Source of the DNA: an uncultured Solirubrobacterales bacterium
Lineage (GTDB): Bacteria; Actinomycetota; Thermoleophilia; Solirubrobacterales; 70-9
Assembly (NCBI GenBank): GCA_963714665.1
Contig: CAVQPE010000008.1
Location: 776,848 to 840,847 of the forward strand
Length of the DNA: 64,000 nucleotides
Direction of reading: 5' to 3'
Of the stretch, positions 1 to 64,000 are shown in pieces. How positions within the stretch are numbered: the stretch's first letter is position 1; each line of letters starts with the position of its first letter. Under the pieces are notes generated by a model. That model searched no databases. It saw only the letters and a program-made list of their open reading frames with translations, and was not told where the DNA came from. The translations under genes were made by a program, and so were the position numbers.

Positions 1-2
1 CC

Positions 3-960
3 TCACGCTCGGGCTTCGGGCCGGGCGTCAACGGGCCGCTGCTGATCGCCTCCGAATTCGACAGCCCGGCCGAAGCGAAACAGGTGCTGCCGGGGCTGGA
101 GAGCGGCGGTCGGCGAAGCAGCCGACGTCGACGGCGTCTCCGAACCGACCCTGGACAAGGCCGGGACGGTGGCGGTCTTCACCGTGATCTCCAAGTCGGC
201 GCCGTGGGCGGACGAGACCGTCAGCCTGGTCGAAGACCTGCGCGACACGACGATCCCGGCGGCGCTGAAGGGGACCGGCGCCGACTCCTACGTCGGCGGC
301 CAGACCGCCGGCTACATCGACCTCGCCACCCAGATCGCCGACAAGCTGCCGCTGATGATCGCGATCGTCGTCGGCCTCAGCTTCATCGTCCTGCTGCTCG
401 CCTTCCGCTCGCTGCTGGTGCCGATCAAGGCGGCGGCGATGAACCTGCTCTCGGTCGCCGCCGCCTACGGCGTCGTCACCGCGGTCTTCCAGCTCGGCTG
501 GGGCTCCTCGCTGATCGGCCTCGACCACCCGATCCCGATCGTCAGCTTCGTGCCGCTGCTGATGTTCGCGATCCTCTTCGGCCTCTCGATGGACTACGAG
601 GTCTTCCTGCTGACCCAGATGCGCGAGCACTACCGGCAGAACGAAGACGAGAAGGAGGCGGTGATCGCAGGGCCTGGCCAACACCGGCCGGGTGATCACC
701 TCGGCGGCGGCGATCATGGTCTGCGTCTTCACCAGCTTCGTCCTCAACGGCAACCCGATCGTGAAGGAGTTCGGCGTCGGCCTGGCGGTGGCGATCGCGA
801 TCGACTCGACCCTGGTCCGCTGCCTCCTCGTCCCGGCGATCATGGTCCTGATGGGCAAGCGAGCCTGGTGGCTCCCCAAATGGATGGACCGCTGGGTCCC
901 CCACATCAGCATCGAGGGCGAGGACTTCTTCGCCGCCCGCGAAGCGGCCCTCGCCCAGCC
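3..960 (+). pseudogene. MMPL-family (RND superfamily) membrane transporter, C-terminal part; 5' end outside window
   Basis: Peptides GFGPGVNGPLLIASEFDSPAEAKQVLPGLES, then VGEAADVDGVSEPTLDKAGTVAVFTVISKSAPWADETV...FGLSMDYEVFLLTQMREHY, then GRVITSAAAIMVCVFTSFVL...AIDSTLVRCLLVPAIMVLMGKRAWWLPKWMDRW look like an MMPL C-terminal half. They sit in three frames, with breaks near 105 and 685. There is no in-frame stop before pgsA. Confidence 0.7.
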
Positions 961-1009
961 GCCGACGGGCCGATACGTCAAGGTGACCTTGACGTATCGG
1001 CCCGTCGGC
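961..1009. repeat. 49-bp perfect palindrome, copy 1 (GCCGACGGGCCGATACGTCAAGGT-G-ACCTTGACGTATCGGCCCGTCGGC)
   Basis: The 24-nt arms are exact reverse complements around one central base. The same 49-mer recurs at 17010-17058 and a degenerate copy lies at 25000-25041. Confidence 0.95.
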
Positions 1010-1033
1010 CCCCGGAGGAGGGAGACTGAGCGG

Positions 1034-1604
1034 GTGTTTCCGCTCAATCTGCCCAATGCGCTGACGCTGTTGCGGATCCTGGCGGTGCCGGTGGTCGTCG
1101 TCGCGCTGCTGGGGGAGACGCCGAACGGGGATGCGCTCGCCGCCGCGGTGTTCGCCCTGGCGGCGCTCACCGACGGGCTCGACGGCTACTTCGCCCGCTC
1201 CCGCGGGGCGGTCACCACCTTCGGCAAGCTGATGGACCCGATCGCCGACAAGCTGCTGATCGTCGCGGCGCTGGTCTCGCTGGTCTCCCTCGACCGGCTC
1301 GAACGCCTGGGTGGCGATGGTGATCATCGCCCGCGAGTTCGCCGTCACCGTGATGCGGGCGATCGCGGTCGAGCGCGGCATCGTGATCTCCGCCAGCTGG
1401 CTGGGCAAGGTGAAGACCGTCCTGCAGATCGCCGCCGTGATCGCCCTGATCGCCGCCAACCCCGCCCCGGCCTGGGTCGACGTGCTCGTCTACCTCGCCG
1501 TCGCCGCGACCCTGATCAGCGGCGCCGACTACTTCTTCGGCCTGCGCCGCCGGATCGAGGAAGAGCGGGCAGCGCGCGCGGCGCCGAAAACGAAGCCGAG
1601 CTAG
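1034..1604 (+). pseudogene. pgsA: CDP-diacylglycerol--glycerol-3-phosphate 3-phosphatidyltransferase, one frame break near 1300
   Basis: A GTG start follows GGAGGAGGGAG. NALTLLRILAVPVVV...ALTDGLDGYFARSRGAVTTFGKLMDPIADKLL carries the CDP-alcohol phosphatidyltransferase motif D-G-x2-A-R-x8-G-x3-D-x3-D. The C-terminal half (AMVIIAREFAVTVMRAIAV...) is in another frame (ORF 1311-1604). Confidence 0.8.
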
Positions 1605-2613
1605 GCGCCCGGAGCCTCCAGCCACTCGCGCATGGTGGTGTGGCGCTCCTGGTGCTCGCCGCTGAGCGAGCTCGTGCGCGGAGGTCGCCGAGGGTGCCGT
1701 AGCGCTCGGCGACGACGTTGTGGCGGTGGATCGTCTCCAGGTTCTCCTGGCGGGCCATGACGAAGGCCTCGGCGGGCAGGTCGGGGTAGCCCTCGACCAC
1801 CGGCGCGGATCATCTCCCGCACGCAGTCCTCGACGAAGCGCGGCTGTTCGTGCGCCTTCGCCACCACCGCCAGCTCGTCCGGGCGCTTCATCAGCTCGTA
1901 GATCTCCGAGCTCATCGAGCCCTCGACGATGCGCAGCAGCTCCGGCGCGTCGATCCACGCGTCGCCCGCCCTCCGGGCAGCCGACGTAGAGCGTGCCGAT
2001 GCCGCGCTGGTTGTGGGTGGCGACGGGAACCGCCTCGATCGCCCGCTCGACCTGCTCGGGGTCGAAGCCCGCCGCGGCCAGCCGTTCGCGGGCCAGCTCG
2101 GCGACCATCTCCTGGGCGCACGGGCAGGCCGTCATCCCCTGCGCCTGCACGCCGGTCAGGGTCCGCGTCCCCCGCTCCGAGGCGACCGCGGTGCCGAAGA
2201 GGCCGTAGATCTCCTGGGTCGAGTGCCCCGTCGCCGGCGTGCTCACCGTCTCCGGGTAGCGTGCCGTGACGGAGACCTCGGCGCGGCGGCCCCGCTGGCG
2301 CTCGCGCACGCGCTGGGCGATGTGGGCGGCGAGGATCTCGGCCCGGAACGCCTCGCCGAGCACGACCTCGTCGATCGCCTCGCCGACGATCCTCCTCGAA
2401 GCGCGACATGTGGACCCCGGCCTGGCGCGGCTCGAGGTCGACGAAGCACTCGAAGTTGGCGTGGTAGAGGTTCTCGGCGCCGTCAGCCTTGACCCGGATC
2501 ACCTTCTCGACGCCAGTCACGCCGACCCGCGAGAGGCTGACCTGGGTCGCCGGAACCGACGCCTGCACGTCGGGGGCGCTGAGTGGGGCTGTCGGCGTCG
2601 TCGGGGTCGCCAC
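1601..2613 (-). pseudogene. folE2: GTP cyclohydrolase I type 2 (FolE2/MptA family), at least 3 frame breaks
   Basis: Segments [63 protein letters not shown]...[49 protein letters not shown] and [21 protein letters not shown] are collinear on the minus strand but sit in different frames. Confidence 0.75.
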
Positions 2614-2636
2614 GCCTTATGAAGAGTAAGCAACCG

Positions 2637-2680
2637 CTGTCCCCGGGGGCGGCTGCCCGGGGACAGGCGATTCGTTTTTT
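2637..2680 (+). terminator. Intrinsic-terminator-like hairpin plus T-run on the + strand, in the folE2/sigma divergent region
   Basis: CTGTCCCCGGG (2637-2647) pairs with CCCGGGGACAG (2656-2666) and is followed by GCGATTCGTTTTTTC. No + strand gene lies upstream, so it may be a leader attenuator or the end of a small RNA. Confidence 0.4.
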
Positions 2681-2767
2681 CTGCCTATACTTGGCCGCGG
2701 TCGGAGCGATGGGGCCGGCCCCCCGGTCAGGGGAGAGGGTTGCACCGGAGGCAGTGAGATCGAACCG

Positions 2768-3892
2768 TTGGAGACGGTCCCGCAGGGACTGGATCGGGAT
2801 TCGGATGCGCAGCCGTTCGCGGAGCCAGAGGAGCTGCGCGGGCTGATCGCGCTGGGCCGCGAGCGCGGCTACCTCACCTTCGAGCAGATCGCCACCACCC
2901 TCGAGGAGGCCGAGGTCACCAAGGAGCAGGTCTCGGCCCTGCACGCGCACCTGCTCGAGCAGGGGGTCGAAGTGATCGCCGAGGAGGGCGTCGACGCCTA
3001 CAAGGAGCAGCGCGCGGAAGCGACCAACGGCGGCGAGAAAAAAGCCGAGCTGGACCTCACCGTCGAGCCCAGCCTCGACTCGCTGCGCCTCTACCTGCGC
3101 TCGATCGGCCAGGTCGACCTGCTCACCGCCGCCCAGGAGGTGGAGCTGGCGAAACGGATCGAGCGCGGCGACATGCTCGCCAAGCGGCAGATGGTCGAGG
3201 CCAACCTGCGGCTCGTGGTCTCGATCGCGAAAGGCTATCTGGGCCGCGGCCTCAGCTTCCTCGACCTGATCCAGGAGGGCTCGCTCGGCCTGATCCGCGC
3301 GGTCGAGAAGTTCGACTACCGGCGCGGCTACAAGTTCTCCACCTACGCCACCTGGTGGATTCGCCAGGCGGTGACGCGGGCGATCGCCGACAAGGCGCGG
3401 ACGATCCGCATCCCGGTCCATATGGTCGAGAAGCTGAACCGGGTCGCCCACGTCGAGCGCCAGCTCGTCCAGTCGCTCGGGCGCGAGCCGGAGCCGGACG
3501 AGATCGCCGCCGAGCTGCGCTGGCCGCTCGACGAAGTGCGGGACATCCTTCGCGTCTCCCAGCTTCCGGTCTCGCTGGAGAAGCCGGTCGGCGACGAGGA
3601 CGAATCCGAGCTCGGCGACTTCGTCGCCGACGAAGAGGTGGCCGAGCCGTTCGAGGAGGCGAGCGAGCACCTGCAGCGCGAGGGGGTGCGCAAGGCGCTC
3701 GACTCGCTGCCCGAGCGCGAGCGCCAGGTGATCGAGCTGCGCTACGGCCTCTCCGGCCTGGAACCGCTGACGCTCGAGGAAGTCGGCCGCACCTTCGGCG
3801 TCACCCGCGAGCGGATCCGCCAGATCGAGACCAACACGCTGAAGAAGCTGCGCGGCTTGCCCGAGGCGCAGATGCTGCGCGACGCGGTCTAG
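2768..3892 (+). CDS. rpoD: RNA polymerase sigma-70 factor, RpoD/SigA (group 1/2) family
   Basis: [103 protein letters not shown] and the region 4 sequence [21 protein letters not shown] are present. The ORF is intact with a TTG start. Confidence 0.9.
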
Positions 3893-3896
3893 AGAC

Positions 3897-4356
3897 TCAG
3901 CGCGGCTCCAGCACGAAGACCGCTATGTCGCGGTCGGTTCGCGCCTCGTAATCGTCGAAGCCGGCGTACTGCTCGTTGTGCTTGCGCCAGAGCTCGGCGC
4001 GCTCGCTCGCCCTCGGCGACACGCGCCCGCACCTGCCGGCGGTCGCGGCCGACCTCGACTTCGGCATCCGGGTTGGCCTTGAGGTTGAGCGACCAGGCGG
4101 GGGTGCGGGCGTTGCCCGCGTTGGAGCCGATCACCGAGAGCCGCTCGCCATCGGCGAGGTAAACGACCGGAGCTGTGCGCTGCTGGCCCGACTTGCGCCC
4201 GGTCGTCGTCAGCAGCAGGACCGGCGCCCGGCCGATCTTGTTCGCCAGCCGGCCGCCCGAGAGCCGGTAGACCGGCACGTTCAGCTTGCCGGCCCAGCGC
4301 AGCGCCGGGGCGCCCATCGAAGTCGAGATCCGCGAGAAGAACCTGTCGCTCGGCAC
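3897..4356 (-). pseudogene. Deazaflavin (F420)-dependent nitroreductase family protein, frame break near 3995
   Basis: VPVYRLSGGRLANKIGRAPVLLLTTTGRKSGQQRTAPVVYLADGERLSVIGSNAGNARTPAWSLNLKANPDAEVEVG is followed in another frame by ELWRKHNEQYAGFDDYEARTDRDIAVFVLEPR and a stop. Confidence 0.75.
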
Positions 4357-4393
4357 GTCGCGAGTATCCCACGGCCTCGTAAGGTGAGTGCCG

Positions 4394-4765
4394 ATGGCCG
4401 ACCCGCATCCATTCCGCCGCGCCGCCGAAGCCAAGGACCTGGAGCTGCTGGCCGAGACACTGCGCGAGGACGTCGAGCTGCACAGCCCGATCCTCTTCCG
4501 GGGCTTCGAGGGCCGCGAGGTCGTCACCCAGGTGCTGACCCACGTCGCCGCCACCCTCGAGGACCTCACCTATACGGACGAGCTGACCGAGGGCAACACG
4601 GTCGCGCTCCGCTTCAAGGCCCGCGTCGGCGACCGCGAGCTGGAGGGCATCGACTTCCTCGAGCTTGACGACGAGGGCCGCGTCGCCGTCCTCACCGTCT
4701 TCATGCGCCCGATGTCCGCCCTCACGGCGTTCAACGAGCAGATGATGAAGCGGCTCGGCGTCTAG
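4394..4765 (+). CDS. SnoaL/NTF2-like small protein
   Basis: The 123-125 aa ORF has an alpha+beta barrel-like pattern (FRRAAEAKDLELLAETLREDVELHSP...VALRFKARVGDRELEGIDFLELDDEGRVAVLTVFMRP). The start could be GTG 4388 or ATG 4394. Confidence 0.5.
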   Translation: MADPHPFRRAAEAKDLELLAETLREDVELHSPILFRGFEGREVVTQVLTHVAATLEDLTYTDELTEGNTVALRFKARVGDRELEGIDFLELDDEGRVAVLTVFMRPMSALTAFNEQMMKRLGV

Positions 4766-4780
4766 AATTGCAGCGTCTCC

Positions 4781-4862
4781 GGGGGAGTGCCCGAGTGGTT
4801 AAAGGGGACTGGCTGTAAACCAGTTGGCTATGCCTACACAGGTTCGAATCCTGTCTCCCCCA
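4781..4862 (+). tRNA. tRNA-Tyr (anticodon GTA), long variable arm, CCA not encoded
   Basis: The acceptor is GGGGGAG/CTCCCCC with discriminator A. The anticodon stem is ACTGG/CCAGT with loop CTGTAAA. The T arm is AGGTTCGAATCCT. Confidence 0.9.
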
Positions 4863-4883
4863 TTCGTTTGACCGCTTGGCCGG

Positions 4884-5333
4884 TTACTCGGTGAGCGCGT
4901 GTGGATCGGAGATCCAGCGAGACTCGAGGCCGAGATGATCGCCGAGGTGGTCGAGGTGCTGGTCGAAGTGCACGACGCCGATGCCCATGTGCTGGGCAGC
5001 AGCAGCAACCGTCAGGTCGGTGAGAGGGAAGCGATGGGCCCCGTGGGACCCGGCCGCTGCCAGCTCGCGCATGGTTGCCAGGACCGCACGCTGAACGGCG
5101 CGATCCACGGGTATCTCCCGCATGGTGTCCAAGGTGCGCTCGACTGCGGTGATCCCATCCGCTCCTCGTGCGTCAACCATCAGCTCGTAGCGCACAGGCC
5201 AGCACCAGCGAAGCTCGCCGCGTTCGATTGCGCCAAGCAGTAGGTCACGAGCCTTGTCGTCTCGACGAGCCCGCATCCAGGCCGAGGTATCCGCGAGCAC
5301 CGGGCCGCTGCCGTCCCAAAGCCGTTCCGACAT
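4884..5333 (-). CDS. vapC: PIN-domain toxin (VapC-like)
   Basis: VLADTSAWMRARR near the N-terminus supplies the acidic D. FPLTDLTVAAAAQHMGIGVVHFDQHLDHL is typical of a PIN C-terminal region. The gene overlaps the upstream small gene by one base. Confidence 0.75.
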   Translation of the reverse strand: MSERLWDGSGPVLADTSAWMRARRDDKARDLLLGAIERGELRWCWPVRYELMVDARGADGITAVERTLDTMREIPVDRAVQRAVLATMRELAAAGSHGAHRFPLTDLTVAAAAQHMGIGVVHFDQHLDHLGDHLGLESRWISDPHALTE

Positions 5334-5617
5334 CAGGCAGCAGGCGGCGCGTTGAGGCGATCGATCGCTGCTAGGTCAAGGTCGAACTGCTCGGAATCCA
5401 TCGCCTCAAACAGGGCCTCGGCGGCGCCACGGCGGTCGCGCCCAGCCTCCAGCTCCGCCTCGGCTCCCTCGACAGCAAGGCGGCGCAGAAGCGTGGCATC
5501 GGCCTCGCGGGTGCCGGTGGCGGCGCGAACCCGTGCCAGCGCCTCCCCCAGCTCCGGGTCTGCGGTCACGGCGATTCGAGGGTGTTTGGAGGGCATTGCC
5601 ACCGTAGTGTAACTCAT
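5333..5617 (-). CDS. Antitoxin partner of the PIN toxin (ribbon-helix-helix-like)
   Basis: This small ORF lies immediately upstream of vapC. PRIAVTADPELGEALARV fits a beta-strand plus helix N-terminus. The start could be 5617 or 5596. Confidence 0.55.
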   Translation of the reverse strand: MSYTTVAMPSKHPRIAVTADPELGEALARVRAATGTREADATLLRRLAVEGAEAELEAGRDRRGAAEALFEAMDSEQFDLDLAAIDRLNAPPAA

Positions 5618-5701
5618 CGGAGTAACACCGAGCAAATCGCCCGAACCAGCCTCCACCTCATCGCGAGCTGAAGCGATTCAACGGCGCTTGAGCCACTCGA
5701 C

Positions 5702-6209
5702 CTACAGCCAGTACCTGCGCTGCCATTTGACGCTCGCGACCAAGACGAGCACCATGCCGGGGAGGCCGATAAGGATCTGCAGCAGGTCGCTGAGATTCGA
5801 CCCAAAGACCATCGAGCATCCAGAGATCAGCAGGCCCAATAGAACAAGCGCCAGATAGTCCAGCTGCATCTCTACGGGCAGCAGCTCCCGCTTCGACCGG
5901 AACGAGCTTCCGGCTGCGACGATCAACAGGTACAGCACCGGTGCGATGAGCAGCACCCCGCCGATCACCGGCACGCCGTAGCTGAAGTACCGCGCCGAAA
6001 AGCAAGGAACGCGCGATCGGTCCAGACGTGCTCGTCTTGAGGCCGAAGATGCCCTCGCCCTCCATGGCTCCCCCCTGAAGAAATGCCGGCAGGTACGAGC
6101 CCCTGCGAATAGCATCGACGTAGCTGGAGATCAGCGAGTAGTGGATCTCTTGGAGCGGCTCCAGTGCCGGTCTTAGCTGCGCGCCTTCCTCCGGCTCCTC
6201 GCTGCTCAC
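5702..6209 (-). pseudogene. Hypothetical membrane protein, frame break near 5990
   Basis: The N-terminal part VSSEEPEEGAQLRPALEPLQEIHYSLISSYVDAIRRGSYLPAF... is in the frame of ORF 5658-6248. The hydrophobic C-terminal part VPVIGGVLLIAPVLYLLIVAAG...LVLLGLLISGCSMVF...LPGMVLVLVASVKW is in ORF 5702-6115. No family was recognised. Confidence 0.35.
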
Positions 6210-6278
6210 GCGGGAAAAGTAATGAACCCGTCGGTCTCTCCACGGCACGGTTGCTTAGCGATCCGGGATGATGATGAG

Positions 6279-7001
6279 ATGAATTCACCTTCTCTCGACG
6301 GCCGAGTGGTTGCGATCGCCGGAGTCGCCGGTGGGCTTGGGCCGGTGGTGGCCGAGCGCTTGGCCAACGCCGGTGCCACGGTCGCCGGGGCCGACGTCTC
6401 GCAGGAGCGGATCGACGAGGTCGGCTCGGGGCTGGGCCTTCCCCAGGAGCGCTGGGACGGGCGCGCGGTGAACCTGCTCGACGAGGCGGCGACGCGGGAG
6501 TGGTGCGCGGAGCTGCTTGAGCGCTTCGGCCGGGTCGATGCCCTGCTGCACCTGGTCGGCGGCTGGCGCGGGGGGCAGCCGCTGCACGAGGAGCCGCTTG
6601 CCGACTGGGACCTGCTGCACGACCTGCTAATCCGGACCGTCCAGCAGACGACCCGCGCCTTTCACGACGCTCTGCTTGCGAGCGAGCACGGCCGCTTCGT
6701 CCTCGTCTCCGCCAAGCAGGCGCAGGCGCCCTCGAACTCGAATGCGGCCTACGCCGCCGCCAAGGCCGCGGCGGAGGCTTGGACCCTTGCCCTCGCCGAC
6801 GGCTTCGAAGGCACCGCCGCCACCGCCAACATCATCGTCGTCGACGCGATCCTCACTCCCCGCATGCGGGAGGAGAGCCCGGACGAGGACTTCCCCACCT
6901 TCACCTCCGCCGAGGCGATCGCCGAGGCGATCGCATTCCTCTGTTCAGGCGCCGCCGAGAAGATGAACGGCCAGCGCCTGGCGCTTACGATGCGAGGGTG
7001 A
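6279..7001 (+). CDS. Short-chain dehydrogenase/reductase (SDR) family oxidoreductase
   Basis: GRVVAIAGVAGGLGPVVAERLANAGATVAGADV is a Rossmann G-x3-G-x-G-like motif, and YAAAKAAAEAW is the Y-x3-K catalytic motif. Confidence 0.8.
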   Translation: MNSPSLDGRVVAIAGVAGGLGPVVAERLANAGATVAGADVSQERIDEVGSGLGLPQERWDGRAVNLLDEAATREWCAELLERFGRVDALLHLVGGWRGGQPLHEEPLADWDLLHDLLIRTVQQTTRAFHDALLASEHGRFVLVSAKQAQAPSNSNAAYAAAKAAAEAWTLALADGFEGTAATANIIVVDAILTPRMREESPDEDFPTFTSAEAIAEAIAFLCSGAAEKMNGQRLALTMRG

Positions 7002-7849
7002 GCAAGAGCCCATCGAAGCCCGCCAAGGGCGAGATGACGATTCGCGAGCTGGCGGAGCGGACGGGAATGACGGTGCGCAACATCCGCGCCCACCAGACCC
7101 GCGGGCTGCTGCCGCCGCCGCTGGTGCGGGGGCGCACCGGCTATTACAACGAGGAGCACGTGGCGCGGATCGCGCTGACGCGGGAGATGCAGGCCGACGG
7201 GCTCAACCTGGAGGCGATCCGGCGGGTGCTCGAAAGCGGCGACGGTGCCGCCACCGAGATCTTCGACTTCACCCGGGCACTGCGCGCCCCCTTCGAGGAC
7301 GAGGCGCCCGAGATAATCGAGGCCGAGGAGTTGGCGAGTGTTTGGGGAACGGGGGGTACTCCCGATCCCGACCTGATGCGCCGCGCGGAGAAGCTCGGCA
7401 TCCTGCGCGCCCTGCCCGACGGGCGCATCGAGGTGATCAGTCCCCGCCTGGAGCGCGCCGCCGTGGCACTCGCCGAGCTGGGGGTCGGGCCCGAGGGCGC
7501 CCTCTCCACCGCGGAGAAGCTGCGCCGCAACGCCGATGGCGTGGCGCGCGCCTTCGTCGACCTCTTCGTCAAGGAAATCTGGCAGCCATTTGACCGTGCC
7601 GGCCGCCCGGAGGCCGACTGGCCCAAAGTGCGCGAAGCGCTGGACCGCATGCGCCCGCTCGCCTCGGACGCCCTGCTCGCCGTCTTCCAGATCGCGATGG
7701 GCGAGGCGGTGGAGAAGGCCAGCGAGCGCACCCTGCGCGTTGCCGGCCGCCGCAAGAAGCCGGCCGCCGGCAGGCGCGGCGCAGCTCAGCTTGACGCCCT
7801 AAAACAAGGCATATATCGTCCCCGCTGTTTCATGTACTACCGCGTTTAA
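6998..7849 (+). CDS. MerR-family transcriptional regulator
   Basis: The GTG start overlaps the SDR stop (GTGA). MTIRELAERTGMTVRNIRAHQTRGLLPPPLVRGRTGYYNEEHVARIALTREMQADGLNLEAIRRVL is a MerR HTH plus coiled coil. Confidence 0.8.
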   Translation: MSKSPSKPAKGEMTIRELAERTGMTVRNIRAHQTRGLLPPPLVRGRTGYYNEEHVARIALTREMQADGLNLEAIRRVLESGDGAATEIFDFTRALRAPFEDEAPEIIEAEELASVWGTGGTPDPDLMRRAEKLGILRALPDGRIEVISPRLERAAVALAELGVGPEGALSTAEKLRRNADGVARAFVDLFVKEIWQPFDRAGRPEADWPKVREALDRMRPLASDALLAVFQIAMGEAVEKASERTLRVAGRRKKPAAGRRGAAQLDALKQGIYRPRCFMYYRV

Positions 7850-7894
7850 CAAAGTACGCCAAAGCGATCGGTACGACGGCGGGGGCGCCGGGGC

Positions 7895-8371
7895 ATGGAT
7901 GACATTCCGAATTCCTCGGGCGACTTTCTGGCTGCCTTCTCAGGGGCGGTCGGTCGCCTCCAGGTCGCGGTGCTCGAGGCGTGCCGGGGAGAGGAGGAGT
8001 GGCCTGCGAAAGTGGCCGCGTCGATCGTGGCGGCGATCGACTTCGCCGCGGCTGAGCCCGAGAGCATGCAGCTGCTCACCGTAGAGGCGCTCGTCCAGAG
8101 GCCCGATGGTGGCCGCCGGTATGTGCGGACGATCGAGTACTTCGCCGACCTGCTTCGTGCCGAGGCGCCGGTCGACAAACGGCGGCCGAGGAGCACCGAG
8201 CAGGCCCTGGTCGGTGGCGTCGCCACGACGATCGCCGATCGGATGCGGCACGGCGCGCCTGGCCAGCTGCGCGCCGCTGCCCCCGAGCTGGTGGAGTTCA
8301 TGCTGCTGCCCTACGTCGGCAGCGAGGAAGCCCGGCGCTGGGCGGCCTGGGTGCAGTCGCGCCGCGCGTGA
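7895..8371 (+). CDS. TetR-like ligand-binding (C-terminal) domain protein lacking the N-terminal HTH
   Basis: It aligns by eye with the three neighbouring TetR paralogs from the FLAAF motif onward. FLAAFSGAVGRL...ALVGGVATTIADRMRHG...ELVEFMLLPYVGSEEARR matches FLAAFDAAAEDV...LIGGVAWIVHQKIRRHE...ELAEFMLAPYRG. No HTH is coded upstream in any frame. Confidence 0.6.
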   Translation: MDDIPNSSGDFLAAFSGAVGRLQVAVLEACRGEEEWPAKVAASIVAAIDFAAAEPESMQLLTVEALVQRPDGGRRYVRTIEYFADLLRAEAPVDKRRPRSTEQALVGGVATTIADRMRHGAPGQLRAAAPELVEFMLLPYVGSEEARRWAAWVQSRRA

Positions 8372-8462
8372 CTTGCCTGCACACTCCAACGTTATTGTGC
8401 AGTGACCCGCCCGCGCCGCGCCTTGACCGGCCCCGGCGTGTTCTTTGTTGGAGCGGGCGGAG

Positions 8463-9278
8463 ATGACGATGAGGAAAAGCAGACGAGCGATCTCGGTACT
8501 GGCGCTGGGCGCCGCGGTGCTCGCACCCATGGCATATGCCGCCTCAAGCGGTTCCAAGGTGTCGATAGCCAAGGAAGGCGTGAAGGTCTCGATCAGCGGG
8601 AAACTGACGCCGACGACGCTGCCGCGGCGGGGCACGGCGCCGATCGGCGTGAAGTTCGGCGGCACGATCGGCACGATCCACTCGATCCGCCCGGCCGGGC
8701 CTCCCAAGCTGACCCGGCTGACGATTGAAATCAATCGCAACGGCCGGCTCGACACGGACGGGCTGCCGCGCTGTCGTCTCGGGCACATCGATCCCTCGAC
8801 CAACCGGGAAGCGCTGGCGGCCTGCGGGCCCGCGCTCGTCGGCGAAGGCAGCTTCTCCGCGAATGTGAAGATCCCCGAGCAGTCGCCCTTTCCCTCCAAG
8901 GGCAAGGTCCTCGCCTTCAACGGGCGCCTGCATGGCAGGCCGGTGATCCTCGCCCACATCTACGGCATCCGGCCCCTGCCGACCTCCTACGTCCTGCCCT
9001 TCGAGATCAAGGGCGGTACCGGCCGCTACGGCACGTTGCTGGAAGCCTCGTTCCCCTCGGTGACCGGGGAATGGGGCTACGTCACCGGAATCTCCATGAA
9101 CCTGAACCGCCGCTTCTCCTCCGGGGGGAGGACCCACGGCTATCTCAATGCCGGCTGCCCGGCTCCGAGCGGCTACACACGGGTCCCGTTCCCGCTCGCC
9201 CGCTCGACCTTCGTCTTCGACGAAGGGTTGAAGATCACCACTCCGCCGGTGGTGCGCACCTGCAGGGTGAAGGGCTGA
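8463..9278 (+). CDS. Secreted hypothetical protein (signal peptide)
   Basis: MTMRKSRRAISVLALGAAVLAPMAYAAS is a signal peptide. The mature part is beta-rich with 4 Cys. No family was recognised. Confidence 0.6.
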   Translation: MTMRKSRRAISVLALGAAVLAPMAYAASSGSKVSIAKEGVKVSISGKLTPTTLPRRGTAPIGVKFGGTIGTIHSIRPAGPPKLTRLTIEINRNGRLDTDGLPRCRLGHIDPSTNREALAACGPALVGEGSFSANVKIPEQSPFPSKGKVLAFNGRLHGRPVILAHIYGIRPLPTSYVLPFEIKGGTGRYGTLLEASFPSVTGEWGYVTGISMNLNRRFSSGGRTHGYLNAGCPAPSGYTRVPFPLARSTFVFDEGLKITTPPVVRTCRVKG

Positions 9279-9281
9279 GGC

Positions 9282-10043
9282 TCAGCTCACCGCGGCGGCG
9301 GTCATCTCTTCGTTCGCCGCCTCGTGCCCCTCGTAGGGCAGCACCGCGAAATACATCAACGACGGCAGGAGGGACTTGAAATCCTCGCAGTCGCCGCGCT
9401 GCAGCCGCGAGTAGAGCACCGCCTCGATGCCGCCGACAATGCCCGCCGCGGCGATCGACGACGGCGGGGGCAGGTCGGGGAGCCCGTCCCGCACCTGCCT
9501 GTCGATGCAGGCGGCGAAGTGGTCGAGGAGCTCGTCGCGGCGCAACAGCGCCGTAGTGGAGGCCGCGCGGGCGTCGACGACGAGCGCCATCGCGGCGTCG
9601 GGCTCCTCCTCGACGAAACGCAGAAGCTCTTCCAGCTCGCGCCGGAGCCGGTCGCGCCAGCTTTCACTGTCCTCGCCGGCAACGGCGTCGAGTCGCGTTC
9701 GCAGGCGAAGGGCCGCGGCATCCAGGGCGGCGAGGAAGCAGTCCTCCTTGTTCTCGAAGTGCTCGTAGAACGTCGGACGGGAGACGCCGGCGCGGTCGAG
9801 CACGTCCTTGACGCTGACCTCGCGGTAGCCGAGCTCGGCCGTCGCCCGCAGCGCCGCCGCCAGCACTCGCTCGCGCTGGACGGCCCTGACGAGATCCGAG
9901 GGAAGGGACCTGATCCCGGAGGGGAACTTGCCATCGGCCCCGGCGAGCAGCTCGGCTGCGGCGCTTACCTCCTCGGCGGGCCAGTCGTCGCCAAGCGTGG
10001 CTAGGAGCCTGTCCTGGCTGAGTTGGATCCTGCTCTTAGACAT
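9282..10043 (-). CDS. TetR/AcrR-family transcriptional regulator (paralog 1)
   Basis: RERVLAAALRATAELGYREVSVKDVLDRAGVSRPTFYEHFENKEDCFLAAL is a TetR HTH. The C-terminal GIVGGIEAVLYSRLQRG...LMYFAVLPYEG is shared with its neighbours. Confidence 0.85.
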   Translation of the reverse strand: MSKSRIQLSQDRLLATLGDDWPAEEVSAAAELLAGADGKFPSGIRSLPSDLVRAVQRERVLAAALRATAELGYREVSVKDVLDRAGVSRPTFYEHFENKEDCFLAALDAAALRLRTRLDAVAGEDSESWRDRLRRELEELLRFVEEEPDAAMALVVDARAASTTALLRRDELLDHFAACIDRQVRDGLPDLPPPSSIAAAGIVGGIEAVLYSRLQRGDCEDFKSLLPSLMYFAVLPYEGHEAANEEMTAAAVS

Positions 10044-10056
10044 AAAGAACCTAGTC

Positions 10057-10071
10057 GTTTTTGTTAAAAAC
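10057..10071. promoter_or_regulatory. AT-rich palindrome GTTTTT-GTT-AAAAAC between divergent TetR genes (candidate operator)
   Basis: It is the only AT-rich palindrome in the 104-bp divergent spacer (10044-10147). Confidence 0.3.
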
Positions 10072-10147
10072 AGGACCGGTTTCCGCAAGGTACCACTCGG
10101 GAGGGTGGCATGCAAGGGATTGCGGCGATCATGGATATTCTCGGGCC

Positions 10148-10810
10148 ATGTCCCCAGGGTCACAGGCGGCGCGGGCTCAGCGATTCACCGGCCCGGCCCG
10201 TCACGAGCTGCCGCGTGAGTTCGTCGCGCTCCACAAGCGTCGCCGCATCACCGATGCGATCGCCGAGCTGACCGCCGAGCAGGGCTACGAAGCGACCAAA
10301 ATCGGCGACATCGTGCGCCGCGCCGGCGTCGCCCGCAAGACGCTCTACGACAACTTCGAAGGCAAGGAGGAAGTCTTCCTGGCAGCCTTCGACGCCGCCG
10401 CCGAGGACGTCGTCGGGCGGATCGAGGGGGTCTGCGCCGAGACCGAGGGCGACTGGGAAGAGCGGGTCGAAGCGGGGCTCGGTGCCTTTCTCGCCTATGT
10501 CGCCGAGGAGCCCGCGCAAGCTCGGATGTGCATGGTCGAGGCGATGTCCGCCACGCCGGCGGCGACGCGGCGCTACGAGGACGCCGTGCAGTTCTTCGTC
10601 GAGCTGACCGGGCGCCATGTCCCCCGCTCCGACCAGCTTCCCGAGACGATGGAAGAGACGCTCATCGGCGGCGTCGCCTGGATCGTCCACCAAAAGATTC
10701 GCCGCCACGAAGCCGAGAAGGCAATGGGCCTGCTGCCCGAGCTCGCCGAGTTCATGCTCGCGCCCTACCGGGGCGTGGCGGGAGTGGAGCGGGGACGGGT
10801 AAACGCGTAA
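10148..10810 (+). CDS. TetR/AcrR-family transcriptional regulator (paralog 2)
   Basis: KRRRITDAIAELTAEQGYEATKIGDIVRRAGVARKTLYDNFEGKEEVFLAAF is a TetR HTH. Confidence 0.85.
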   Translation: MSPGSQAARAQRFTGPARHELPREFVALHKRRRITDAIAELTAEQGYEATKIGDIVRRAGVARKTLYDNFEGKEEVFLAAFDAAAEDVVGRIEGVCAETEGDWEERVEAGLGAFLAYVAEEPAQARMCMVEAMSATPAATRRYEDAVQFFVELTGRHVPRSDQLPETMEETLIGGVAWIVHQKIRRHEAEKAMGLLPELAEFMLAPYRGVAGVERGRVNA

Positions 10811-10839
10811 GGCCGCGCGCTGGCAGACTCCAGCGCGCA

Positions 10840-11478
10840 GTGGAACGACTTCCCCGCGGCCGCCACGGCCTTTCCCCCGAGTTCGTCGCGCAGAACCAGC
10901 GCGAGAGGCTCTTTGCAGCGCTCGCCGAAAGCCTCTATGAGAGGGGCTACGAGGAGACCACGGTTGCGATGATCGGTAAGCGCGCCGGGGTCTCCAAGAG
11001 CGACTTCTACAAGCGCTTCGAGAGCAAGGACACCTGCTTTGTCGCCGCCTATGACGACTCGGTCGAGCAGATCCGGCGGGAGTTGCTGTCCGCCTGCGAC
11101 GGGTACAGGCGCTGGGAGGACCGGATGCTCGGCGCGCTTGCCGCCCTGCTGGATTTCCTCGTCGCCGAGCCGGCCAGGGCGCGATTGGTGCTGGTCGAGG
11201 GGCTGCGCGCCGGCAAGGGCGTCTACGACCGCTATCAGGAGGCGTTGCAGAGCTTCGTCCCTTACCTGCGAGAGGGGGCGCCCGCGCCCGCCGGGGGACC
11301 CCGTCCCCCCGAGGCGACCGACGAGGCGGTCGTCGGCGGCATCGCCTCGCTGCTGGCGCGCCGCCTGCTGGCCGGTGAGATGGAGCCGCTCGACGACTTC
11401 CTGCCGGAGATTGGGGAGTTTGCCCTGACGCCATACCTCGGCGCAGCCGAGGCTCGCCGCATAATCTCCGAGCGATGA
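10840..11478 (+). CDS. TetR/AcrR-family transcriptional regulator (paralog 3)
   Basis: QRERLFAALAESLYERGYEETTVAMIGKRAGVSKSDFYKRFESKDTCFVAAY is a TetR HTH. GTG 10840 is the only canonical start after the upstream stop. The stop overlaps the next gene's ATG (ATGA). Confidence 0.8.
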   Translation: MERLPRGRHGLSPEFVAQNQRERLFAALAESLYERGYEETTVAMIGKRAGVSKSDFYKRFESKDTCFVAAYDDSVEQIRRELLSACDGYRRWEDRMLGALAALLDFLVAEPARARLVLVEGLRAGKGVYDRYQEALQSFVPYLREGAPAPAGGPRPPEATDEAVVGGIASLLARRLLAGEMEPLDDFLPEIGEFALTPYLGAAEARRIISER

Positions 11479-12659
11479 GCGACGCGGCGGCAGCAGCGGT
11501 GGACTCGCCAGGGAGCGCTGCCACCGGGGCCGTGCCCGGCGTGCTGCCCTCGCAGGCGCTGAGCGAGGCGATCGGGGCCGAGTGGATCAGCTCCGGCGAC
11601 TACCGCATCCGCCCCGAGGCGATCCAGCCGGCGAGCATCGACCTGCGCCTCGGGGACTTCGCCTGGGCGCTGCGCTGCAGCTTCCTGCCCGACGTCGACT
11701 CGACCGTCGAGGAGAAGATCGAGGGGCTCGCCTTCCAGCGGATCGACCTCCGCGACGGGGCCGTGCTGGAGCGAGACCGCCCGTACCTGGTGCCGCTGAT
11801 CGAGGAGCTGGCCCTGCCGCAGGATGTGCGGGCGAAGGCCAACCCGAAGAGTTCGACCGGGCGGCTCGACGTCTTCACCCGCGTGCTGACCGACCGCCAC
11901 CACCGCTTCGACGAGATCCGCCCGGGATACCGCGGCAAGCTCTACCTCGAGGTCGTGCCGCGCTCCTTCGCGATCCAGGTGAAGACCGGGCTCTCGCTCA
12001 ACCAGCTGCGGATGGCGCGCGGGGAGGTGCGGCTTGGCGACGAGGAGATCCGCCGCATGCAGGCCGAGGCCCCGCTGCTCTACCTCGACTCCGAGGCGCT
12101 GGGCGAGTCCGAGCTGGCCCTTGCCGACGGGCTGTTCCTCAGCGTCGACCTCTCCGGGCCCGGCGACCGGGTCGTCGGCTACCGGGCGAAGAAGAACAGC
12201 CTGCCGATCGACCTCTCCCGCATCCGCGCCTACCGCTGGACCGACTTCTGGGACCCGGTCTTCCCCGAGGAGGGCGCGCGGATCGTGCTCGAGCCGGAGA
12301 TCTTCTACCTGCTGCTCTCGGCCGAGGGGGTCTGCATCCCACCCGGGATCGCCGCCGAGATGATGGCCTACGACCCGACCGCGGGCGAGCTGCGCACGCA
12401 TTACGCCGGGTTCTTCGATCCGGGCTTCGGTTACGACCCGTCGGGAGCGCGCCACGGCAGCCGGGCTGCGCTCGAGGTCCGTGCTCGCGACGTCTCCTTC
12501 ATGGTCGAGCACCGCCAGCCTGTCTGCAAGTTGGCCCTGGAGCGGACGAGTGCGCCGGCCGAGCGGCTCTATGGGGCTGACCTGGGGTCTAACTACCAAG
12601 GGCAGGTAACGATGCTCAGCAAGCACTTCGAGGAGCAGGGGGGTGGGGGAGGCGGGTGA
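11475..12659 (+). CDS. 2'-deoxycytidine 5'-triphosphate deaminase-like protein (long-form DCD family)
   Basis: This 394-aa ORF contains ASIDLRLG, KANPKSSTGRLDVFTRVL, YLEVVPRSFAIQVKTGLSLNQLR and HYAGFFDPGFGY, arranged as a duplicated dUTPase/dCTP-deaminase-like fold. Confidence 0.7.
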   Translation: MSDAAAAAVDSPGSAATGAVPGVLPSQALSEAIGAEWISSGDYRIRPEAIQPASIDLRLGDFAWALRCSFLPDVDSTVEEKIEGLAFQRIDLRDGAVLERDRPYLVPLIEELALPQDVRAKANPKSSTGRLDVFTRVLTDRHHRFDEIRPGYRGKLYLEVVPRSFAIQVKTGLSLNQLRMARGEVRLGDEEIRRMQAEAPLLYLDSEALGESELALADGLFLSVDLSGPGDRVVGYRAKKNSLPIDLSRIRAYRWTDFWDPVFPEEGARIVLEPEIFYLLLSAEGVCIPPGIAAEMMAYDPTAGELRTHYAGFFDPGFGYDPSGARHGSRAALEVRARDVSFMVEHRQPVCKLALERTSAPAERLYGADLGSNYQGQVTMLSKHFEEQGGGGGG

Positions 12660-12724
12660 CCCCCTCCCAAAACGCGCGGCTTGCGCCGCGCTTGAGTGTT
12701 TGGGAGGGGGTCACCCGCCTCCCC
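12646..12724. repeat. Nested double-hairpin element, copy A; probable bidirectional terminator
   Basis: The outer 26-nt arms GGGGAGGCGGGTGACCCCCTCCCAAA (12646-12671) and TTTGGGAGGGGGTCACCCGCCTCCCC (12699-12724) are exact complements. The inner hairpin is GCGCGGC-TTGC-GCCGCGC followed by TTGAGTG. The left arm contains the dcd-like stop codon. Confidence 0.9.
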
Positions 12725-12740
12725 TTTCGGCGGCTCGTTC

Positions 12741-13208
12741 TTAGCTTTGGGGCAGGGTGCCGGTTATTACGTAGCGGAGGACGTCGACCACCTGCTCTGC
12801 GGTGCGGGCGGTTGCTTGGGCGGCGCGGTCGATCTCCTTTAGGGCGTGGTCGAGCTCGGGGTCGTGGAGGGTGATGATTGGCTTGGCGAGGGCGGCCGCG
12901 TAGCCGGCGTCGAAGGCTGCGTTCCACTGGCGGTATTTGTCGCCGAAGCGGACGACTACGACGTCGGCGGCGCGGATCAGGGTCTGGGTGCGGATCGCGT
13001 TGACGCCGGCGCCCATGTGGTCGCGCCAGAACGGCGTCGGCTCCTCGCCCAGCGTTCCCGTTCCCGCGTCGTCGGAAGCGGCATGGTCGGTGACCGGCGC
13101 CGAGAGCTCAACCGGTAGCCCGGCCTCCCGCACGCCGGCCTCGATCCGCTCGCGCCAGTCGGAGTGGATCTCGCCAGACAGGTAGACGCGCCATGTCTTC
13201 TCCGCCAC
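12741..13208 (-). CDS. YtoQ-family protein (nucleoside 2-deoxyribosyltransferase-like fold)
   Basis: VYLSGEIHSDWRERI and VVVVRFGDKYRQWNAAFDAGYAAALAKPIITLH match the YtoQ pattern as I recall it (YLAGxIH..WRE, FGxKYxQWN). Confidence 0.65.
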   Translation of the reverse strand: MAEKTWRVYLSGEIHSDWRERIEAGVREAGLPVELSAPVTDHAASDDAGTGTLGEEPTPFWRDHMGAGVNAIRTQTLIRAADVVVVRFGDKYRQWNAAFDAGYAAALAKPIITLHDPELDHALKEIDRAAQATARTAEQVVDVLRYVITGTLPQS

Positions 13209-13261
13209 GGCATGAGATTAAACGTCTTAGGTGGGGGGAGAGAATTCGTCGCACAGCCCTT

Positions 13262-13307
13262 ATAGGGCTATGGAGGCCGCAGTCGAATTGCTACGTTATA
13301 GCCCTAT
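13262..13307. promoter_or_regulatory. Inverted repeat ATAGGGCTAT ... ATAGCCCTAT overlapping the antitoxin start (candidate autoregulatory operator)
   Basis: The 10-bp sites at 13262-13271 and 13298-13307 are exact reverse complements. The second one includes the ATG at 13306. Confidence 0.35.
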
Positions 13308-13638
13308 GGCTACGGACGTGCCCCAGCGGGAACTGAGGAATCGGACCGCGGACCTGTTGCGCAGGGTCGAGGCGGGGGAGCAGCTGCGGATCACGGTGCA
13401 CGGTCACCCGGTGGCTGAACTGGTGCCGCTTGAGGAGCAGGCTAGGCGGCGGGCATTTGTCCCCCTCGAGGAGCTTGAAGATGGCCTGCGAGGGCAGATG
13501 AGCGCTGATGAGGCGCAGGAATGGATTGACGAAATCCACCAGGTCCGTCGCGAACGTGCCCCAGGCGAGGATCCGTTCGAGAAGTACGAGCGCATGCCGG
13601 CGGAAGGCCGGCTCGGCCCATCACTGGACGCGACGTGA
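13306..13638 (+). CDS. Phd/YefM-type antitoxin
   Basis: VPQRELRNRTADLLRRVEAGEQLRITVHGHPVAELVP is the classic Phd/YefM N-terminal domain. The stop overlaps the GTG of the downstream PIN gene. Confidence 0.75.
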   Translation: MATDVPQRELRNRTADLLRRVEAGEQLRITVHGHPVAELVPLEEQARRRAFVPLEELEDGLRGQMSADEAQEWIDEIHQVRRERAPGEDPFEKYERMPAEGRLGPSLDAT

Positions 13639-14021
13639 AAGAAGCCCTGCTCGACACCTCCGTAGTTGTCGCCCTTGTGCATGAGCGCCTTGAGCTTGAC
13701 GATCCGCCGGATGTAGTCGCAATCTCGGTCGTGACGCTGTGCGAGCTGCACCATGGAGTGCTTGCGGCAAGCGACGCCAAGCGACCCTTGCGCCTGAGGA
13801 CTCTGGACTGGGTCCGGCACAACTGCGACGCGTTGCCGGCTGGCGACGACGTCGCTCCTCGCTACGGTCAGTTGATGGCAGAGGCAAAGCGGGCGACCGG
13901 CGCGAAACCGGATGCGGGAGACGCGATCATCGCCGCCACGGCGATGGCGCATGATTTGCCGATCCTCACTTGCGATCGCGACTTCGAAGTCTTTCGCGGG
14001 GTCGATGTCGTCTTCGTGTAG
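13635..14021 (+). CDS. vapC: PIN-domain toxin (VapC-like)
   Basis: LLDTSVVVAL, TLCELHHGV and DAIIAATAMAHDLPILTCDRDFEVF are typical PIN acidic-residue blocks. Confidence 0.8.
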   Translation: MKEALLDTSVVVALVHERLELDDPPDVVAISVVTLCELHHGVLAASDAKRPLRLRTLDWVRHNCDALPAGDDVAPRYGQLMAEAKRATGAKPDAGDAIIAATAMAHDLPILTCDRDFEVFRGVDVVFV

Positions 14022-14039
14022 CGCTCTCATCCTGAGCGC

Positions 14040-15077
14040 ATGCGAACATATGTTCGCATGCGGTGGGATGAGCAGCGGGTCGAGAGGGAGGACGAGGGCA
14101 GGCTGTTCGGCCTGGCCGGGGAATCGGTCGTTCGCACCTTCGACGCGCCGGAGGCGATGGGGATCAACTTCCACGAGGTGCGAGCCCGCTCGGCGCTGAA
14201 CCGGGTGCCCGGGGGGCGGTACGGGTTCGGTTGGACGATCAATCCCTATCGGGGATGCACGCATGCCTGCAAATTCTGCTTTGCCCGGCGGACTCATATC
14301 TACCTGGATTTCGATGCCGGTAGGGACTTCGAGCGGGAGATCGTGGTGAAGGTGAACGTTCCCGAGTTGCTGCGGGCCGAGCTGGCGCGGCCGGGCTGGC
14401 GGCGGGAGCTGGTCGCCCTGGGGACCAACACCGACCCCTACCAGTGGGTCGAGAGCCGCTACCGGATGATGCCGGCGATACTCGCGGCGCTGGAGGAGGC
14501 GAACACTCCGGTCTCGGTCCTGACCAAGTCGCCGCTGGTGATGCGCGACGTCGAGATCTTCGAGCGGATGGCGAAGCGCCTGCCGGTCTCGGTCAACCTC
14601 TCCGTCCCCACCCTCGACGAGGAGGCCTGGCGCGCCACCGAGCCCCACACCCCGAGCCCGGCGGCCCGCCTCGACGCGGTCGCCGACCTGCGCCGCCGCG
14701 GCATCGACTCCGGCGTCCTGATCGCCCCCCTGATGCCCGGAATAAACGACAGCCCCGAGCAGGTACAGCCGATCGTCGATAGAGCCAAGGAAGCCAACGC
14801 CACCTTCCTCGGCGGAGTAGCCCTCCACTTGAGAGACGAGGTCAAGGACGTTTTCTTCGCCTGGCTCCAAGCCAAACGCCCAGACCTTCTACCCCGCTAC
14901 GAAAAGCTCTACAAAAAAAGGGCGTACCTCCCGTCCGAGCAGCGCAACCAGGTCGGCAGTGTCGTGAAGGGGTGGGGGAAGCGCCGGGCACCTCGTCGGA
15001 CGAGCGGCCCTGCGGGCCGCTCTGGAGTGTCCGCCGAGGCGCCCGGCGCTTCCCCTTCCCAGGACGCTTTGTTCTGA
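14040..15077 (+). CDS. Radical SAM protein, Rv2578c/SPL-related family
   Basis: NPYRGCTHACKFCFAR is a CxxxCxxC cluster in the context typical of the Rv2578c family. LGTNTDPYQ and LIAPLMPGINDS are also present. Confidence 0.75.
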   Translation: MRTYVRMRWDEQRVEREDEGRLFGLAGESVVRTFDAPEAMGINFHEVRARSALNRVPGGRYGFGWTINPYRGCTHACKFCFARRTHIYLDFDAGRDFEREIVVKVNVPELLRAELARPGWRRELVALGTNTDPYQWVESRYRMMPAILAALEEANTPVSVLTKSPLVMRDVEIFERMAKRLPVSVNLSVPTLDEEAWRATEPHTPSPAARLDAVADLRRRGIDSGVLIAPLMPGINDSPEQVQPIVDRAKEANATFLGGVALHLRDEVKDVFFAWLQAKRPDLLPRYEKLYKKRAYLPSEQRNQVGSVVKGWGKRRAPRRTSGPAGRSGVSAEAPGASPSQDALF

Positions 15078-15134
15078 GAGCTTCCTCCGGCACGCCCGGC
15101 GAGCTTGAGGCTGGAGCTTGAGCGTCCCGGAGAG

Positions 15135-15222
15135 GGAGGGCGGGGGTCCCCTGGGCTGGCGGATACTCAAAATCGCGGCCGCTCCGGCCGCGATTTGTCA
15201 GACCAGGGGACCCCCGCCCTCC
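15135..15222. repeat. Nested double-hairpin element, copy B (opposite orientation); probable bidirectional terminator
   Basis: The outer 20-nt arms GGAGGGCGGGGGTCCCCTGG (15135-15154) and CCAGGGGACCCCCGCCCTCC (15203-15222) are exact complements. The inner hairpin is AAATCGCGGCC-GCTCC-GGCCGCGATTT, preceded by GGATACTC. Confidence 0.9.
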
Positions 15223-16169
15223 TACCCCTGATCGAGCAACTCGAAGAGACACTCCCGCGGATCTTTGTCGTCCCTGAACCTGCGGAACCGCGCGCCATGG
15301 CGGATTCGGCCAGCGCTTGCGTGGTCATAGCCGACTTCGATCACCAGCTCTGGACGGAGAGCCACCCACTCGAGGTCTCGCCCACCGGTCCAGCGGCTTG
15401 GCTCTGCTGTGCCGCTCTCGCCCGTCTCCAATGGCTCCAGCAAAGTCCTCAAACCCCGTTTGGCGTCGGCGCTGAAGCCGGAGATGTGGCCGACCGAGCG
15501 CAGCTGGTCGCCGTCGTAGAGGCCGAGGATCAGGGAGCCGACCGTTCCCTCCTCCTTGCCGGGGCGCCAGCCCATCACCACGCAGTCGATCTCGCGCTCG
15601 CGCTTGACCTTGGCCATGCCTTTGCGCTTGCCGGGGACGTAGGGGGCGTCGAGCTGCTTGGCCATCGTCCCCTCGGTCTTGAGCAGCCAGGTCTCGGCCT
15701 GCGCTGGGTCGGGGCTGAGCTTGCTCACCTCGATCCCGGTTGCGGCGGCGAGGGCGTCGAGGCGCGCCCGCCGCTCGCCGAAGGGCTCCTCGAGCAGGGA
15801 TCCGTCCCCCTCGGCGAGCAGGTCGAAGGCGACGTAGCCGGCGGGGATCTCCTTCGAGAGCAGCTCGATCCGCGACTCGGCCGGGTGGATGCGGCTCTGC
15901 AGGGCGTCGAACTCGAGGTTGCCGTCGGCATCGCGGATCACCAGCTCGCCGTCGAGCACGTAGCGGCCCGGCGGGAAGCTCAGCTCCGGGAAGTAGCGGG
16001 CCAGCGCTTTGCCGCCGCGCGACTGGACGTAGGCGTCGGCGCCGTCGACGAAGACGATCGCGCGGAAGCCGTCGAGCTTCTGCTCATACGCCCACTCCTC
16101 GCCCAGGGGCAGCTCTTTGCGGGTCAGGGCCAGCTGCGGTTTGATCGGCGGCTCGAGCGGCAGGGTCAC
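15222..16169 (-). CDS. ATP-dependent DNA ligase (short LigC-like, adenylation plus OB domains only)
   Basis: [13 protein letters not shown] is the KxDG adenylation motif [41 protein letters not shown] and CVVMG are also present. It starts with GTG. Confidence 0.85.
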
Positions 16170-16995
16170 CCTGCCCCGACACTACCCGCCTGGCGCCGCA
16201 ATCTGCTCTCGCGCGGGTCGGGGATCGGAACCGCTGCGAGCAGCTTCTTCGTGTAGGCGTCCTTGGGCCGCGCGCAGACCTCGTCGGCGCTGCCCTGCTC
16301 GACGATCTTGCCCTCGTGCATGACCGCGATCCGGTCGGACGACGTGGCGGACGACGCCGATGTCGTGGGCGACGAAGACGTAGGTGAGGCCAAGCTCGTC
16401 CTGGAGGTCGTCGAGCAGGTTGACGATCTGCGCCCGGATCGAGACGTCGAGTGCGGAGACCGGCTCGTCGGCGACGATCAGCTTCGGCCGCAGCGCCAGC
16501 GCCCGGGCGATCCCGATTCGCTGCCGCTGGCCGCCGGAGAATTCGTGCGGGAAGCGGTCGTAGTGCTCGGGTGAGAGGCCGACCCGCTCGAGCAGCTCCT
16601 GTACCCGCCGGCGCAGCTCGGACCCGCTCGCCGCTCCCTGCAGCTTCAGCGGGTACGCCGACGATCTGGCCCACCCGCTTGCGCGGGTTGAGCGATGCCT
16701 AGGGGTCCTGGAAGACCATCTGCATCTCCCGTCGCAGCGGCCGCATCGCTCGTCGCGAGAGCCCGGCGATCTCGCGCCCCTCGAAGCGGACCGAGCCAGA
16801 GGTCGGCTCGATCAGCTGCAGAGCGGCTCGGCACAGCGTCGACTTGCCCGACCCCGACTCGCCGACCAGCCCCAGCGTCTCGCCCTGGCGCACCTCGAAG
16901 TTGACCCCGTCCACGGCCCGCACCCGATCGACCTCCCGGCCAAACACCCCCTTCACCGGAAAGTGCTTCACGAGCTCGGTCACCTCCAGCAGCAC
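16166..16995 (-). pseudogene. Peptide ABC transporter ATP-binding protein (OppF/DppF-like), at least 2 frame breaks
   Basis: [17 protein letters not shown] is the Walker A motif, in ORF 16699-16995. [36 protein letters not shown] can be read in another frame, and the tail [33 protein letters not shown] is in ORF 16166-16393. Confidence 0.75.
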
Positions 16996-17009
16996 CCCCT
17001 CCCCAGTGG

Positions 17010-17058
17010 GCCGACGGGCCGATACGTCAAGGTGACCTTGACGTATCGGCCCGTCGGC
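17010..17058. repeat. 49-bp perfect palindrome, copy 2 (intercistronic, between oppD-like and oppF-like genes)
   Basis: It is identical to the 49-mer at 961-1009 and is followed by an extra CCGTCGGC. Confidence 0.95.
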
Positions 17059-17080
17059 CCGTCGGCGGCGTGTCCGTTGG

Positions 17081-18119
17081 TCACTTGGGGGCCTCCAGGC
17101 CTATCTCGCCCTCGATTACGCGGCGCTCGCGCTTGGTCTCGGGATCCAGCCAGCAGCGGTCTCGGTGCTGGCCCGCCTCGGGAAGGCGCGCATCGAGCAC
17201 CGGCAGCTCGGCGCAGCGGTCGAACTCGTGCGGGCAGCGGGGGCGGAAGGAGCAGCCCGCCGGCAGATCGAGCAGCGAGGGCGGCGAGCCGCCGATCTGG
17301 GGCAGGCGACGGGGGCGCGGCCGGTCGATCCGCGTCAGCGATCCCAGCAGGCCCCAGGTGTAGGGGTGCTGGGGGTCGTAGAAGATCTCGTCGAGCGTCC
17401 CCTGCTCGACCACTCGCCCCGCGTACATCACCAGCACCCGGTCGGCGGCCTCGGCGACGACGCCGAGGTCGTGGGTGATCAGGATCGTCGCCAGTCCGCG
17501 CTCGCGGTTGAGCGTCGCGATCAGGCTCAGGATCTGGGCCTGGACGGTGACGTCGAGCGCGGTCGTCGGCTCGTCGGCGATCAGCACCTCGGGATCGAGC
17601 GCCAGCGCCATCGCGATCATCGCCCGCTGCCGCATCCCGCCCGAGAACTCGTGCGGGTAGGCGTCGACCCGCCGCTCGGGGTTGGGGATGCCGACCGAGT
17701 CGAGCAGCTCGACCGCCCGCCGGTGCGCCTCGCCCTTGTCGACCCCCGGCCGGTGGGCGCGGATCGCCTCGACGATCTGGGCGCCGACCCGGTAGACCGG
17801 GTTGAAGGAGGTCATCGGGTCCTGGAAGACCATCCCGATCCGCTCGCCGCGGACCCGGCGCAGATCGGCGTCGCTCGCCCCGATCAGCTCCGTCTCGCCC
17901 AGCCGCGCCGAGCCCTCGATCCGTCGCGTTCGGCGAGCGGGTGAGGCCGATGATCGTCTGCGCGGTGACGCTCTTGCCCGAGCCCGACTCGCCGACGATC
18001 GCCAGCACCTCGCCCGGGGCGAGGTCGAAGGAGACGCCGTCGACGGCCTGCAGCGGCCCGTCTTCGGTGGCGAAGCCGACCCGCAGGTCGCGCACGCTGA
18101 GCAGTGCTCCCCTGCTCAT
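17081..18119 (-). pseudogene. Peptide ABC transporter ATP-binding protein (OppD/DppD-like), frame break near 17930
   Basis: The N-terminus [16 protein letters not shown]...[19 protein letters not shown] is in one frame. [12 protein letters not shown]...[36 protein letters not shown]...[12 protein letters not shown] is in ORF 17081-17833. Confidence 0.8.
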
Positions 18120-19082
18120 TGCGCCGAGCTCCCCAGCTCGACCCGCGGGTCGAGGTAGGCGTAGGCGATGTCGACCAGCGCGTTGAAGAGGACGACGAAG
18201 AAGGCGCCGAACAGGGTGATCGCCATGATCGGCGGCAGGTCGAGGTTTTCGATCGATTCGACGGCGTAGTACCCGACCCCGTGGAGGCTGAAGATCTTTT
18301 CGGTGAGGATCGCGCCGCCGCCGAGCAGGGCGCCGAAGTCGAGCCCGAAGAGGGTGACGATCGGGATCAGCGAGTTGCGCAGGACATGGCGCGTCATCAC
18401 CTGCCGCTCGCTCAGCCCCTTGGCGCGCGCGGTGCGCACGTAGTCCTCGTCCATCGCGTCGAGCATGTTGGAGCGCAGCACCCGGCTGTAGAAGCCGACG
18501 TAGAGTCACCGCCAGCGGTGATCCAGGGCAGGATCAGGTGGTAGGCCCATTCGACCGGGTCTTCGGTCAGCTTCACGTAGCCGCTGGGCGGGGAAGAGTT
18601 CGGTCTTGTAGGTGAGGTAGTCGAGGAAGACCGCGGCAAGCCAGAAGATCGGGACCGAGATGCCGACGACGGCGAGGATCGTCAGCGACTGGTCGAGCAG
18701 GCCGCCGGCGCGGATCGCGGAGAGGTAGCCGAAGAGCATGCCGAAGAACATCCAGATCACGGCGGCGCCGACGCAGAGCGAGAGGGTCGCGGGGATCCCT
18801 TCGAGGATCCGCTCGTCGACGTTTTCCTGTCCCTGGTAGGAGATCACGTCGCCGGTGAAGATCTTCCCCATCATCGTCCAGGTACTGCTGCGGCAGGGAT
18901 TCGTCGAAGCCCCATTCCTCGCTGATGTTCTGCGACCAGCTGCGGGCTGGCGCCTCTTGCCGGCCATCGCTTCGGCGGGGTCGGGTTCGGGATCACGTTG
19001 AAGATCGAGGAAGGTGAGCACCGAGACCGCGAAGAGCACGGCGACCATCCGAGCCCAGGCGCCTGACCGCGAAGGCGGCCAT
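18116..19082 (-). pseudogene. Peptide ABC transporter permease (OppB/DppB-like), several frame breaks
   Basis: The fragments FAVRRL, MVAVLFAVSVLTFL, IFNVIPNP, GIPATLSLCVGAAVIWMFFGMLFGYLSAIRAGG and [33 protein letters not shown]...[10 protein letters not shown] are collinear but lie in three frames. Confidence 0.7.
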
Positions 19083-20127
19083 CAGACGGGCGGTGCCCTC
19101 CGGCTCGGCGATGCCGGCGTGCGCCTCCAGCAGCACCTTGGAGTTCGGGTCGAGCGCGTCGCGCAGCCCGTCGCCGAAGACGTTCACGCGAGAGCACCGT
19201 GAGGAAGATCATCGTCCCCGGCAGGATCGTCAGCAGCGGCGCGCTGTTGATCAGCTCGAAGCCTTCGCCGACCATCAAGCCCCAGGAGGTGTCGGGCGGC
19301 TGTACGCCGACGCCGAGGAAGGAGAGCGCCGCCTCGAACAGCATCGCGTTGGCGATGCCGAGGGTGAAGAAGACGATGATCGTCGAGGAGAGGTTGGGCA
19401 GCAGCTCACCGAACATCACCCGCAGCGGGCCGGCCCCCTCGGCGACCGCGGCCTCGACGAACTCCTTCTCGCGCAGCGAGAGCACCTCGCCGCGCAGCGG
19501 CCGCGCCATGTAGGGGACGAGGACGCCGCCGATGATCAGGATCGGGATCCAGATCGAGCCGCTGGGGATCGCGACCGGGCCGATCTTCAGCCCGCCCAGC
19601 GCCAGGACGATGCCGAGCGCGATCCCGAGCAGCAGCACCGGGAAGGCCCAGATCGTGTCCAGGACCCGCGAGATCAGGCCGTCGACCCAGCCGCGGTAGT
19701 AGCCGGCGAGCAGGGCCAGTACGGTCGCCAGCAGGGTGGTGAGCAGGGTCGCGCAGAAGCCGATGAAGAGCGAGGCGCGCCCCCCGTACATCAGCCGCAC
19801 CATCTCGTCGCGGCCAAGGCGGCCGTCGGCTCCGAGGAAGAACTTGCCGCCGGCGCCGAGCCAGACCGGGCCGATCGGCCTGCCTTCGACGTCGACCACT
19901 TCGCGCTTCTGGCCGTCGACTTCGATCTTCTCCAGCGTGTGACCGCGGTTCGGACCGGTTTCGGCGACCTGCTCGGCCCAGAGCGGCGCCGCGAGGACGA
20001 AGGCGACGATCAGGATCAGGAGGGTGCCGAAGGCGAGCGCCACCCGGTTGCGGCGCAGTCGCCGGAGCGCCAGCCGCCACGGGCTTGCGCCCGCGAGGCC
20101 GGACTCGGCGTTGGGCTCGTAGGCCAC
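19083..20127 (-). pseudogene. Peptide ABC transporter permease (OppC/DppC-like), frame break near 19200
   Basis: LGADGRLGRDEMVRLMYGGRASLFIGF...LLAGYYRGWVDGLISRVLDTIWAFP...REKEFVEAAVAEGAGPLRVMFGELLPN is followed in another frame by NVFGDGLRDALDP. No in-frame stop was seen before the next permease start. Confidence 0.7.
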
Positions 20128-20155
20128 CCCCGTAGTGTGAAGCAGGGCCTGGCGG

Positions 20156-21790
20156 CTACTTGAGCTGGAAGCTGGTCAGGTCTTGCCCGAAGGTCGGGTT
20201 GAAGATCACCTTGCCGAGGTCGATTTCGCTGTCGACGAAGGTGGAGACGGTGTTGGTCCCGTAGGGGGCGAAGGGAGCCAGTTCCATGTATTCCCTGTCG
20301 AGCTCGGCGTATTCGGCTTCCTGTTTGGGCCCGAGCTGTTCCTGCCCGAGCCTGGCGATCTTCTCGTTCAGCTTCGGCACGTCGATCTGGGCGAAGTTCG
20401 TGTTGTAGATCGGCGCGATGCTTTCCCCGGACAGCAGCGGCTGGAAGAAGTCGTTCGGGTTCGGGTAGTCCTGGTACCAGTCGAACCAGCCCGTGTCGAG
20501 GTCGGGCGTGCGCTTGCTGCCGATCACCGGAGGGAAGTAGCAGTGGATTTGATCACCTTCAGCGTCGTGTCGAAGCCGAGTTCTTCGAGCACGCCGTTGT
20601 AGTAGGCGCCGGCTTCCTTGTTGGCGTCTTCGTCGTCGGTCCAGACCGTGATCTTGCGGTCCGACGGGTTGGCTTCGGCGATCAGTTCCTTTGCCTTGGC
20701 CATGTTGTGCGGGTAGAGGTCGAACGCTTCGTGCCCGGGCATTCCTGCGGGCAGGATCTGGTGCGCAGCGGTGAGCGAGCCGGCGTAGATCCGTTCCAGG
20801 GCCCTGCTGTCGACCGCGTAGTTGACCGCCTGGCGCACCTTGAGGTCGTCGAAGGGCGTCTTGCTCGTGTTCATCCAGAAGAAGTAGAGGCTGATCGGGT
20901 GCTCGACCCGGAACTGGGTGCCTTCGTATTTGTCCTTGATTTCGCGATAGGAGTCGGCCGGTGGCGGCGTCTGCATCCACTGCGTCTTGCCCTGTTCGAT
21001 TTCGTTGACCTGGGTCGAGCTGTTGCTGACGACGCTGATCTTGATCTTGTCGAAGTGGCCGTCGGGCACCTCGGAGACCAGTTCGCTGTTGCTTCGCGCC
21101 CAAGCGGGTTGCGGGCGTAGGACCAGGCACGGCCCGGTTCGACCTTGGTGATCATGTAGGGGCCGGTGGCCGGGGGCGGGTCGGCGGTGAGGTTCTTGGC
21201 CGGGGTGCCGGCCGGCAGCCGGCGGCGAACAGCATGCCCAGCTCGTTGGCGAAGGTACCGCGTGGCTTGACCAGTTCGATCATGATCTTGCCGGTCTTGT
21301 CGTCGGTCTTGATCCCCGGGATGCCGCCGCTCTTGGTCTTGGCGAACTCTTCGGCGCCGACGATGCTTTCGTAGAAGGGCGTGCCGGGGGAGTTGAGCTT
21401 GAAGAGGCGTTCGATCGAGTACTTGAAGTCGGAGGCCTTGACCGGCGTGCCGTCGGAATATTTGAGGCCCTTGTGCAGTGGTCAGCGTGTAGGTCTTGCC
21501 GCCGTTGGTGATCTTGGGCATGCTCTCGGCCAGCGCCGGCACTACTTCGTTGCCATCGGTGCCGTTGGCGTGGGCGTAGGTGAGCAGCGGCAGGTAGGTG
21601 TCGTACATCGCCGTCCAGCCTTCGGCCGTGTAGGAGAGCCCCGGGTCCAGGTAGTCGGGGAAGGACGCGTAGCTTCCCGTCAGCGTCCCGCCTTCTTTGC
21701 CACTCGATCCGCCCCCGCATGCGGCCAGGCCGAGGGCCGAGCACAACCGCGAGGCCGAGCACCAGCAGCAATCAGACCAAGCTTCCTCAA
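20156..21790 (-). pseudogene. ABC transporter substrate-binding lipoprotein, family 5 (peptide/nickel type), several frame breaks
   Basis: A TTG start follows GGAGG. The lipobox-like LGLAACGGGSSGKEGGT and fragments such as DPGLSYTAEGWTAMYDTYLPLLTY, EHPISLYFFWMNTSKTPFDDLKVRQAVNYAVD and PNPNDFFQPLL are spread over three frames. Confidence 0.7.
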
Positions 21791-21915
21791 GTCACGACCT
21801 CCGAGTTGGATCGGGCAGGTGCGACTGCTCGCCCACTGGAATCAACTCCACCATAATCTCCGCTGCGGCGTCAAGCCCTGTTGAGCCCTCTGTTTCCCTG
21901 CGCTCGGGCCAATTC

Positions 21916-23114
21916 CTACCCAGCAGCGACGGCGGCGACGGCGACCGTCGCGAGAACGCCGAGGCCGGCGACGAGGAAGGTCGCCCGCGGGCTTGCGGCG
22001 GTGGCGATCAGGCCGCCGAGCAGGAAGCCGACGGCCGGCATCGCCGCCCCGATCGACTCGAGGACGCTCATCACCCGCGCCTGCATGCTCGGCGACGGTG
22101 CAGCTCCTGCACGGCGCTGATCGTCGCTCACCCACTGCACGCCGTTGCCGGCGCCGCCGATCGCGGCCGCCGCACAGGCGAGCGGCCAGGGTCGGCGCCG
22201 CGGCCATCCCGAGGTAGCCGGCGCCGACCGTCGAGCGTGCTGAAGAAGAGCAGGACCGGCAGCGGCGCCCGCCGCATCGTGGCGAAGACGACGCTGCCGA
22301 GGACCATGCCGGCGCCCCAGCTCGCCAGCAGCAGCCCGTACCCGAAGTCGCCGGCGCCGAGCGTCTCCTTCGCGTAGACGACCTCGACCGGGATCACCGC
22401 GGCGAAGAAGACGAAGGCGGCGCCCTGGGCGATCAGGAGCTTGCGGAGCGTCGGCTGCTCGCGGATGTAGGCGAGCCCGGCGCGGACGCGCTCGCGCAGG
22501 CGGCCCGGATCGGGCTCGGCCTGGGGCAGCGGTCCCGCCGTGAGCAGGATCCAGGCGATCGGCGTAGAAGGAGACGGCGTCGAGCAGCAGCGCGGACTGG
22601 ACGCCGAAGCCGGCGACCACCAGCCCGGCGACGGCCGGGCCGACGGCGGCGCCGCCGGTGAAGGCGACGTTGAGGATCGCGTTGCCGGCGCGCAGCTCGC
22701 CGGCCGGGCTCGAGCATGGCGGCCACGACCGCCCGGGTCAGCGCCCGCCCGGTCAGCGCCAGGGCCCCGTCGATCGCCGCCAGCGCGACCACGCCGGCCA
22801 GCGAGAAGTCCTTGCCGGCCAGCAGCGCGAGGGCGGCGAAGGCCGCCGCCTCGCCGCAGTAGATGACCGGCAGGGCGAAGCGCGGCGGCGGCCGCTCGAC
22901 CCGCGCGACGAGGACCGGCGCGAGCAGGGCCGGGAGGAAGCCGGGTGCCGAGGAAGAGCGCCGCCGTCGCCAGGGCGCTTCCGGTGCGGTCGAAGACGAG
23001 CACCGAGAGGGCGACGATCCCCATCCAGTCGCCCAGCTCGTTGACCGCGTAGGTCGTCGCCAGGCGGCGAAATGGCGGCCTGTTCAGGGGGTCGGTCAGG
23101 CGTGGATTACGCAT
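21916..23114 (-). pseudogene. MFS transporter, several frame breaks
   Basis: PFRRLATTYAVNELGDWMGIVALSVLVFDRTGSALATAALFLG and later hydrophobic segments (LLIAQGAAFVFFAAVIPVEVVYAKETLG..., MSVLESIGAAMPAVGFLLGGLIATA) are collinear but lie in different frames. Confidence 0.65.
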
Positions 23115-23142
23115 TGTTGGCCGCTGCGTACTACTGCATTTC

Positions 23143-23175
23143 TGCACAAGTTTTCCTGCAGATGCACAAGTTTTC
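23143..23175. promoter_or_regulatory. Two exact 13-bp direct repeats TGCACAAGTTTTC spaced 20 bp apart, 30-60 bp upstream of the MFS gene
   Basis: The copies lie at 23143-23155 and 23163-23175. Confidence 0.35.
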
Positions 23176-23582
23176 GCCAAGCTGTGCTACAAACGTTCAC
23201 AGGCAATTGACGAGTTTCAGATCGCGGTGCGCAATCTGAGGGCTTCGACTCAAAGGAGGCAGAAAGCACAATGGTCTGGCGCCACTAGATCTTTCAGAGC
23301 TGAACGCTTCGGCGTCGTCCCAGTCTTTGCGAGGGCGTCCCTCGTGGGGCGCCCTTTCGTCGTTTCGAGGGCACTCGCCCGGCCCTGCTCCCGCCAGGTG
23401 CAAGGCTTGGCCGAATGTCCGTCAAACGGCTCGTTGCCGCTTGAAACGGCCGTCTACCGTGCGGGTAGCTTCAAGCGGCTGCGTAGCATTCGAATCTAGC
23501 CCTCGAGCCAGGAGAGGGAACCGCGCCCGATCGCGGAATCTCCTGTCAGGACCGAGGGCAGAAGTGCAGGCCGTCCCAGACC

Positions 23583-24993
23583 ATGGATAGCAACGTCCCA
23601 CCAGACGCAGCAATCATCCGCACAGTTCGGCGCGCTCGTCGTTGTCATCGCGGCCGCCGTCTTGAGGCTGCCGACACGCCGACTGGGACCTGGCGCTGTT
23701 CGGCGTCCTGCTCGCCTTCTCGGTCTTCAGCGACCTGACGGCGATCACGACGAATCGAAGCTGAAGATCTCCGGCAGCTTCCTGCCGCTGGTCCTCGCGA
23801 TGGTCTTCCTCGGCGGCACGCCCGGCCGCGCTGATCGGCGTGCTCACGATCCTCGCCGGCTGGCTCCGCTTGCGCGAAAGCCTGCACGACCTGCTCAACA
23901 ACGTCGCTGACCTTCGTGACCTTCCCGCTGGTCGTCGGGCCTCGCCTTCCACGGACGACGACCGGCGGCCGGCGATCACCCAGTCCGACCCCGCCTTCTA
24001 CGTGCTCGTCTTCGGCGACTTCATGCTCGCCCTGGCGATCAACTTCACGATGATCGCCGCCTACTCCTGCTACCTCGATCGCAGCTCCTTCATCGAGAAG
24101 GTCCGCACCGTCCTCATCCCGGTGCTGCCCTCCGAGCTCGCGGCGGCGCTGATGGCCGTCGGCGTCGCCTTCATCTACTGCACGATCGGCCTGGCCGGCG
24201 TCGCCCTCTTCGGCATCGTCCTGGTCACCTTCCAGTACCTGCTCGGCGCCCTGCTGCATCTCCCAGGAGCGGGCCGAGGAGCTCGAGCGTGCGCAGCAAG
24301 CAGCTGGCCAGCTTCCAGGTCGGGATGTTGAGCGCGCTGCTGCGCACGCTCGACCTGCGGGACCAGATGACCGCCCGCCACTCCGCCGCGGTCGCCCGCT
24401 ACTCGCGGGCGATCGCCCAGCGCGCCGGCTACTCGCGCCAGGAGGAGGAGCTCGTCCACATCGCCGCCCTGCTGCACGACATCGGCAAGTTCATCCTTCC
24501 CGACCGCATCCTCAAGGCCAACGTGCCGCTCACCGACGAGGACTGGATGCTGATCAAGCCGCCACCCCCAGCAGGGCGCCCGGGTCGTCTCCTCGCTCGA
24601 CGGCTACGGCCCGGTGGCGGAGATCATCCTCGCCCACCACGAGCGGATCGACGGCAAGGGCTATCCGCGCGGCCTCGACGGCGACGACATCCCCGAGCTG
24701 GCCCGGATCATCTCCGTCGCCGACACCTACGACGTGATGACGGCGCGCGACTCCTACCGCACGCCGATGTCCACGCTACGACGCGATCGCGGAGCTGCGC
24801 CGGGTCGCCGGCAAACAGCTCGACGCCGCGCTTCGTCGAGGTCTTCATCGAGCTGCTCGAGGGCAAGGACGTCTCCTTCCAGCACGGCGAGGCGGCCGAC
24901 TTCGAGAAGGAGCTGGCGCTCGAGGCGCGGATCGCCGAGACCGCCAGCCCCGGCAACGCCGGCCGCTTCGGCACCAGCGTCAGCGTCGGCTAG
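23583..24993 (+). pseudogene. HD-GYP domain protein with N-terminal multi-TM domain (c-di-GMP phosphodiesterase-type), several frame breaks
   Basis: TARHSAAVARYSRAIAQRAGYSRQEEELVHIAALLHDIGKF carries the HD motif, in ORF 24289-24993. AEIILAHHERIDGKGYPRGL carries HHE...GYP, in ORF 24614-25024. Hydrophobic N-terminal segments are in ORF 23840-24331 and upstream frames. Confidence 0.75.
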
Positions 24994-24999
24994 ACGCCC

Positions 25000-25041
25000 G
25001 CCGACGCCGACGTCAGGCACCTGACGTATCGGCCCGTCGGC
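25000..25041. repeat. Degenerate copy of the 49-bp palindrome family
   Basis: The right arm TGACGTATCGGCCCGTCGGC is exact. The left arm GCCGACGCCGACGTCAGGCACC has decayed. Confidence 0.7.
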
Positions 25042-25064
25042 CGGGACGATACGGTTCGCGCGCT

Positions 25065-26103
25065 ATGCGCGCCGTCACCTTTCAGGCTCCCGGGGAGGTT
25101 CGGGTCGAGGAGAAGCCCGATCCCGAGATGGGCGCCGCCGACGATGCGCTGGTCCGGGTCGAGGCGAGTGGGATCTGCGGCTCCGACCTCCACATCTACC
25201 ACGGCCGGGTGCCGGTCGAGCAGGGCTTCACGATCGGCCACGAGTTCGTCGGCACGGTGCTCGCCGCCGGCGACGACGTCGAGCGGGTCGCGGTCGGCGA
25301 CCGGGTGCTCGGCTGCTTCCACACCGCCTGCGCGACCTGCGCCGCCTGCCTGCGCGGCGACTACCACCGCTGCGAGCGACGGCCAGCACCTTCGGCCACG
25401 GCTCCCACCTCGGCGACCTGCAGGGCGCCCAGGCCGAGCAGCTGCTGGTGCCGCGCGCCAACCTGACCCTGCGCGGGTCCCGGAGGGGATGTCGGACGAG
25501 GTCGGCGCTCTTCGCCGGCGACGTGATGGGGACCGGCTACCACGCCGTCGCCCACGCGGGGATGCGCTCGGGCGACACCGTCGCCGTGCTCGGCCTCGGC
25601 CCGGTCGGCCTCTGCGCGGTGCAGGCGGCGCTCGCCGGCGGCGCGACCCAGGTCTTCGCGATCGACTCGGTCGCGGCAGCGGCTGGAGATGGCGGCCGCG
25701 TTCGGGGCGACGCCGATCCACCTGACCGAGGAGGACCCGAAGCGGGCGGTGCGCGGCGGCGACCGAGGGGCGCGGGGTCGACGTCGTCGTCGACGCGGTC
25801 GGCGACCCGGCGCCGCTGGCGATGGCGATCAGCCTCGCCCGCGACGCCGGCACGGTCTCCGGGATCGGCGCCTACGCCGGCAAGGGCGAGGTGCCGCTCG
25901 GCCTGGCCTGGCTCAAGGGGCTGACCCTGCGCCTCGGCCTCGCCAACGTGATCGCCCACGTCGACCGCGTGCTGGCCCTGATCGAGGCCGGCAAGCTCGA
26001 CCCGGCGCCCCTCGTCACCCACCACATGAAGCTCGACGAAGCGGCCGAGGCCTACGAGATCTACGACCAGCGCGAAGCGCTGAAGATCGTCCTCACTCCC
26101 TAG
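25065..26103 (+). pseudogene. Zinc-dependent alcohol dehydrogenase family oxidoreductase, about 3 frame breaks
   Basis: VRVEASGICGSDLHIYHGRVPVEQGFTIGHEFVGTV, then TVAVLGLGPVGLCAVQAALAGGATQVFAID, then GVDVVVDAVGDPAPLAMAISLARDAGTVSGIGAY...KIVLTP lie in successive frames. Confidence 0.75.
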
Positions 26104-26922
26104 CAGCAGGACTGAGCTCGGGGTTCTTCGCGGCTGGGGCGCCTAACCCGAACTGACTCTGGCGTGCGATGCCTGCGGAACATCTCTTCGACCCAGCGGA
26201 AGCCGCGCCGTTCTTCGAGCGGGGCCGGAATGCCGCCAGCCCGGCCGGCGGCGGTTCGTCGCCGGCAGCGGCCCCTCGTCGGGGAGGACGAGCGGGTAGA
26301 AGAGCGCCGCCGCGGTGAGGTCGGCGACGCTGAAGGAGTCGCCGACCAGGTGCTCGCCGGCGTCGAGCTCGCGCCTCGAGCCGGTCGAGGGCGGCGACGA
26401 TCTTGTCCCGGGCGAGCGCCGCCGCCTCCTCGCTGCGGACGCCGAAGCGCAGCCCGGTGTAGGTGCGGGCGTAGGCGGCGGCGGCGCCGCTGCCGATGCT
26501 GGTCAGCGGGCCCGGCGTCGTGCGCTCCATCAGCGGCTTCGAAGCGCTCGGGATCGTTGCCGCAGCTCGTGGAAGGCGAGCAGGCGCAGGTGCGGCCCCA
26601 GCTCCTCGTCGAAGAAGTCCTCCAGCTCCAGCGCGCGGCGCCGCTGCTCGGGGTCCGCCGGGTAGAGCGGCGGCTCCGGGAAGCGCTCCTCCAGCGCGGC
26701 GATGATCTCGGTCGAGTCGCCGATCCGGCGCCCGTCGATCTCGAGCACCGGGAAGGTCTTGCTGGGTGCCGCGGGTGATCCAGAGCGCGACCGGGATGTG
26801 CAGGCCCGGGACGGCGACGCGCGGCGGCTGTGCTGGACGCCCTTGTGGGCGAGCGCCCAGCGCGCCTTCTCGCTGTAGTGCGAGACGTCGATGTGCCAGA
26901 GGGTGGGGTGGGAGTCGCTCAT
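26100..26922 (-). pseudogene. Glutathione S-transferase family protein, several frame breaks
   Basis: The N-terminus MSDSHPTLWHIDVSHYSEKARWALAHKGV...FPVLEIDGRRIGDSTEIIAALEERFPEPPLYP is a thioredoxin-like GST N-domain. The C-domain fragments are in other frames. Confidence 0.6.
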
Positions 26923-26959
26923 TGCGTCCAGGTGCTCGTGCGTGGCAGCATAGTCCGCG

Positions 26960-27255
26960 ATGGCGCTCCTGAGCGATGCCGAGATCGAGGAGCGGCTCTC
27001 CGGCCTGCCGGGATGGGAGCGGCGCGGGCGACGGCGATCTCGAAGAGCTTCGAGCTGCGGCGACTTCGTCGGCTCGGTGCGCTTCGTCGACGAGCATGGT
27101 CGAGCCGGCGGAGGCGATGGACCACCATCCCGACCTGGAGATCTCCTGGGACACAGGTGACCGTGACGATCTCCACCCACTCCGAGGGCGGCCTCACCGC
27201 GGCCGACTTCGAGCTGGCCGCGGAAGGTCGACGCCCGATATCCCGAACGAGCTGA
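26960..27255 (+). pseudogene. Pterin-4-alpha-carbinolamine dehydratase (PCD/DCoH) family, frame breaks
   Basis: MALLSDAEIEERLSGLPGWERRG, then EPAEAMDHHPDLEISWDT, then VTVTISTHSEGGLTAADFELAA are readable across frames. The DHHPD motif is characteristic. Confidence 0.6.
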
Positions 27256-27654
27256 GAATCGACGACCGGCTCTCGATCCCGCTGGCCGAGGTCGAGCTGC
27301 GGGCGAGCCGCTCCTCCGGTCCGGGCGGCCAGCACGCCAACGTGACCGCCTCGCGGGTGGAAGCGGTCTTCGACGTCGAGGCCTCGCGCGGCGCTGGAGG
27401 AGGCGCAGCGGACGCCTGATCGGCCGGGCGGGCCCGGTCGTCACCGCCGTCGCCCAGGACGCGCGCGGCCAGGCCCGCAACCGCGAACTGGCGCTGCGAG
27501 CGGCTGGCGGAGAAGATCGCCGCCGGGCTGGCGGTGCCGCGGCGGCGCCGGCCGACGAGGCCGACCCGCGCCTCGACGCGAGCGCCGCCTGGAGGAGAAG
27601 CGGCGGGCGGGGGAGCGCAAGCGGACGCGGCGGCGGCCGAGCGGCGATTATTGA
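27240..27654 (+). pseudogene. arfB: Alternative ribosome-rescue factor ArfB / peptidyl-tRNA hydrolase (GGQ protein), frame breaks; start uncertain
   Basis: LSIPLAEVELRASRSSGPGGQHANVTASRVEAVFDV carries the GGQ motif. The basic tail RRRRPTRPTRAS...KRRAGERKRTRRRPSGDY followed by a stop is in another frame. Confidence 0.65.
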
Positions 27655-27657
27655 GCG

Positions 27658-28008
27658 ATGGCGAAGCGCAGGAAGCGGCGCACCGCGGCAGAAGGCGGCG
27701 ACGGTCGACTACGTCGACGCCGACGGGCAACACCCTGGCCCTGCGCGAATCGCTCAGCCGGGGGACGATCGCCAAGATCGGGGAGGGCCCGGCGACGCGC
27801 GGCGACCACCCAGGAGGACGCCTGGCACCGCCGCTCCGAGCTGCTCTTCGAGCGCCTCGCGGTGAGCTGGGAGATCGCCGGCCTGCCGCTCACCGACCAG
27901 AAGATGCTGCTCGGCCGCTACCGGATGGCCGACCCGCTGACCCAGCAGTGGGTGCGTGAGAGGATCGCCGAGCACCTCGAGCGGTATATCCCGGAGCTGT
28001 CCGGGTAG
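27658..28008 (+). CDS. Hypothetical protein (middle third probably mis-framed)
   Basis: This is a continuous 116-aa ORF, but residues about 17-50 are Arg-rich junk. An alternative frame reads DADGNTLALRESLSRGTIAKIGEGPATR. The C-terminal part LLFERLAVSWEIAGLPLTDQKMLLGRYRMADPLTQQWVRERIAEHLERYIPEL looks genuine. Confidence 0.35.
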   Translation: MAKRRKRRTAAEGGDGRLRRRRRATPWPCANRSAGGRSPRSGRARRRAATTQEDAWHRRSELLFERLAVSWEIAGLPLTDQKMLLGRYRMADPLTQQWVRERIAEHLERYIPELSG

Positions 28009-28036
28009 CAAGAGGCAGGAGACGAAAGGAGCCGCG

Positions 28037-28422
28037 ATGTTCGCGAACACCAAGGCAACCAACAGCTTCGCCGTCGACGACGTGCAGAAGGCGCGCGAGT
28101 TCTACGGCGAGACGCTCGGGCTGGAGACGAAAGCGCTGAGCGAGGAGTTCGGCGTGATGTCCCTCGAGATGGCCGGCGGCCGCAGCACCCTCGTCTACGC
28201 CAAGCCCGACTTCGTCCCGGCGACCTACACGGTCCTCAACTTCGAGGTCGACGACATCGAGAGCGCGGTCGACGAGCTGGCGGCCCGCGGCGTCAGCTTC
28301 GAGCGCTACGACGGCTTCGACCAGGACGAGAAGGGCATCGCCCACGGCCCCGGCCCCGACATCGCCTGGTTCAAGGACCCGGCGGGGAACATCCTCGCGG
28401 TGCTGCAGCAGGCAGCGGCTAG
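28037..28422 (+). CDS. Glyoxalase/bleomycin-resistance/VOC-family protein (native stop apparently lost to a frame error)
   Basis: FAVDDVQKAREFYGETLGLE...LNFEVDDIESAVDELAARGVSFERYD...AWFKDPAGNILAVLQ is present. The ORF then runs on as an Arg-rich tail into the convergent MFS gene, and an out-of-frame TAG lies at 28420. Confidence 0.6.
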
Positions 28423-30176
28423 GGCGCGGCGGGGACGGCCGCCCCGCTCTGGGGCTCCTCCGCGTGGCGGTAATGGCCGCCGCGCAGCATCGAGGTGGCG
28501 GCGGCGATCAGGCAGACGACGATCGCGAAGGCGAAGGCGATGTCGAGCCCGTCGCGGAACGGGGCCGAGATCAGGTGCGGGAAGAAGGCCGGGCCGGTGA
28601 GCACGGCGTGCGCGTGCGGGCCGAGGGCGGCGAGGGCGTGGGCGCCGGCCAGGTGCTGAATCGGGTTGTAGCCGAGGAAGGCGGCGAAGAGGATCGAGAT
28701 CGGCGGCGCGTGGGCGACCCTGTGGGCGGTGGCGGCCGAGAGGCCGTGGGCCTGCAGCCCGTGGCTCGTCGCCTCCGGCAGGCTGGAGGCGAGGCCGACG
28801 ATCATCAGGGTGAAGAAGATCCCCAGCGAGAGCACCTGGGCCGAGTTCTGGAAGGTCTGGTTCATGCCGCCGCCGGCGCCGCGGTCCCCGGGCGGCAGGC
28901 TGTTCATCACGCCGGCCCGGTTGGGCGAGGCGAAGAGCCCCATCGAGGCGCCGTTGAGGAAGAGGATCAGGGCGAAGGCCCAGTATTCGAAGTCGGTCGG
29001 CAGCAGCATCAGCAGGCCAAAGCTGAGCGCCGCCATCAGCATGCCGCCGGTGGCGAAGGGGCGGGCGCCGAAGCGGTCGGAGAGGACGCCGGAGACCGGC
29101 CCGACGATCAGCAGCCCCAGGGTCAGCGGCAGCATGTAGATGCCGGCCCACAGCGGCGTCTCGGTGAAGCTGTAGCCGTGCTCGGGCAGCCAGATTCCCT
29201 GCAGCCAGATGATCAGCATGAAGAGCAGGCCGCCGCGGGCGATCGCGGCGAGGAAGGTCGAGAGCGTGCCAAAGGTGAAGGCGCGGATGCGGAAGAGGGC
29301 GAGGCGGAACATCGGCGCGGCGACGCGGCGCTCGACCACGACGAAGGCGACCATCGAGGTGACCGAGGCCGCGACTAGGGCGATCACCCGCGGGCTGCTC
29401 CAGCCGGTCGCATGGCCGCCGTATGGGCGGATCCCGTAGGTGACCGCGACCATCGCGAAGACCAGGCCGAGGGCAAAGGTCGCGTTGCCGAGCCAGTCGA
29501 CCGGGGCAAGGCGCGGCTCGCTGCGCTCCTCCAGCTTCAGGTAGCCCCAGACCGTGCCGAAGAGGCCGACCGGGACCGAGATCAGGAAGACCAGGCGCCA
29601 GTCGATCGGCGCCAGCAGGCCGCCGAGGACGAGGCCGACGAAGAGGCCGCTGACGCCGACGATGTTGTTGATCCCCAGCGCCATGCCCCGCTGGTTGGCG
29701 GGGAAGGCATCGGTGATGATCGCGGCCGCGTTGGCGAGCAGGCAGGCGCCGCCGACGCCTTGGACGATGCGGAAGACGATCAGGTAGGTGGCGCCGGAGC
29801 GTCCCGTCATCCAGTCGACCGCGAGCAGCAGCGAGGCGGCGGTGTAGATGACGAAGCCGAGGTTGTAGATGCGGACGCGGCCGTAGATGTCGCCGAGGCG
29901 GCCGAGGCTGACGATCAGCACGCTGGAGACGACCAGGTAGCCGAGGATCATCCAGAGCAGGTAGAAGCTGTTGGCCGGGACGAGCGGGTCGAGGTGGATG
30001 CCGCGGAAGATGTCGGGCATCGCGATCAGCGTGATCGAGGCGTCGAGCGTCGCCAGCAGCACCGCCAGGGTGGTGTTGGAGAGAGCGATCCACTTGTAGG
30101 TGTCGGTGGAGTGGCCTCCCCCGGCACGCCCTGCTCTGCTCAAGCCCAACGCCACACGGGCAAAGTCTACAGGCAA
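28419..30176 (-). CDS. MFS transporter, DHA2 (EmrB/QacA, 14-TMS) family
   Basis: WIALSNTTLAVLLATLDASITLIAMPDI, LGRLGDIYGRVRIYNLGFVIYTAASLL and FRIVQGVGGA are present. The 585-aa ORF is intact. Confidence 0.85.
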   Translation of the reverse strand: MPVDFARVALGLSRAGRAGGGHSTDTYKWIALSNTTLAVLLATLDASITLIAMPDIFRGIHLDPLVPANSFYLLWMILGYLVVSSVLIVSLGRLGDIYGRVRIYNLGFVIYTAASLLLAVDWMTGRSGATYLIVFRIVQGVGGACLLANAAAIITDAFPANQRGMALGINNIVGVSGLFVGLVLGGLLAPIDWRLVFLISVPVGLFGTVWGYLKLEERSEPRLAPVDWLGNATFALGLVFAMVAVTYGIRPYGGHATGWSSPRVIALVAASVTSMVAFVVVERRVAAPMFRLALFRIRAFTFGTLSTFLAAIARGGLLFMLIIWLQGIWLPEHGYSFTETPLWAGIYMLPLTLGLLIVGPVSGVLSDRFGARPFATGGMLMAALSFGLLMLLPTDFEYWAFALILFLNGASMGLFASPNRAGVMNSLPPGDRGAGGGMNQTFQNSAQVLSLGIFFTLMIVGLASSLPEATSHGLQAHGLSAATAHRVAHAPPISILFAAFLGYNPIQHLAGAHALAALGPHAHAVLTGPAFFPHLISAPFRDGLDIAFAFAIVVCLIAAATSMLRGGHYRHAEEPQSGAAVPAAP

Positions 30177-30205
30177 ACTGTGCAGTTTGCCTGTGCTTTT
30201 TCGGT

Positions 30206-30643
30206 ATGATCCACGCTGTGCCGACCCGGGTGGACAGCGGACCGATCGCCGGTGAGCTGAGCGTTGCGCTGGGTCACCTGATCCGCCGCCTGCGCGCCCA
30301 GCACGGCTTCTCGCTGTCGCAGGGCTCGGTCCTGGGGCGACTGGATCGCGAAGGCCCGCAGTGCACGAGCGCCCTTGCGACGGCCGAGCGCGTGCGGCCG
30401 CAATCGATGGGCCAGACGGTCGCCGAGCTCGAGGAGCAGGGCTTGGTCGAGCGGCGCGCCGATCCCGACGACGGCCGCCGCACGCTGATCGAGCTGACCG
30501 AGGGGGGTCGGGTCGAGCTGCAGGAGGTCCGCGGCCGGCGAGAGGGGTGGCTGGCCGAGGCGATCGCGGAGGGCTTCAGCGACGAGGAGCGCCTAGTGCT
30601 CGAGCAGGCCGTGCCGCTGCTCGGGCGGCTGGCGGAGCTTTGA
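30206..30643 (+). CDS. MarR-family transcriptional regulator
   Basis: LSQGSVLGRLDREGPQCTSALATAERVRPQSMGQTVAELEEQGLVERRADPDDGRRTLIELTEGG is a winged-helix MarR core. It is divergent from one MFS gene and overlaps the start of the next. Confidence 0.85.
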   Translation: MIHAVPTRVDSGPIAGELSVALGHLIRRLRAQHGFSLSQGSVLGRLDREGPQCTSALATAERVRPQSMGQTVAELEEQGLVERRADPDDGRRTLIELTEGGRVELQEVRGRREGWLAEAIAEGFSDEERLVLEQAVPLLGRLAEL

Positions 30644-32115
30644 CGGCGACTGCGCAGACGAGCGACCGGCGGCGCTGGATCGCCCTGGTCGTGCTCTGCC
30701 TCGGGCAGCTGATGATCGTCCTCGACGCGACCATCGTCAATGTCGCCCTGCCCTCGATCCAGGGGGACTTGGGCTTCACCCAGGCGAGCCTGACCTGGGT
30801 CGTCAACGCCTACCTGATCGCCTTCGGCAGCTTCCTGCTGCTGGCCGGCCGGCTCGGTGACCTGATCGGCCGCAAGAAGGTCTTCATCGGCGGCCTGGCC
30901 CTGTTCACCACCGCCTCGGTGCTCTGCGGCCTCGCCGACGACCAGACGCTGCTGATCGCGGCGCGTTTCGTCCAGGGCATGGGCGGCGCGGTCGCCTCCT
31001 CGGTGATCATCGCGATCATCGTCACCGAGTTCCGCGAGCGGAGCGAGCAGGCGCGGGCGATGGGCGTCTTCACCTTCGTCGCGTCGGCGGGTGGCTCGAT
31101 CGGCTTGCTCGCGGGTGGCGTCCTCACTCACCTGCTGAGCTGGCACTGGATCTTCTTCATCAACGTGCCGATCGGGATAGCGGCGATCGGGCTCGGACTG
31201 GCCCTGATCGAGGAGAGCGAGGGGGCGGGGCTGCGCCAGGGGGTAGACGTCCTCGGCGCGGCGCTGATCACCTTCGCCGGGATGCTCCTCGTCTACGCGA
31301 TCGTGCAGACCGAGGGGTATGGCTGGGGCTCGCCGCGGACGCTCGTTCCCGGGGTGGCGTCGCTGGCGATGATCGGCGGCTTCTTCGCCTACGAGGCCCG
31401 GATCGAGAACCCGATCATGCCGCTGCGGGTGTTCGCGCTGCGCAGCCTGATGGCGGCGAACGCGGTTCGCGGCCTCCTCGTCGTGGGGATGTTCTCGTCG
31501 TTCTTCCTCGGGGCTCTCTACCTGGAGCACGTGCTCGGCTTCAGCCCGATCCGGACCGGGCTCGCCTTCCTGCCGATGACACTCGCGATCGGGGCGCTCT
31601 CGGTAGGGGTGACGCCCCGGCTGCTGACCCGCTTCGGGCCGAAGCGGACCCTGGTCCCGGGGCTGGGGTTGGCCTTCGCCGGCCTGCTCCTCTTCGCCCG
31701 CGTGCCGGTCGAAGGCAACTACTGGCGCGACCTCTTCCCGGCCTTCCTCTTGCTCGGACTCGGCGCCGGGACTTCGTTCATGCCGCTGATCACGTTGGCG
31801 ATGTCGGAGGTGCCGAAGGCCGATGCCGGCCTCGGCTCCGGCCTGATCAACACCGCTCAGCAGATGGCCGCCGCGATCGGCGTCGCCGCCCTCGGCACCG
31901 TCGCCGCCAGCCGCACAGCCGACCTTCTCGCGGCCGGTGACTCCCAGCCTGCGGCCCTCACCGCCGGCTTCCACCTCTCCTTTGCCATCGCGACCGCCTG
32001 CGTGGCCATCGCGATCGTCCTCGCCGTCGTCCTGCTGCAGTCACCGGCCCGGGAGCCCGGGCCGGAGGAGGAGCCGGGTGTCCGCGAGGAGCTGCTGGCG
32101 GACGAGATGGTCTGA
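30640..32115 (+). CDS. MFS transporter, DHA2 (EmrB/QacA) family
   Basis: The TTG start overlaps the MarR stop. WIALVVLCLGQLMIVLDATIVNVALPSIQGDLGF, AGRLGDLIGRKKVFIGG and ARFVQGMGGA are present. Confidence 0.85.
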   Translation: MTATAQTSDRRRWIALVVLCLGQLMIVLDATIVNVALPSIQGDLGFTQASLTWVVNAYLIAFGSFLLLAGRLGDLIGRKKVFIGGLALFTTASVLCGLADDQTLLIAARFVQGMGGAVASSVIIAIIVTEFRERSEQARAMGVFTFVASAGGSIGLLAGGVLTHLLSWHWIFFINVPIGIAAIGLGLALIEESEGAGLRQGVDVLGAALITFAGMLLVYAIVQTEGYGWGSPRTLVPGVASLAMIGGFFAYEARIENPIMPLRVFALRSLMAANAVRGLLVVGMFSSFFLGALYLEHVLGFSPIRTGLAFLPMTLAIGALSVGVTPRLLTRFGPKRTLVPGLGLAFAGLLLFARVPVEGNYWRDLFPAFLLLGLGAGTSFMPLITLAMSEVPKADAGLGSGLINTAQQMAAAIGVAALGTVAASRTADLLAAGDSQPAALTAGFHLSFAIATACVAIAIVLAVVLLQSPAREPGPEEEPGVREELLADEMV

Positions 32116-32126
32116 GCCGTATCTGT

Positions 32127-32176
32127 CAGACGATTTTGCGTCTAGACGATTAGACGTTTAATCGTCTAATCGTCTA
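32127..32176. promoter_or_regulatory. AT-rich array of six AGACG(A/T)TT half-sites in both orientations (candidate operator) just upstream of the Fic gene
   Basis: CAGACGATTTTGCGTCTAGACGATTAGACGTTTAATCGTCTAATCGTCTA contains the 10-bp palindrome CGTCTAGACG. It also has 14-bp inverted arms TAGACGATTAGACG (32143-32156) and CGTCTAATCGTCTA (32163-32176). Confidence 0.5.
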
Positions 32177-32186
32177 CTCTTAGGAC

Positions 32187-33290
32187 ATGATTTCCGCCAC
32201 TCCCACCCCGACGGCCGAGCTTCGGGCGCAGCTTGAGGAGCTCGACAAGCTTCGAAACGACCTCGGCCACGAGGTCGGTCGCTCCGTGCCGTGGATCGGT
32301 GCGCTTCGTCGTCAGGTTCGCGCCTCATCGGTCGAAGGCTCGACCTCGATCGAGGGATTCAGCGTCGAGCCGGGCGAGGCGGTGGCTCTTGTCAGCGGCG
32401 ATCAACAGGTCGATCCAGACGACGAGAACCGCCAGGCGGTCGCCTGCTACGCCCGTGCGATGGACCACGTCGGGGTCATGGCAACGGACCCTTCGTTTGT
32501 CTGGCACGACCGCGTCATCCTCGACCTCCACTTCGACGCCTGCTCTTTCCAGCGCAGCGAGGGCCCGGGCAGGTGGCGCAGCGGACCGGTCGGGGTGACG
32601 GGCAGCGACGGTCGCATCGTCTACCAGGCGCCCGACGCGGAGGAGGTTCCCGGGTTGATGGCCGAGGTCGTCGAGTGGCTGCAGAGCGGGGATCGCGATG
32701 CCCACGCGGTGATCCGGGCTGCGATGGCCCACCTCCACGTCGTCTCCGTGCACCCGTTCCGCGACGGCAACGGCCGCGTCTCTCGCATCGTGCAGTCCCT
32801 GGTCCTCGCGCAAGAGGGCCTGATGTCACCCGAGTTCGGCTCGATCGAGGAGTACCTCGGCGCACACACAAGCGACTACTACGCGGCGTTGAACGAGGCC
32901 CACGGCCCCTCGTACCAGCCGGAGCGAGACGCCTCCAACTGGGTCGCCTTCTGCGTCAAGGCCCACCTGGCGCAGGCCCGCCAGCGCCTGGCCCAGGTCG
33001 AGGACGCGGCGGCCCGTTGGACCTACCTTGAAGAGCTGGTCGGATCCCGCGGCTGGCCGGACCGCCTGGCGATTGCCTTGGAGCAGAGCCTCATCGGCGG
33101 CTCCGACCGCGCCGGTTATGCGACTGAGGCCGGTATCTCTCCGGCTACGGCAAGCGCCGACTTTCGTCGCCTGGTCGATGCGGGCCTGGTCGAGCAGATG
33201 GGGCGAGGCCGGAGTGTTCGCTACCGAGCGAGCGAGCGATTGCGTGGGGACGCCGATGGCTCGATCAGGGTCGAGCGAGCCTCGCCCTGA
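32187..33290 (+). CDS. Fic/DOC-family protein (AMPylase-type) with N-terminal inhibitory-motif-like sequence and C-terminal winged-helix-like tail
   Basis: HPFRDGNGRVSRIV matches the Fic motif HxFx(D/E)GNGRxxR. STSIEG fits the (S/T)xxxE(G/N) inhibitory helix motif upstream of the core. Confidence 0.85.
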   Translation: MISATPTPTAELRAQLEELDKLRNDLGHEVGRSVPWIGALRRQVRASSVEGSTSIEGFSVEPGEAVALVSGDQQVDPDDENRQAVACYARAMDHVGVMATDPSFVWHDRVILDLHFDACSFQRSEGPGRWRSGPVGVTGSDGRIVYQAPDAEEVPGLMAEVVEWLQSGDRDAHAVIRAAMAHLHVVSVHPFRDGNGRVSRIVQSLVLAQEGLMSPEFGSIEEYLGAHTSDYYAALNEAHGPSYQPERDASNWVAFCVKAHLAQARQRLAQVEDAAARWTYLEELVGSRGWPDRLAIALEQSLIGGSDRAGYATEAGISPATASADFRRLVDAGLVEQMGRGRSVRYRASERLRGDADGSIRVERASP

Positions 33291-33307
33291 ACCGGGCGCG
33301 GTCGGGC

Positions 33308-33955
33308 TTACCCGCCAAGACCGCCGAAGATCGCAAACGGGTTGGGGGGACGCTCGGCATACGCTGCCTTCCAGGTTCCCTCCGCCTTGACGTCGCTGTC
33401 AGCGGGGGCCTCGGCCTCGATCCGCTCGGCGAGGGCCTTGGCCTGGTCCTCGTCGGTCGCGCCGACGAGCAGGTACTTGCCGCGCCGCACGGCAGGCAGG
33501 CCCTCGCTCCGCAGCTGCTCCTCGAAGCGCACCGCATCGTGGCGGGACGGAAGGTCGATCCGCACCTCGTATTCGGGATGGCCACGTTTTTCCGTTTCCC
33601 GCCGCTCGGTGGCGATCAGCTCTACGTGCTCCGCTGTCCTTGCGGCGTCGTCGTCGGGAAGCGGTACGTCGGGGTCTTCCCACTCCTCCGCCGTCGGGTG
33701 CCAGTGCTTCAGCTCGGCTTCGACGTTCCAGCCATGCTCGGCCGCCAGCTTGTCGACGAGCTTCCCAGCGCTTTCGGCCTGCTCCCGGGTGCCGGCGTAG
33801 AGGAAGACGTGGTCGCCTTCGCGAGAGACGATGACCCGGTCGTGAAACGCGTCGCTGAGGTCATGTTCCAGCTCCCGGGCGTCGAGCCGATCGAGCAGCC
33901 GGCGAATGTGCTCCTGCTCTTGGAAATCGATCTGTAGGCGCCAGTCGTCGTTCAT
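33308..33955 (-). CDS. Hypothetical acidic protein
   Basis: This is an intact 215-aa ORF (MNDDWRLQIDFQEQEHIRRLLDRLDARELEHDL...). No motif was recognised. Confidence 0.5.
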   Translation of the reverse strand: MNDDWRLQIDFQEQEHIRRLLDRLDARELEHDLSDAFHDRVIVSREGDHVFLYAGTREQAESAGKLVDKLAAEHGWNVEAELKHWHPTAEEWEDPDVPLPDDDAARTAEHVELIATERRETEKRGHPEYEVRIDLPSRHDAVRFEEQLRSEGLPAVRRGKYLLVGATDEDQAKALAERIEAEAPADSDVKAEGTWKAAYAERPPNPFAIFGGLGG

Positions 33956-33962
33956 CGGTTGC

Positions 33963-34505
33963 TCAACCTACCTCCCGACCGGCCGTTCGAGCATCGTCCT
34001 CTTCGATGGAGGCCTTGATGTCCTTGACCAGGAGCTGGAGGTTCATGGGGTCGGTTTGCGACGGTTCGAAGCCGTGGTGCGCGTAGAAGTCTCGGGCCGA
34101 TTCGTTGAGCGCGTGCACGAGCATGACGCGAATCCCAAGCTCTGCCGCCGCCGCGAGGGTACGGGCCATCGCATCGCGCAGAAGGAATGATCCGAGGCCG
34201 TGACCTTGGACGCTCCGATCGACGGCCAGCCGAGCCAGCAGGACCGCCGGGATCGGATGGCTTGGCATCCCGCGGCGCGCCCGGGGACTTGCCTCGCGCC
34301 GGCTCACCGAGGCCGCGCAGAGGGCGTGGTAGCCGACCACCCGACCCTGCTCGGCGTCTTCGATGACATAGGTCCGGGCCGAGCCAGAAGCCGCGGCGAC
34401 GCGGGCGTGCTTGGGCAGCCAGGCGTTCAACGAGTCCACCCCGCAATCGAAGCCACTCAGCGGGTGATCCGGCCCCAGCGGTTCGGGGTCGCTGAAGCGC
34501 GTCAC
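33963..34505 (-). CDS. GNAT-family N-acetyltransferase toxin (TacT/KacT-like)
   Basis: LSGFDCGVDSLNAWL, YVIEDAEQGRVVGYHAL, IPAVLLARLAVDRSVQGHGLGSFLL and the adjacent DUF1778-type antitoxin gene support this call. Confidence 0.75.
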   Translation of the reverse strand: MTRFSDPEPLGPDHPLSGFDCGVDSLNAWLPKHARVAAASGSARTYVIEDAEQGRVVGYHALCAASVSRREASPRARRGMPSHPIPAVLLARLAVDRSVQGHGLGSFLLRDAMARTLAAAAELGIRVMLVHALNESARDFYAHHGFEPSQTDPMNLQLLVKDIKASIEEDDARTAGREVG

Positions 34506-34513
34506 GCCTTGCC

Positions 34514-34780
34514 CTACTCAGGGCGAGGACGAGCGAACAGTCTTGCCAGCTCCGGGCGAGCCTCGGCGGGGCGATCAAGCGCTGCGGTAAACGCTCGCCA
34601 GTCAGCATCGCCTAGGGCAAAGTGCGTGCGATCGGCCAGCAGCCGCTCCGCGCGCTCGCGGCCGCCCTCGACCAGAAATTCGGTCAAGGACTCCTCATGC
34701 AGAGACCCAGCTCGCTCGAACAACTCCTTGTCTTCGGCAGCGATACGCAGATGGACCCGCGCCGTCTTGGTCGTAGCCAT
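34514..34780 (-). CDS. DUF1778-family antitoxin (TacA-like, RHH)
   Basis: ARVHLRIAAEDKELFERAGSLHEESLTEFLVEGGRERAERLLAD is typical of DUF1778. It lies directly upstream of the GNAT toxin. Confidence 0.75.
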   Translation of the reverse strand: MATTKTARVHLRIAAEDKELFERAGSLHEESLTEFLVEGGRERAERLLADRTHFALGDADWRAFTAALDRPAEARPELARLFARPRPE

Positions 34781-34913
34781 GTGGCAAGTGTACACACGCT
34801 CCTTCGGCCATCGCGAGCGACATCAGGCAGTTTGGCTCTCTTGCCGTTGTCCTTGACCGGGTCGTGATTTCCTTGCCGCGAACCGCTCCCTCGCCTGCGG
34901 GCAATAACTACCG

Positions 34914-35507
34914 GTGGACCAAATGACCCTCGACAGCGAAGCGGTTTCCGCCTCGCTTCACACCCCGGCTGGCTTCGCGACGATCTTCGATCGCCACTTC
35001 GACGCCGTCCATGCCTACCTGCAGCGTCGGGTCGGCCCGGACCTGGCCGACGAGCTGTCGGCGCAGACCTTCCTCGTCGCCTTCGACAAGCGGGGCGGCT
35101 ACGACCTGGCCCAGCCCGATGCCCGGCCCTGGCTCTTCGGCATTGCCACCCACCTCTTGCGTCGCCACCATCGCGACGAGGTGCGCCAGTTTCGCGCCTA
35201 CGCGCGGAGCGCCGAGGACCCCGTCCTTGACGCCTTCGACGGCGTAGAGGCCAGGCTCGACGCGACGGAGATGCGCCGCGAGCTCGTCGACGCCTTGGCC
35301 GACGTCCCGGCCGAGGAGCTCGACGCGCTTCTGCTTTACGCCTGGGCCGAGCTCTCCTATCCAGAGATCGCCCGCGCTCTGGACGTCCCGACCGGGACCG
35401 TCCGCTCGCGGCTCTCACGTGCCCGCGGGCGGATTCGCGCCGCGCTGGGCGCCGACCAGCCCCAGGCCCTTGGCCAACCCGTCCCCGAGGAGGGAGGATC
35501 GCGATGA
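34914..35507 (+). CDS. ECF (group 4) RNA polymerase sigma factor
   Basis: FATIFDRHFDAVHAYLQRRVGPDLADELSAQTF is region 2. LDALLLYAWAELSYPEIARALDVPTGTVRSRLSRARGRI is region 4. Confidence 0.85.
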   Translation: MDQMTLDSEAVSASLHTPAGFATIFDRHFDAVHAYLQRRVGPDLADELSAQTFLVAFDKRGGYDLAQPDARPWLFGIATHLLRRHHRDEVRQFRAYARSAEDPVLDAFDGVEARLDATEMRRELVDALADVPAEELDALLLYAWAELSYPEIARALDVPTGTVRSRLSRARGRIRAALGADQPQALGQPVPEEGGSR

Positions 35508-36853
35508 ACGAGATCGACTTGCTGCGAGAGCTTCGTGCGGAGCTGCCCGGACCCAGGGCCGAGAGCCGGGCCTCGGCCCGGGGCGCCCTGGTCGCGCGGA
35601 TCGAGGATTCCCAGCGCCCGCGGCCGCGGGCGACCGTCCCCGCCTGGCGGCGGTCCAGGCTTCGTCTCGTCGCCGTGCTGGCGGCGGCGGCGGCCCTGCT
35701 CGTCGCCCTGCCGACCTTGATCCTCGGTGGCGATGGCAAGGTGCAGCCCGCCCTCGGCCAGGTGCTTCGCGCGGCGGCGGCGACGGCGGCCACCCAGCCT
35801 GCCGAACCGCCTCCGGGCCCGGGCCAGTACTTCTACACCCGCTCCAGGGAAGCCTATTTGACGACCTCTGTCGGCCCCAACCCGCGCTGCGCGACGAATC
35901 CATGCGACCCCGAACACCCCTGGGAAGCGACCCGGGCGTGGAGCGTGCTCGTCCCCAGGATTCGCCAGACCTGGATCGCCGCCAACGGCGCCGGCCGGGC
36001 GCGGGCGGTCGCCGCCAAGCCGGAATTCCTCACGGCTGGACAGCGCCGGGCATGGAAGGCCGCCGGATCGCCCCACCTCGGCTCCGGCGGGGTCGAAGAC
36101 TTCGCCCTCTCCGGCCAGCCCTTCCTCGACACCTCGAACCTGCCGACCGAGCCCAAGGCGCTGCGCCGGCTGATCGAAGCCCGCAAGATCCCGCGCGTCG
36201 ACGGGCCTCCCGGCGAAGCCGAGACCTTCACCCTCGTCGGCGACATGCTCCGCAACACCTACCTGCCACCGGCCTTCCGGGCCGCCCTCTACCGGGTGGT
36301 GGCGGAACTGCCCAAGGTCGAGCTGCGCGGGGAGGTGAAGGACCCGGTCGGCCGCACCGGCATCGGGGTCGCCTACACCAAAGGCAGCACCACCCACGAG
36401 TTGATCTTCGACCCCGAGACCTCGGCCCTGCTCGGCGAGCGCGAAGTAGCGGCCCGCCGGATCCCCGCTCTCCAGGTCCCGGCCGGGACCGAAATCGGCT
36501 CGGTCACCTACCTCGAATCAAAGGTGGTCGACTCGCTGGGCAAGGGAGCGCCCCCCGGCGCCGGCCACCTGCGCCAGAGCATCGGCTGCTACGAAAAACC
36601 CTCCCTGCACGCCAACACCGCGATCCTCCACGGCCCCGACCCGATCGCCACCTGCACCAAGCTCTGGCGCGAAGGCGCAATGGGCACGACCCTCGAGCGC
36701 CTGGAACGCGAAGGCAAGATCCCCAAACGCCCAGACAAGACCCCCAACCTAGTCGCCTGCGAAGGCGACTATCCGGCGGTTACCTATGTATTCCCCGGGG
36801 ACGGCCCGTCCGTCTGCAACCGGCTCGGCATGCGGCCCAGTGCGGCCGAATAG
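35504..36853 (+). CDS. Membrane-anchored partner of the ECF sigma (CU044_5270-like putative anti-sigma/sensor protein)
   Basis: The start overlaps the sigma stop (ATGA). The N-terminus MNEIDLLRELRAELPGP, a single TM LRLVAVLAAAAALLVALPTLIL and a large extracytoplasmic domain are present. Confidence 0.6.
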   Translation: MNEIDLLRELRAELPGPRAESRASARGALVARIEDSQRPRPRATVPAWRRSRLRLVAVLAAAAALLVALPTLILGGDGKVQPALGQVLRAAAATAATQPAEPPPGPGQYFYTRSREAYLTTSVGPNPRCATNPCDPEHPWEATRAWSVLVPRIRQTWIAANGAGRARAVAAKPEFLTAGQRRAWKAAGSPHLGSGGVEDFALSGQPFLDTSNLPTEPKALRRLIEARKIPRVDGPPGEAETFTLVGDMLRNTYLPPAFRAALYRVVAELPKVELRGEVKDPVGRTGIGVAYTKGSTTHELIFDPETSALLGEREVAARRIPALQVPAGTEIGSVTYLESKVVDSLGKGAPPGAGHLRQSIGCYEKPSLHANTAILHGPDPIATCTKLWREGAMGTTLERLEREGKIPKRPDKTPNLVACEGDYPAVTYVFPGDGPSVCNRLGMRPSAAE

Positions 36854-37067
36854 CCGGACCCGATCATCGTCACTGGCGCTGCCTCCAGCTACTGTCTTTT
36901 CATTCTTTTCCAGGTTGATCAACTTCCGATAAAGCTTGCAAGATCGATAAGTTCAGGGGCAACTCCAGACGGCGCCCTACATCACCGATATGCCGTGTCG
37001 ATTCTGCAAAATCCAGTCGGGCTGTGGCCGCCGATACGGGCACGGGAGGAATGAGAATTACTTTGCG

Positions 37068-37472
37068 CTACTCGTATTGCTCCATCTCGGCAACGATGTC
37101 GTCACGACCTCGATGGCTCGCTTGACTAATCGCTCGATAAGCCAAATAACAGCCCACCCCAGCAAGCGCGAATGGCAACGAGCTTTGATCGTGATGATCA
37201 ACAGCTACGCCGCCAAGGGCACCAGTTAGCGTCAGCCAGACAGCACCAGCATCGGCCCTTGCTTTGATCCGATACTTCAAGCGCCGCCATGCTTGCCATG
37301 GAACCAAGACGGCATCGTCAGATGTCTGGACAACTCTAAAAGGTGGCCGTGGAAATTCGGAAACCTCTGCGGCAATGCCATTGTACTCGGATTTACCGCG
37401 CATGCCTGACCCTGGCAGGTATTGCTCAGTACTGCGCCGCTGCGCCTGTTTTCTTGATCCTGATCTTGCCAT
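37068..37472 (-). CDS. Hypothetical small protein with C-terminal hydrophobic segments (island ORF)
   Basis: This 134-aa ORF contains AVWLTLTGALGGVAV and LPFALAGVGCYLAY. No family was recognised. Confidence 0.4.
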   Translation of the reverse strand: MARSGSRKQAQRRSTEQYLPGSGMRGKSEYNGIAAEVSEFPRPPFRVVQTSDDAVLVPWQAWRRLKYRIKARADAGAVWLTLTGALGGVAVDHHDQSSLPFALAGVGCYLAYRAISQASHRGRDDIVAEMEQYE

Positions 37473-37529
37473 TTGCGTCCCCTAAGCGTCATATGCCTTA
37501 TCGGCTAAGACGCACCGGAAGCAAATGGC

Positions 37530-37931
37530 TCAGGTCACGCTTAGCCCCATCATCGGAAGCGGATTTCGGTTGTTTCGCTGCAAGAGATCGTCATCGACAT
37601 GCAGCTTCGTCCTATTTCCGCTCTGCCGGATCAGAGCCCTTCTCTTAGGTACTGCGAAGGCTCTAATCCACCACGCAAATGTCGCAATTTGCGGAACGGC
37701 AATGAGAAGGAATGGCCATGCGAATGGCCCATCGCCAGCTCCAATGAAAGCAATGACCGAAAGTGCTGCCACCCAAGAGAGGCTGAACAATTCTAGGAGA
37801 GACGGCCATGATCTAGGACTATTGGCATTCGACTCTGAACCGCATTCGAAAAAGGAGTCAGAAAACCTTTCCGGCTCAGCTAGTCGTTCCGGATGAACAG
37901 GAAGCCAATGGAGAATTTCCCCCACAGGCAC
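37530..37931 (-). CDS. Hypothetical two-TM membrane protein (island ORF)
   Basis: This 133-aa ORF contains LFSLSWVAALSVIAFIGAG and WPFLLIAVPQIATFAWWIRAF. Confidence 0.4.
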   Translation of the reverse strand: MPVGEILHWLPVHPERLAEPERFSDSFFECGSESNANSPRSWPSLLELFSLSWVAALSVIAFIGAGDGPFAWPFLLIAVPQIATFAWWIRAFAVPKRRALIRQSGNRTKLHVDDDLLQRNNRNPLPMMGLSVT

Positions 37932-38215
37932 AATTTAGGGGACCAGAGCTTCATCGTCAAGCATTGAATCGAGTCGGTTGTCGATGCCCTCCGTCAATGA
38001 CTAAAGTCCAAACGGATGCCGTAGTTCAAAGCGGGCGAGATACCCTGCACCAAACGTGCTTTCAGGAATCCAGCCGGGGCCGCGGGTAACTCGCGCTCGC
38101 TTCCGCTGCGCGTCTTGCCCACTACGTCGCGAGCGCGCGGGGCGCGTAGCGCCCGGTCAGACTCGCAGGCAAGGCCAGCCCGGCCGTAGACGGTGCCTTG
38201 CGCCACCACCGCCGC

Positions 38216-39211
38216 TTACAGAGCTTCCCCGGCGGAATCCAGGCGGGCCTTGGTCTTGTCTCGGGCTTCGGCGATCGTGTCGGAGGTCAGGAGCAGGTCG
38301 ATCGCGACCCAGACAGGCTGGGAAGGCCAGAGCTTTCCCATTGGTACCTCTATGGAGGGTTCGATGGCCGGTCCCAAGCTGAAAACCCAATGGCGCTCCC
38401 CGGACCAGTCAACCTTCCCTTTAAGCGGCTCGAAACCCGCGTAGTTGTCGTTGGCGATGCGGTAGTCCTCCACATGACGTATCTGCTGGAGTTTGCCGTC
38501 GAACCGGAAGCCAAGGTAGTTCGGGGGCTCCTTTGGCCAGCCTCCGCGACCTCCGCCAACGGGACAGAAGTAGGTGTGGTGGTTAACAACGACATCGCGG
38601 AAGCTGATGCCGGTGTCCCCGATCTCCTTGCCCAGGCTGACGACGTAGACGAGATTAGATAGAACGTTCTGCATGGTCATCAAGCCTCTCAGGTAGCGAG
38701 ACAGATCGCGCAGGAGTCGTTTCTCGCGGTGGCGCCGGGACTTGCTGGCGGCCTCCGTGGCAAGAGCCTCGACCTGTCGCCAAGACCGATACACGACGGG
38801 AACGCCCTGAACCCGTTTGGGCAGCCGCCCGGAGACAAACTCGGGCGGGGCCTCTGCGAAGACAGCCAACATCGTTGCTGGCGGCTTCGTTCTAGTCGCG
38901 TACTTCGCCAGTTGGTCGTCGCCGGGAAGGCCATAGCCGCGCTTGGCCTCAATAACGAGGCGAAACTTTCCTCCATTCCCGGCGATCTCGATATCGGTAA
39001 AGCCAGCGCCGGGGACGCCCTCTTGGAGGCCGACGATTTCCACCTGGGCCTTGCCAGGGGAAGCGTGAAGGTCGCGCAGCAACGCCTGAGAGAATTGTTC
39101 ACTCTCTGCCAGCGCCCAGCCGACCGAGTAGGTGATGTCGTTCTCCTTGTCGCCGAGCAGGTCGAAGACGGTGCCTACCGGCCGTCCGTACAGCTTTAGC
39201 TCGACTGGCAT
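38216..39211 (-). CDS. Putative PD-(D/E)xK-fold nuclease with uncharacterised C-terminal domain (island ORF)
   Basis: GFTDIEIAGNGGKFRLVIEAKRGYG gives a D-x13-E-A-K arrangement on predicted beta strands. The 331-aa ORF is intact. The C-terminal roughly 170 aa (HHTYFCPVGGGRGGWPKEPPNYLGFRFDGKLQQIRHVEDY...) is unassigned. Confidence 0.5.
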   Translation of the reverse strand: MPVELKLYGRPVGTVFDLLGDKENDITYSVGWALAESEQFSQALLRDLHASPGKAQVEIVGLQEGVPGAGFTDIEIAGNGGKFRLVIEAKRGYGLPGDDQLAKYATRTKPPATMLAVFAEAPPEFVSGRLPKRVQGVPVVYRSWRQVEALATEAASKSRRHREKRLLRDLSRYLRGLMTMQNVLSNLVYVVSLGKEIGDTGISFRDVVVNHHTYFCPVGGGRGGWPKEPPNYLGFRFDGKLQQIRHVEDYRIANDNYAGFEPLKGKVDWSGERHWVFSLGPAIEPSIEVPMGKLWPSQPVWVAIDLLLTSDTIAEARDKTKARLDSAGEAL

Positions 39212-39240
39212 CGCAAAGAGCGGTGGCTTGCTGCGAGCAT

Positions 39241-39498
39241 CTACCCGTCAGGTGGAAACTCGCCAAGCAGGGTGCGCCTCACACCGTAGCCGTTTGGCGT
39301 ATATCGCCAATGGTCCGGCTTGAATTCCTCGGCATAGCCTTTCACCTGCAAGCTCGCCAGGGCCGCTGCCACTTCGTCGGGCTCTAGCGGTGGTTCGTGG
39401 GTCACCTCGATACAGATTCGGTCGAAACTTTCAAGCTGCGACTCCCTGATGAGGCACCGGAAGACTCGGAACTCGGGTCCGTGAAGGGGCTCGGCCAT
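39241..39498 (-). CDS. Small winged-helix-like protein upstream of the nuclease candidate (island ORF)
   Basis: In this 85-aa ORF, EVAAALASLQVKGYAEEFKPDHWRYTPNGYGV resembles a recognition helix plus wing. It lies 29 bp upstream of 38216-39211 on the same strand. Confidence 0.35.
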   Translation of the reverse strand: MAEPLHGPEFRVFRCLIRESQLESFDRICIEVTHEPPLEPDEVAAALASLQVKGYAEEFKPDHWRYTPNGYGVRRTLLGEFPPDG

Positions 39499-39582
39499 TT
39501 CCCCAAGGTATCGGGCTGCTCGGCTACGTCAATCAGCCATCACGACAGGATGGGTGTCCGCCGCCGGGGCCAGCATTGCAGC

Positions 39583-40101
39583 ATGGACATCGCCGCTGTT
39601 GTCGCAGTTGCCCTCGCAGCAGTATCAGCCATCGCAGCCGCTGTGTCCGCAATAGCGACGAGACAGTCGGTGGATCGGTCGCACCGGCCTTTCGTGTGGC
39701 CCGCCATTTCGCACGGCACGGACGGCGAGGCGAGAATTTTGCGGGTCCGACTTCACAATGACGGGGCCGGAACCGCATACGAAGTTCGGTGGTCCTTCGG
39801 AAGCCTGGCGGAAACACAGGAGGGCGGGTTTGTCGAGGACAGCAAGGGCGCAGCGGGGCAGGCGTCGATGGCGATCCGGGCAATCAGAGCAGGAGAGAGC
39901 GTCCCCCCGGAGGAAAGTGGCTGGCTGGACAAAGAGGTCCAGCTACCGCCAGACGACATCGGCTGGATTCTTGTCCGGTGGAGCGATGCCGCAGGCGTTC
40001 GATGGGAGGTTTCAGATCAGGGACCGGCGACTTCGCGCGGAAGGCCACGCAGGCTTCGGACGTGGAAGTGGCAGTTCTGGCGAGCCCCCGCAGACTGGTA
40101 G
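39583..40101 (+). CDS. N-terminally TM-anchored hypothetical protein, beta-rich ectodomain (island ORF)
   Basis: MDIAAVVAVALAAVSAIAAAVSAIA is the anchor, followed by ILRVRLHNDGAGTAYEVRWSF...WILVRWSDAAGVRWEV. Confidence 0.4.
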   Translation: MDIAAVVAVALAAVSAIAAAVSAIATRQSVDRSHRPFVWPAISHGTDGEARILRVRLHNDGAGTAYEVRWSFGSLAETQEGGFVEDSKGAAGQASMAIRAIRAGESVPPEESGWLDKEVQLPPDDIGWILVRWSDAAGVRWEVSDQGPATSRGRPRRLRTWKWQFWRAPADW

Positions 40102-40174
40102 TACTACCCGGCAGGGCCTATTCAGCCTGACGACGCCTGAATGCGACCAGCGCGCTCCGCCGCAATCAGGGCTA

Positions 40175-40711
40175 TTAGCTGACCGCGAACGTCTGATGAC
40201 GTAGGCCCAGCACCGTTGCCGCGTAAATCTCGAAGACCGCAGCGAGGCGGTTGTCGGTGATCTCGACCACCTGGAAATCCCAACGGGCGATCCGTTCGCA
40301 TTGACGGCGAAACTCAGCCATGAACTCGGGGTCGGCGCAATTCTCCTTCCGGGTTCCGGCGAGGGGCAGCTTCTTCCCGTGGAAGCTCCGCACGGTTCGC
40401 GCGTAGGCGTAGGTGCCCTCGTTGTGGCGAGGTCGGACATGACCCCGAAGGCGGGTGCGGAAGTTCGAGAACTTCTTGCCCGCGCGCTTTGAGCGCTCCG
40501 TCAGGCCCACCCGGCCGACGTAGCGCGGCCTTCCCCTCTCCGAGAACAGGTACACGCCGTAAGTCGCTGGCGGAGGGTCGCGATCCTCGCCCAAGCCGTA
40601 GATCGGTGAGTCCAGAAGACGGGTCAGAAGATCGGGGAGCTGCTTCGTGATCTCTGCATCCCATTGACGCTCCCTTGCGATGATCTTTAGTGTTTTCCGC
40701 TTGGTCGCCAT
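40175..40711 (-). CDS. GIY-YIG-like nuclease-domain protein (island ORF)
   Basis: YGVYLFSERGRPRYVGRVG gives GVY, 9 residues, then YVG. It is followed by RTRLRGH and NEGTYAY, consistent with the GIY-YIG core order. This is a pattern-level call only. Confidence 0.4.
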   Translation of the reverse strand: MATKRKTLKIIARERQWDAEITKQLPDLLTRLLDSPIYGLGEDRDPPPATYGVYLFSERGRPRYVGRVGLTERSKRAGKKFSNFRTRLRGHVRPRHNEGTYAYARTVRSFHGKKLPLAGTRKENCADPEFMAEFRRQCERIARWDFQVVEITDNRLAAVFEIYAATVLGLRHQTFAVS

Positions 40712-40787
40712 ATTCGCCTGCGCTCATCCGCGTGCAAGACGCTACAAGCTTTGGTCAGACGGTTGGTTTGCTGGGTAGAATCGGTTT

Positions 40788-40991
40788 ATGTCCGCTGTCC
40801 CAAGTTACCTGGAGTGCAAAGCATGTGGAGGGATTGGCTACGTCGCGATACGTGATGAAACAGTGGACCCTGCGGAATATCGCCCCGCCAAATGGGTTCC
40901 CTGCCATGACTGTAAGGGCACGGGCAACAGGACCAAGCAGGGGCCAATACGCGAGGTACCTCCATACTCGCCCGACAGTTTTGTCAAGTAG
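40788..40991 (+). CDS. DnaJ-type zinc-finger miniprotein (two CxxCxGxG motifs) (island ORF)
   Basis: The 67-aa ORF has CKACGGIG and CHDCKGTG. TAGAAT at 40776-40781 lies 6 nt before the ATG, which suggests a leaderless transcript. Confidence 0.5.
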   Translation: MSAVPSYLECKACGGIGYVAIRDETVDPAEYRPAKWVPCHDCKGTGNRTKQGPIREVPPYSPDSFVK

Positions 40992-41071
40992 ACACGACGG
41001 CGAGTATTCCGCTGGCGACAAGAGCCGACAGCCGACTCTTCCCTGATACGACTCGAACTGATCCGCATCCA

Positions 41072-42229
41072 ATGCGGGCAATCGAGAGCGAGTACGGCTT
41101 CTTTCAGCGGGTAGATGATCCGGCTTGCGGTCGAATCCGAGCCGTGCTCAATGAATGGTTCGATCGGTTTCTCTCGATGCAAAAGGCCGAAGCTGTGTCG
41201 GACTTGCGGGGCCGATTTCGGGCTAAGGAAGATGGCCAATTCAAGTCCGCGTTCTGGGAGCTGTATTTGCATGAGATGTTCGTGAGGCTCGGATTTGATA
41301 TCTCCGTTCACCCGCTATCTGAACGCGGGAAGCGCCCCGATTTCGTTCTTCGCAGAGAGGATCAGCGCTTCTATCTGGAGGCAGTCATGTCGACCCCCGG
41401 ATTCTCCGGTCGCAACGAGCCGCGTAACGTCCAAATGGTGATCGAGCACGTCAACGAGGCGTATCACCCGGACTTCCTTCTTCGGCTGCACTATGTCATC
41501 GCGGGCGACGAGACCCCACGAAGGGCTACCGTTCGCAAGGAGGTCTCCGATTGGCTTTACGGGCTCGCCTGGGAGGACATCTGGAAGGACGACCTGGCGA
41601 GCAGCGTCCATCCCGAGACCGCGATTGAGGTTGACGGGGGATGGAAGATCGGCTTGACCGCCTTGCCTCTGCCCCCCGAGAACCGAGGCCGGGAGAAGGG
41701 ACCGATGATCTTTGCCTACCAGGGATTCGTGGGCAATGCGGATGGACTCGGTCTAGCAATTCTTCCTGGCCTCCACGAAAAGGCCAACAAGTACGGTGAC
41801 CTCGATGCGCCGCATGTCATAGCTCTGTGGGTCATGGATGCGATGGCAAGCGAGGACACAGCGGCGCTTGCGCTATTCGGGGGCTGGTTCTCGACGGAGG
41901 AGGGAACGCATCGAACGGGGCTGAATCTCAGAAAGGAGAGGACGAAATCGCTATGGAGTCCGAGCGCGAAGCACCGGGAGCGAGCGAGCGCCGTCCTTGC
42001 AACCAACAGCTTTGAATTTGGCTATCCAGCCATTGCTCGGACGCTTCCTCGACTCTGGCCAAACCCGTGGGCCAACCGACCTCTCTCGACAGGTTTGCCG
42101 TTCGCACGATCACTGGTATCCGGGGACGAAGAAACCGCCGAGAACGTCGCCGCGACGATCACGGCGAGCGAGCTTTTCGGCCTTCCCACTGACTGGCCTG
42201 GGCGGGCGTTTCAGGGTGAATCAGAGTAG
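41072..42229 (+). CDS. Hypothetical 385-aa protein with a possible degenerate PD-ExK-like N-terminal motif (island ORF)
   Basis: GKRPDFVLRREDQRFYLEAVMS shows PD, about 12 residues, then E-A-V with no Lys. The rest is unassigned. Confidence 0.35.
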   Translation: MRAIESEYGFFQRVDDPACGRIRAVLNEWFDRFLSMQKAEAVSDLRGRFRAKEDGQFKSAFWELYLHEMFVRLGFDISVHPLSERGKRPDFVLRREDQRFYLEAVMSTPGFSGRNEPRNVQMVIEHVNEAYHPDFLLRLHYVIAGDETPRRATVRKEVSDWLYGLAWEDIWKDDLASSVHPETAIEVDGGWKIGLTALPLPPENRGREKGPMIFAYQGFVGNADGLGLAILPGLHEKANKYGDLDAPHVIALWVMDAMASEDTAALALFGGWFSTEEGTHRTGLNLRKERTKSLWSPSAKHRERASAVLATNSFEFGYPAIARTLPRLWPNPWANRPLSTGLPFARSLVSGDEETAENVAATITASELFGLPTDWPGRAFQGESE

Positions 42230-42259
42230 TCGCGCCGAGGCTTGAACTCTCTGGGCGGG

Positions 42260-42943
42260 CTACTGGCTCGGTTTTGCTTCCACGATCTGGATGTTCCAAT
42301 GCTGCTCGCCGAAGAACTGAGCAATGAAGCGCAAAAACTTCCGATGGCTCCGGGGGTCGGACCCGCGATAGGGAATCGTGACGTTGTAGACGATTCCCAT
42401 ATGGATTTCCTGCGAGCCCCCGACCTGGGGCGTGAGCTTGATCTGGCCCTCCGCGCCAGCAGCCAGGGAAGGGGGGACGAGTATGCCCATTCCGCCTCGG
42501 CCTTCACCCTCGCCGCACGTCGCTTCGGCGCGATCCACGTCGAGAACGGCGACGCCGTTCCCGGCATTTATCACTCCAAGAAAGGTCGGCGTTACTTCAA
42601 CGTGCTGAGGCTCGCGCATGATCGGCTCAGAGGGTCCGATTCGCGCCGAACTCATACTTGCTGGAATCAAGTTCGGGGTGACTTGCAGGCTCAAAGCCTT
42701 CTGCGCGACCTCGGCTTGTTCGGAGATCGCGCTCATCTGGACGCGGTTGAGTTCCAGTTGTTCGACTGCGAGCCGCAGGGTCGCCGTGTTCTGCTGCTGG
42801 CTCTCCTGATTCTGATCCTCGTTCAGTCTGAGCAGGCGGTAATTGAGGAGGAGCGAAACCACGGCGACGACGGCTAGGGCGAGCGTGCCAATGGCCGCTG
42901 CTTCGCTCGCGGGAAGACCAAACAGGGCTAGCGCCAAGTTCAC
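42260..42943 (-). CDS. N-terminally TM-anchored protein with coiled-coil and beta-rich domain (island ORF)
   Basis: AAAIGTLALAVVAVVSLLL is the anchor and NEDQNQESQQQNTATLRLAVEQLELNRVQMSAISEQAEVAQKAL is coil-like. These are followed by FLGVINAGNGVAVLDV.... Confidence 0.4.
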   Translation of the reverse strand: MNLALALFGLPASEAAAIGTLALAVVAVVSLLLNYRLLRLNEDQNQESQQQNTATLRLAVEQLELNRVQMSAISEQAEVAQKALSLQVTPNLIPASMSSARIGPSEPIMREPQHVEVTPTFLGVINAGNGVAVLDVDRAEATCGEGEGRGGMGILVPPSLAAGAEGQIKLTPQVGGSQEIHMGIVYNVTIPYRGSDPRSHRKFLRFIAQFFGEQHWNIQIVEAKPSQ

Positions 42944-42984
42944 GGTGGATTAAGCGGGGCGCTGGACGAGCCCAGTCCGCCTAC

Positions 42985-43269
42985 CTACGAATTCAAGAAT
43001 TCGAGCAGCCACCGGTCGTTGCAGAGGAGTTCGCCCTCGAACGCACCACCGCCAGAAAGGGAGACGACCAAGAGGCGGTCATCATCGTCCATCAATTCCC
43101 AGAGGTGGTTGCGAATGGCCTCGGCGTCGCCGTCGCTCTTGAGCACCCAGACCGACTTCTCAACCTCTTTGGCGCTCGGGTACTCCTCAATACGCTCGAT
43201 CAACCGCCGGTAGCTCGCCGAGGTCTCATTGGGTCCGTCGAGGTCGTAAGCGACGAGGTAGTTGCTCAT
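42985..43269 (-). CDS. Small ferredoxin-fold-like protein reminiscent of Cas2/VapD (island ORF)
   Basis: The 94-aa ORF shows the pattern NYLVAYDL - YRRLIERIEEY - VEKSVWVLKS - AEAIRNHLWELM - DRLLVVSL, which suggests beta-alpha-beta-beta-alpha-beta. No CRISPR array or cas1 is present in the window. Confidence 0.25.
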   Translation of the reverse strand: MSNYLVAYDLDGPNETSASYRRLIERIEEYPSAKEVEKSVWVLKSDGDAEAIRNHLWELMDDDDRLLVVSLSGGGAFEGELLCNDRWLLEFLNS

Positions 43270-43533
43270 TCCGAGAAAGAGATTACACCGGACCTAATAT
43301 CATACGATTTCTTCCCGTCCAACACGGAGGTGGGAGGGCCGTGCCCCGAGATCGAACGGGACTGTTTGTGGGCGAACGACAGACGCGGTATAGGTGACCG
43401 GCCTCCGCCGGTTCGAGCCGTAAACTTCCAATGACAAGCGAGTCGTAGGGTCTTGCGATTCGAGCTGTAGAGCCAAGTTCAGGACGGGGTTAGAACCACC
43501 TCCGATTTCTTGGCTCTACAAAGGGAAATCCGA

Positions 43534-43605
43534 TGGGCGCGGCTGGGTTCGAACCAGCGACCTCTCGCGTGTGAGGCGAGCGCTCTCCCGCTGAGCTACG
43601 CGCCC
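43534..43605 (-). tRNA. tRNA-Val (anticodon CAC)
   Basis: The reverse complement reads GGGCGCG-TA-GCTC-AGCGGGA-GAGC-G-CTCGC-CTCACAC-GCGAG-AGGTC-GCTGG-TTCGAAC-CCAGC-CGCGCCC-A. A 12-bp hairpin (TGTAGAGCCAAG / CTTGGCTCTACA, about 43468-43520) follows its 3' end. Confidence 0.9.
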
Positions 43606-43695
43606 GGGAGAGGGTCAATCATAGGGCGCGCGAGCGGTTCCAGATCGAGTCCAGATGGGGTCGACGGTCCGGGAGAGCGCCTACCATCCGTCTCC

Positions 43696-44130
43696 ATGGC
43701 CGAGGCGTTGACCACACGTTCTGACTGGCTTGTCGCCCATCCTCCTGCTCGGGAGCGGCTCTCGCAGACCCTTGCGGCGGTGGCTGGGCGCGTTCGCGCA
43801 GGCGAGGACTTCCGCCATGTCGTGCGCGAGTTCCTTGACGAGTTTGCGCTGCGAGGCGACGATCGTTCACGGGCCGACGCAATCGCGGAGCGCCCGGAGT
43901 CGACCGGCGATCCTCGTCACGATGCCTACCTCGGCGCCCTGGGTGAGCACCTGGCGGCGGTCCACGGTTTGAGCAGGCCCGCGTGGTCGGTTGAGCCGGG
44001 GCGCTTCCTGGACCGCTTCTGGTTCGTCAGCGAGGTGCCAGGTTTTCGCGCGGTGGCGATCGCCCAAGCCCCGGCCGCGTTCCGCCGCCGCGGGGTCTTC
44101 ATCCCGGAGCGTTCGCTGCATCGCGTCTGA
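43696..44130 (+). CDS. Hypothetical protein (possible partner of the degraded nucleotidyltransferase-like gene downstream)
   Basis: This is an intact 144-aa ORF from MAEALTTRSDWLVAHPPARERL.... No family was recognised. Confidence 0.4.
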   Translation: MAEALTTRSDWLVAHPPARERLSQTLAAVAGRVRAGEDFRHVVREFLDEFALRGDDRSRADAIAERPESTGDPRHDAYLGALGEHLAAVHGLSRPAWSVEPGRFLDRFWFVSEVPGFRAVAIAQAPAAFRRRGVFIPERSLHRV

Positions 44131-44132
44131 GC

Positions 44133-44285
44133 ATGGATCGGAGCGAGATCATCGCTGCGCTCACCGCGCTGGCTGGCGAGCTCGAGGGGCGGGGCGTCGT
44201 TGCCTTGCTGCTTCGCCAGAGACGTTGCTCGCGCTGAAGGTCCTCGCCCACCGCGTCGGTGAGGACGATCGCCGGTCGGATCAGG
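44133..44285 (+). pseudogene. Remnant of a nucleotidyltransferase-like (DUF6036/AbiEii-like) gene with an internal deletion
   Basis: MDRSEIIAALTALAGELEGRGV is a typical N-terminus. It runs directly, in a shifted frame, into SPETLLALKVLAHRVGEDD, a typical C-terminal helix. The central catalytic part is missing. Confidence 0.35.
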
Positions 44286-45495
44286 CCGGTGCCGGGGCCT
44301 CGATGGCGGGTGGCGGCTCCGTGCCTCCTTCGGCCTCGGAGCTTTTGCGCAGGGCCAGGCCTACGAAGGGGAAGACGAGGGTCGAGAGCATGGCGGCGCC
44401 GACCAGGCCCGCTGCGGTCGAGGTCTTCATGTGGCCGGTCTCGGTGGCGATCGTGGTGATAGCCACGACGAGAGGGAGCTCGGTCGCGGAGTAGAAGGCG
44501 AGGGCGGCTCGGTCGCGGGCGCTGAGGACGCCTCGGTAGAGCAGCATCGCCGGGGTGCCGCGGACGATCAGGAAGAGGAAGAAGAACATCACCAGCTTGA
44601 GCAGGGCGGTGACCGAGCCGAGCGCGGCGAGATCGAACTCGATGCCGCTGGTGACGAAGAAGAAGGGGACGAAGAAGCCGAAGCCGACGGCCGTCAGCTT
44701 CGACTCGAAGACTTTCAGCTCGTGCCCTTTCAGGGCCATGCGTACGATCATTCCCGCCACGAAGCCGCCGATCAGGACGTCGAGGCCGAGCTTGCCGGCG
44801 AGCAGGACGAGGCCGAAGACGAGAACTACTGTGATCCGTACCGCGAGCTGGCTGCTCGACTCGAAGGTCCGCTCCAGCGCCGGCCAGCCGCGCCAGGCGA
44901 GTCGCACCGAGACCAGCGCCATCACCAGCGCCAGCACGATGAAGGCGACCAGGATCGCTGCCTCGTGAAAGGGGTTGGCGGTGGAGAGGACGAGGGTGAC
45001 CAGGAGGATCGGGCCGAACTCGCCGACCCCGCCCGCGGCCAGCAGGTAGGTGCCGAATTTGGTCTTCAGCTCGCCGTTGTCGCGCAGGATCGGGATCAGG
45101 GTGCCGATCGCCGTCGTCGCCATCGCCGAGCCGGTGTAGAGGAAGGAGACGATGATGCCGGCCGCGGCGAGGACGCCACCGAGCCCGTAGGCCAGGGCCA
45201 CCGAGAGCAGCCAGCCCCAGGCGCCGAGCCTCAGTGGCGTTCCCTTGATCCGCTCGAAGTCGATCTCGTAGCCGGCGAAGAAGAAGAGCATCCCGAGGCC
45301 GAGGTTGGAGAAGAAGGTGATGAAGTTGTCGGTCTTGGCGATGTCGAAGACTTCGGGGCCGACGAGGATCCCCAGCAGCAGCTCGACGACGACCACGGGC
45401 GGGGCGAAGCGCTTCGGCACAATGGCAACCGTGACCGCGGCCAGCGCCGCGACCACGACGATGACGAAGAACGAATCTGTGTCGACGTGGATCAC
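44281..45495 (-). CDS. Cation:proton antiporter (CPA/Kef-type sodium-hydrogen exchanger family)
   Basis: PPVVVVELLLGILVGPEVFDI, LGLGMLFFFAGYEIDF and about 11 TM segments are present. The 404-aa ORF is intact. Confidence 0.8.
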   Translation of the reverse strand: MIHVDTDSFFVIVVVAALAAVTVAIVPKRFAPPVVVVELLLGILVGPEVFDIAKTDNFITFFSNLGLGMLFFFAGYEIDFERIKGTPLRLGAWGWLLSVALAYGLGGVLAAAGIIVSFLYTGSAMATTAIGTLIPILRDNGELKTKFGTYLLAAGGVGEFGPILLVTLVLSTANPFHEAAILVAFIVLALVMALVSVRLAWRGWPALERTFESSSQLAVRITVVLVFGLVLLAGKLGLDVLIGGFVAGMIVRMALKGHELKVFESKLTAVGFGFFVPFFFVTSGIEFDLAALGSVTALLKLVMFFFLFLIVRGTPAMLLYRGVLSARDRAALAFYSATELPLVVAITTIATETGHMKTSTAAGLVGAAMLSTLVFPFVGLALRKSSEAEGGTEPPPAIEAPAPA

Positions 45496-45539
45496 GGGTC
45501 GCGCCGATCCTACGCCCGCGACCGGGTAGGATCGCGGAC

Positions 45540-45812
45540 GGACCGTGCTAGGCGGGGAATCAGCGGTGCCCTGTAACCCGCAATCCGCTCTAGCGGGGCC
45601 GAATCCCGTTCCGAGGGGCTGGCCGTCGGGGTCAGTGCGCCGCGGGCGGCGTTGACGGTCGGGTCCTGTGCGACGTGGGCACGCGAATCAGGTCAGGTCC
45701 GGAAGGAAGCAGCCTTAAGCGGATGCCGCGGGTGCCGCAGGAGAGCCCGGCTCGAGCCAATCGCGACGGACACGCCCGGTGACTTCGTCTCGGAGGACGG
45801 GGCGCACGGTCC
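45540..45812 (+). ncRNA. ffs: Signal recognition particle RNA, long (Bacillus-type, Alu-domain-containing) form
   Basis: The domain IV core is CAGGTCAGGTCCGGAAGGAAGCAGCC. The 5' region GTGCTAGGCGGGGAATCAGCGGTGCCCTGTAACCCGCAATCCGCTCTAGCGGGGCCGAATCCC closely parallels the B. subtilis scRNA Alu domain. The terminal helix is GGACCGTGC/GCACGGTCC, followed by ATTTTT. Confidence 0.85.
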
Positions 45813-45867
45813 ATTTTTCACCGCATCCGAGATTGACCCACCTCAGGGTGGGTGAAAATCGGGTGCG

Positions 45868-46659
45868 TCAGTCGATCAGGCGGGCTTCCATGCGGTTTAC
45901 GGCTATTCGCCACATTACGAAGGCGAAGGCGATCAGGCCGGCGAAGCGGATCAGGTCGACCGGGTCGTAGCCGAAGGCGCCGCCGCGGACCAGTTCGACC
46001 AGCTGGTGCAGGGGGTTGAGCTGGGCCAGGATCCGGAAGCCCTCGGGCAGTTCGTCGATCGGGAAGAAGGCACCGGAGACGAGGAAGAGCGGCGTGACGA
46101 AGAGCGCGGTGACGTAGTTGAACTGGTCGATCTTGGCGACGATCGCCGCCATCGTGATCCCGAAGCCGGCGAACCCCAGCGCCGTGAAGAGGGCGAAGAC
46201 CGGCACCAGCAGCATGCCCCAGGCGGGGTCGAGGCCGAAGCCGATTGTGACCAGCAGCGGCACGCAGCCATAGACGCTGGCGCGGGCGCCGATCCAGAGC
46301 ATCTCGGCGCTGACCAGCTCCTCGACGTCGACCGGCGCGGCGAGGATCGCGTCGTAGGTGTTCTGGAAGCGGTGCTTGACGAAGGTGCCGAACATCGCCG
46401 GCAGGGCGCTGGAGAAGATCACCGCGGTGGCGACCATGCCGGTGCCGACGAACTGCACGTAGGGGACGCCGTTGACTTCGTCGACCAGGGTCGCGCTGAG
46501 GCCGAGGCCGAAGGCGATCAGGTAGACGATCGGTTCGAGGATGCTGGAGAAGGTCGTCCCCTTCCAGTAGGTGCGGAAGTTGGCGACCTCGCGGCTCATC
46601 ACGCCGCCGATCGCGGCCGGTTCGAGCCGGCGGAGGCGGCGGCTGGTCTGCTCGCTCAT
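45868..46659 (-). CDS. ABC-2 type transporter permease
   Basis: VMSREVANFRTYWKGTTFSSILEPIVYLIAFGLGL...NPLHQLVELVRG and six TM segments are present. The ATG overlaps the ATPase stop (ATGA). Confidence 0.8.
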   Translation of the reverse strand: MSEQTSRRLRRLEPAAIGGVMSREVANFRTYWKGTTFSSILEPIVYLIAFGLGLSATLVDEVNGVPYVQFVGTGMVATAVIFSSALPAMFGTFVKHRFQNTYDAILAAPVDVEELVSAEMLWIGARASVYGCVPLLVTIGFGLDPAWGMLLVPVFALFTALGFAGFGITMAAIVAKIDQFNYVTALFVTPLFLVSGAFFPIDELPEGFRILAQLNPLHQLVELVRGGAFGYDPVDLIRFAGLIAFAFVMWRIAVNRMEARLID

Positions 46660-47547
46660 TCGGCCTCCGCCCCCGTCAGCAGGACGAAGACGTCCTCCAG
46701 CGAGGCGGCCCGGATCACCGCGTCCTCGGGGACCGCCCCGTCGCCGGCGCGCTCGGAGCCGACGATCGCGATCGCCGGGCCGGCAGGGCGCACCGCCAGT
46801 CCCTGTCCCTCGGCGACGGCTCGGACTTCGGTCAGGCGTTCGGGCGGGCCGTAGATCTCGGCGGTGTGGGTGCCGGCGTGGGCGGCGATCAGCTCGGCCG
46901 GCGTGGCGCGGGCGATCACCCGCCCCTTGTCCATCACCGCGACCTCGTCGGCGAGGCGCTCGGCCTCCTCTATGTAATGGGTTGACATCAGGATCGTCGT
47001 GCCGCGCGAGCGCAGCTCGCCGATCAGGGTCCAGAGCTCGGTGCGGATCTGGGGGTCGAGGCCGACCGTCGGCTCGTCGAGCAGGATCAGCCTCGGTTCG
47101 TGGACGAGGCCGCGGGCGAGCAGCAGGCGGCGGCGCATGCCGCCGGAGAGCTTGTCGACCGCCTCGCGGCGGCGCCCGCGCAGGCGGGCCAGGTCGAGCC
47201 CGCGGTCGACGGCCGCGCCGACGTCCTTCACCCGGGTAGAGCCGTGCGTACACGGCCAGGTTGTCCTCGACCGTGACGTCGACGTCGAGGTTGTCGAGCT
47301 GGGGCACGACGCCCATCTCGGCCCGAGCCGCCTTGGCGTCGCCCGGCAGCTCGTGGCCCAGCACGCGCAGCTCGCCCGAGTCGGCGATCGCCTGGCCGGT
47401 GAGCAGCCGCATCGTCGTCGACTTGCCGGCGCCGTTGGGCCCGAGCAGGCCGAGGCAGATGCCCTCCGGCACCTCCAGGTCCAGCCCGTCGACCGCGGTG
47501 ATCGGGCCAAAGCGCTTGACCGCACCGCGGAGCTCTATCGCCGCCAT
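46656..47547 (-). pseudogene. ABC transporter ATP-binding protein (ABC-2 exporter partner), frame break near 47240
   Basis: The N-terminus contains LLGPNGAGKSTTMRLL (Walker A). The remainder, LSGGMRRRLLLARGLVHEPRLILLDEPTVGLDP...ILMSTHYIEEAERLAD, is in ORF 46656-47525. Confidence 0.8.
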
Positions 47548-47557
47548 GCGTCGATTC

Positions 47558-48988
47558 TCAATGATCGGCGGCGCCGGCAGCGAGCTGGCGCTCCAGCTCG
47601 GCGGCGCGCTCGGGGTCGAAGATGCTGAGCGCGACCGCGGTGGCGACCGAGCGCAGGGTCGAGATCGCCAGCAGGCGCGGGTCGGTGGGCAGCCGCCTGG
47701 TCGACTCGGTGAGGAAGAGCTCGGCCAGCACCGGCAGGTCGCGGCCGCCGGCGGTGCGGAGGACCCGCAGCAACGACAGGGTCACGCCGGCGTCGGAGGC
47801 GCGCTGGTCCCAGCTGACGGGGCTGGGGGTGACGAGGACCAGGTGCGGGCGGGACTCGATCAGGGTGCGCGGCAGGTGGGTAGGGTCGTTCGGCCGTTCC
47901 TCGACGAAGTGGATCTGCACTCCGGACGGTTCGGCGCTGCCCAGGTAGCGATCGAACGCCTCACGCGGCGCGACCATCGTCACCGCGAAGTACCCGGTCC
48001 CGACCTCGGCCAGGTCCTCCATCAGGGCGGGGGCGTTGATCCCGCAACCGACGATCGTGAGCCGCAGGGGTCCTCCGTCACGCGCCGACCAGGCCGCGTC
48101 GACGAGCTCGGAGAAGGGCGCGATCTCGCCGTGCTCGGAGACCCAGCCGGGCAGCCCGGCCAGCGCCGGCGGGCGGGTGATCGCCAAGCGCAGGACGGCG
48201 GAGACGGTGCGGTCGGCGACGATCGCGTCCCAGTCGGAGGGGAAGAGTTCCCAGCTGGCGTCGACGTTGCGGCCGCGGCGGAAGACCAGCCGCACCTCCG
48301 GCTTGGCGTCGTGCTGGTTCAGGTAGTCGAGCAGGGCGAGGCCGCTCTGGGTCACTTCGACGTCCGAGGACTCGGCCGGCGCCGGGCCGAGGCTCGACCG
48401 CATCACCAGGATCGCCCGGGCGTGCTCGGCCGCGGCGAGCTCGAAGCCGGAGTCCCCGGCCGTGTCGCCGAAGACCAACTCGGTCTTCAGCCCGGCGCTG
48501 TTCTCCTCCAGCTCGTCGCGGATCTGGGCATGGGACTCGCGCGCCGACTCGGGAGCGAGCAGGACGAGCTGGTCCAGGCCGGTCTTCTGCTGGGCCTGCA
48601 CGGCGGCCGAGGTCGCGAGCTCGATCAGGTCGGTGCCGCCGATCACGAGCAGGTGGTCGCGGGCACGCACCGGGCGGTCCGCCTGTCCGATCCTCTCGAG
48701 CGAGCGCCCCACGATCTCGGCGACGAAGGTGAAGAGCAGGCCGACGAGCAGAACCAGCCCGACGACGACCTGGAAGACGCCGATCGAGCGCTGGGCGGCG
48801 CCCTTGTCATCGTGCAGGCTGGAGGGGTCGAGCACGTGCAGGGTCGCCGACCAGATCGCGTCGCCAAAGGTCCCGTACTCGTCGAAGGCGAAGTGGGCGA
48901 GCGCGGCGCTGCCGAGGATGACGACGGCCACCGCGCCGACGAGCAGCGCGATCCGGCCCAGCGTCGATTCCGTCACCCGTCTCCACAT
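47558..48988 (-). CDS. CASTOR/POLLUX-related putative ion channel (2-TM pore-like N-terminus plus two RCK-like domains)
   Basis: IALLVGAVAVVILGSAALAHF, FGDAIWSATLHVLDPSSL (pore-helix-like, lacking a TVGYG filter) and VVVGLVLLVGLLFTFVAEIV are followed by HLLVIGGTDL and LTIVGCGINA Rossmann starts. Confidence 0.55.
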   Translation of the reverse strand: MWRRVTESTLGRIALLVGAVAVVILGSAALAHFAFDEYGTFGDAIWSATLHVLDPSSLHDDKGAAQRSIGVFQVVVGLVLLVGLLFTFVAEIVGRSLERIGQADRPVRARDHLLVIGGTDLIELATSAAVQAQQKTGLDQLVLLAPESARESHAQIRDELEENSAGLKTELVFGDTAGDSGFELAAAEHARAILVMRSSLGPAPAESSDVEVTQSGLALLDYLNQHDAKPEVRLVFRRGRNVDASWELFPSDWDAIVADRTVSAVLRLAITRPPALAGLPGWVSEHGEIAPFSELVDAAWSARDGGPLRLTIVGCGINAPALMEDLAEVGTGYFAVTMVAPREAFDRYLGSAEPSGVQIHFVEERPNDPTHLPRTLIESRPHLVLVTPSPVSWDQRASDAGVTLSLLRVLRTAGGRDLPVLAELFLTESTRRLPTDPRLLAISTLRSVATAVALSIFDPERAAELERQLAAGAADH

Positions 48989-49086
48989 ATCGGCGCGACT
49001 GACTTTATGCCTCCATGTGGAAGGGGAAAGTCAGTCACGCCCGGGGGACTTGGAGGGGCGACCGTGGGTGTTGGGAGACTGGCGGC

Positions 49087-49872
49087 GTGCTGGACGAGCG
49101 CTGGATCAGGTCGCTGCATGTGGAGACATTGCGCGAGGAGGAACTGCACGCCGAGCGAGAGGCGCACGTGCTCTTCCAGGCCTCGACGATCGGGGCGCTG
49201 CTGGAGGGCGCCTACGACGGCGACCTCTCCTTCGCCGAGCTGGCCGAGCACGGCGACCTCGGGCTGGGGACGCTGAACGGCCTCGACGGCGAGATGATCG
49301 GGCTCGACGGGCGCTTCTACCGGGCCGACGTGGACGGCAACGTGAGCGAGGTCAACGCGACCGGGCGAACGCCGTTCGCGGTCGTGACCAGGTTCGAGCC
49401 GACTATCGACGTGGCCCGAGATGGGCCGTTCGACCACGACGGCCTGCTCGCGTGGCTGGACGAGCTGCTCCCCGCCGATGCGGCTTCCTGTGCGGTCCGG
49501 ATCGACGGGCGCTTCGACTTGGTCCGGGCTCGCTCGGTGCCCCGTCAGCACCCGCCCTATCGGCCGCTGACGGAGGTGGTCGCGGAGCAGCACGTCTTCG
49601 AGCTGAACGACGTGAGCGGGACGATGGTCGGCTTCCGCTTCCCCGACTACGTCGAGGGAATCGAGGTCAGCGGCTACCACCTTCACTTCATCGGCAAGGA
49701 CCGGGTTCGGGGCGGTCACGTGCTCGGCTCCCGCGCCGCCGGGACGCTCCGAGCCCGCCTCGACCCGTCCAGCGATTTGCACGTCGAGCTGCCGCCGGGG
49801 GTCGAGCTGTCCGATCCGGGTGTCGCCGCCGCCACGCACGATGCCCTTGACCGTGTCGAGAAAGCCGGGTAG
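49087..49872 (+). CDS. budA: Alpha-acetolactate decarboxylase
   Basis: VLFQASTIGALLEGAYDGDLSFAELAEHGDLGLGTLNGLDGEMIGLDGRFY, PFAVVTRF, MVGFRFPDYVEGIEVSGYHLHFI and the HVLG region are present. A GTG start is assumed. Confidence 0.85.
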   Translation: MLDERWIRSLHVETLREEELHAEREAHVLFQASTIGALLEGAYDGDLSFAELAEHGDLGLGTLNGLDGEMIGLDGRFYRADVDGNVSEVNATGRTPFAVVTRFEPTIDVARDGPFDHDGLLAWLDELLPADAASCAVRIDGRFDLVRARSVPRQHPPYRPLTEVVAEQHVFELNDVSGTMVGFRFPDYVEGIEVSGYHLHFIGKDRVRGGHVLGSRAAGTLRARLDPSSDLHVELPPGVELSDPGVAAATHDALDRVEKAG

Positions 49873-49873
49873 C

Positions 49874-49916
49874 GCGGTCGTCATTTCATCCAGATAGCGG
49901 ATGAAATGACGACCGC
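49874..49916. terminator. Perfect 18-bp stem hairpin between convergent genes (bidirectional terminator candidate)
   Basis: GCGGTCGTCATTTCATCC - AGATAGC - GGATGAAATGACGACCGC. Confidence 0.6.
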
Positions 49917-49977
49917 AGCCGGGATCAGAGCGAGTCTGCGATCGGCTCGAACAGCCCCGAGCGCTTGAACCCACCCA

Positions 49978-51639
49978 TCAGCAGCGACGGTATAGGAGCC
50001 AGGAGTCGTTTTCCGCGATGCGGTGGAAGCCGGGGGGGACGGCGCGGGAGAAGTTGGTGGGGTCGTTGGGGTCGAGGATGAAGTTGTGGATCACGAAGGA
50101 GCTGGCTGGGTCGAGGAAGTAGCCGGCGCGGCGGGCGTCCTCCTCGCTGGCGCTGACGATCTGGGTCGGCTTCACGTCGAGGCTGAAGGCGAGGCGCGGG
50201 ATCGCGCGGTGGTTGGGGACGGCGATCGTGCCGCAGAGGGGCTTGGCGAGGGCGCCGGTATCGGCAAGGTCGGTGAGGTCGCGCTCGATCGAGCCCTGGT
50301 CGGTGAGGTCGCTCTTCACGGTCGAGTCGAGGTCCCACTGGTTGGGGAGCCAGAGCACGAACATCGCCAGGACCAGGCCCGCGAATGCCTGCCAGCGCTG
50401 CCGCCAGGGGTGACCGGGATCGAGCAGTCGCCAGCCGAGCAGGGCGACGGCGACGAAGATCGCCAGCAGCGCGGCGCCGAGCATCGTGTAGCGGGCGATG
50501 ATCGCCAGCCCGGCGGCGGCGAGCAGCGCGAACGCCCCGATCGCTAGTGCGGTCGCGACCAGGCCGAGCGCCGAGCGGCGGCGCAGGAAGGCGAAGGCGA
50601 GGACGACGCCTCCCGCGGCGCCGATCATTCCCGGCCACTGCAGCACTTCGCCGAGAGCTCGTGGGCCCCAGAGGACGAGGTCGACCGGGCCGGTGTGGCG
50701 GGCGAGGGTGTCTACGGTTTCTCGGGTGCCGGTGAACGAGTAGGTGGGGCTGCCGGTGGTGGCCCAGTCGAAGAGGGCCCAGGCGAGAGGGGCGGCTAGG
50801 GCGAGGGCTGCCAAGGCAATTCCGCGGGGGGAGACGAGGGCACCCCTTGCCCGTCCAATCGCCGGCCTAATTAGGCCGGCGATTTGAGTATCCGCCCGGT
50901 CAAGGGGTGCCCTCGTCTCCCCTTCGGGGTCGGGTTGGTGGGACGCGCGTCGAGTCTCGGGGGCGTCGTCTGGGGCGGCGGAAGCTTTAGAAGCTTGTGG
51001 GCGAGCGAGGAGGAGATAAGCGAGGTAGGCGATTGAGAAGAGCCAGGCCTCTGGGCGGAGCAGGCCTGCGAGGGCTAGGAGGGCTAGGACGGGCCAGCCT
51101 GCGCGTGGCTTTCGCGTCTCTATAAGGAGAGCGCCGAGGGAGAGGGCTATGTAGGGGAGGTCTACGTAGGCGCGGAGGCCGTTGGAGAGGTATGGGGCGC
51201 GGGTTAGGACTATGAGGGCGGCTACGGCGCCGATTGGGCGGTCGAACCAGAGGGAGCCGAGGCGGTAGATCAGGTAGCCGATGAGGCCGAGAGAGACGTA
51301 GGCGATGATCATCGTCACGGTGATCGCGCCGCTGTCGAGGGGCGTCGTCACCATCCCGACCAGGTCGGCGAGCGGGTGCGGTGTGGGGGGAAGGGCGGCG
51401 CCGTAGTCCGGGCTCACGCCATGCGCCAGTTCCCGGCCCCAGACGAGTGCGTAGATCGTGTCGTAGTTGGGGAAGCCGGTCGGGAAGACGAGCAGCAGGG
51501 CCGCCGTGACGGCAGCGACCCAGGCGGCGGGCGTCAACCAATTGCGGGCCCTCTGCGGCACCGGCGCACGGTATCCGCTGCCGCCCGTAAGGGGGGTGCC
51601 TGAGCTAGCGGGGTCATATGCACCCATTAGCTCAGGCAC
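49978..51639 (-). CDS. GT-C-fold membrane glycosyltransferase-like protein (ArnT/PMT/GT39-like)
   Basis: The N-terminal half has about 8 TM segments with NYDTIYALVWGRELAHG and RAPYLSNGLRAYVDLPYIAL. A large C-terminal soluble domain follows. The ORF contains an in-frame nested-hairpin element. Confidence 0.55.
   Translation of the reverse strand: MPELMGAYDPASSGTPLTGGSGYRAPVPQRARNWLTPAAWVAAVTAALLLVFPTGFPNYDTIYALVWGRELAHGVSPDYGAALPPTPHPLADLVGMVTTPLDSGAITVTMIIAYVSLGLIGYLIYRLGSLWFDRPIGAVAALIVLTRAPYLSNGLRAYVDLPYIALSLGALLIETRKPRAGWPVLALLALAGLLRPEAWLFSIAYLAYLLLARPQASKASAAPDDAPETRRASHQPDPEGETRAPLDRADTQIAGLIRPAIGRARGALVSPRGIALAALALAAPLAWALFDWATTGSPTYSFTGTRETVDTLARHTGPVDLVLWGPRALGEVLQWPGMIGAAGGVVLAFAFLRRRSALGLVATALAIGAFALLAAAGLAIIARYTMLGAALLAIFVAVALLGWRLLDPGHPWRQRWQAFAGLVLAMFVLWLPNQWDLDSTVKSDLTDQGSIERDLTDLADTGALAKPLCGTIAVPNHRAIPRLAFSLDVKPTQIVSASEEDARRAGYFLDPASSFVIHNFILDPNDPTNFSRAVPPGFHRIAENDSWLLYRRC
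50828..50922. repeat. Nested double-hairpin element, copy C, lying in-frame inside the glycosyltransferase-like ORF
   Basis: The outer 22-nt arms GGGGAGACGAGGGCACCCCTTG (50828-50849) and CAAGGGGTGCCCTCGTCTCCCC (50901-50922) are exact complements. The inner hairpin is AATCGCCGGCC-TAATTA-GGCCGGCGATT followed by TGAGTATCC. Confidence 0.9.
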
Positions 51640-51686
51640 CCCTTCGGGGGAGAGGGGCTCGTGGATACACTGGCCCGAGTTCAGCG

Positions 51687-53570
51687 ATGACCGACTCGAT
51701 CTCCCTCTACCGCCGCCACCGACCCGGCTCCTTCGACGAGGTCGTGGGGCAGCAGCACGTCGTCCGCACCCTGCGCAACGCGGTCGAGCAGGGCAAGGTT
51801 CACCACGCCTACCTCTTCGTCGGCTCGCGCGGCACCGGCAAGACCTCGATGGCGAAGATCCTTGCCCGCTCGCTCAACTGCGAGCGCGGCGGGCCGACGA
51901 TCACGCCCTGCGGCGAATGCGAATCGTGCACGACGATCGCCGGCGGCACCTCGATCGACGTGATCGAGATGGACGCCGCCTCCAACCGCTCCGTCGACGA
52001 CGTCCGCGACCTGCGCGAGCGGGTCGCCTACGCGCCCACCGGCGGTCGCTGGAAGGTCTACATCCTCGACGAGGCGCACATGCTGACCAAGGAGGCCTGG
52101 AACGCCTTCCTCAAGACGCTGGAGGAGCCGCCGCCGAACACCGTCTTCGTCCTCGCCACCACCGAGTCGCACAAGGTGATGGCGACGATCGCCGACCGCT
52201 GCCAGCGCTTCGACTTCCAGCGCCCCTCGCTGGAGCAGATCTCCGAGGTGCTGACGCGGGTCGCCGCCGCCGAGGGGATCGAAGCCGAGGACGCCGCCGT
52301 GGCGATGATCGCCCGCTCGGCCTCCGGCAGCTTCCGCGACGCGCTCGGCACGCTCGACCAGCTCGTCGCCTTCGGCGGCAACCGGGTCAAGCTCGACGAT
52401 GTCCTCGAGCTGCTCGGTGCAGCCGACGCCGAGCTCCTCTTCGACGCCGTCGACGCCGTCATAGCCGAGGACCCAAAGGCGGTCCTGCTCGGGGTCGAGA
52501 AGATGGCCCGCTCCGGCCGCGACCCCGCCCGCTTCGCCCGCGACCTGCTCGCCCACCTGCGCCACCTGCTGGTGACGCAGACCGTGGGCGAGGTGCCAAA
52601 CACCTTCGTGGTGACGGCAACGGATGCCGATCGCCTCTCGGCCCAGGCAAGCGCAATAGGCGCGGCAACCCTCGTCCGCACCATCGACGAGCTGGCAAAC
52701 GCGCTTACCGCCGTGCGCGAGGGCGACGACGCCCGCATGGCAGTCGAGATCGCCCTGCTGAAGGCCGCGCGACCGGACCTCGATCCCTCGACCGAGGGAT
52801 TGCTGAGGCGTATCGAGAGACTTGAACAAGGGACGGGGCCGACTGGGCCGCGGGTCCTGTCGCAGGGGGAGGGGGGCACTGCGGGCAGTCCACGGGCTGT
52901 CCTCGACCCCCCACCCCCTGCGCCACCCGCGGCAGAGACCGCCCCGGTCGACGATGCTGCCCACGAGCCGCCCCAAGCTTCGCCGCAAGGCTCCGAGGCG
53001 TCAGCGGAAGACGACCCGCTTCCGGCCGCGTCCGATACCGCTGACGACGCTGAGGCTGCCGAAGCCGAAATCTCAGAGCCGGCCGAGCCTACGCCGTCTA
53101 CCGGGGACGATCCTCCCGCGGGTGGCGCTGTAGGGGGGACCGCCCCTGAGGACGCTTTAGCGACCGGAAGGGGCGGTGGGTCCCCTGCAGCGACAGGACC
53201 CGCGGGTCAGCCCGACCTCGATGAGGTCGTCCGCATGTGGTCGGCCGTTATTCACAAGCTTGGGGAGACAAGTCCCGCTTTGGCAGCAACGTTCGAGGGC
53301 GCGAGGCCGGTGAGCTTGGACGAGGAGGGCTTGCAGGTCGGGTTCCCCGCCGAGTTCACCTTCAACAAGCGCAAGGCCGAGGCGCCGGAGAAGCGGGAGC
53401 TGATGGCCGACGCGATCGAGTCGGTGCTCGGGGATCGGATCAAGCCCGCCTACGTTTTGCTCGACGGTGAGGCTGCTCCCGAGGAGGGGGCTGCCTCCGC
53501 GGACGAGATCGATCACGATGCGATCGAGGAGAAGCTGAGGAGCGAGTTCGACGCGAAGGAGGTTGGCTAG
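51687..53570 (+). CDS. dnaX: DNA polymerase III subunit gamma/tau
   Basis: LYRRHRPGSFDEVVGQQHVVRTLRNAVEQGKVHHAYLFVGSRGTGKTSMAKILARSLNCE, a CGECESC zinc module, KVYILDEAHMLT and a low-complexity Pro/Ala/Glu linker are present. Confidence 0.9.
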   Translation: MTDSISLYRRHRPGSFDEVVGQQHVVRTLRNAVEQGKVHHAYLFVGSRGTGKTSMAKILARSLNCERGGPTITPCGECESCTTIAGGTSIDVIEMDAASNRSVDDVRDLRERVAYAPTGGRWKVYILDEAHMLTKEAWNAFLKTLEEPPPNTVFVLATTESHKVMATIADRCQRFDFQRPSLEQISEVLTRVAAAEGIEAEDAAVAMIARSASGSFRDALGTLDQLVAFGGNRVKLDDVLELLGAADAELLFDAVDAVIAEDPKAVLLGVEKMARSGRDPARFARDLLAHLRHLLVTQTVGEVPNTFVVTATDADRLSAQASAIGAATLVRTIDELANALTAVREGDDARMAVEIALLKAARPDLDPSTEGLLRRIERLEQGTGPTGPRVLSQGEGGTAGSPRAVLDPPPPAPPAAETAPVDDAAHEPPQASPQGSEASAEDDPLPAASDTADDAEAAEAEISEPAEPTPSTGDDPPAGGAVGGTAPEDALATGRGGGSPAATGPAGQPDLDEVVRMWSAVIHKLGETSPALAATFEGARPVSLDEEGLQVGFPAEFTFNKRKAEAPEKRELMADAIESVLGDRIKPAYVLLDGEAAPEEGAASADEIDHDAIEEKLRSEFDAKEVG

Positions 53571-53905
53571 TGGCTAGAGGCGGTGCACCCGGTGGCTTCG
53601 ACGTGAATGCGCTGATGAAGCAAGCGCAGCAGATGCAGAACGAGATGCTGCAGGCGCAGGAGGCGCTCAAGGACGAGGTGGTCGAGGCCAGCGCCGGCGG
53701 CGGCATGGTCAAGGTGAAGATGGGCGGCGACCTGACCCTGCGCGAGCTCGTTATCGATCCCGAGGCGATCGACCCCGAGGACGCCGAGATGCTCGCCGAG
53801 ATGGTGCAGGCGGCCGTCAACGAGGGGCTGCGCGCCGCCCAGGAGCTGGCCAACTCGAAGCTGGGCGGGATCACGGGAGGCCTCGGCGGCCTCCCCGGAA
53901 TGTGA
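53570..53905 (+). CDS. ybaB: YbaB/EbfC-family nucleoid-associated protein
   Basis: LMKQAQQMQNEMLQAQEALKDEVVEASAGGGMVKVKMGGDLTLRELVIDPEAIDPEDAEMLAEMVQAAVNEG is present. The gene sits in the dnaX-ybaB-recR order. Confidence 0.9.
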   Translation: MARGGAPGGFDVNALMKQAQQMQNEMLQAQEALKDEVVEASAGGGMVKVKMGGDLTLRELVIDPEAIDPEDAEMLAEMVQAAVNEGLRAAQELANSKLGGITGGLGGLPGM

Positions 53906-54504
53906 GCACCGAGGGCCCGGCACCGCTCGCCCGCCTCGTCGCGGAGCTCTCGCGGCTGCCGGGGATCGGCCAGCGCACGGCGCAACGCCTCGCCTTCCAC
54001 ATCCTGCGGGCGCCGGACGAAGAGGCGGCGGCGCTCTCGGCGGCGATCGTCGAGGTGAAGGAGAAGGTCGGCCTCTGCGAGGAGTGCTTCAACCTCTCCG
54101 AGGGGCCGCGCTGCCGCATCTGCTTGGACCCCAACCGCGACCGTACGACGATCTGCGTGGTCGAGGAGCCAGCCGACGTGATCCCGATCGAGCGCACGCA
54201 CGAGTACCGCGGCCTCTACCACGTGCTCGGCGGTGCCCTCTCGCCGATCGACGGCGTCGACGCCGAGGACCTGAAGATCGCCGAGCTGCTGTGCCGGGTC
54301 GAGGCCGGCGAGGTGCGCGAGGTCGTCCTCGCCACCAACCCGACCACAACCGGTGAGGCAACCGCGCTGCACATCGCCGAGCGCCTGCGCGGCCAGGTCG
54401 CGGTGACCCGCCTCGCCAGCGGCCTTCCGGTCGGCGCCGATCTCGAGCACGCCGACGAGGTCACCCTGGGCAAGGCCTTCGCCGGCCGCCGCAGCCTCGA
54501 TTAG
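53902..54504 (+). CDS. recR: Recombination protein RecR
   Basis: LSRLPGIGQRTAQRLAFHIL (HhH), the Cys4 motif CEECFNLSEGPRCRIC, and the Toprim segment ICVVEEPADVIPIERTHEYRGLYHVLGGALSP are present. Confidence 0.9.
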   Translation: MSTEGPAPLARLVAELSRLPGIGQRTAQRLAFHILRAPDEEAAALSAAIVEVKEKVGLCEECFNLSEGPRCRICLDPNRDRTTICVVEEPADVIPIERTHEYRGLYHVLGGALSPIDGVDAEDLKIAELLCRVEAGEVREVVLATNPTTTGEATALHIAERLRGQVAVTRLASGLPVGADLEHADEVTLGKAFAGRRSLD

Positions 54505-54599
54505 CCGCTCCGGGCGGACAAGATTCCTAGACGTTTGTCGTTTCGCAAATAGCGGGCTTTTGCCGTCCTGGTGTCCGTCGCTTTCGACAAGGTCTTTTC

Positions 54600-55310
54600 G
54601 TGGCGACTCGAATCTCAACCGGTGACGGCGCGGACAGGTCGCCGGCGGGCCAGGTCGCCCGCGACGTCTCCGCCCTGCAGGCGGCGCTATTGGCAAAGCT
54701 GCGCGAGGAGATCGGCGATGACGCCGGGCCCTTCGCCGATGCGGCGGAGAAGCTCGCCGAGGAGTTCGGCTCGGTTACGGCCACGGCGGTCACCGCCGTC
54801 TGCGAGCGGCCCGGGAGCGAGCCGGCGCCGGAAGCGCACGCAAGCCTCTTTCAGCCCGGCCACATGCGCCGGCGCCTCGAGCAGCTGATCGAGACGAACA
54901 AGCGCTACGGGCACCCCTTCGGCCTGGTCGTCTTCGACGTCGATGGGCCGGGGACGCGCGAGGGCTCCGGCGGCGACGGCCAGGAGACGATGCTGGCGGT
55001 GGTCGGGGCGGCGCTCCGCGACAGCGTCCGCCTCGTCGACGAGACCTTCCGGCTCGAGGAGGACGCGCTCTGTGTGCTGGCGCCGAACCTGAGCACGGTC
55101 GAGGGCGTGCAGATGGCCGAGCGGCTGCTGCGGCTGCTTGACGAGCTGGAGGCCGCGGGGGGCCTGCGGATTGCGATCTCAGCCGGCGTCGTCGCCTGCC
55201 CCGAGCACGGCAACGATGCCGATGAGCTGCTCAGGAAGGCCGACGAGGCGATGTGGCGGGCCCGCGCCGTGGGCCAGCCCGTGGGCGTCGGCGCTTTGCA
55301 AGATCGCTGA
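54600..55310 (+). CDS. GGDEF-domain protein with a degenerate active-site motif
   Basis: RYGHPFGLVVFDVDG...LRDSVRLVDETFRLEEDALCVLAP...ISAGVVACPEHGNDADELLRKADEAMWRAR follows the GGDEF fold order. However, RLEEDA occupies the GG(D/E)EF position. Confidence 0.65.
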   Translation: MATRISTGDGADRSPAGQVARDVSALQAALLAKLREEIGDDAGPFADAAEKLAEEFGSVTATAVTAVCERPGSEPAPEAHASLFQPGHMRRRLEQLIETNKRYGHPFGLVVFDVDGPGTREGSGGDGQETMLAVVGAALRDSVRLVDETFRLEEDALCVLAPNLSTVEGVQMAERLLRLLDELEAAGGLRIAISAGVVACPEHGNDADELLRKADEAMWRARAVGQPVGVGALQDR

Positions 55311-55412
55311 CAGATTCCGGAAATCTGTCCATAACTTGCGTAAACCTGGATTTCGAGTGGGAGAATGCTGCACCGCGGCGAACAGCGCTGCGCAGTCCAC
55401 CAAACCGATCCG

Positions 55413-56252
55413 ATGCCGGGAATACGAACAAACGCCGCCGCCGAAGTGCTTGGGGTAAGCCCCAACACCTTGCGCAGCTGGGAGCGCCGCTACGGCTACC
55501 CGGTGCCGAAGCGCACGGTGGGCAACCACCGCAACTACGAGCTGGTCGAGCTGCAGACCCTGCGCGACGCTCTCGCCCAGACCGGCAACATCTCCTCGGC
55601 GATCGAGCTCGCCCGCCAGCGCCAGGCGGCGCCGGCCAGTGACGGCAGCCTGCTCGTGGCGCTGGAGAGCTTCGACGAGGAGGCCGCCAATCGCGCCGTT
55701 GAGGAGAGCCTGGCCCTGCGTCCGCTGGAGCGCACGGTCGAGGAGCTGTTGCTCCCGGCAGTCGACCGCCTCGCCACCGACCCCGATCGCGAGGCCGAGC
55801 TCGAGTTCGCCTCGCGCTGGGCGACCGGTTGGCTGCACGGCGCCCGCCGCCTCGCCTCCGCTGCCTCCCGCCCCGCCGGGATCCTGCTGCTCGACTCCAG
55901 CCAGGGCTCCGACGCCGAGGCGGTCCACGCGCAGGCGCTCGACCTCACCCTGCGCCGCGCCGGCTTCCGCGTCCTGATGCTCTCCAACGAGCTCGGCGAC
56001 GAGCGCCTCGAGCGCGCCCTGCGCGCCCTGGACCCGACCGCGATCGTCCTCTGCGGCCCCGGCGCCGACACCGCGAGCGCCGTCAAGCTGGTCCGCAAGA
56101 TCCGCGAGGTCGGCTTCGACGCTCCCCTCTTCGGCTTCCGCGCCAGCGGCCTGATCGGCGACGCGGTCCCCTCCGCCGGGACCACCCCGAGCGAGGTGAC
56201 GGGAATGCTCAACGCGGACCTGCGCCGCCGCGCCGTCCAGGCCTTCGCCTAG
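55413..56252 (+). CDS. MerR-family transcriptional regulator with a C-terminal Rossmann-like domain
   Basis: IRTNAAAEVLGVSPNTLRSWERRYGYPVPKRTVGNHRNYELVELQTLRDAL is a MerR HTH. The C-terminal ILLLDSSQGSDAEAVHAQALDLTLRRAGFRVLMLSNE...AIVLCGPG resembles a B12-binding-like fold, but no clear DxHxxG or ExHxxG motif is present. Confidence 0.65.
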   Translation: MPGIRTNAAAEVLGVSPNTLRSWERRYGYPVPKRTVGNHRNYELVELQTLRDALAQTGNISSAIELARQRQAAPASDGSLLVALESFDEEAANRAVEESLALRPLERTVEELLLPAVDRLATDPDREAELEFASRWATGWLHGARRLASAASRPAGILLLDSSQGSDAEAVHAQALDLTLRRAGFRVLMLSNELGDERLERALRALDPTAIVLCGPGADTASAVKLVRKIREVGFDAPLFGFRASGLIGDAVPSAGTTPSEVTGMLNADLRRRAVQAFA

Positions 56253-56304
56253 CAGTTTGACGTAAAATCCGTCAGTAACTAATGGATTTGTCATCATCTA
56301 GCCA

Positions 56305-57540
56305 ATGATTGAGCGCTACGCTCGGCAACTGATCCTCGATGCCGCCGCCGACTCGCGCGTCGTGATGGTCGTCGGTCCACGTCAGGCTGGGAAGACGACG
56401 TTGGTGAGGGATCTCGCGGGAGGGGCGTTGCCGATGTCCTACGTCACCCTCGACGAAGCCGGCGCTCGGCGAGCTGCGTCAGAGGATCCGGTCGGGTTCG
56501 TCGCCGGACTCGACCGCCCGGTTGCGATCGACGAGGTCCAGCGTGCTCCGGAGCTCCTGCTCGAGATCAAGCGGGTCGTCGACGCCGATCCGCGGCCGGG
56601 GCAATTCCTGCTGACGGGATCGGCCAGGGTCCTCTCTCTGCCGCGGGTTGCCGACGCCCTTGTCGGACGGGTGGAGACGATTACGCTATGGCCGCTATCG
56701 CAGGCCGAGATCGAAGGCTCGCGGGGGAACCTCGTCGACGCGCTCTTTGCCGGCAAGCCCCCCTCGATCTCCGGAGCCCCGGTTGGGCGCGACGCTTGGC
56801 TGGGGCGGGCGCTGGCGGGAGGAATGCCGGAGGCCCGGGAGAGGCCGGAGGGTCACCGGCGCGACGCCTGGTTTGCGTCCTATCTGGAGACGCTGGTTGA
56901 GCGGGATGTTCGCGATCTTGCCGACATCCGTGCCCTCGACGAGGTTCCCGCTCTGTTGACGCTCGTCGCTTCCAGAAGCACCGCTCCACTCAACGTCGCG
57001 GCCCTCTCCGGGGAGTTGCGGATCTCGGAAGCATCGGTGCGTCGATACCTTGCCCTGCTGGATGCCGTATTCGCCCTGCTGCGGGTTCCGGCTTGGCGTC
57101 GCAACCTGGGGCGGAGGGCAACCGCCGCGCCCAAGTACCAACTTGTCGACGCCGGCCTCGCTGCCCATCTGCTCAGCCTTGACCGTCATCGGCTGGAGAG
57201 CGACAAAGCTCTTGCCGGCGGCTTGCTCGAGACCTTCGTGAGGATGGAGCTCGTCAAGCTGGCTGCCTCGAGTGGCGCTCGGCCGAACACCTTCCATTTC
57301 CGAACCCGCGGGGGGAGCCTCGAGGTTGACGCGGTGATGGAGCGCCGGGGGGGTCAACTCGTCGGGCTTGAGATCAAGGCCTCGGCCACACCGTCCAAGG
57401 GCGACTTCCGGGGTCTGGAAGAGCTGCGCGACAACCGGGGAGACGATTTTGCCGCGGGCATCGTCGTCCATTCCGGCGAGCAGACGCTGCCGTTCGGCGA
57501 CCGGATGTGGGCTGTCCCGGTCTCGTCGCTCTGGAGCTAA
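56305..57540 (+). CDS. AAA-family ATPase with DUF4143-like C-terminal domain
   Basis: VVMVVGPRQAGKTTLVRDL is a Walker A motif. The length of 411 aa and the tail LEVDAVMERRGGQLVGLEIKASATPSKGDFRGL (PD-(D/E)xK-like E-x-K) are typical of this widespread family. Confidence 0.7.
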   Translation: MIERYARQLILDAAADSRVVMVVGPRQAGKTTLVRDLAGGALPMSYVTLDEAGARRAASEDPVGFVAGLDRPVAIDEVQRAPELLLEIKRVVDADPRPGQFLLTGSARVLSLPRVADALVGRVETITLWPLSQAEIEGSRGNLVDALFAGKPPSISGAPVGRDAWLGRALAGGMPEARERPEGHRRDAWFASYLETLVERDVRDLADIRALDEVPALLTLVASRSTAPLNVAALSGELRISEASVRRYLALLDAVFALLRVPAWRRNLGRRATAAPKYQLVDAGLAAHLLSLDRHRLESDKALAGGLLETFVRMELVKLAASSGARPNTFHFRTRGGSLEVDAVMERRGGQLVGLEIKASATPSKGDFRGLEELRDNRGDDFAAGIVVHSGEQTLPFGDRMWAVPVSSLWS

Positions 57541-57581
57541 AAAAGCCCGGCCCGGACCCCCTTGCGGAGCCCGAGCCGGGC
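57539..57581 (-). terminator. Rho-independent terminator for pstS (also closes the + strand ATPase gene)
   Basis: The minus strand reads GCCCGGCTCGG-GCTCCGCAAGGGGGT-CCGGGCCGGGC followed by TTTTTT. Confidence 0.65.
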
Positions 57582-57621
57582 GGGTGACTGACTGGCGCCT
57601 CCCAGCGCGCTTGCTGCTTCC

Positions 57622-58645
57622 TTAGAGTCCTGCGAGGGTGCGTTTACCCGCGCTGAGGACCACTTTCGGCAGCGGCGCGAAGTCGAGCGCCGGGCCGTAC
57701 TTCTGACCGATGGTCATCGCGTAGAGGATGAATTCGGAGAGCTGGGTCTTCTGCGGGGCTCCGTGGGGAGCGATGCAGTAGGTGAACGTCGAGATCGGGT
57801 ACGCCGTTTTGAATTTCTTCGGCGGATCCACGATGTGGAGTTCGTTGCTGCTCGGTACTTTCTTGACCATCTGTGCCGCGTTTTCGATGTTTTTCAGGTT
57901 CGGGAAGCTCGAAGTTCCCGGCCTCGTTCTGGATCGAAGCGGCACGCATGCCGGCGGCGATGATGTAAGAGGCGGAGATGTAGCCGATCGCACCGTTGGT
58001 CGTCTGCACGACCGAGGTGACGCCCGAGTTGCCTTTGGCGCCGACACCGGCGGGGAAGCTGACCGAGGTGGCGAAGCCGCGTTCGCTCTTCCAGGCCTTG
58101 CTGACCTTGGAGAGGTAGTTGCTGAACGCGTAGGTGTCACCGGAGCCGTCGCTGCGGAAGACCGGTGTGATCGTCGTCCCGGGCAGTTTCGTCCCTGGGT
58201 TCAGCCTCTTGATCTTCGGGTCGTTCCACTTCGTGATCTTGCCGAAGTAGATGCCGGAGATGACCGGCCCCGAGAGGCGCAGTTTTTTCACGCCCTTGAT
58301 GTTGAAGGCGAGGCCAGTTGCTGTCAGGCCCCAGGGAATCTGCACGCAGCCGTTGCAGGCGGATGCCTGCGCGGGCGTGAGTGGTGCGTCGGAGGCACCG
58401 AAGTCGACGGTTCGGGCAGTGATCTGGGCGATGCCCGTTCCCGAGCCGACCGAGGCATATGTGACTTTGACGGTGCCGTTCATGCGGGCTTCGAAGCCGT
58501 TGATCCAGTTACCCATCAACGGTGCCACCAGCGAGGAACCGGCACCGGTGATGGTGGCGGACGCGGTGGCCGTGGAGATCGTTGCCATGCAACCAACCAT
58601 CCCAACCGCCGCCATGGAGATTCCTAGCAACCTGTTGCGAATCAA
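57622..58645 (-). pseudogene. pstS: Phosphate ABC transporter substrate-binding protein PstS, frame break near 57920
   Basis: A TTG start and signal peptide are followed by ITGAGSSLVAPLMGNWINGF, VTYASVGSGTGIAQI, DFGASDAPL, VFRSDGSGDTYAFSNYLS and GAIGYISASY. The C-terminal part NLKNIENAAQMVKKVP...YPISTFTYCIAP is in ORF 57622-58140. Confidence 0.8.
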
Positions 58646-58739
58646 GAGATTGAGTCCTTTCGGCTCGTTATTTCGTCTTGCGCCAGTCCTGACTGGATAC
58701 CCCTGGCGGTGCCAGGATCGCCGTCGCCCTGCCGGTTGG

Positions 58740-58845
58740 TGTTTCAATTCTGTGAAAGGTCATTTGTAAAAAAGATGTAACAGTGACAACAGAGTTGTGA
58801 CAGAGTTGTTAACGGTAAAAAGGCAGTTGTTTCAATTCTGTGAAA
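58740..58845. promoter_or_regulatory. Divergent pstS / pstCAB control region with exact 18-bp direct repeats and tandem 11-bp repeats (PHO-box-like)
   Basis: TGTTTCAATTCTGTGAAA occurs at 58740-58757 and again at 58828-58845, exactly 88 bp apart. Between the two copies lie ACAGAGTTGTG (58789-58799) and ACAGAGTTGTT (58800-58810) in tandem. The region is AT-rich. Confidence 0.5.
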
Positions 58846-58895
58846 ATCGGCCGAGGCAGGTGTAATCGACGCCAATCTCCTCTACCCTGCCCGCC

Positions 58896-59894
58896 GTGAG
58901 CACCGCCGCCAGCCCAGCCTCGGGCACCGCCCAACCCCCCGCCAGTAGCCGTTCCGCGGACCGCAGGCGCTCACTCGACCGGTTTGGCGACGGTGCTCTG
59001 TACGCCGTTTGCGCTCTCGCGGCGCTTGTCGCCGTCGCCGCGCTGGTTGGTCTCGTTTACATGATCGTTCACGGCGCCAGCCCGGCGATCTCCAAGTTTG
59101 GCCTGGGCTTCGTCACCAGCACCGAATGGCAGCCAACCTTCGAAGTCTTCGGCGCGGGGACCGTTCTCTTCGGAACCCTGGTCAGCTCGTTCTTCGCGCT
59201 TCTGCTCGGCGCGCCGATCGCGATCTCGATCGGCCTCTACCTGAGCCTGCTCGCTCCCAGGGGCCTGCGCACGGTGATCTCGCCGCTGGTCGAAATGCTG
59301 GCGGCGATCCCAAGCGTGATCCTCGGCTTCTGGGGCCTGATCGTGCTGGCCCCCTTCGTGCAGAAGAACGTCGAGCCCTGGCTGCACGACAAGCTCGGCT
59401 TCATTCCCATCTTTGGGCCGCCGCAGACGACTGGCCTGAGCGTCTTCACGGCCAGCCTGATCCTGACGATCATGGTCATCCCGATCATCGCCTCGATCTC
59501 ACGCGACCTCTTCCTTTCCGTTCCACGCGATGTCCAGGACGGGGCAAGCGCGCTTGGCGCCACTCGCTGGGAGGTTGTGCGCGGCGTCGTCCTGCCGAGT
59601 ACCGCCTCGGGTGTGGTAGCCGCATCGTTGCTCGGCCTCGGGCGCGCCCTGGGCGAGGCGATCGCGGTGGCGCTGGTGATCGGCGCCGGCACCGAAATCA
59701 AGACTTCGCTGTTCGAAACCGGTGACACCATGGCCGCCCGTATCGCCAACCAGTTCCCGGGGGCGATCACCGAGATGCACAAAGCCTCGCTCTTCTACCT
59801 GGGCGTGATCCTGCTGGTGATCGGGTTGGTCGCCAACATCACCGCTCAGTGGATTGGCAGGCGCTTCGACTACCAGCGGGCGATGGCCAGGTGA
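58896..59894 (+). CDS. pstC: Phosphate ABC transporter permease PstC
   Basis: [26 protein letters not shown]...[12 protein letters not shown]...[22 protein letters not shown] contains the EAA-like loop. It starts with GTG. Confidence 0.9.
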
Positions 59895-60772
59895 GCGACG
59901 CGACGTTCGATCCGGCGGCCCCGCTGACCCCCACCGGCAACCTGCGCCGGCGACGGGTCTTCAGCCGCTTCGCCGAGTACGGCGCGACCGCCGCGGCGCT
60001 GGCTGCGGTCGGTGTCCTCGGGGTCGTCGTCTTCGCGGTCATTGTCCATGGCGCGAGCGCGCTCAGCCTCGACTTCCTGCTCAAGGGCTCGCCGGTCGGG
60101 ATCGGCCCGGCGCTCCTCGGCACCGCCGAGATCGTCGCGATCGCGACGCTGATCGCGGCGCCGGTCGGGATTCTCGTTGCCCTCTACCTGACCGAGTTCG
60201 GCATGGGTCGCTTGACGGGCTGGATCAAACTGGCCCTCGACCTGATGAACGGGTTGCCTTCGATCATCATCGGGCTCTTCGTCTACATCCTGATCGTCGA
60301 AGGCGTCACCCACAAACAGTCGGGCTTTGCCGCCTCCGTTGCCCTGGCGATCATCATGCTGCCGATAGTCGCCCGCGGCACGATGGAGATCCTGCTTCTG
60401 GTGCCCAACAGCCTGCGCGAAGCGGCGGATGCGCTCGGGGTCAGCCGCTGGCGCACGGTGCTCGGCGTGATCCTGCCCAGCGCGGCCGGAGGCATCCTCA
60501 CCTCGACCGTGCTCTCCGTCGCCCGCGCCGCCGGAGAGACTGCGCCGCTGCTGCTCGTCTCTTCCAACAACATCGGCACCAATGTGACGCTCAACCCGTT
60601 CGAAGCCCTGCCGAACATCCCGACGACGATCTTCAGGCTCTCGGAAGAACCGAGTCCCGAAGGCCTCGCCCAGGCTTGGGGGGCCGGGCTTGTGCTGCTC
60701 ACCTTCATCATGGTCACGAGCATCGGCGCCCGCATCCTCCTTGCTCGCACCCGTTCGAAGATGGCGCAATGA
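59891..60772 (+). CDS. pstA: Phosphate ABC transporter permease PstA
   Basis: The GTG start overlaps the pstC stop. [34 protein letters not shown] and [24 protein letters not shown] are present. Confidence 0.9.
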
Positions 60773-61656
60773 GCAATCTCGACTTCAGTCAGGCATTCGC
60801 CGCGACCTCGCACCGGGTCCGGATCCAGACCGGTCCCTTGTCCGATGCCGGCCCCTCGGGCGGCAAGCTCTGGGAGGGACCGATCGAGGCGGTCTTCGAC
60901 GCCCAGGGCGTCTCCGTCTTCTACGGCGCCAAGCAGGCGCTGCACGGGGTCAACCTGCGCATCGAGCGCAGCCGGATCACCGCCTTGATCGGCCCATCGG
61001 GCTGCGGCAAGTCGACCTTCCTGCGCAGCCTCAACCGGATGAACGACCCGGTGCCGGGGTTCAGGCTCGAGGGCCAGGTCCTCTACCACGGCCACGACCT
61101 CTACGCGAGCAACGTCGACGAGGTCGAGGTGCGCCGCCGGATCGGCATGGTCTTCCAGAAGCCCAACCCGTTCCCGAAGTCGATCTACGACAACGTCGCC
61201 TGGGCCCCGCGCAACCTCGGCCTCAAGCACGGCCTCGACGAGCGGGTCGAGAAAGCGTTGCGGGGAGCGGCGCTCTGGGACGAGGTCAAGGACCGCCTCA
61301 AGGACGGTGCCCTCGGCCTCTCCGGTGGCCAGCAGCAGCGGCTCTGCATCGCTCGCGCGATCGCGATCGAGCCCGACGTTCTGCTGCTCGACGAGCCGGC
61401 GTCGGCGCTGGACCCGATCGCGACAGCCTCGATCGAGGACCTGATGCACAGCCTCAAGGGTCGCTTCACGATCGTGATCGTCACCCACAACATGCAGCAG
61501 GCGGCGCGGGTCGCCGACCGCACCGCCTTCTTCGGCCTCGAGGCAACCACCGGAGAACCCTCCGGGACGCTGATCGAGTGCGCCGACACCGAGACGATCT
61601 TCAACGCCCCGGCCGACCCGCGCACCCGCGACTACGTCACGGGCCGTTTCGGCTAG
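60769..61656 (+). CDS. pstB: Phosphate ABC transporter ATP-binding protein PstB
   Basis: [75 protein letters not shown] and DYVTGRFG are present. Confidence 0.95.
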
Positions 61657-61676
61657 CGGGCGAGCTGCGGTCGCGG

Positions 61677-62084
61677 TCAGCGACGCAGGATCGCGTCGCT
61701 GGGAACCTGCTGGAGCAGCGGCTGGCCGCACTGCCAGCAGAAGGTGGCGCCGGTGCTGTGGGGCGCTCCGCAGGAGGTGCATGTGCCGGCCGTGCCGGTC
61801 TGCTCCATGCGCACGATCCGTTCGACCTCGCTCAGCTCGGCGTCGGCATCCTGGAGCGCGACGGCGCGTTTGACCAGCACCTCGACCTCGATCCGGTTGC
61901 GGACGGCCATCTCGTAGACGAGCCCGCCCAGGTCCCACTGCAGCTCGGCGACCTTGGCGACGAGCTGGTCACGACGCCGTTCGAGGTCGACGATCAGGTT
62001 CTGGTCGTGGGTTGCGAGCGTCGTCGCCGGGGCCGCGCCGTTTGCGGGGCTGGGCTTCGCTCTGCCTGGTCGAGGGAGTCTCAT
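61677..62084 (-). CDS. Coiled-coil protein with C-terminal zinc-ribbon
   Basis: LIVDLERRRDQLVAKVAELQWDLGGLVYEMAVRNRIEVEVLVKRAVALQDADAELSEVERI is followed by CTSCGAPHSTGATFCWQCG. The ATG overlaps the upstream stop (ATGA). Confidence 0.55.
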   Translation of the reverse strand: MRLPRPGRAKPSPANGAAPATTLATHDQNLIVDLERRRDQLVAKVAELQWDLGGLVYEMAVRNRIEVEVLVKRAVALQDADAELSEVERIVRMEQTGTAGTCTSCGAPHSTGATFCWQCGQPLLQQVPSDAILRR

Positions 62085-62720
62085 TCGAAGTAGTTGCCGG
62101 TGAATTCGCCGTTTTCGCACCCCGCGGTGCCGCTTTCGCACTTTCCGCCCACTTCGACTTTCGCCGGGGGAAGTTTGACGCCAGCGGCCGGCTTGAGGAC
62201 GGATTCGGCTCCCGCTTGCGATTCGGCCTCCTTCTTGAGCGCCTTTGGCTTCGCTTTCTTGGAGCTGCCGCCGATGGTGCCGCCCTTCGTGCCTGCGTTC
62301 GAGGCGGTTCGCGCTTTCTTCCCCGCCACCTTTGATCACGATCGGAGCGGCCTGGGGCGCGCTGGCAATGGAGTGGTTGCCCGAGCGCCCGATCAGGACG
62401 CCGACGCCCATCGCCAGCAGCAGCACCCCGATCGTCGCGAACAGGGCCATGTTCGAGGAGACCCGGCGCTGGGGGCGCTGGGGCGGGGGAGCCGACGCAT
62501 CGCGCGGCTGCTTCATCGAGTCCATGAAGGTGACCGCGTCCATGATCGGCAGGCGAGGCTCACCGCAACGGGCGCCGCAGGTCAGGCAGTAGCGCTGGTC
62601 GGGGGCGACGTGGGTGTGGCAGGACGGGCACTGCTCGCCGGGAGGTGCGACGAGCGAAGGGGTGGGCGGCGGCTCGGGCGGAGGCGAGGGTGCAGCGTTC
62701 AGGGCGTTGTTCGGGTCCAT
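62081..62720 (-). pseudogene. Zinc-ribbon / single-TM protein with Lys-rich ectodomain, frame break near 62330
   Basis: CPSCHTHVAPDQRYCLTCG and the TM ALFATIGVLLLAMGVGVLIG are in one frame. The C-terminal part AGKKARTASNAGTKGG...GGKCESGTAGCENGEFTGNYFE is in ORF 62081-62329. Confidence 0.5.
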
Positions 62721-62887
62721 GTGTGGTGCGAAGTGGCGACGCGACGCGGGGCAGGGTGAGTCCACCGCAAGCCACACACATGGTCATAGTCAGTCGGCTC
62801 GCAGATGTTGCAGTCTTGTGAACCGAACCCCGCGCTTTCACAGCTAAGTCACATCTGGCGCATCGGATGGGGTGAAACTCTCCGACA

Positions 62888-64000
62888 GTGCCCACTGGCA
62901 AGGACGACGGGGGTCTCGGCGACGCTCGCGCGGCGAGCTGCGCGAGTTGTAACGCTACGCTCGCGAGCAGCCAGCGCTACTGCGTCAAGTGCGGCGCCCG
63001 CCGCGGGCCGGTACCCGCGGCGTTCGCCAGCTGGCTCTCGATCATGCGGCCGGATGCCAGCTCTGAGGTGGCAACGAGAGGCGCGGGGCCGGACACCGAG
63101 GAGAGCACTGCCGCTGCTGCCGTTGCGGAGGAGGCGGTCTTCGAGGACTCGACCCTGGCCGAGCGCTTCATGCCGGAGCCGCGCAGCGCCGCGATCGCGA
63201 CGATGGCCCTGCTTGCCTTCGGCGTCGTCGTCGGCGCCGCCACCGGCCCGCTTGCCCAGAGCGCCGGCTTCTCGCCGATAGTGGTTGAAATGGGGTCCAG
63301 CCCGAGTGCGGCGAGCAGCGCCGAACCGGAAGGCGAAGCGTCGGAACCGATCGCGGAAGCCCCGGTGGAACCGGAAGCCACCTCATCCGCGGTGCCGGGT
63401 GCAGCGCCGCCCGAAGCCTTGCCCCCCGTTCCCGAAAAAGCGAAGACGGAATTCCCCGAAGAAGAAGCCCTTCCGCCGGTCCAGCACGTGTTCATGATCG
63501 TTCTCGGGGACCACGGCTACGAAGAAGGCTTCGGGGAAGGCTCGCAGTCGACCTACCTGTCGCAAACCCTGCCCGCCAAGGGCGAGCTGCTCTCCAACTA
63601 TTACGCGGTGACCCAGGGCGCCCTGGCGAACGAGGTGGCGCTGATCAGCGGCCAGGGGCCGACTCCGGCGACGGCGGCGAACTGCCCCGAATACAAGGAC
63701 GTCTCGCCGGGGGCACTGAACGCGGAAGGCCAGGCCGAAGGCGACGGTTGCGTCTACCCGGCCGAAGCCAAGACCTTGCCCGGTCAGCTGGTGGAAGCCA
63801 AAGAGAGTTGGAAGGCCTACGTCGAGGGCATCGACAACGGCCAAGCGGGCCAGCCGGCCAGCTGCCGGCATCCGGCGCTCGGGGCCCCCGACGACGCTCA
63901 GGCGCCGCGCCCCGCCGATGCGTATGAGACCTGGCGCAACCCGTTCGTCTACTTCCACTCGCTCACCGACAGCGCCGACTGCGGCGAACGCGACGTCGGC
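62888..64000 (+). CDS. Zinc-ribbon / TM-anchored phosphoesterase-family (PlcN/AcpA-like) protein with divergent catalytic motifs; 3' end outside window
   Basis: I translated this frame by hand from GTG 62888 to 64000 and found no stop. It is absent from the ORF track because it is open-ended. CASCNATLASSQRYCVKCG, the TM AIATMALLAFGVVVGAA, then VQHVFMIVLGDHGYEEGFG...LSNYYAVTQGALANEVALISGQ...WRNPFVYFHS follow the phosphoesterase family order. Confidence 0.6.
   Translation, partial: MPTGKDDGGLGDARAASCASCNATLASSQRYCVKCGARRGPVPAAFASWLSIMRPDASSEVATRGAGPDTEESTAAAAVAEEAVFEDSTLAERFMPEPRSAAIATMALLAFGVVVGAATGPLAQSAGFSPIVVEMGSSPSAASSAEPEGEASEPIAEAPVEPEATSSAVPGAAPPEALPPVPEKAKTEFPEEEALPPVQHVFMIVLGDHGYEEGFGEGSQSTYLSQTLPAKGELLSNYYAVTQGALANEVALISGQGPTPATAANCPEYKDVSPGALNAEGQAEGDGCVYPAEAKTLPGQLVEAKESWKAYVEGIDNGQAGQPASCRHPALGAPDDAQAPRPADAYETWRNPFVYFHSLTDSADCGERDVG

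Follow-up and report, generated by a model that had tools for sequence, protein, structure and literature searches.

Genomic islands in which a tRNA hotspot carries single-gene modules in a mosaic are well known. The block described here, from an uncultured soil actinobacterium, is a feature of this familiar kind made of little-studied protein families. Modification-dependent (Type IV) restriction enzymes pair a PUA-superfamily sensor (SRA, EVE, YTH or ASCH) with a nuclease domain (PMC6765204, PMC7897488, PMC11037411), and an ASCH-type reader has no experimental demonstration in any restriction enzyme (PMC11037411). PD-T7-5 and PD-T7-1, in the summary that PMC10952713 gives of Vassallo et al. 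2022, are single-gene anti-phage proteins of E. coli.

The 6.7-kb block lies in a window of 64,000 nucleotides (the whole stretch of DNA that was analysed) and abuts a tRNA-Val(CAC) gene. We consider it likely to be an integrase-less, mosaic remnant of at least one tyrosine-recombinase integrative element in the 3' end of this tRNA, whose cargo consists of separable nucleic-acid-targeting modules.

Composition and borders of the island

The island and its surroundings comprise the following features.

35504..36853, plus strand: left flank, 449-aa protein after a sigma-70 gene; the island begins at its stop codon
36854..43533, no strand: low-GC genomic island, defined by composition and by synteny breakpoints against L003 at ~36838 and 43530
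43404..43533, minus strand: conserved module of ~75-130 nt on the element side, adjoining the 3' end of the tRNA and containing a 10-bp inverted repeat (43468-43518)
43534..43605, minus strand: tRNA-Val(CAC) (ARAGORN; Rfam 71 bits), putative integration target, with its 3' ~31-44 nt as attB/attL core
44281..45495, minus strand: conserved cation/H+ antiporter anchoring the hotspot in the chromosome, with 74-93% identity across 80 related genomes

The GC content of positions 36854-43533 was 0.596, compared with 0.689 for the remainder of the window, a drop of ~7 sd when measured against equal-size windows elsewhere (mean 0.689, sd 0.013, minimum 0.659). The 200-nt GC fell from 0.69 to 0.52 over 36.5-36.9 kb and rose from 0.59 to 0.69 over 43.4-43.6 kb. 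The borders were sharp: on the left the stop codon of the anti-sigma gene (36853), on the right the tRNA-Val(CAC) 3' end (43534), where the initial annotation had seen the GC recover. That annotation was also right about the drop itself, but it overstated the contrast as 50-58% against 70-78% in 60-nt lines, for which the medians were 60% inside and 70% outside. The windowed GC and codon-usage comparison that it proposed returned an island lower in GC and atypical in codon usage, with GC3 of 0.50-0.51 in i1 and i2, 0.60 in i7 and 0.69-0.81 in six other island ORFs, versus 0.85-0.92 in native genes.

All ten ORFs reported for the island (i1-i10) were present as described, but the coding status of i1 and i2 is doubtful. 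The intact state of these ORFs had been contrasted with frame-broken genes elsewhere in the window. The breaks in the flanking conserved genes are real; scored against the ORFs of relatives, they gave ~25 junctions (e.g. 47235, and three within 25065-26100), which is an upper bound because one break can show up via several overlapping ORFs. They resemble indels of assembly more than the marks of decay, so the comparison with the intact ORFs of the island counts for little.

The tRNA-Val(CAC) site in related genomes

As tRNA-Val is encoded on the minus strand, its 3' end adjoins the island. The tRNA followed the antiporter, whose homolog in L083 bears Na_H_Exchanger, in 68 of 80 related Solirubrobacterales genomes. 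Comparison of the locus among relatives, as proposed earlier, revealed hypervariable DNA 3' of the conserved antiporter-tRNA-Val pair, ranging from no insert up to >10 kb of low-GC DNA, and not a block that is syntenic and compositionally typical in all relatives. None of the island proteins was found downstream of tRNA-Val among the 80 genomes. In L003, the closest relative with both flanks, the breakpoints were identical; the left-flank protein (called CU044_5270 family by one source) was 93% identical and was parted from tRNA-Val by an unrelated 3.35-kb insert.

Partial copies of the tRNA-Val 3' end (attR type, 27-31 nt) were located 0.7-9.4 kb downstream in at least nine relatives (L002, L014, L018 with two, L021, L023, L037, L049, L051 and L080). 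The metagenome contig L083 represents the same chromosomal locus, with a 447-aa integrase adjoining the tRNA and two further copies of the partial tRNA plus module. Tandem accretion was thus seen in sister loci of this site. At the hotspot, relatives carry, among others, integrases, methyltransferases, PglX, PbeA/C, MADS and HipA, and many ordinary genes as well. Judging from these loci, the tRNA-Val(CAC) 3' end acts as a hotspot of repeated integration and accretion throughout this Solirubrobacterales group.

The module at 43404-43533 recurred in 12 other loci, with 82-93% identity in L018 and L083 (two copies each), L028, L081, L026, L030, L064, L078, L031, L001 and L045. In L026, L064 and L078 it was immediately followed by a tyrosine integrase gene (374-382-aa Phage_integrase protein, Pfam 2.6e-12), in L030 by a deleted remnant of the same gene, and in L031 by its start. 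The integrase-linked module belongs to a sister subfamily that shares ~75 nt with the module in the window; the subfamily closest to the latter (L018, L028, L081) had no integrase. The module had no match in Rfam and was absent from the insert-free relatives examined. We interpret it as the integrase-proximal att arm or the leader of a tRNA-Val-specific integrative element family. The module with its 10-bp inverted repeat, and the uncultured Solirubrobacterales lineage in which it occurs, are undescribed as far as we have checked.

The initial annotation found no integrase, phage structural gene or flanking direct repeat, and our searches of the window agreed: integrase traces, a recombinase fragment and a second copy of the tRNA 3' end (attR or att repeat) were all absent, and phage structural, terminase and lysis families had no match. 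From this it concluded against a standard integrative element. That conclusion did not hold, since the 80 genomes and the metagenome contigs show a classical tyrosine-integrase hotspot. The variable DNA 3' of the tRNA, the attR copies and the integrase that follows the shared module together point to an integrase-less mosaic remnant at this hotspot. Because the window itself is devoid of integrase, attR and recombinase fragment, the integrative origin, which we regard as very probable, rests on comparison. Horizontal acquisition at the tRNA 3' end, as first proposed, is supported by both composition and the locus comparison.

By analogy with the sister loci, where this is seen, an element-borne integrase would have recombined the chromosomal tRNA with attP, a site that contains the 3'-terminal ~31-44 nt of that tRNA gene. 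Such recombination would regenerate the tRNA, place element DNA directly 3' of it and leave a partial tRNA copy (attR) at the distal end. Later insertions would displace earlier ones outward, giving tandem arrays, and subsequent deletions and replacements would strip integrases and attR sites and reshuffle the cargo. The window would then retain just the tRNA-proximal arm (43404-43533), followed by cargo; having lost integrase and attR, its copy of the element is probably immobile.

The mosaic make-up was apparent in two independent contigs. In L081, i6-i9 (85% nucleotide identity) are linked with the module, the tRNA and the antiporter; this contig lacks i10 although otherwise collinear and carries another gene in place of i1-i5. 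L087 has i6-i5-i4-i3. The GC sub-blocks within the island agree with this make-up: 0.53 (36854-38000), 0.63 (38001-40750), 0.56 (40751-41500) and 0.60 (41501-43533). The same contigs bear on an assembly artefact, that is, a chimeric MAG join or a prophage remnant taken for an island. The source is evidently a MAG, given that identical proteins lie on a 1.09-Mb contig, and single-base frame breaks are many in the conserved genes of the window. Nevertheless, an artefact is extremely unlikely: the right junction and the internal blocks are reproduced by these contigs from other samples, L003 shares both breakpoints, and the lack of phage families speaks against a prophage remnant. The left junction is the only one without independent reproduction among the contigs compared.

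Cargo proteins and their putative roles

The ORFs of the mosaic remnant are as follows.

37068..37472, minus strand: i1, 134-aa ORF, doubtful gene (GC3 0.50)
37530..37931, minus strand: i2, 133-aa ORF with 1-2 hydrophobic segments, doubtful gene (GC3 0.51; KD19 2.14)
38216..39211, minus strand: i3, 331 aa, predicted modification-dependent (Type IV-like) endonuclease (invariants, AF2 model, Foldseek)
39241..39498, minus strand: i4, 85 aa, called as a gene in the collection, with 30 nt between it and the downstream i3
39397..40101, plus strand: i5, TM-anchored (KD19 = 2.68)
40175..40711, minus strand: i6, 178 aa, family with GIY-YIG-like motif order (family invariants)
40788..40991, plus strand: i7, 67 aa, upstream of i8, miniprotein bearing two CxxC motifs of the CxxCxGxG type
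41072..42229, plus strand: i8, 385 aa, N-terminal PD-(D/E)xK core and ~250-aa C-terminal region (PADLOC, family invariants, AF2)
42260..42943, minus strand: i9, 227 aa, one N-terminal TM anchor (KD19 = 2.59 at residues 15-33)
42985..43269, minus strand: i10, 94 aa, solo Cas2-superfamily protein (phrog_1090 8e-17; Pfam Cas2 1.5e-3)

The PD-(D/E)xK motif noted earlier in i3 is backed by family invariants and by the predicted fold. The N-terminal domain carries D73, E75 and E88-A89-K90 as family invariants, and the C-terminal domain is ASCH/PUA-like. With the AF2 model (pLDDT 84), Foldseek returned ZmASCH as the best match (prob 1.0, E = 3e-3), then TTHA0113, YTH and the McrB N-terminal domain, as well as R.BspD6I2 and the Cap4 nuclease. 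Pfam, PADLOC and PDB entries gave no sequence-level match. On this model, i3 is likely a modification-dependent restriction enzyme, combining a PD-(D/E)xK nuclease with an ASCH-like reader of modified bases. The neighbouring i4 was conserved in L087 only (86%) and had no significant match among protein families. For i5, likewise without a family match, the true start is probably M52 or M63 (39550 or 39583), giving ~172-183 aa; from residue 53 on, the protein is 86% identical in L087, where the N-terminal extension is out of frame.

The nuclease core of i8, first noticed as a 'PD...EAV' motif, matched PD-T7-5 (6.9e-12, profile positions 17-110 of 346) and PD-T7-1 (7e-6) in PADLOC; within the family, 68 of 69 members matched PD-T7-5 and 53 matched PD-T7-1. 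Invariant positions are E63, E103 and K237, with P89-D90 nearly invariant. Fold searches with the AF2 model (pLDDT 92) gave local nuclease-core matches only, and the ~250-aa C-terminal region had no analogue in the PD-T7-5 model or in solved and viral predicted structures. The upstream i7 matched Pfam DnaJ_CXXCXGXG under the cut-off (2.6e-4). It was conserved with both CxxC pairs in L081 only (66%) and was not seen as a general partner of i8 homologs.

The GIY-YIG label given to i6 lacked profile-level support: none of 55 family members matched Pfam GIY-YIG, even at E = 0.5. The motif G52-V-Y54 ... Y64-V-G66-R67 ... R87, H91, N124, E161 was nevertheless aligned with the UvrC GIY-YIG domain in the top five matches of a PDB profile search (E = 0.12, not significant), and a GIY-YIG-type nuclease is possible. 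The Cas2-like reading of i10 was supported. Although i10 itself scored under the Pfam cut-off (19.1 vs 23.8 bits), 36 of 67 family members matched CRISPR_Cas2 (best 5.9e-9), and Cas2 proteins were the top matches in a PDB profile search (4es1 at 0.003). The i9 gene, called on the source contig, was 90% identical in L081 and matched no family. Neither i1 nor i2 had a homolog in any locus compared or an exact sequence on record, and i1 matched no family. Of the four proteins for which TM anchors had been proposed, i2, i5 and i9 have a clear one, and i1 at most a borderline one.

The nuclease-like character ascribed to the island products was borne out for several of them, by the PD-(D/E)xK cores of i3 and i8 and the Cas2-like i10, and homologs of these proteins occur in defence and mobile settings. 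With 955 homologs for i3, 129 for i6, 133 for i8, and 338 representative clusters for i10, the genes lack annotation but are not the orphans that they had been called. The label of a novel defence island is not supported either: PADLOC recognised no complete system among the island proteins and only a partial PD-T7-5/PD-T7-1 core in one of them, and the architecture is of a well-known kind.

On balance, guilt by association and fold prediction somewhat favour a function of the cargo against phages or MGEs. SIR2 (3e-117) adjoins the i8 homolog in L082; the L083 context comprises SMODS, DUF4145, an integrase and a transposase; and the homolog on A. baumannii pWM98-2 is accompanied by a CBASS cyclase, an AAA ATPase, an integrase and a zeta toxin. 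Beside i6 homologs, L175 has Thoeris ThsB-TIR genes together with an MmeI R-M system, and L177 has a Type I R-M system. Foldseek E-values for the i3 and i8 models are weak, 3e-3 at best. The cargo would consist of modules that target nucleic acids, are separable and mostly comprise a single gene, such as accumulate in defence islands, plus small or membrane-anchored proteins.

Genes of the i3, i6 and i8 families do recur at most 2 kb apart in ~4-5 arrangements: i6-i5-i4-i3 (window, L087), i6 then i3 (L086), i3 convergent with an i6-like gene (L093, L099) and, in the L089 clade, an i8-like gene directly abutting i3 with an i6-like gene ~2 kb upstream on the opposite strand. The co-occurring partners diverge down to 25-45% identity, and among i3 loci with at least 69% identity, i6 was present in 9/14 and i8 in 6/14. 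Such recurrence could reflect one coherent, undescribed multi-gene defence system, perhaps with the small and TM proteins, e.g. a modified-base sensor-nuclease coupled to accessory nucleases. We find this rather unlikely. Homologs of i8 occur without i3 and i6 in L082-L085 and on plasmids, those of i6 without i3 and i8 in L173, L175 and L177, and neither partner was found in any of 44 more distant i3 loci. Moreover, several of the co-occurring loci are one syntenic locus or duplicates, and i4, i5, i7, i9 and i10 are not conserved partners.

The separable modules might instead serve mobile elements, as homing or selfish endonucleases, addiction genes or inter-element weapons, in an island of decaying cargo without benefit to the cell. 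The genes do travel on integrative/conjugative elements and plasmids, Cas2/VapD-like and zeta-toxin-type addiction genes occur near homologs, and the loss of integrase and attR is consistent with decay. However, i3, i6, i8 and i9 are full-length with 88-93% protein identity to their closest homologs (L081, L087), and i3 holds 60-90% identity across >80 clusters, which argues for purifying selection rather than decay. The neighbours of the homologs are canonical defence systems, and we consider a purely element-serving cargo quite improbable.

Comparison with known systems

Like Type IV restriction enzymes, i3 is a single polypeptide with no cognate methyltransferase adjacent, and its predicted PD-(D/E)xK domain has an intact D...ExK signature. 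The C-terminal domain best matches ASCH, TTHA0113, YTH and the McrB N-terminal reader. It differs from these enzymes in having no sequence-level family match, and the structural E-values are modest. With PD-T7-5 and PD-T7-1, i8 shares the predicted PD-(D/E)xK core, a similar size (385 aa vs the 346-position profile) and an occurrence as a stand-alone gene in mobile and defence contexts. Nonetheless, it aligns only at positions ~17-115 of the 346 in PD-T7-5, and the (D/E)xK lysine is replaced (E103-A-V); the invariant K237 may substitute for the triad lysine.

The i6 family follows GIY-YIG nucleases in the order of its invariant residues and departs from them in lacking a significant profile match. 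In the i10 family, the N-terminal beta-strand Y-D-L, with the position of the Cas2 catalytic Asp, is nearly invariant, as in Cas2/VapD proteins. In contrast to CRISPR Cas2, i10 is solo, the window holds no cas1, other cas genes or CRISPR-like array, and the family is found in phages too (phrog_1090).

As a whole, the island is set apart from tRNA-targeting tyrosine-recombinase islands and defence-accreting hotspots by the missing integrase and attR of its own copy. It resembles them in the insertion exactly at the tRNA 3' end with the tRNA regenerated, and in its lower GC and atypical codon usage. In the sister loci, the tRNA 3' end recurs as attL/attR direct repeats, and integrases and tandem arrays are present; the cargo, which differs among close relatives, includes R-M, BREX, CBASS-like, SIR2 and TA genes.

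The tRNA-Val locus in the window and in related genomes

The low-GC block at 36854–43533 is indeed an island gained by horizontal transfer, situated at an integration hotspot at tRNA-Val. It is now mosaic and devoid of an integrase, and it encodes predicted nucleases of defence type. Its GC content was 0.596, as compared with 0.689 in the rest of the window; windows of equal size elsewhere had a standard deviation of 0.013 and a minimum of 0.659. In 200-nt windows, GC fell at 36.6–36.9 kb, just past the stop codon at 36853, and recovered at 43.4–43.6 kb, which bears out the drop and recovery that the initial annotation had claimed for both borders. The direction of the hand-counted GC contrast was right, whereas its size was exaggerated, as the median 60-nt line had 60% GC inside and 70% outside. 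Most island ORFs had a GC3 of 0.69–0.81, against 0.85–0.92 in native genes. Inside the island, sub-blocks with GC of 0.53, 0.63, 0.56 and 0.60 gave a first hint of mosaic origin. A second, milder dip (0.63–0.64) was observed at 57000–60000 of the window. All ten ORFs reported inside the island were present (i1–i10 in order of coordinate, from i1 at 37068–37472 to i10 at 42985–43269), and the island does border the 3′ end of tRNA-Val, as had been proposed:

43534–43605, minus strand: tRNA-Val(CAC), intact, 71 bits (Rfam); its 3′ end touches the island, which begins at 43533

With the cation/H+ antiporter of the right flank (44281–45495, minus strand) as query, we obtained 80 loci with 74–93% protein identity, every one of them in a Solirubrobacterales/Thermoleophilia MAG. 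The antiporter was followed by tRNA-Val(CAC), as in the window, in 68 of the 80, and no homolog of the ten island proteins was found downstream of tRNA-Val in any of them. The first kilobases 3′ of the tRNA ranged from native GC (0.68–0.73) up to more than 10 kb of 0.55–0.65. In L003, the closest relative with both flanks, the sigma factor and the 449-aa protein of the left flank were 93–95% identical to ours; this locus aligned to the window up to 36838 and again from 43530, with an unrelated 3.35-kb low-GC insert in between. Given the conserved flanks, the variable DNA 3′ of the tRNA and an unrelated insert at the same breakpoints in L003, the tRNA-Val site is a replacement hotspot with fixed borders. 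Its cargo in the relatives included four integrases, several methyltransferases, PglX, PbeA/PbeC, MADS proteins, PDC-S11 and HipA, as well as sigma factor, transporter and glycosyltransferase genes of the ordinary sort. At 11937–20991 of L018, two inserts of 6.3 and 2.7 kb stand in tandem and encode a ThiF/E1-like protein and a DUF5122 beta-propeller, and in L026 and L030 an RHS-repeat protein of ~1870–1890 aa lies downstream of tRNA-Val, beside an intact or deleted integrase.

Variation was also observed around the island. The sigma-70 gene and the 449-aa CU044_5270-family protein (34914–36853) were shared at this position by the window and L003 but by none of the other relatives among the 80, and the ancestral right-hand neighbours of the hotspot sit further left; the pair may go back to an earlier insertion that has since ameliorated. 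Between tRNA-Val and the antiporter, the ORF-bearing spacer (43638–44277) was absent from L003, L081 and L001, with a diverged copy in L002 and L010; since it is situated 5′ of the tRNA, it lies outside the island. A second variable region was found at 28433–32127, where 3.7 kb are missing from L003 and the flanking sequences are 18 bp apart.

The intactness of the island ORFs, set by the initial annotation against about 20 broken genes elsewhere in the window, was factually right, and we gave this contrast little weight. We counted a frame-break where an ORF of a relative aligned to the window in two adjacent frames, which yielded ~25 junction coordinates, an upper bound on the number of distinct breaks. 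Frameshift-like junctions lay at 22700–26100, 27805, 47235, 49040–49090, 51640, 53903 and 57925, with at most three or four per gene. The break at 47235 was backed by six relatives, three breaks fell within 25065–26100 with fragments still 80–91% identical, and the broken genes kept 80–95% identity to their orthologs. Multiple single-base shifts in otherwise well-conserved genes favour assembly indels over pseudogenisation and suggest that these breaks are assembly errors. Homopolymer-linked sequencing error as the reason for the intact island ORFs gained no support: the frameshift sites lie outside long homopolymers, and the density of G/C runs is similar inside and outside the island.

Conserved module at tRNA-Val and mosaic structure

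Searches of the window for an integrase, a repeat of the tRNA 3′ end or a phage structural gene were all negative, in agreement with the initial annotation. Its further claim, that an integrative element does not explain the island, is not supported, given sister loci that hold a conserved module together with an integrase, partial tRNA copies and tandem arrays. The module is a stretch of 75–130 nt directly 3′ of tRNA-Val (43404–43533), 82–93% conserved in L018, L028, L026, L030, L064, L078, L031, L001 and L045. It is also conserved in the metagenome contigs L081 and L083, is common to many otherwise unrelated inserts, and is absent in the insert-free relatives compared. It contains an inverted repeat (43468–43518) with a 10-bp stem, AGAGCCAAG...CTTGGCTCT, and an internal core, GGTGGTTCTAACC. 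RNAalifold gave this stem little covariation support (only 2 covarying pairs) and an Rfam search of the module returned no match; for both reasons we do not claim it as an RNA. The module could be an att arm, an integrase leader or operator, or a tRNA terminator.

In L026, L064 and L078, a 374–382-aa tyrosine recombinase (Pfam Phage_integrase, 2.6e-12; HxxR...Y motifs) begins ~50 nt past the shared part of the module. Traces of this gene also follow the module in L030, as a 107-aa deletion remnant, and in L031, as a gene start. L002, L014, L018 (two copies), L021, L023, L037, L049, L051 and L080 carry partial copies of the tRNA-Val 3′ end, 27–31 nt long and at least 92% identical, at 0.7–9.4 kb downstream of the intact gene. 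These loci and L083 have the attL/attR direct repeats that are lacking in the window. In L018, the module occurs a second time after the first partial tRNA copy, an arrangement that is the signature of tandem integration. L083, the same chromosomal locus in another relative (antiporter 76% identical), carries a different, 447-aa integrase abutting tRNA-Val, a DDE transposase, and two more junctions of a partial tRNA with the module, at distances of 9.4 and 16.8 kb. The sister loci show classical site-specific integration into a tRNA 3′ end with successive accretion of elements.

In the window itself, no second copy of the tRNA 3′ end was found with up to 3 mismatches allowed, and a general repeat search was also negative. 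The island encodes neither an integrase nor a fragment of one, and tblastn of the L026 and L078 integrases against the window detected no remnant. A prophage was rejected, as PHROGs revealed no structural, packaging or lysis genes; they matched only two families of unknown function (phrog_1090 and phrog_8571), in addition to sub-threshold noise. The island in the window is a remnant rather than an active element. Elements would integrate at the tRNA-Val 3′ end, later arrivals would accrete beside earlier ones, and the copy in the window would have kept the tRNA-proximal arm while losing both the integrase and attR, the partial tRNA copy at the far end. A seemingly integrase-free island can be explained by comparison, and a new mobility mechanism is needless.

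Two metagenome contigs share parts of the island. In L081, which comes from another sample, i6, i7, i8 and i9 were 92%, 66%, 88% and 90% identical at the amino acid level (85% nucleotide identity) and contiguous with the module, tRNA-Val and the antiporter; i10 was missing, and an 869-aa gene stood in place of i1–i5. L087 had i6-i5-i4-i3 in the order of the window, with 86–93% identity. From these sharing patterns, the island was built from at least three blocks (i1–i2, i3–i6 and i6–i9), with i10 as an indel. The tRNA-Val(CAC) site beside the conserved antiporter is a lineage-wide hotspot of integration and accretion in uncultured Solirubrobacterales, organisms for which, to our knowledge, there is almost no genetics.

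Protein families encoded by the island

The i3 protein (331 aa) had at least 955 homologs, many of them 60–90% identical, in metagenomes of soil, human gut and fermentations plus a few contigs of viruses, and no sequence match in Pfam, NCBIfam, PADLOC or the PDB. In the family alignment, D73, E75 and A89 were invariant and E88 and K90 nearly so, forming a D...ExK signature in the N-terminal half. The top fold matches of the structure model (pLDDT 84) were ASCH domains (prob 0.92–1.0, E = 3e-3 to 2e-2), followed by TTHA0113, YTH and the McrB N-terminal reader, whereas the other half matched R.BspD6I2 and the Cap4 nuclease locally (prob 0.47–0.63). Modification-dependent restriction enzymes are built as a nuclease fused with a reader of the PUA superfamily (PMC6765204, PMC7897488), and i3 combines the two in one polypeptide at the level of predicted structure only. 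For ASCH, a role as reader in restriction has so far been a prediction only (PMC11037411). The gut-lineage homologs of i3 (L106–L171, human-gut and fermentation contigs, 40–43% identity) share one highly conserved neighbourhood, probably one prophage or ICE lineage, in which an ImmA/IrrE-like peptidase, an XRE-type regulator and a DNA methyltransferase-like gene were apparent from motif inspection only.

The 385-aa i8 had 133 homologs, including full-length ones on plasmids of Acinetobacter, Pseudomonas and Mycolicibacterium. In PADLOC, it matched PD-T7-5 (6.9e-12, 43 bits) and PD-T7-1 (7e-6), both of which have a predicted PD-(D/E)xK domain and an unknown mechanism (PMC10952713). The PD-T7-5 profile was matched by 68 of 69 family members, with only profile positions 17–110 of 346 aligned to i8 and ~17–115 to its relatives. 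A full-length link to PD-T7-5 through the plasmid homologs was rejected, as those match the N-terminal core only (~27–115). The AF2 model was confident (pLDDT 92, pTM 0.86) and had no full-length structural analogue in the PDB or the viral structure library; the fold matches were weak and local, nearly all to PD-(D/E)xK nucleases, with E = 0.02–1. Residues E63, E103 and K237 were invariant and P89-D90 nearly so, with a triad lacking the K. This conservation fits a predicted PD-(D/E)xK nuclease core. Given the core-only profile match and the lack of a full-length analogue, i8 represents a distinct family with a predicted nuclease core common to PD-T7-5.

For i6 (178 aa, 129 homologs), which the initial annotation called GIY-YIG-like, the invariant residues occur in GIY-YIG order and are compatible with the motif, but membership was not borne out by profiles: none of 55 family members matched Pfam GIY-YIG (PF01541) at E ≤ 0.5, and the UvrC matches in the PDB profile search reached only E = 0.12. 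The i10 protein (94 aa) is itself below the Pfam cut-off, whereas 36 of 67 members of its family match Cas2 (PF09827, best 5.9e-9), Cas2 structures lead the PDB profile search (4es1 at 0.003, 8d3l at 0.009), and the Y8-D9-L10 strand is nearly invariant. By these family-level matches, i10 is a Cas2-superfamily protein, and a solo one: the 64 kb contain no cas1, no Cas match other than the Cas2-like one and no array. No useful match came from PDB searches run with single sequences of i3, i6, i8 and i10 and with profiles of i3 and i8.

Among the smaller ORFs, i7 has two CxxC motifs, kept in L081, and scored 21.6 bits against the Pfam DnaJ zinc finger (cut-off 32.7). Its conservation was found only in L081, and i7 as a general partner of i8 was rejected, as were i5 and i9 as paralogs. 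Both i5 and i9 have a single N-terminal TM anchor, and in i2 there are one or two hydrophobic segments, with i1 a borderline case. The lowest-GC block contains i1 and i2 (GC3 only 0.50–0.51). The fetched loci held no homolog of either, and neither is recorded as a called gene; it is doubtful that they are genes.

Defence context and relation to known systems

Where i3 was at least 69% identical, an i6-family gene lay within 2 kb in 9 of 14 loci and an i8-family gene directly upstream in 6 of 14, in about four or five arrangements, as a true multi-gene system of i3, i6 and i8 would have it. Several of these co-occurring loci are, however, duplicates or the same syntenic locus, and none of the 44 more distant i3 loci had an i6 or i8 partner. 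Moreover, i8 homologs in L082–L085 and on plasmids occur without the i3 and i6 families, and i6 homologs in L173, L175 and L177 without i3 and i8. Since the families also occur apart and the distant i3 loci are partnerless, our preferred reading is one of separable modules of a single gene each, with a tendency to travel together, and we consider a true multi-gene system improbable. The broader proposal, that the i3 family (about 330 aa), with members in actinobacteria of soil as well as in bacteria of the human gut, is a new and abundant class of modification-dependent restriction enzymes with an ASCH-type reader and that the i3/i6/i8 trio is an undescribed anti-phage system of one actinobacterial clade, is unlikely when both parts are taken jointly. 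If true, the i3 family would give ASCH its first experimental role in restriction.

A SIR2 (PADLOC 3e-117) adjoins homologs of i8 within a conjugative setting that also has TrwC, SSB and SNase. The tRNA-Val island of L083 holds an i8 homolog along with SMODS, QueC/PTPS/radical-SAM, DUF4145, a transposase and an integrase. On A. baumannii pWM98-2, a CBASS cyclase, an AAA ATPase and DUF6602 precede the i8 homolog, with an integrase and a zeta toxin alongside. Homologs of i6 adjoin either two ThsB-TIR genes and an MmeI-type R-M system or a Type I R-M system and a serine recombinase. By association, which is no proof, these neighbours support a defence role of the island cargo. We also noted that the QueC, PTPS and radical-SAM-like genes and the SMODS nucleotidyltransferase of L083 lie together at 1891–6032, in the older element of the tandem array, an arrangement that suggests a DNA modification module of the 7-deazaguanine type next to a CBASS-like gene.

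In terms of known systems, CRISPR-Cas adaptation modules have cas1 and an array adjoining cas2, whereas i10 has neither. With PD-T7-5, i8 shares a significant profile match but not full-length homology. Presence/absence polymorphism and atypical composition, as in tRNA islands, were both found (80 relatives, L003), and a tRNA hotspot island is of a familiar type. What interest remains lies mainly in i3, i8 and i6: three sizeable unannotated families, of which i3 is an ASCH-like candidate reader nuclease and i8 has the PD-T7-5 core, that recur among known defence genes and are cheap to test. Current concepts are left unchanged, and members are added to known categories.

Follow-up and report, generated by a model that had tools for sequence, protein, structure and literature searches.

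The locus and its genomic island

Two open reading frames lie on the reverse strand of the window, by which we mean the whole stretch of 64,000 nucleotides analysed here (Table 1). They encode proteins of 331 and 85 amino acids and are separated by 29 bp. Both exist as listed in a first-pass annotation of this DNA, and the peptides which that annotation cited are found in the 331-aa protein.

Table 1. Positions of the features discussed in the text, counted from the first nucleotide of the window.
Feature	Position	Strand	Remarks and basis
331-aa gene, candidate stand-alone modification-dependent (Type IV-like) endonuclease	38216..39211	-	ORF, family and AF2 model
PD-(D/E)xK (RecB-like) nuclease domain, residues 1-143	38783..39211	-	AF2 core and Foldseek matches
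D73 codon, putative metal-binding Asp, start of beta2	38993..38995	-	invariant (126/126)
E88-A89-K90 codons, predicted catalytic ExK, end of beta3	38942..38950	-	E88 and K90 126/126, A89 122/126
Q100-L-A-K-Y104 codons, RecB/Cas4-type QxxxY, helix after beta3	38900..38914	-	Q100 125/126, Y104 126/126
Linker of two helices, residues 144-182, with the conserved GLMTMQ motif at its end	38666..38782	-	helices 144-157 and 161-180 (AF2)
PUA-like (ASCH/YTH/EVE-type) beta-barrel, residues 183-331, putative modified-base reader	38219..38665	-	domain-only AF2 and Foldseek
85-aa ORF, conserved small gene, facultative subclade-specific neighbour	39241..39498	-	13 homologues
178-aa GIY-YIG-like gene, recurrent but separable neighbour in the close clade	40175..40711	-	9 loci plus G015/L058 and G017/L060
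Low-GC block (0.53-0.63 vs about 0.69) containing the 331-aa gene	36854..43533	.	composition; inner part of the variable region of about 28.4-43.5 kb
tRNA-Val(cac), integration hotspot bounding the island	43534..43605	-	ARAGORN

The region from 28.4 to 43.5 kb of the window is without counterpart in three relatives (G005, G009 and G010), in which the tRNA-Val gene and an antiporter gene are syntenic. Two of them, G010 and G009, harbour other inserts at the tRNA-Val site, flanked by partial tRNA copies of 52 nt and 28 nt. The window itself was searched for a partial (att-type) copy of tRNA-Val, for a direct repeat bounding the island and for an integrase, and none was found; the boundaries of the island were drawn from composition and synteny only.

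The 331-aa gene is found in four out of 25 genomes of the same genus and in none of 16 genomes from other genera of the order, while its family is patchily spread over at least eight phyla and has members on seven plasmids. No homologue was found in a search of 50,697 phage records. The 331-aa gene is an accessory, horizontally moving gene without an obligatory partner.

A large family of stand-alone proteins

The 331-aa protein is a member of a large, unnamed family. It counts about 950 clusters when grouped at 90 % identity, and 888 representatives remain at 50 %. The members are full-length, stand-alone proteins, nearly all of 320-335 aa, and their current annotation is "hypothetical protein" only. 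Longer members offer no informative fusions; one of them, P0210, is an integrase fusion or a read-through.

The 331-aa protein has no match in Pfam, NCBIfam, PADLOC or PHROG, and searching the same collections with 41 family members and distant plasmid homologues gave nothing usable. One member (P0138) shows a sub-threshold match to Pfam PDDEXK_4 (E 7.5e-4) which spans the motif region described below. Sequence searches of the PDB with the 331-aa protein, using the single sequence and then a profile, were equally without a match. We give structure models (AF2; full-length protein: pLDDT 85.4, pTM 0.57) together with conservation counts from 126 family representatives which are 33-72 % identical to the query.

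The N-terminal half resembles RecB-like nucleases

A D-x13-E-x-K motif had been proposed for the 331-aa protein from its sequence. The arrangement is present, but its true spacing is D73-x14-E88-A-K90. The motif alone proves nothing, because composition-preserving shuffling of the 331-aa protein yields a bare D-x(10-20)-E-x-K pattern in 43 % of cases. What raises D73, E88 and K90 above chance is their conservation across the family together with their placement on strands. The catalytic residues are also invariant in cross-phylum and plasmid homologues, and E23 is invariant wherever it is aligned among the 126 representatives.

The core of the N-terminal half has the order alpha-beta-beta-beta-alpha-beta in the AF2 model. 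D73 marks the beginning of strand 74-78, and E88-x-K90 lies where the adjacent strand, 83-89, ends. Foldseek searches of BFVD with this half find PD-(D/E)XK superfamily proteins (E 4.6e-6 and 1.1e-5, prob 1.00), together with RecB-family and Mrr-type entries and restriction endonucleases. The matches in the PDB are weak (E 3.6e-3) and include the small subunit of R.BspD6I, ACE1/Cas4 and the Cap4 nuclease, the last one limited to the generic nuclease fold (prob ~0.5). The restriction-endonuclease-like core which had been suspected is thus borne out by predicted fold, Foldseek matches and invariant residues.

A QxxxY motif after the ExK strand is a mark of the RecB/Cas4/lambda-Exo branch, and we take Q100-xxx-Y104 to be this RecB-family motif. 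According to the model, the N-terminal half is a RecB-like PD-(D/E)xK domain with a strictly conserved predicted site made up of E23, D73, E88-x-K90 and Q100xxxY104.

RecB-like motifs would also suit a housekeeping nuclease of DNA repair or recombination. Such a role is scarcely credible and was rejected because the distribution is sporadic: the genome counts within the genus and the order given above, the lack of the island in relatives, the carriage on plasmids and the lack of a conserved operon all speak against it.

The C-terminal half is a predicted PUA-like barrel

The two predicted domains are joined by a linker with the peptide [RK]GLMTMQ[ND], the most conserved one among those that served for the locus scan. 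A separate C-terminal domain had been postulated with a length of 170 aa; the domain is there, but it comprises about 149 aa (residues 183-331) after the linker. The two-domain model (pTM 0.57) blurred the full-length Foldseek search of the PDB, and the C-terminal domain was therefore refolded alone, which gave a model with pLDDT 92.8 and pTM 0.88. It shows a pseudo-barrel of five or six strands with a helix after strand 1.

Almost all of the top 50 Foldseek matches of this domain in the PDB are ASCH, YTH, EVE or PUA-like structures. The best one is ZmASCH (prob 1.00, TM ~0.5), and the TM of the best matches is 0.48-0.53; others are YTHDF1-3 and the ASCH domain of TRIP4 with dsDNA, and the modification-dependent endonuclease VcaM4I (6yex) is a direct match as well (prob 0.91). 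In score, the PUA-like matches are borderline (E ~3e-3, TM ~0.5). The Pfam models for ASCH, EVE and YTH found neither the 331-aa protein nor the family members at E <= 1. Checked against modified-base readers of the EVE, ASCH, SRA and PUA-like types, as had been suggested, the domain-only model comes out as a PUA-like barrel of the ASCH/YTH/EVE type. We conclude from the model that the C-terminal domain is most probably a PUA-like beta-barrel whose nearest relatives are ASCH and YTH/EVE readers.

This domain contains aromatic and basic residues that hardly vary and form a conserved block. Among the 126 representatives Y214, W225-P226, P229-P230-N231-Y232, F235-R236, D305 and R323 are near-invariant. 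Judging from the alignment, Y214, W225, Y232, F235, R236 and H246, the last of which is likewise near-invariant, could line a pocket for a modified base.

The fold matches raise the question whether the substrate is RNA. An ASCH/YTH-like domain might read a modified base in RNA, for example in tRNA, rRNA or a phage transcript, which the PD-(D/E)xK domain would then cleave, and the outcome would be abortive infection or a toxin-like effect. ZmASCH, the best match, is a ribonuclease acting on ssRNA, and the YTH matches are mostly readers of m6A in RNA. Furthermore, a preprint describes an action of ASCH proteins on ac4C in tRNA (bioRxiv 10.64898/2026.02.27.708502), and RNA targeting has been predicted for some Type IV relatives (PMC11090510). 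Nevertheless we consider an RNA-directed nuclease quite improbable: the RecB-like site with its QxxxY motif is typical of DNA nucleases, no antitoxin-like partner occurs across the family, and the architecture parallels that of DNA-cutting modification-dependent enzymes.

The 85-aa ORF is a facultative neighbour

The first-pass annotation had combined both ORFs to a two-gene module in which a small winged-helix-like protein precedes the nuclease. If the 85-aa protein were a DNA-binding regulator or an antitoxin required by the nuclease, the shared strand and the 29-bp gap would be readily explained; the same order of small ORF and nuclease is also found at two other loci (L055 and L065), and the 85-aa ORF is well conserved among its homologues. 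However, these homologues number only 13 (60-86 % identity) compared with about 950 for the nuclease. The ORF is found at none of 53 genome loci, it is missing at L056, the locus of the closest nuclease homologue (86 % identical), and L064 has it without the nuclease. Given that the ORF is missing from the 53 loci and is also found apart from the nuclease, the two genes do not form a module, and a strict dependence of the nuclease on this small protein is highly improbable.

The winged-helix assignment fared no better. Profile searches of the 85-aa ORF against the PDB and Pfam for winged-helix or other HTH folds gave hints at noise level only (CBL-B UBA 0.47, TrmB 0.11, HTH_22 0.28), and no HTH or winged-helix model matches it. 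A scan for promoters and terminators around the ORF pair yielded nothing informative. The 85-aa ORF, perhaps a regulator, is at most a lineage-specific accessory outside the core system.

Gene neighbourhoods of the family

The surroundings of the homologues were checked against housekeeping operons and proved to be of mobile or defence type instead. The neighbours include recombinases, integrases, toxin-antitoxin genes and HNH nucleases as well as Shedu, REase_II, PDC-S44, PD-T7-5-like and Gabija-like genes. An all-against-all clustering of the flanking ORFs did not identify a conserved partner for the family as a whole.

The GIY-YIG-like and DUF429/PDC-S44 genes recur only within particular clades. 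The GIY-YIG-like gene is close to the target in the window and in L001, L002, L004, L006, L007, L008, L055 and L056 (nine loci); it is also present in G015/L058 and G017/L060, and four arrangements occur overall. Pfam GIY-YIG matches the versions from L055 and L008 with E ~1e-6. In G017/L060 the gene survives next to a 43-aa remnant of the target.

Among 150 flanking genes from 42 loci there is no recurrent methyltransferase family, and neither the island of the window nor the three plasmids checked contain a methyltransferase. Type II restriction-modification was ruled out for lack of a methyltransferase. L054 is an exception: two genes for N6_N4 methyltransferases lie 1.2 kb away from the homologue there, but they look like part of another system.

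The same set of 150 neighbours contains no recurrent cyclase or other signal-generating gene; capP occurs once. This bears on the idea that the barrel binds a free modified or signalling nucleotide and thereby triggers non-specific DNA degradation and abortive infection. The PUA-Cal-HAD system with its m6-dAMP sensor would be the model, since its PUA domain can sense m6-dAMP according to a 2026 preprint (10.64898/2026.01.15.699771), and the N-terminal half has the Cap4 effector nuclease as one of its fold matches. But the likeness to Cap4 is confined to the generic nuclease fold, and a recurrent signal gene is lacking. An effector of signalling nucleotides was rejected, there being no cyclase nearby, and a nucleotide-sensing effector in the wider sense is very unlikely.

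The mobile surroundings also suit a nuclease of mobile elements which is specific for a sequence or a structure and does not depend on modification. The barrel would then be a plain nucleic-acid binder like the ASCH domain of TRIP4 on dsDNA, and the enzyme would serve in the competition of plasmids and islands, or it would attack unmodified invader DNA via another cue for self and non-self. The complexes of TRIP4 ASCH with dsDNA among the fold matches, the location on plasmids and beside recombinases or integrases, and the fact that ASCH has no proven role as a reader of DNA modification (PMC11037411) are in favour of this explanation. On the other hand, an unregulated nuclease without a methyltransferase or immunity partner should be toxic, while about 900 clusters of the family stand alone, and apart from ASCH the closest folds belong to proteins dedicated to reading modified bases, namely YTH and the EVE domain of VcaM4I. 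We regard it as unlikely.

A candidate modification-dependent nuclease

On balance, we think that the 331-aa protein is probably a self-contained, modification-dependent (Type IV-like) restriction nuclease without a methyltransferase, with the domain order of PvuRts1I and an ASCH/YTH-like reader. The combination of nuclease and reader by which Type IV enzymes are recognised is found here at fold level only. Points against this interpretation are the borderline scores of the PUA-like matches, the missing Pfam matches to ASCH, EVE or YTH, the exception at L054, and the lack of homologues in the phage records and of a match in PADLOC. The barrel would flip out and inspect a base that carries a modification in phage or plasmid DNA entering the cell; this reading would bring the nuclease domain into position or license it, and the domain, probably dimeric, would cut nearby. 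Models for such reading followed by cutting are PvuRts1I/AbaSI (nuclease, then SRA) and VcaM4I (EVE, then HNH). The absence of a methyltransferase from the neighbourhood has been described as a signature of modification-dependent enzymes (Lutz et al. 2019, PMC6765204).

Two C5-methyltransferases, both intact, and one N6/N4 methyltransferase are encoded in the host genome. An enzyme responding broadly to 5mC or m6A would therefore be toxic to its own host, and the mark or the sequence context which is read would have to differ from the host's own. ASCH domains so far bind or process RNA, N4-acylcytosines or plain dsDNA, and reading of DNA modification by them is unproven (PMC11037411). It is a possible, though doubtful, extension of our interpretation that the family represents the first nucleases with an ASCH-like PUA domain as a DNA-modification sensor, for a mark beyond 5mC/5hmC. 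Such a mark might, for example, be m6A or 4mC within a certain context, or a hypermodification of phages like a deazaguanine or glycosylated base.

Modification-dependent restriction enzymes, which serve to map 5mC and 5hmC, come mainly from fusions of PUA-superfamily readers with nucleases. The present family, with about 900 clusters at 50 % identity, lies outside all Pfam, NCBIfam and PADLOC models. It is a compact, single-gene test case which is easy to handle experimentally, and homologues exist in cultured Paenibacillus and Salinimonas strains, such as WP_338709073.1 from Paenibacillus amylolyticus pY5S7-1 and WP_139758183.1 from Salinimonas iocasae plas12. If the nuclease is modification-dependent, a widespread defence gene of soil bacteria would be newly catalogued and might yield a new epigenetic tool. 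If in addition the ASCH-like sensor holds true, the family would form a new Type IV defence class that is frequent among soil Actinomycetota, and would also supply a new reagent with which to map the modification in question.

Comparison with known systems

Concerning its architecture the 331-aa protein is comparable to PvuRts1I/AbaSI, the Type IV enzymes dependent on 5hmC/ghmC. These are likewise single chains, roughly 300 aa long, with an N-terminal PD-(D/E)xK-type domain for cleavage and a base-reading PUA-superfamily barrel at the C-terminus, come without a methyltransferase and are carried on mobile DNA (features of PvuRts1I/AbaSI according to the review PMC12707154). Unlike in these enzymes, the reader is nearest to ASCH/YTH/EVE and not to SRA, and the nuclease carries the RecB-type QxxxY. 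Homology to PvuRts1I/AbaSI was not detected by the PDB sequence searches (single sequence and profile), nor are these enzymes among the top 50 fold matches.

VcaM4I/TspA15I, which are modification-dependent EVE-HNH endonucleases, share the fusion of a PUA-superfamily reader to a nuclease, and the ORFs of this group are typically not adjacent to methyltransferases (PMC6765204). They differ in the order of the domains, as their sensor is N-terminal, and in using HNH where the 331-aa protein has PD-(D/E)xK. In a published screen, PUA was seldom fused with PD-(D/E)XK, and all cases other than SRA had the sensor at the N-terminus (Lutz et al., PMC6765204). YenY4I (PUA-DUF3427-PD-(D/E)XK) is, like the 331-aa protein, one of the few PUA-superfamily fusions with PD-(D/E)XK. 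However, it is a three-domain protein of about 600 aa with an N-terminal sensor and a DUF3427 in the middle, whereas the 331-aa protein, having no Pfam match, shows no such domain.

The ASCH proteins ZmASCH, YqfB and TRIP4 ASCH are the nearest structures to the C-terminal domain (prob 1.00, TM ~0.5). Those are stand-alone binders of RNA, ac4C or dsDNA and not nuclease fusions, while the family described here is without a Pfam ASCH match and has its own conserved motif, WPKEPPNYLGFR.

The nuclease family and its motif

The two reading frames of the first-pass annotation exist, on the same strand and separated by 29 bp. The larger, 331-aa protein has no match in Pfam, PADLOC, NCBIfam or PHROGs, and no PDB chain was matched either by sequence or by profile search. 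In total its family (E <= 1e-3) comprises 955 clusters at 90 % identity and 888 representatives at 50 % identity, nearly all of them 320-335 aa long, alignable over their whole length and bearing no name other than "hypothetical protein". The annotation had given the spacing of the catalytic motif as D-x13-E-x-K, which is wrong, the actual arrangement being D73-x14-E88-A-K90. Because shuffling this protein yields a D-x(10-20)-E-x-K pattern in 43 % of cases, the pattern by itself is no evidence.

Conservation was counted in an alignment of the query with 125 representatives which are 33-72 % identical to it. D73, E88, K90 and Y104 are invariant (126/126), E23 is kept in all 121 sequences aligned at this position, and Q100 and P96 are kept in 125 of the 126. 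A near-invariant block is also found in the C-terminal part (N186, Y214, W225-P226, P229-P230-N231-Y232, F235-R236, D305 and R323). The conserved residues are present as well in homologues from Bacillota, Gammaproteobacteria, Mycobacterium, Acidobacteriota and Acidimicrobiia.

Two genomes, OY970164.1 (L039 and L042, about 72 kb apart) and MFD09222.bin.1.14 (L017 and L047), each carry two diverged paralogues, as expected if paralogues differ in specificity. One metagenomic protein of 779 aa (P0210) joins a family member (match at residues 519-774) to a tyrosine integrase domain (Phage_integrase, residues 204-393), either as a fusion or by read-through.

Predicted folds

The full-length AlphaFold2 model (pLDDT 85.4) has a pTM of 0.57, which indicates two domains whose mutual orientation is uncertain. 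Residues 1-143 are modelled as an alpha-beta-beta-beta-alpha-beta core, in which D73 directly precedes strand 74-78, E88-x-K90 closes strand 83-89 and the following helix holds Q100xxxY104, a layout known from RecB/Cas4-type PD-(D/E)xK nucleases. Foldseek searches of the full model against viral models returned proteins of the "PD-(D/E)XK nuclease superfamily" (E 4.6e-6 and 1.1e-5, prob 1.00) and further RecB-family, "Restriction endonuclease" and Mrr-type entries; weaker matches in the PDB were the R.BspD6I small subunit, the Cap4 nuclease and ACE1/Cas4. Together, the modelled core, these matches and the invariant D73, E88 and K90 argue for the PD-(D/E)xK nuclease candidate proposed before.

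The C-terminal domain (residues 183-331) was refolded alone from an alignment of 42 sequences (pLDDT 92.8, pTM 0.88). No ASCH, EVE or YTH sequence model matches it; the PDB matches of its model are essentially all PUA-like barrels. They include ZmASCH (E 2.7e-3, prob 1.00, TM 0.48-0.53), the ASCH protein af2351, TTHA0113, TRIP4-ASCH bound to dsDNA, the m6A readers YTHDF1-3 and MRB1, and VcaM4I, an EVE-HNH modification-dependent restriction enzyme (prob 0.91). The comparison with modified-base readers suggested by the first-pass annotation thus points to a predicted "PUA-like, ASCH/YTH-like" domain, assigned to no single family, for which the fold class is consistent and the scores are borderline. 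An RNA-directed nuclease and a sensor of free nucleotides comparable to the PUA-Cal-HAD system both rank below a modification-dependent endonuclease as explanations.

Features of the window and of the comparison loci
Feature	Location	Strand	Length	Remark
Fic-motif protein	32187-33290			HPFRDGNGR
GNAT-like/small-antitoxin-like pair	33963-34795
Nuclease candidate	38216-39211	-	331 aa
Small ORF	39241-39498	-	85 aa
Putative ORF	39583-40101	+	about 172 aa	from internal Met
GIY-YIG-like gene	40175-40711	-	178 aa	165-178 aa across loci
PD-T7-5-like protein	41072-42229	+	385 aa	PADLOC PD-T7-5, E 7e-12
Cas2-like/phrog_1090 protein	42985-43269	-	94 aa	phrog_1090, E 8e-17; Cas2 models weakly
tRNA-Val(cac)	43534-43605			end of low-GC block
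tRNA-Val site with small insert, relative G010 (L061)	14139-14188 and 16664-16739		insert 2.5 kb	52-nt partial tRNA copy
tRNA-Val site with small insert, relative G009 (L062)	13622-13649 and 16983-17064		insert 3.3 kb	28-nt partial tRNA copy
DUF429 gene, L054	9778-10575
DUF429 gene, L016	8986-9828
Host methyltransferase genes, own genome, contig C8	509828-510865, 633384-634331, 976230-977319, 38688-39578

The small ORF

The 85-aa ORF has 13 homologues (60-86 % identity) and is a real, conserved gene. Its supposed winged-helix-like nature is not supported, as no winged-helix or HTH match in the profile searches was significant. It stands before the nuclease in L055 and L065. Against a required partnership, it was found in none of 53 genome loci and is missing from L056, where the upstream neighbour of an 86 %-identical nuclease homologue is the GIY-YIG-like gene; in L064 it is present and the nuclease has left no trace. 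Therefore the two-gene module of the first-pass annotation is unsupported, and we rank it below the modification-dependent endonuclease.

A variable region at tRNA-Val

Both ORFs lie in a low-GC block of roughly 36.9-43.5 kb (GC 0.53-0.63 vs about 0.69). Since the nuclease gene is present in only four of 25 genomes of the same genus, in one of them as a 46-aa remnant, and in none of 16 from other genera of the order, it is an accessory gene. The antiporter on the right flank is core (7/7 relatives, 83-85 % identity); the left-flank gene is not conserved. Synteny carries the edge of the variable region out to 28.4 kb, window 28.4-43.5 kb having a counterpart in none of three relatives (G005, G009 and G010). 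In G005 about 600 bp separate the tRNA from the equivalent of 28.4 kb, and G010 and G009 hold different inserts with partial tRNA copies, which marks tRNA-Val(cac) as an integration hotspot in this genus. Neither a partial tRNA copy nor an integrase was found for the window's own insert.

The normal-GC part absent from these relatives (28400-36850) contains several accessory-type genes. Judged from the ORF translations only, these are the Fic-motif protein, the GNAT-like pair, a MarR-like gene together with two MFS transporters, and a sigma-factor-like gene ahead of a gene of 449 aa that is not conserved in relatives.

The family extends over Solirubrobacterales and other Thermoleophilia, Acidimicrobiia, Acidobacteriota, Chloroflexia, Christensenellaceae, Myxococcota, Planctomycetia, Opitutaceae and others. 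Homologues occur on seven plasmids, and none was found in phage records. Among the plasmid neighbours are transposases and the toxin-antitoxin genes SocA and HipA.

Neighbouring genes

Clustering of all flanking ORFs from 57 loci gave no family-wide partner gene. In 42 diverse loci, the two closest genes to either side (150 proteins) were scanned and included serine recombinases, integrases, XRE HTH regulators, HNH nucleases, PIN/RHH toxin-antitoxin parts and AAA ATPases, with defence-model matches to Shedu SduA, REase_II, mad1, PDC-S44 and others. L055 has a large serine recombinase; L054 has Gabija-like AAA_15/21 and UvrD genes plus a methyltransferase and ResIII cluster. These mobile and defence-type neighbours speak against homologues lying consistently in housekeeping operons, and a housekeeping repair enzyme is ranked below the modification-dependent endonuclease, as is a modification-independent nuclease of mobile elements. 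No methyltransferase family recurs among the 150 neighbours; ORFs of modification-dependent enzymes typically do not adjoin methyltransferases (Lutz et al. 2019, PMC6765204).

Two neighbours are clade-specific. The GIY-YIG-like gene is found near the nuclease in nine loci of the clade with at least 65 % identity and in G015 and G017, in four different arrangements, and the Pfam threshold for GIY-YIG is passed by its versions from L055 and L008. In G017 (L060) only a remnant of 43 aa is left of the nuclease next to an intact GIY-YIG-like gene, so the two are separable; the latter could be a facultative partner or else a defence nuclease in its own right. The DUF429 gene, which adjoins the nuclease in six loci of the clade at about 50 % identity, usually convergently, matches PDC-S44, a PADLOC single-gene defence candidate, over its full length (E 3e-34).

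Within the window, the N-terminal third of the PD-T7-5-like protein matches PD-T7-5 and also PD-T7-1 and phrog_8571. In L001 a homologue of it with 25 % identity sits immediately upstream of the nuclease homologue. Near the Cas2-like gene neither a CRISPR array nor cas genes were seen. The putative ORF that separates the small ORF from the GIY-YIG-like gene would encode an N-terminal hydrophobic helix and has no family match.

Proposed function and known systems

Modification-dependent (Type IV) restriction enzymes are as a rule built by fusing a PUA-superfamily reader to a nuclease. Most likely the protein would work in this way: on incoming DNA the barrel would flip and check a modified base, after which the RecB-like domain would cut nearby. 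Two intact C5-cytosine methyltransferases and a third that appears split over frames are encoded in the own genome, together with one N6/N4 methyltransferase; the enzyme would therefore have to ignore the host's own marks.

Systems of this kind are already known; the family is a large one that has no name and is missing from curated libraries. For its reader type a role in reading DNA modifications "remains to be experimentally shown" (PMC11037411). Homology to PvuRts1I was not detectable at any level. The family nevertheless shares the domain order of PvuRts1I/AbaSI, an N-terminal PD-(D/E)xK domain and a C-terminal PUA-superfamily reader (PMC12707154), but differs from them in that its reader is ASCH/YTH-like rather than SRA, and compared with non-SRA PUA fusions its domain order is reversed.
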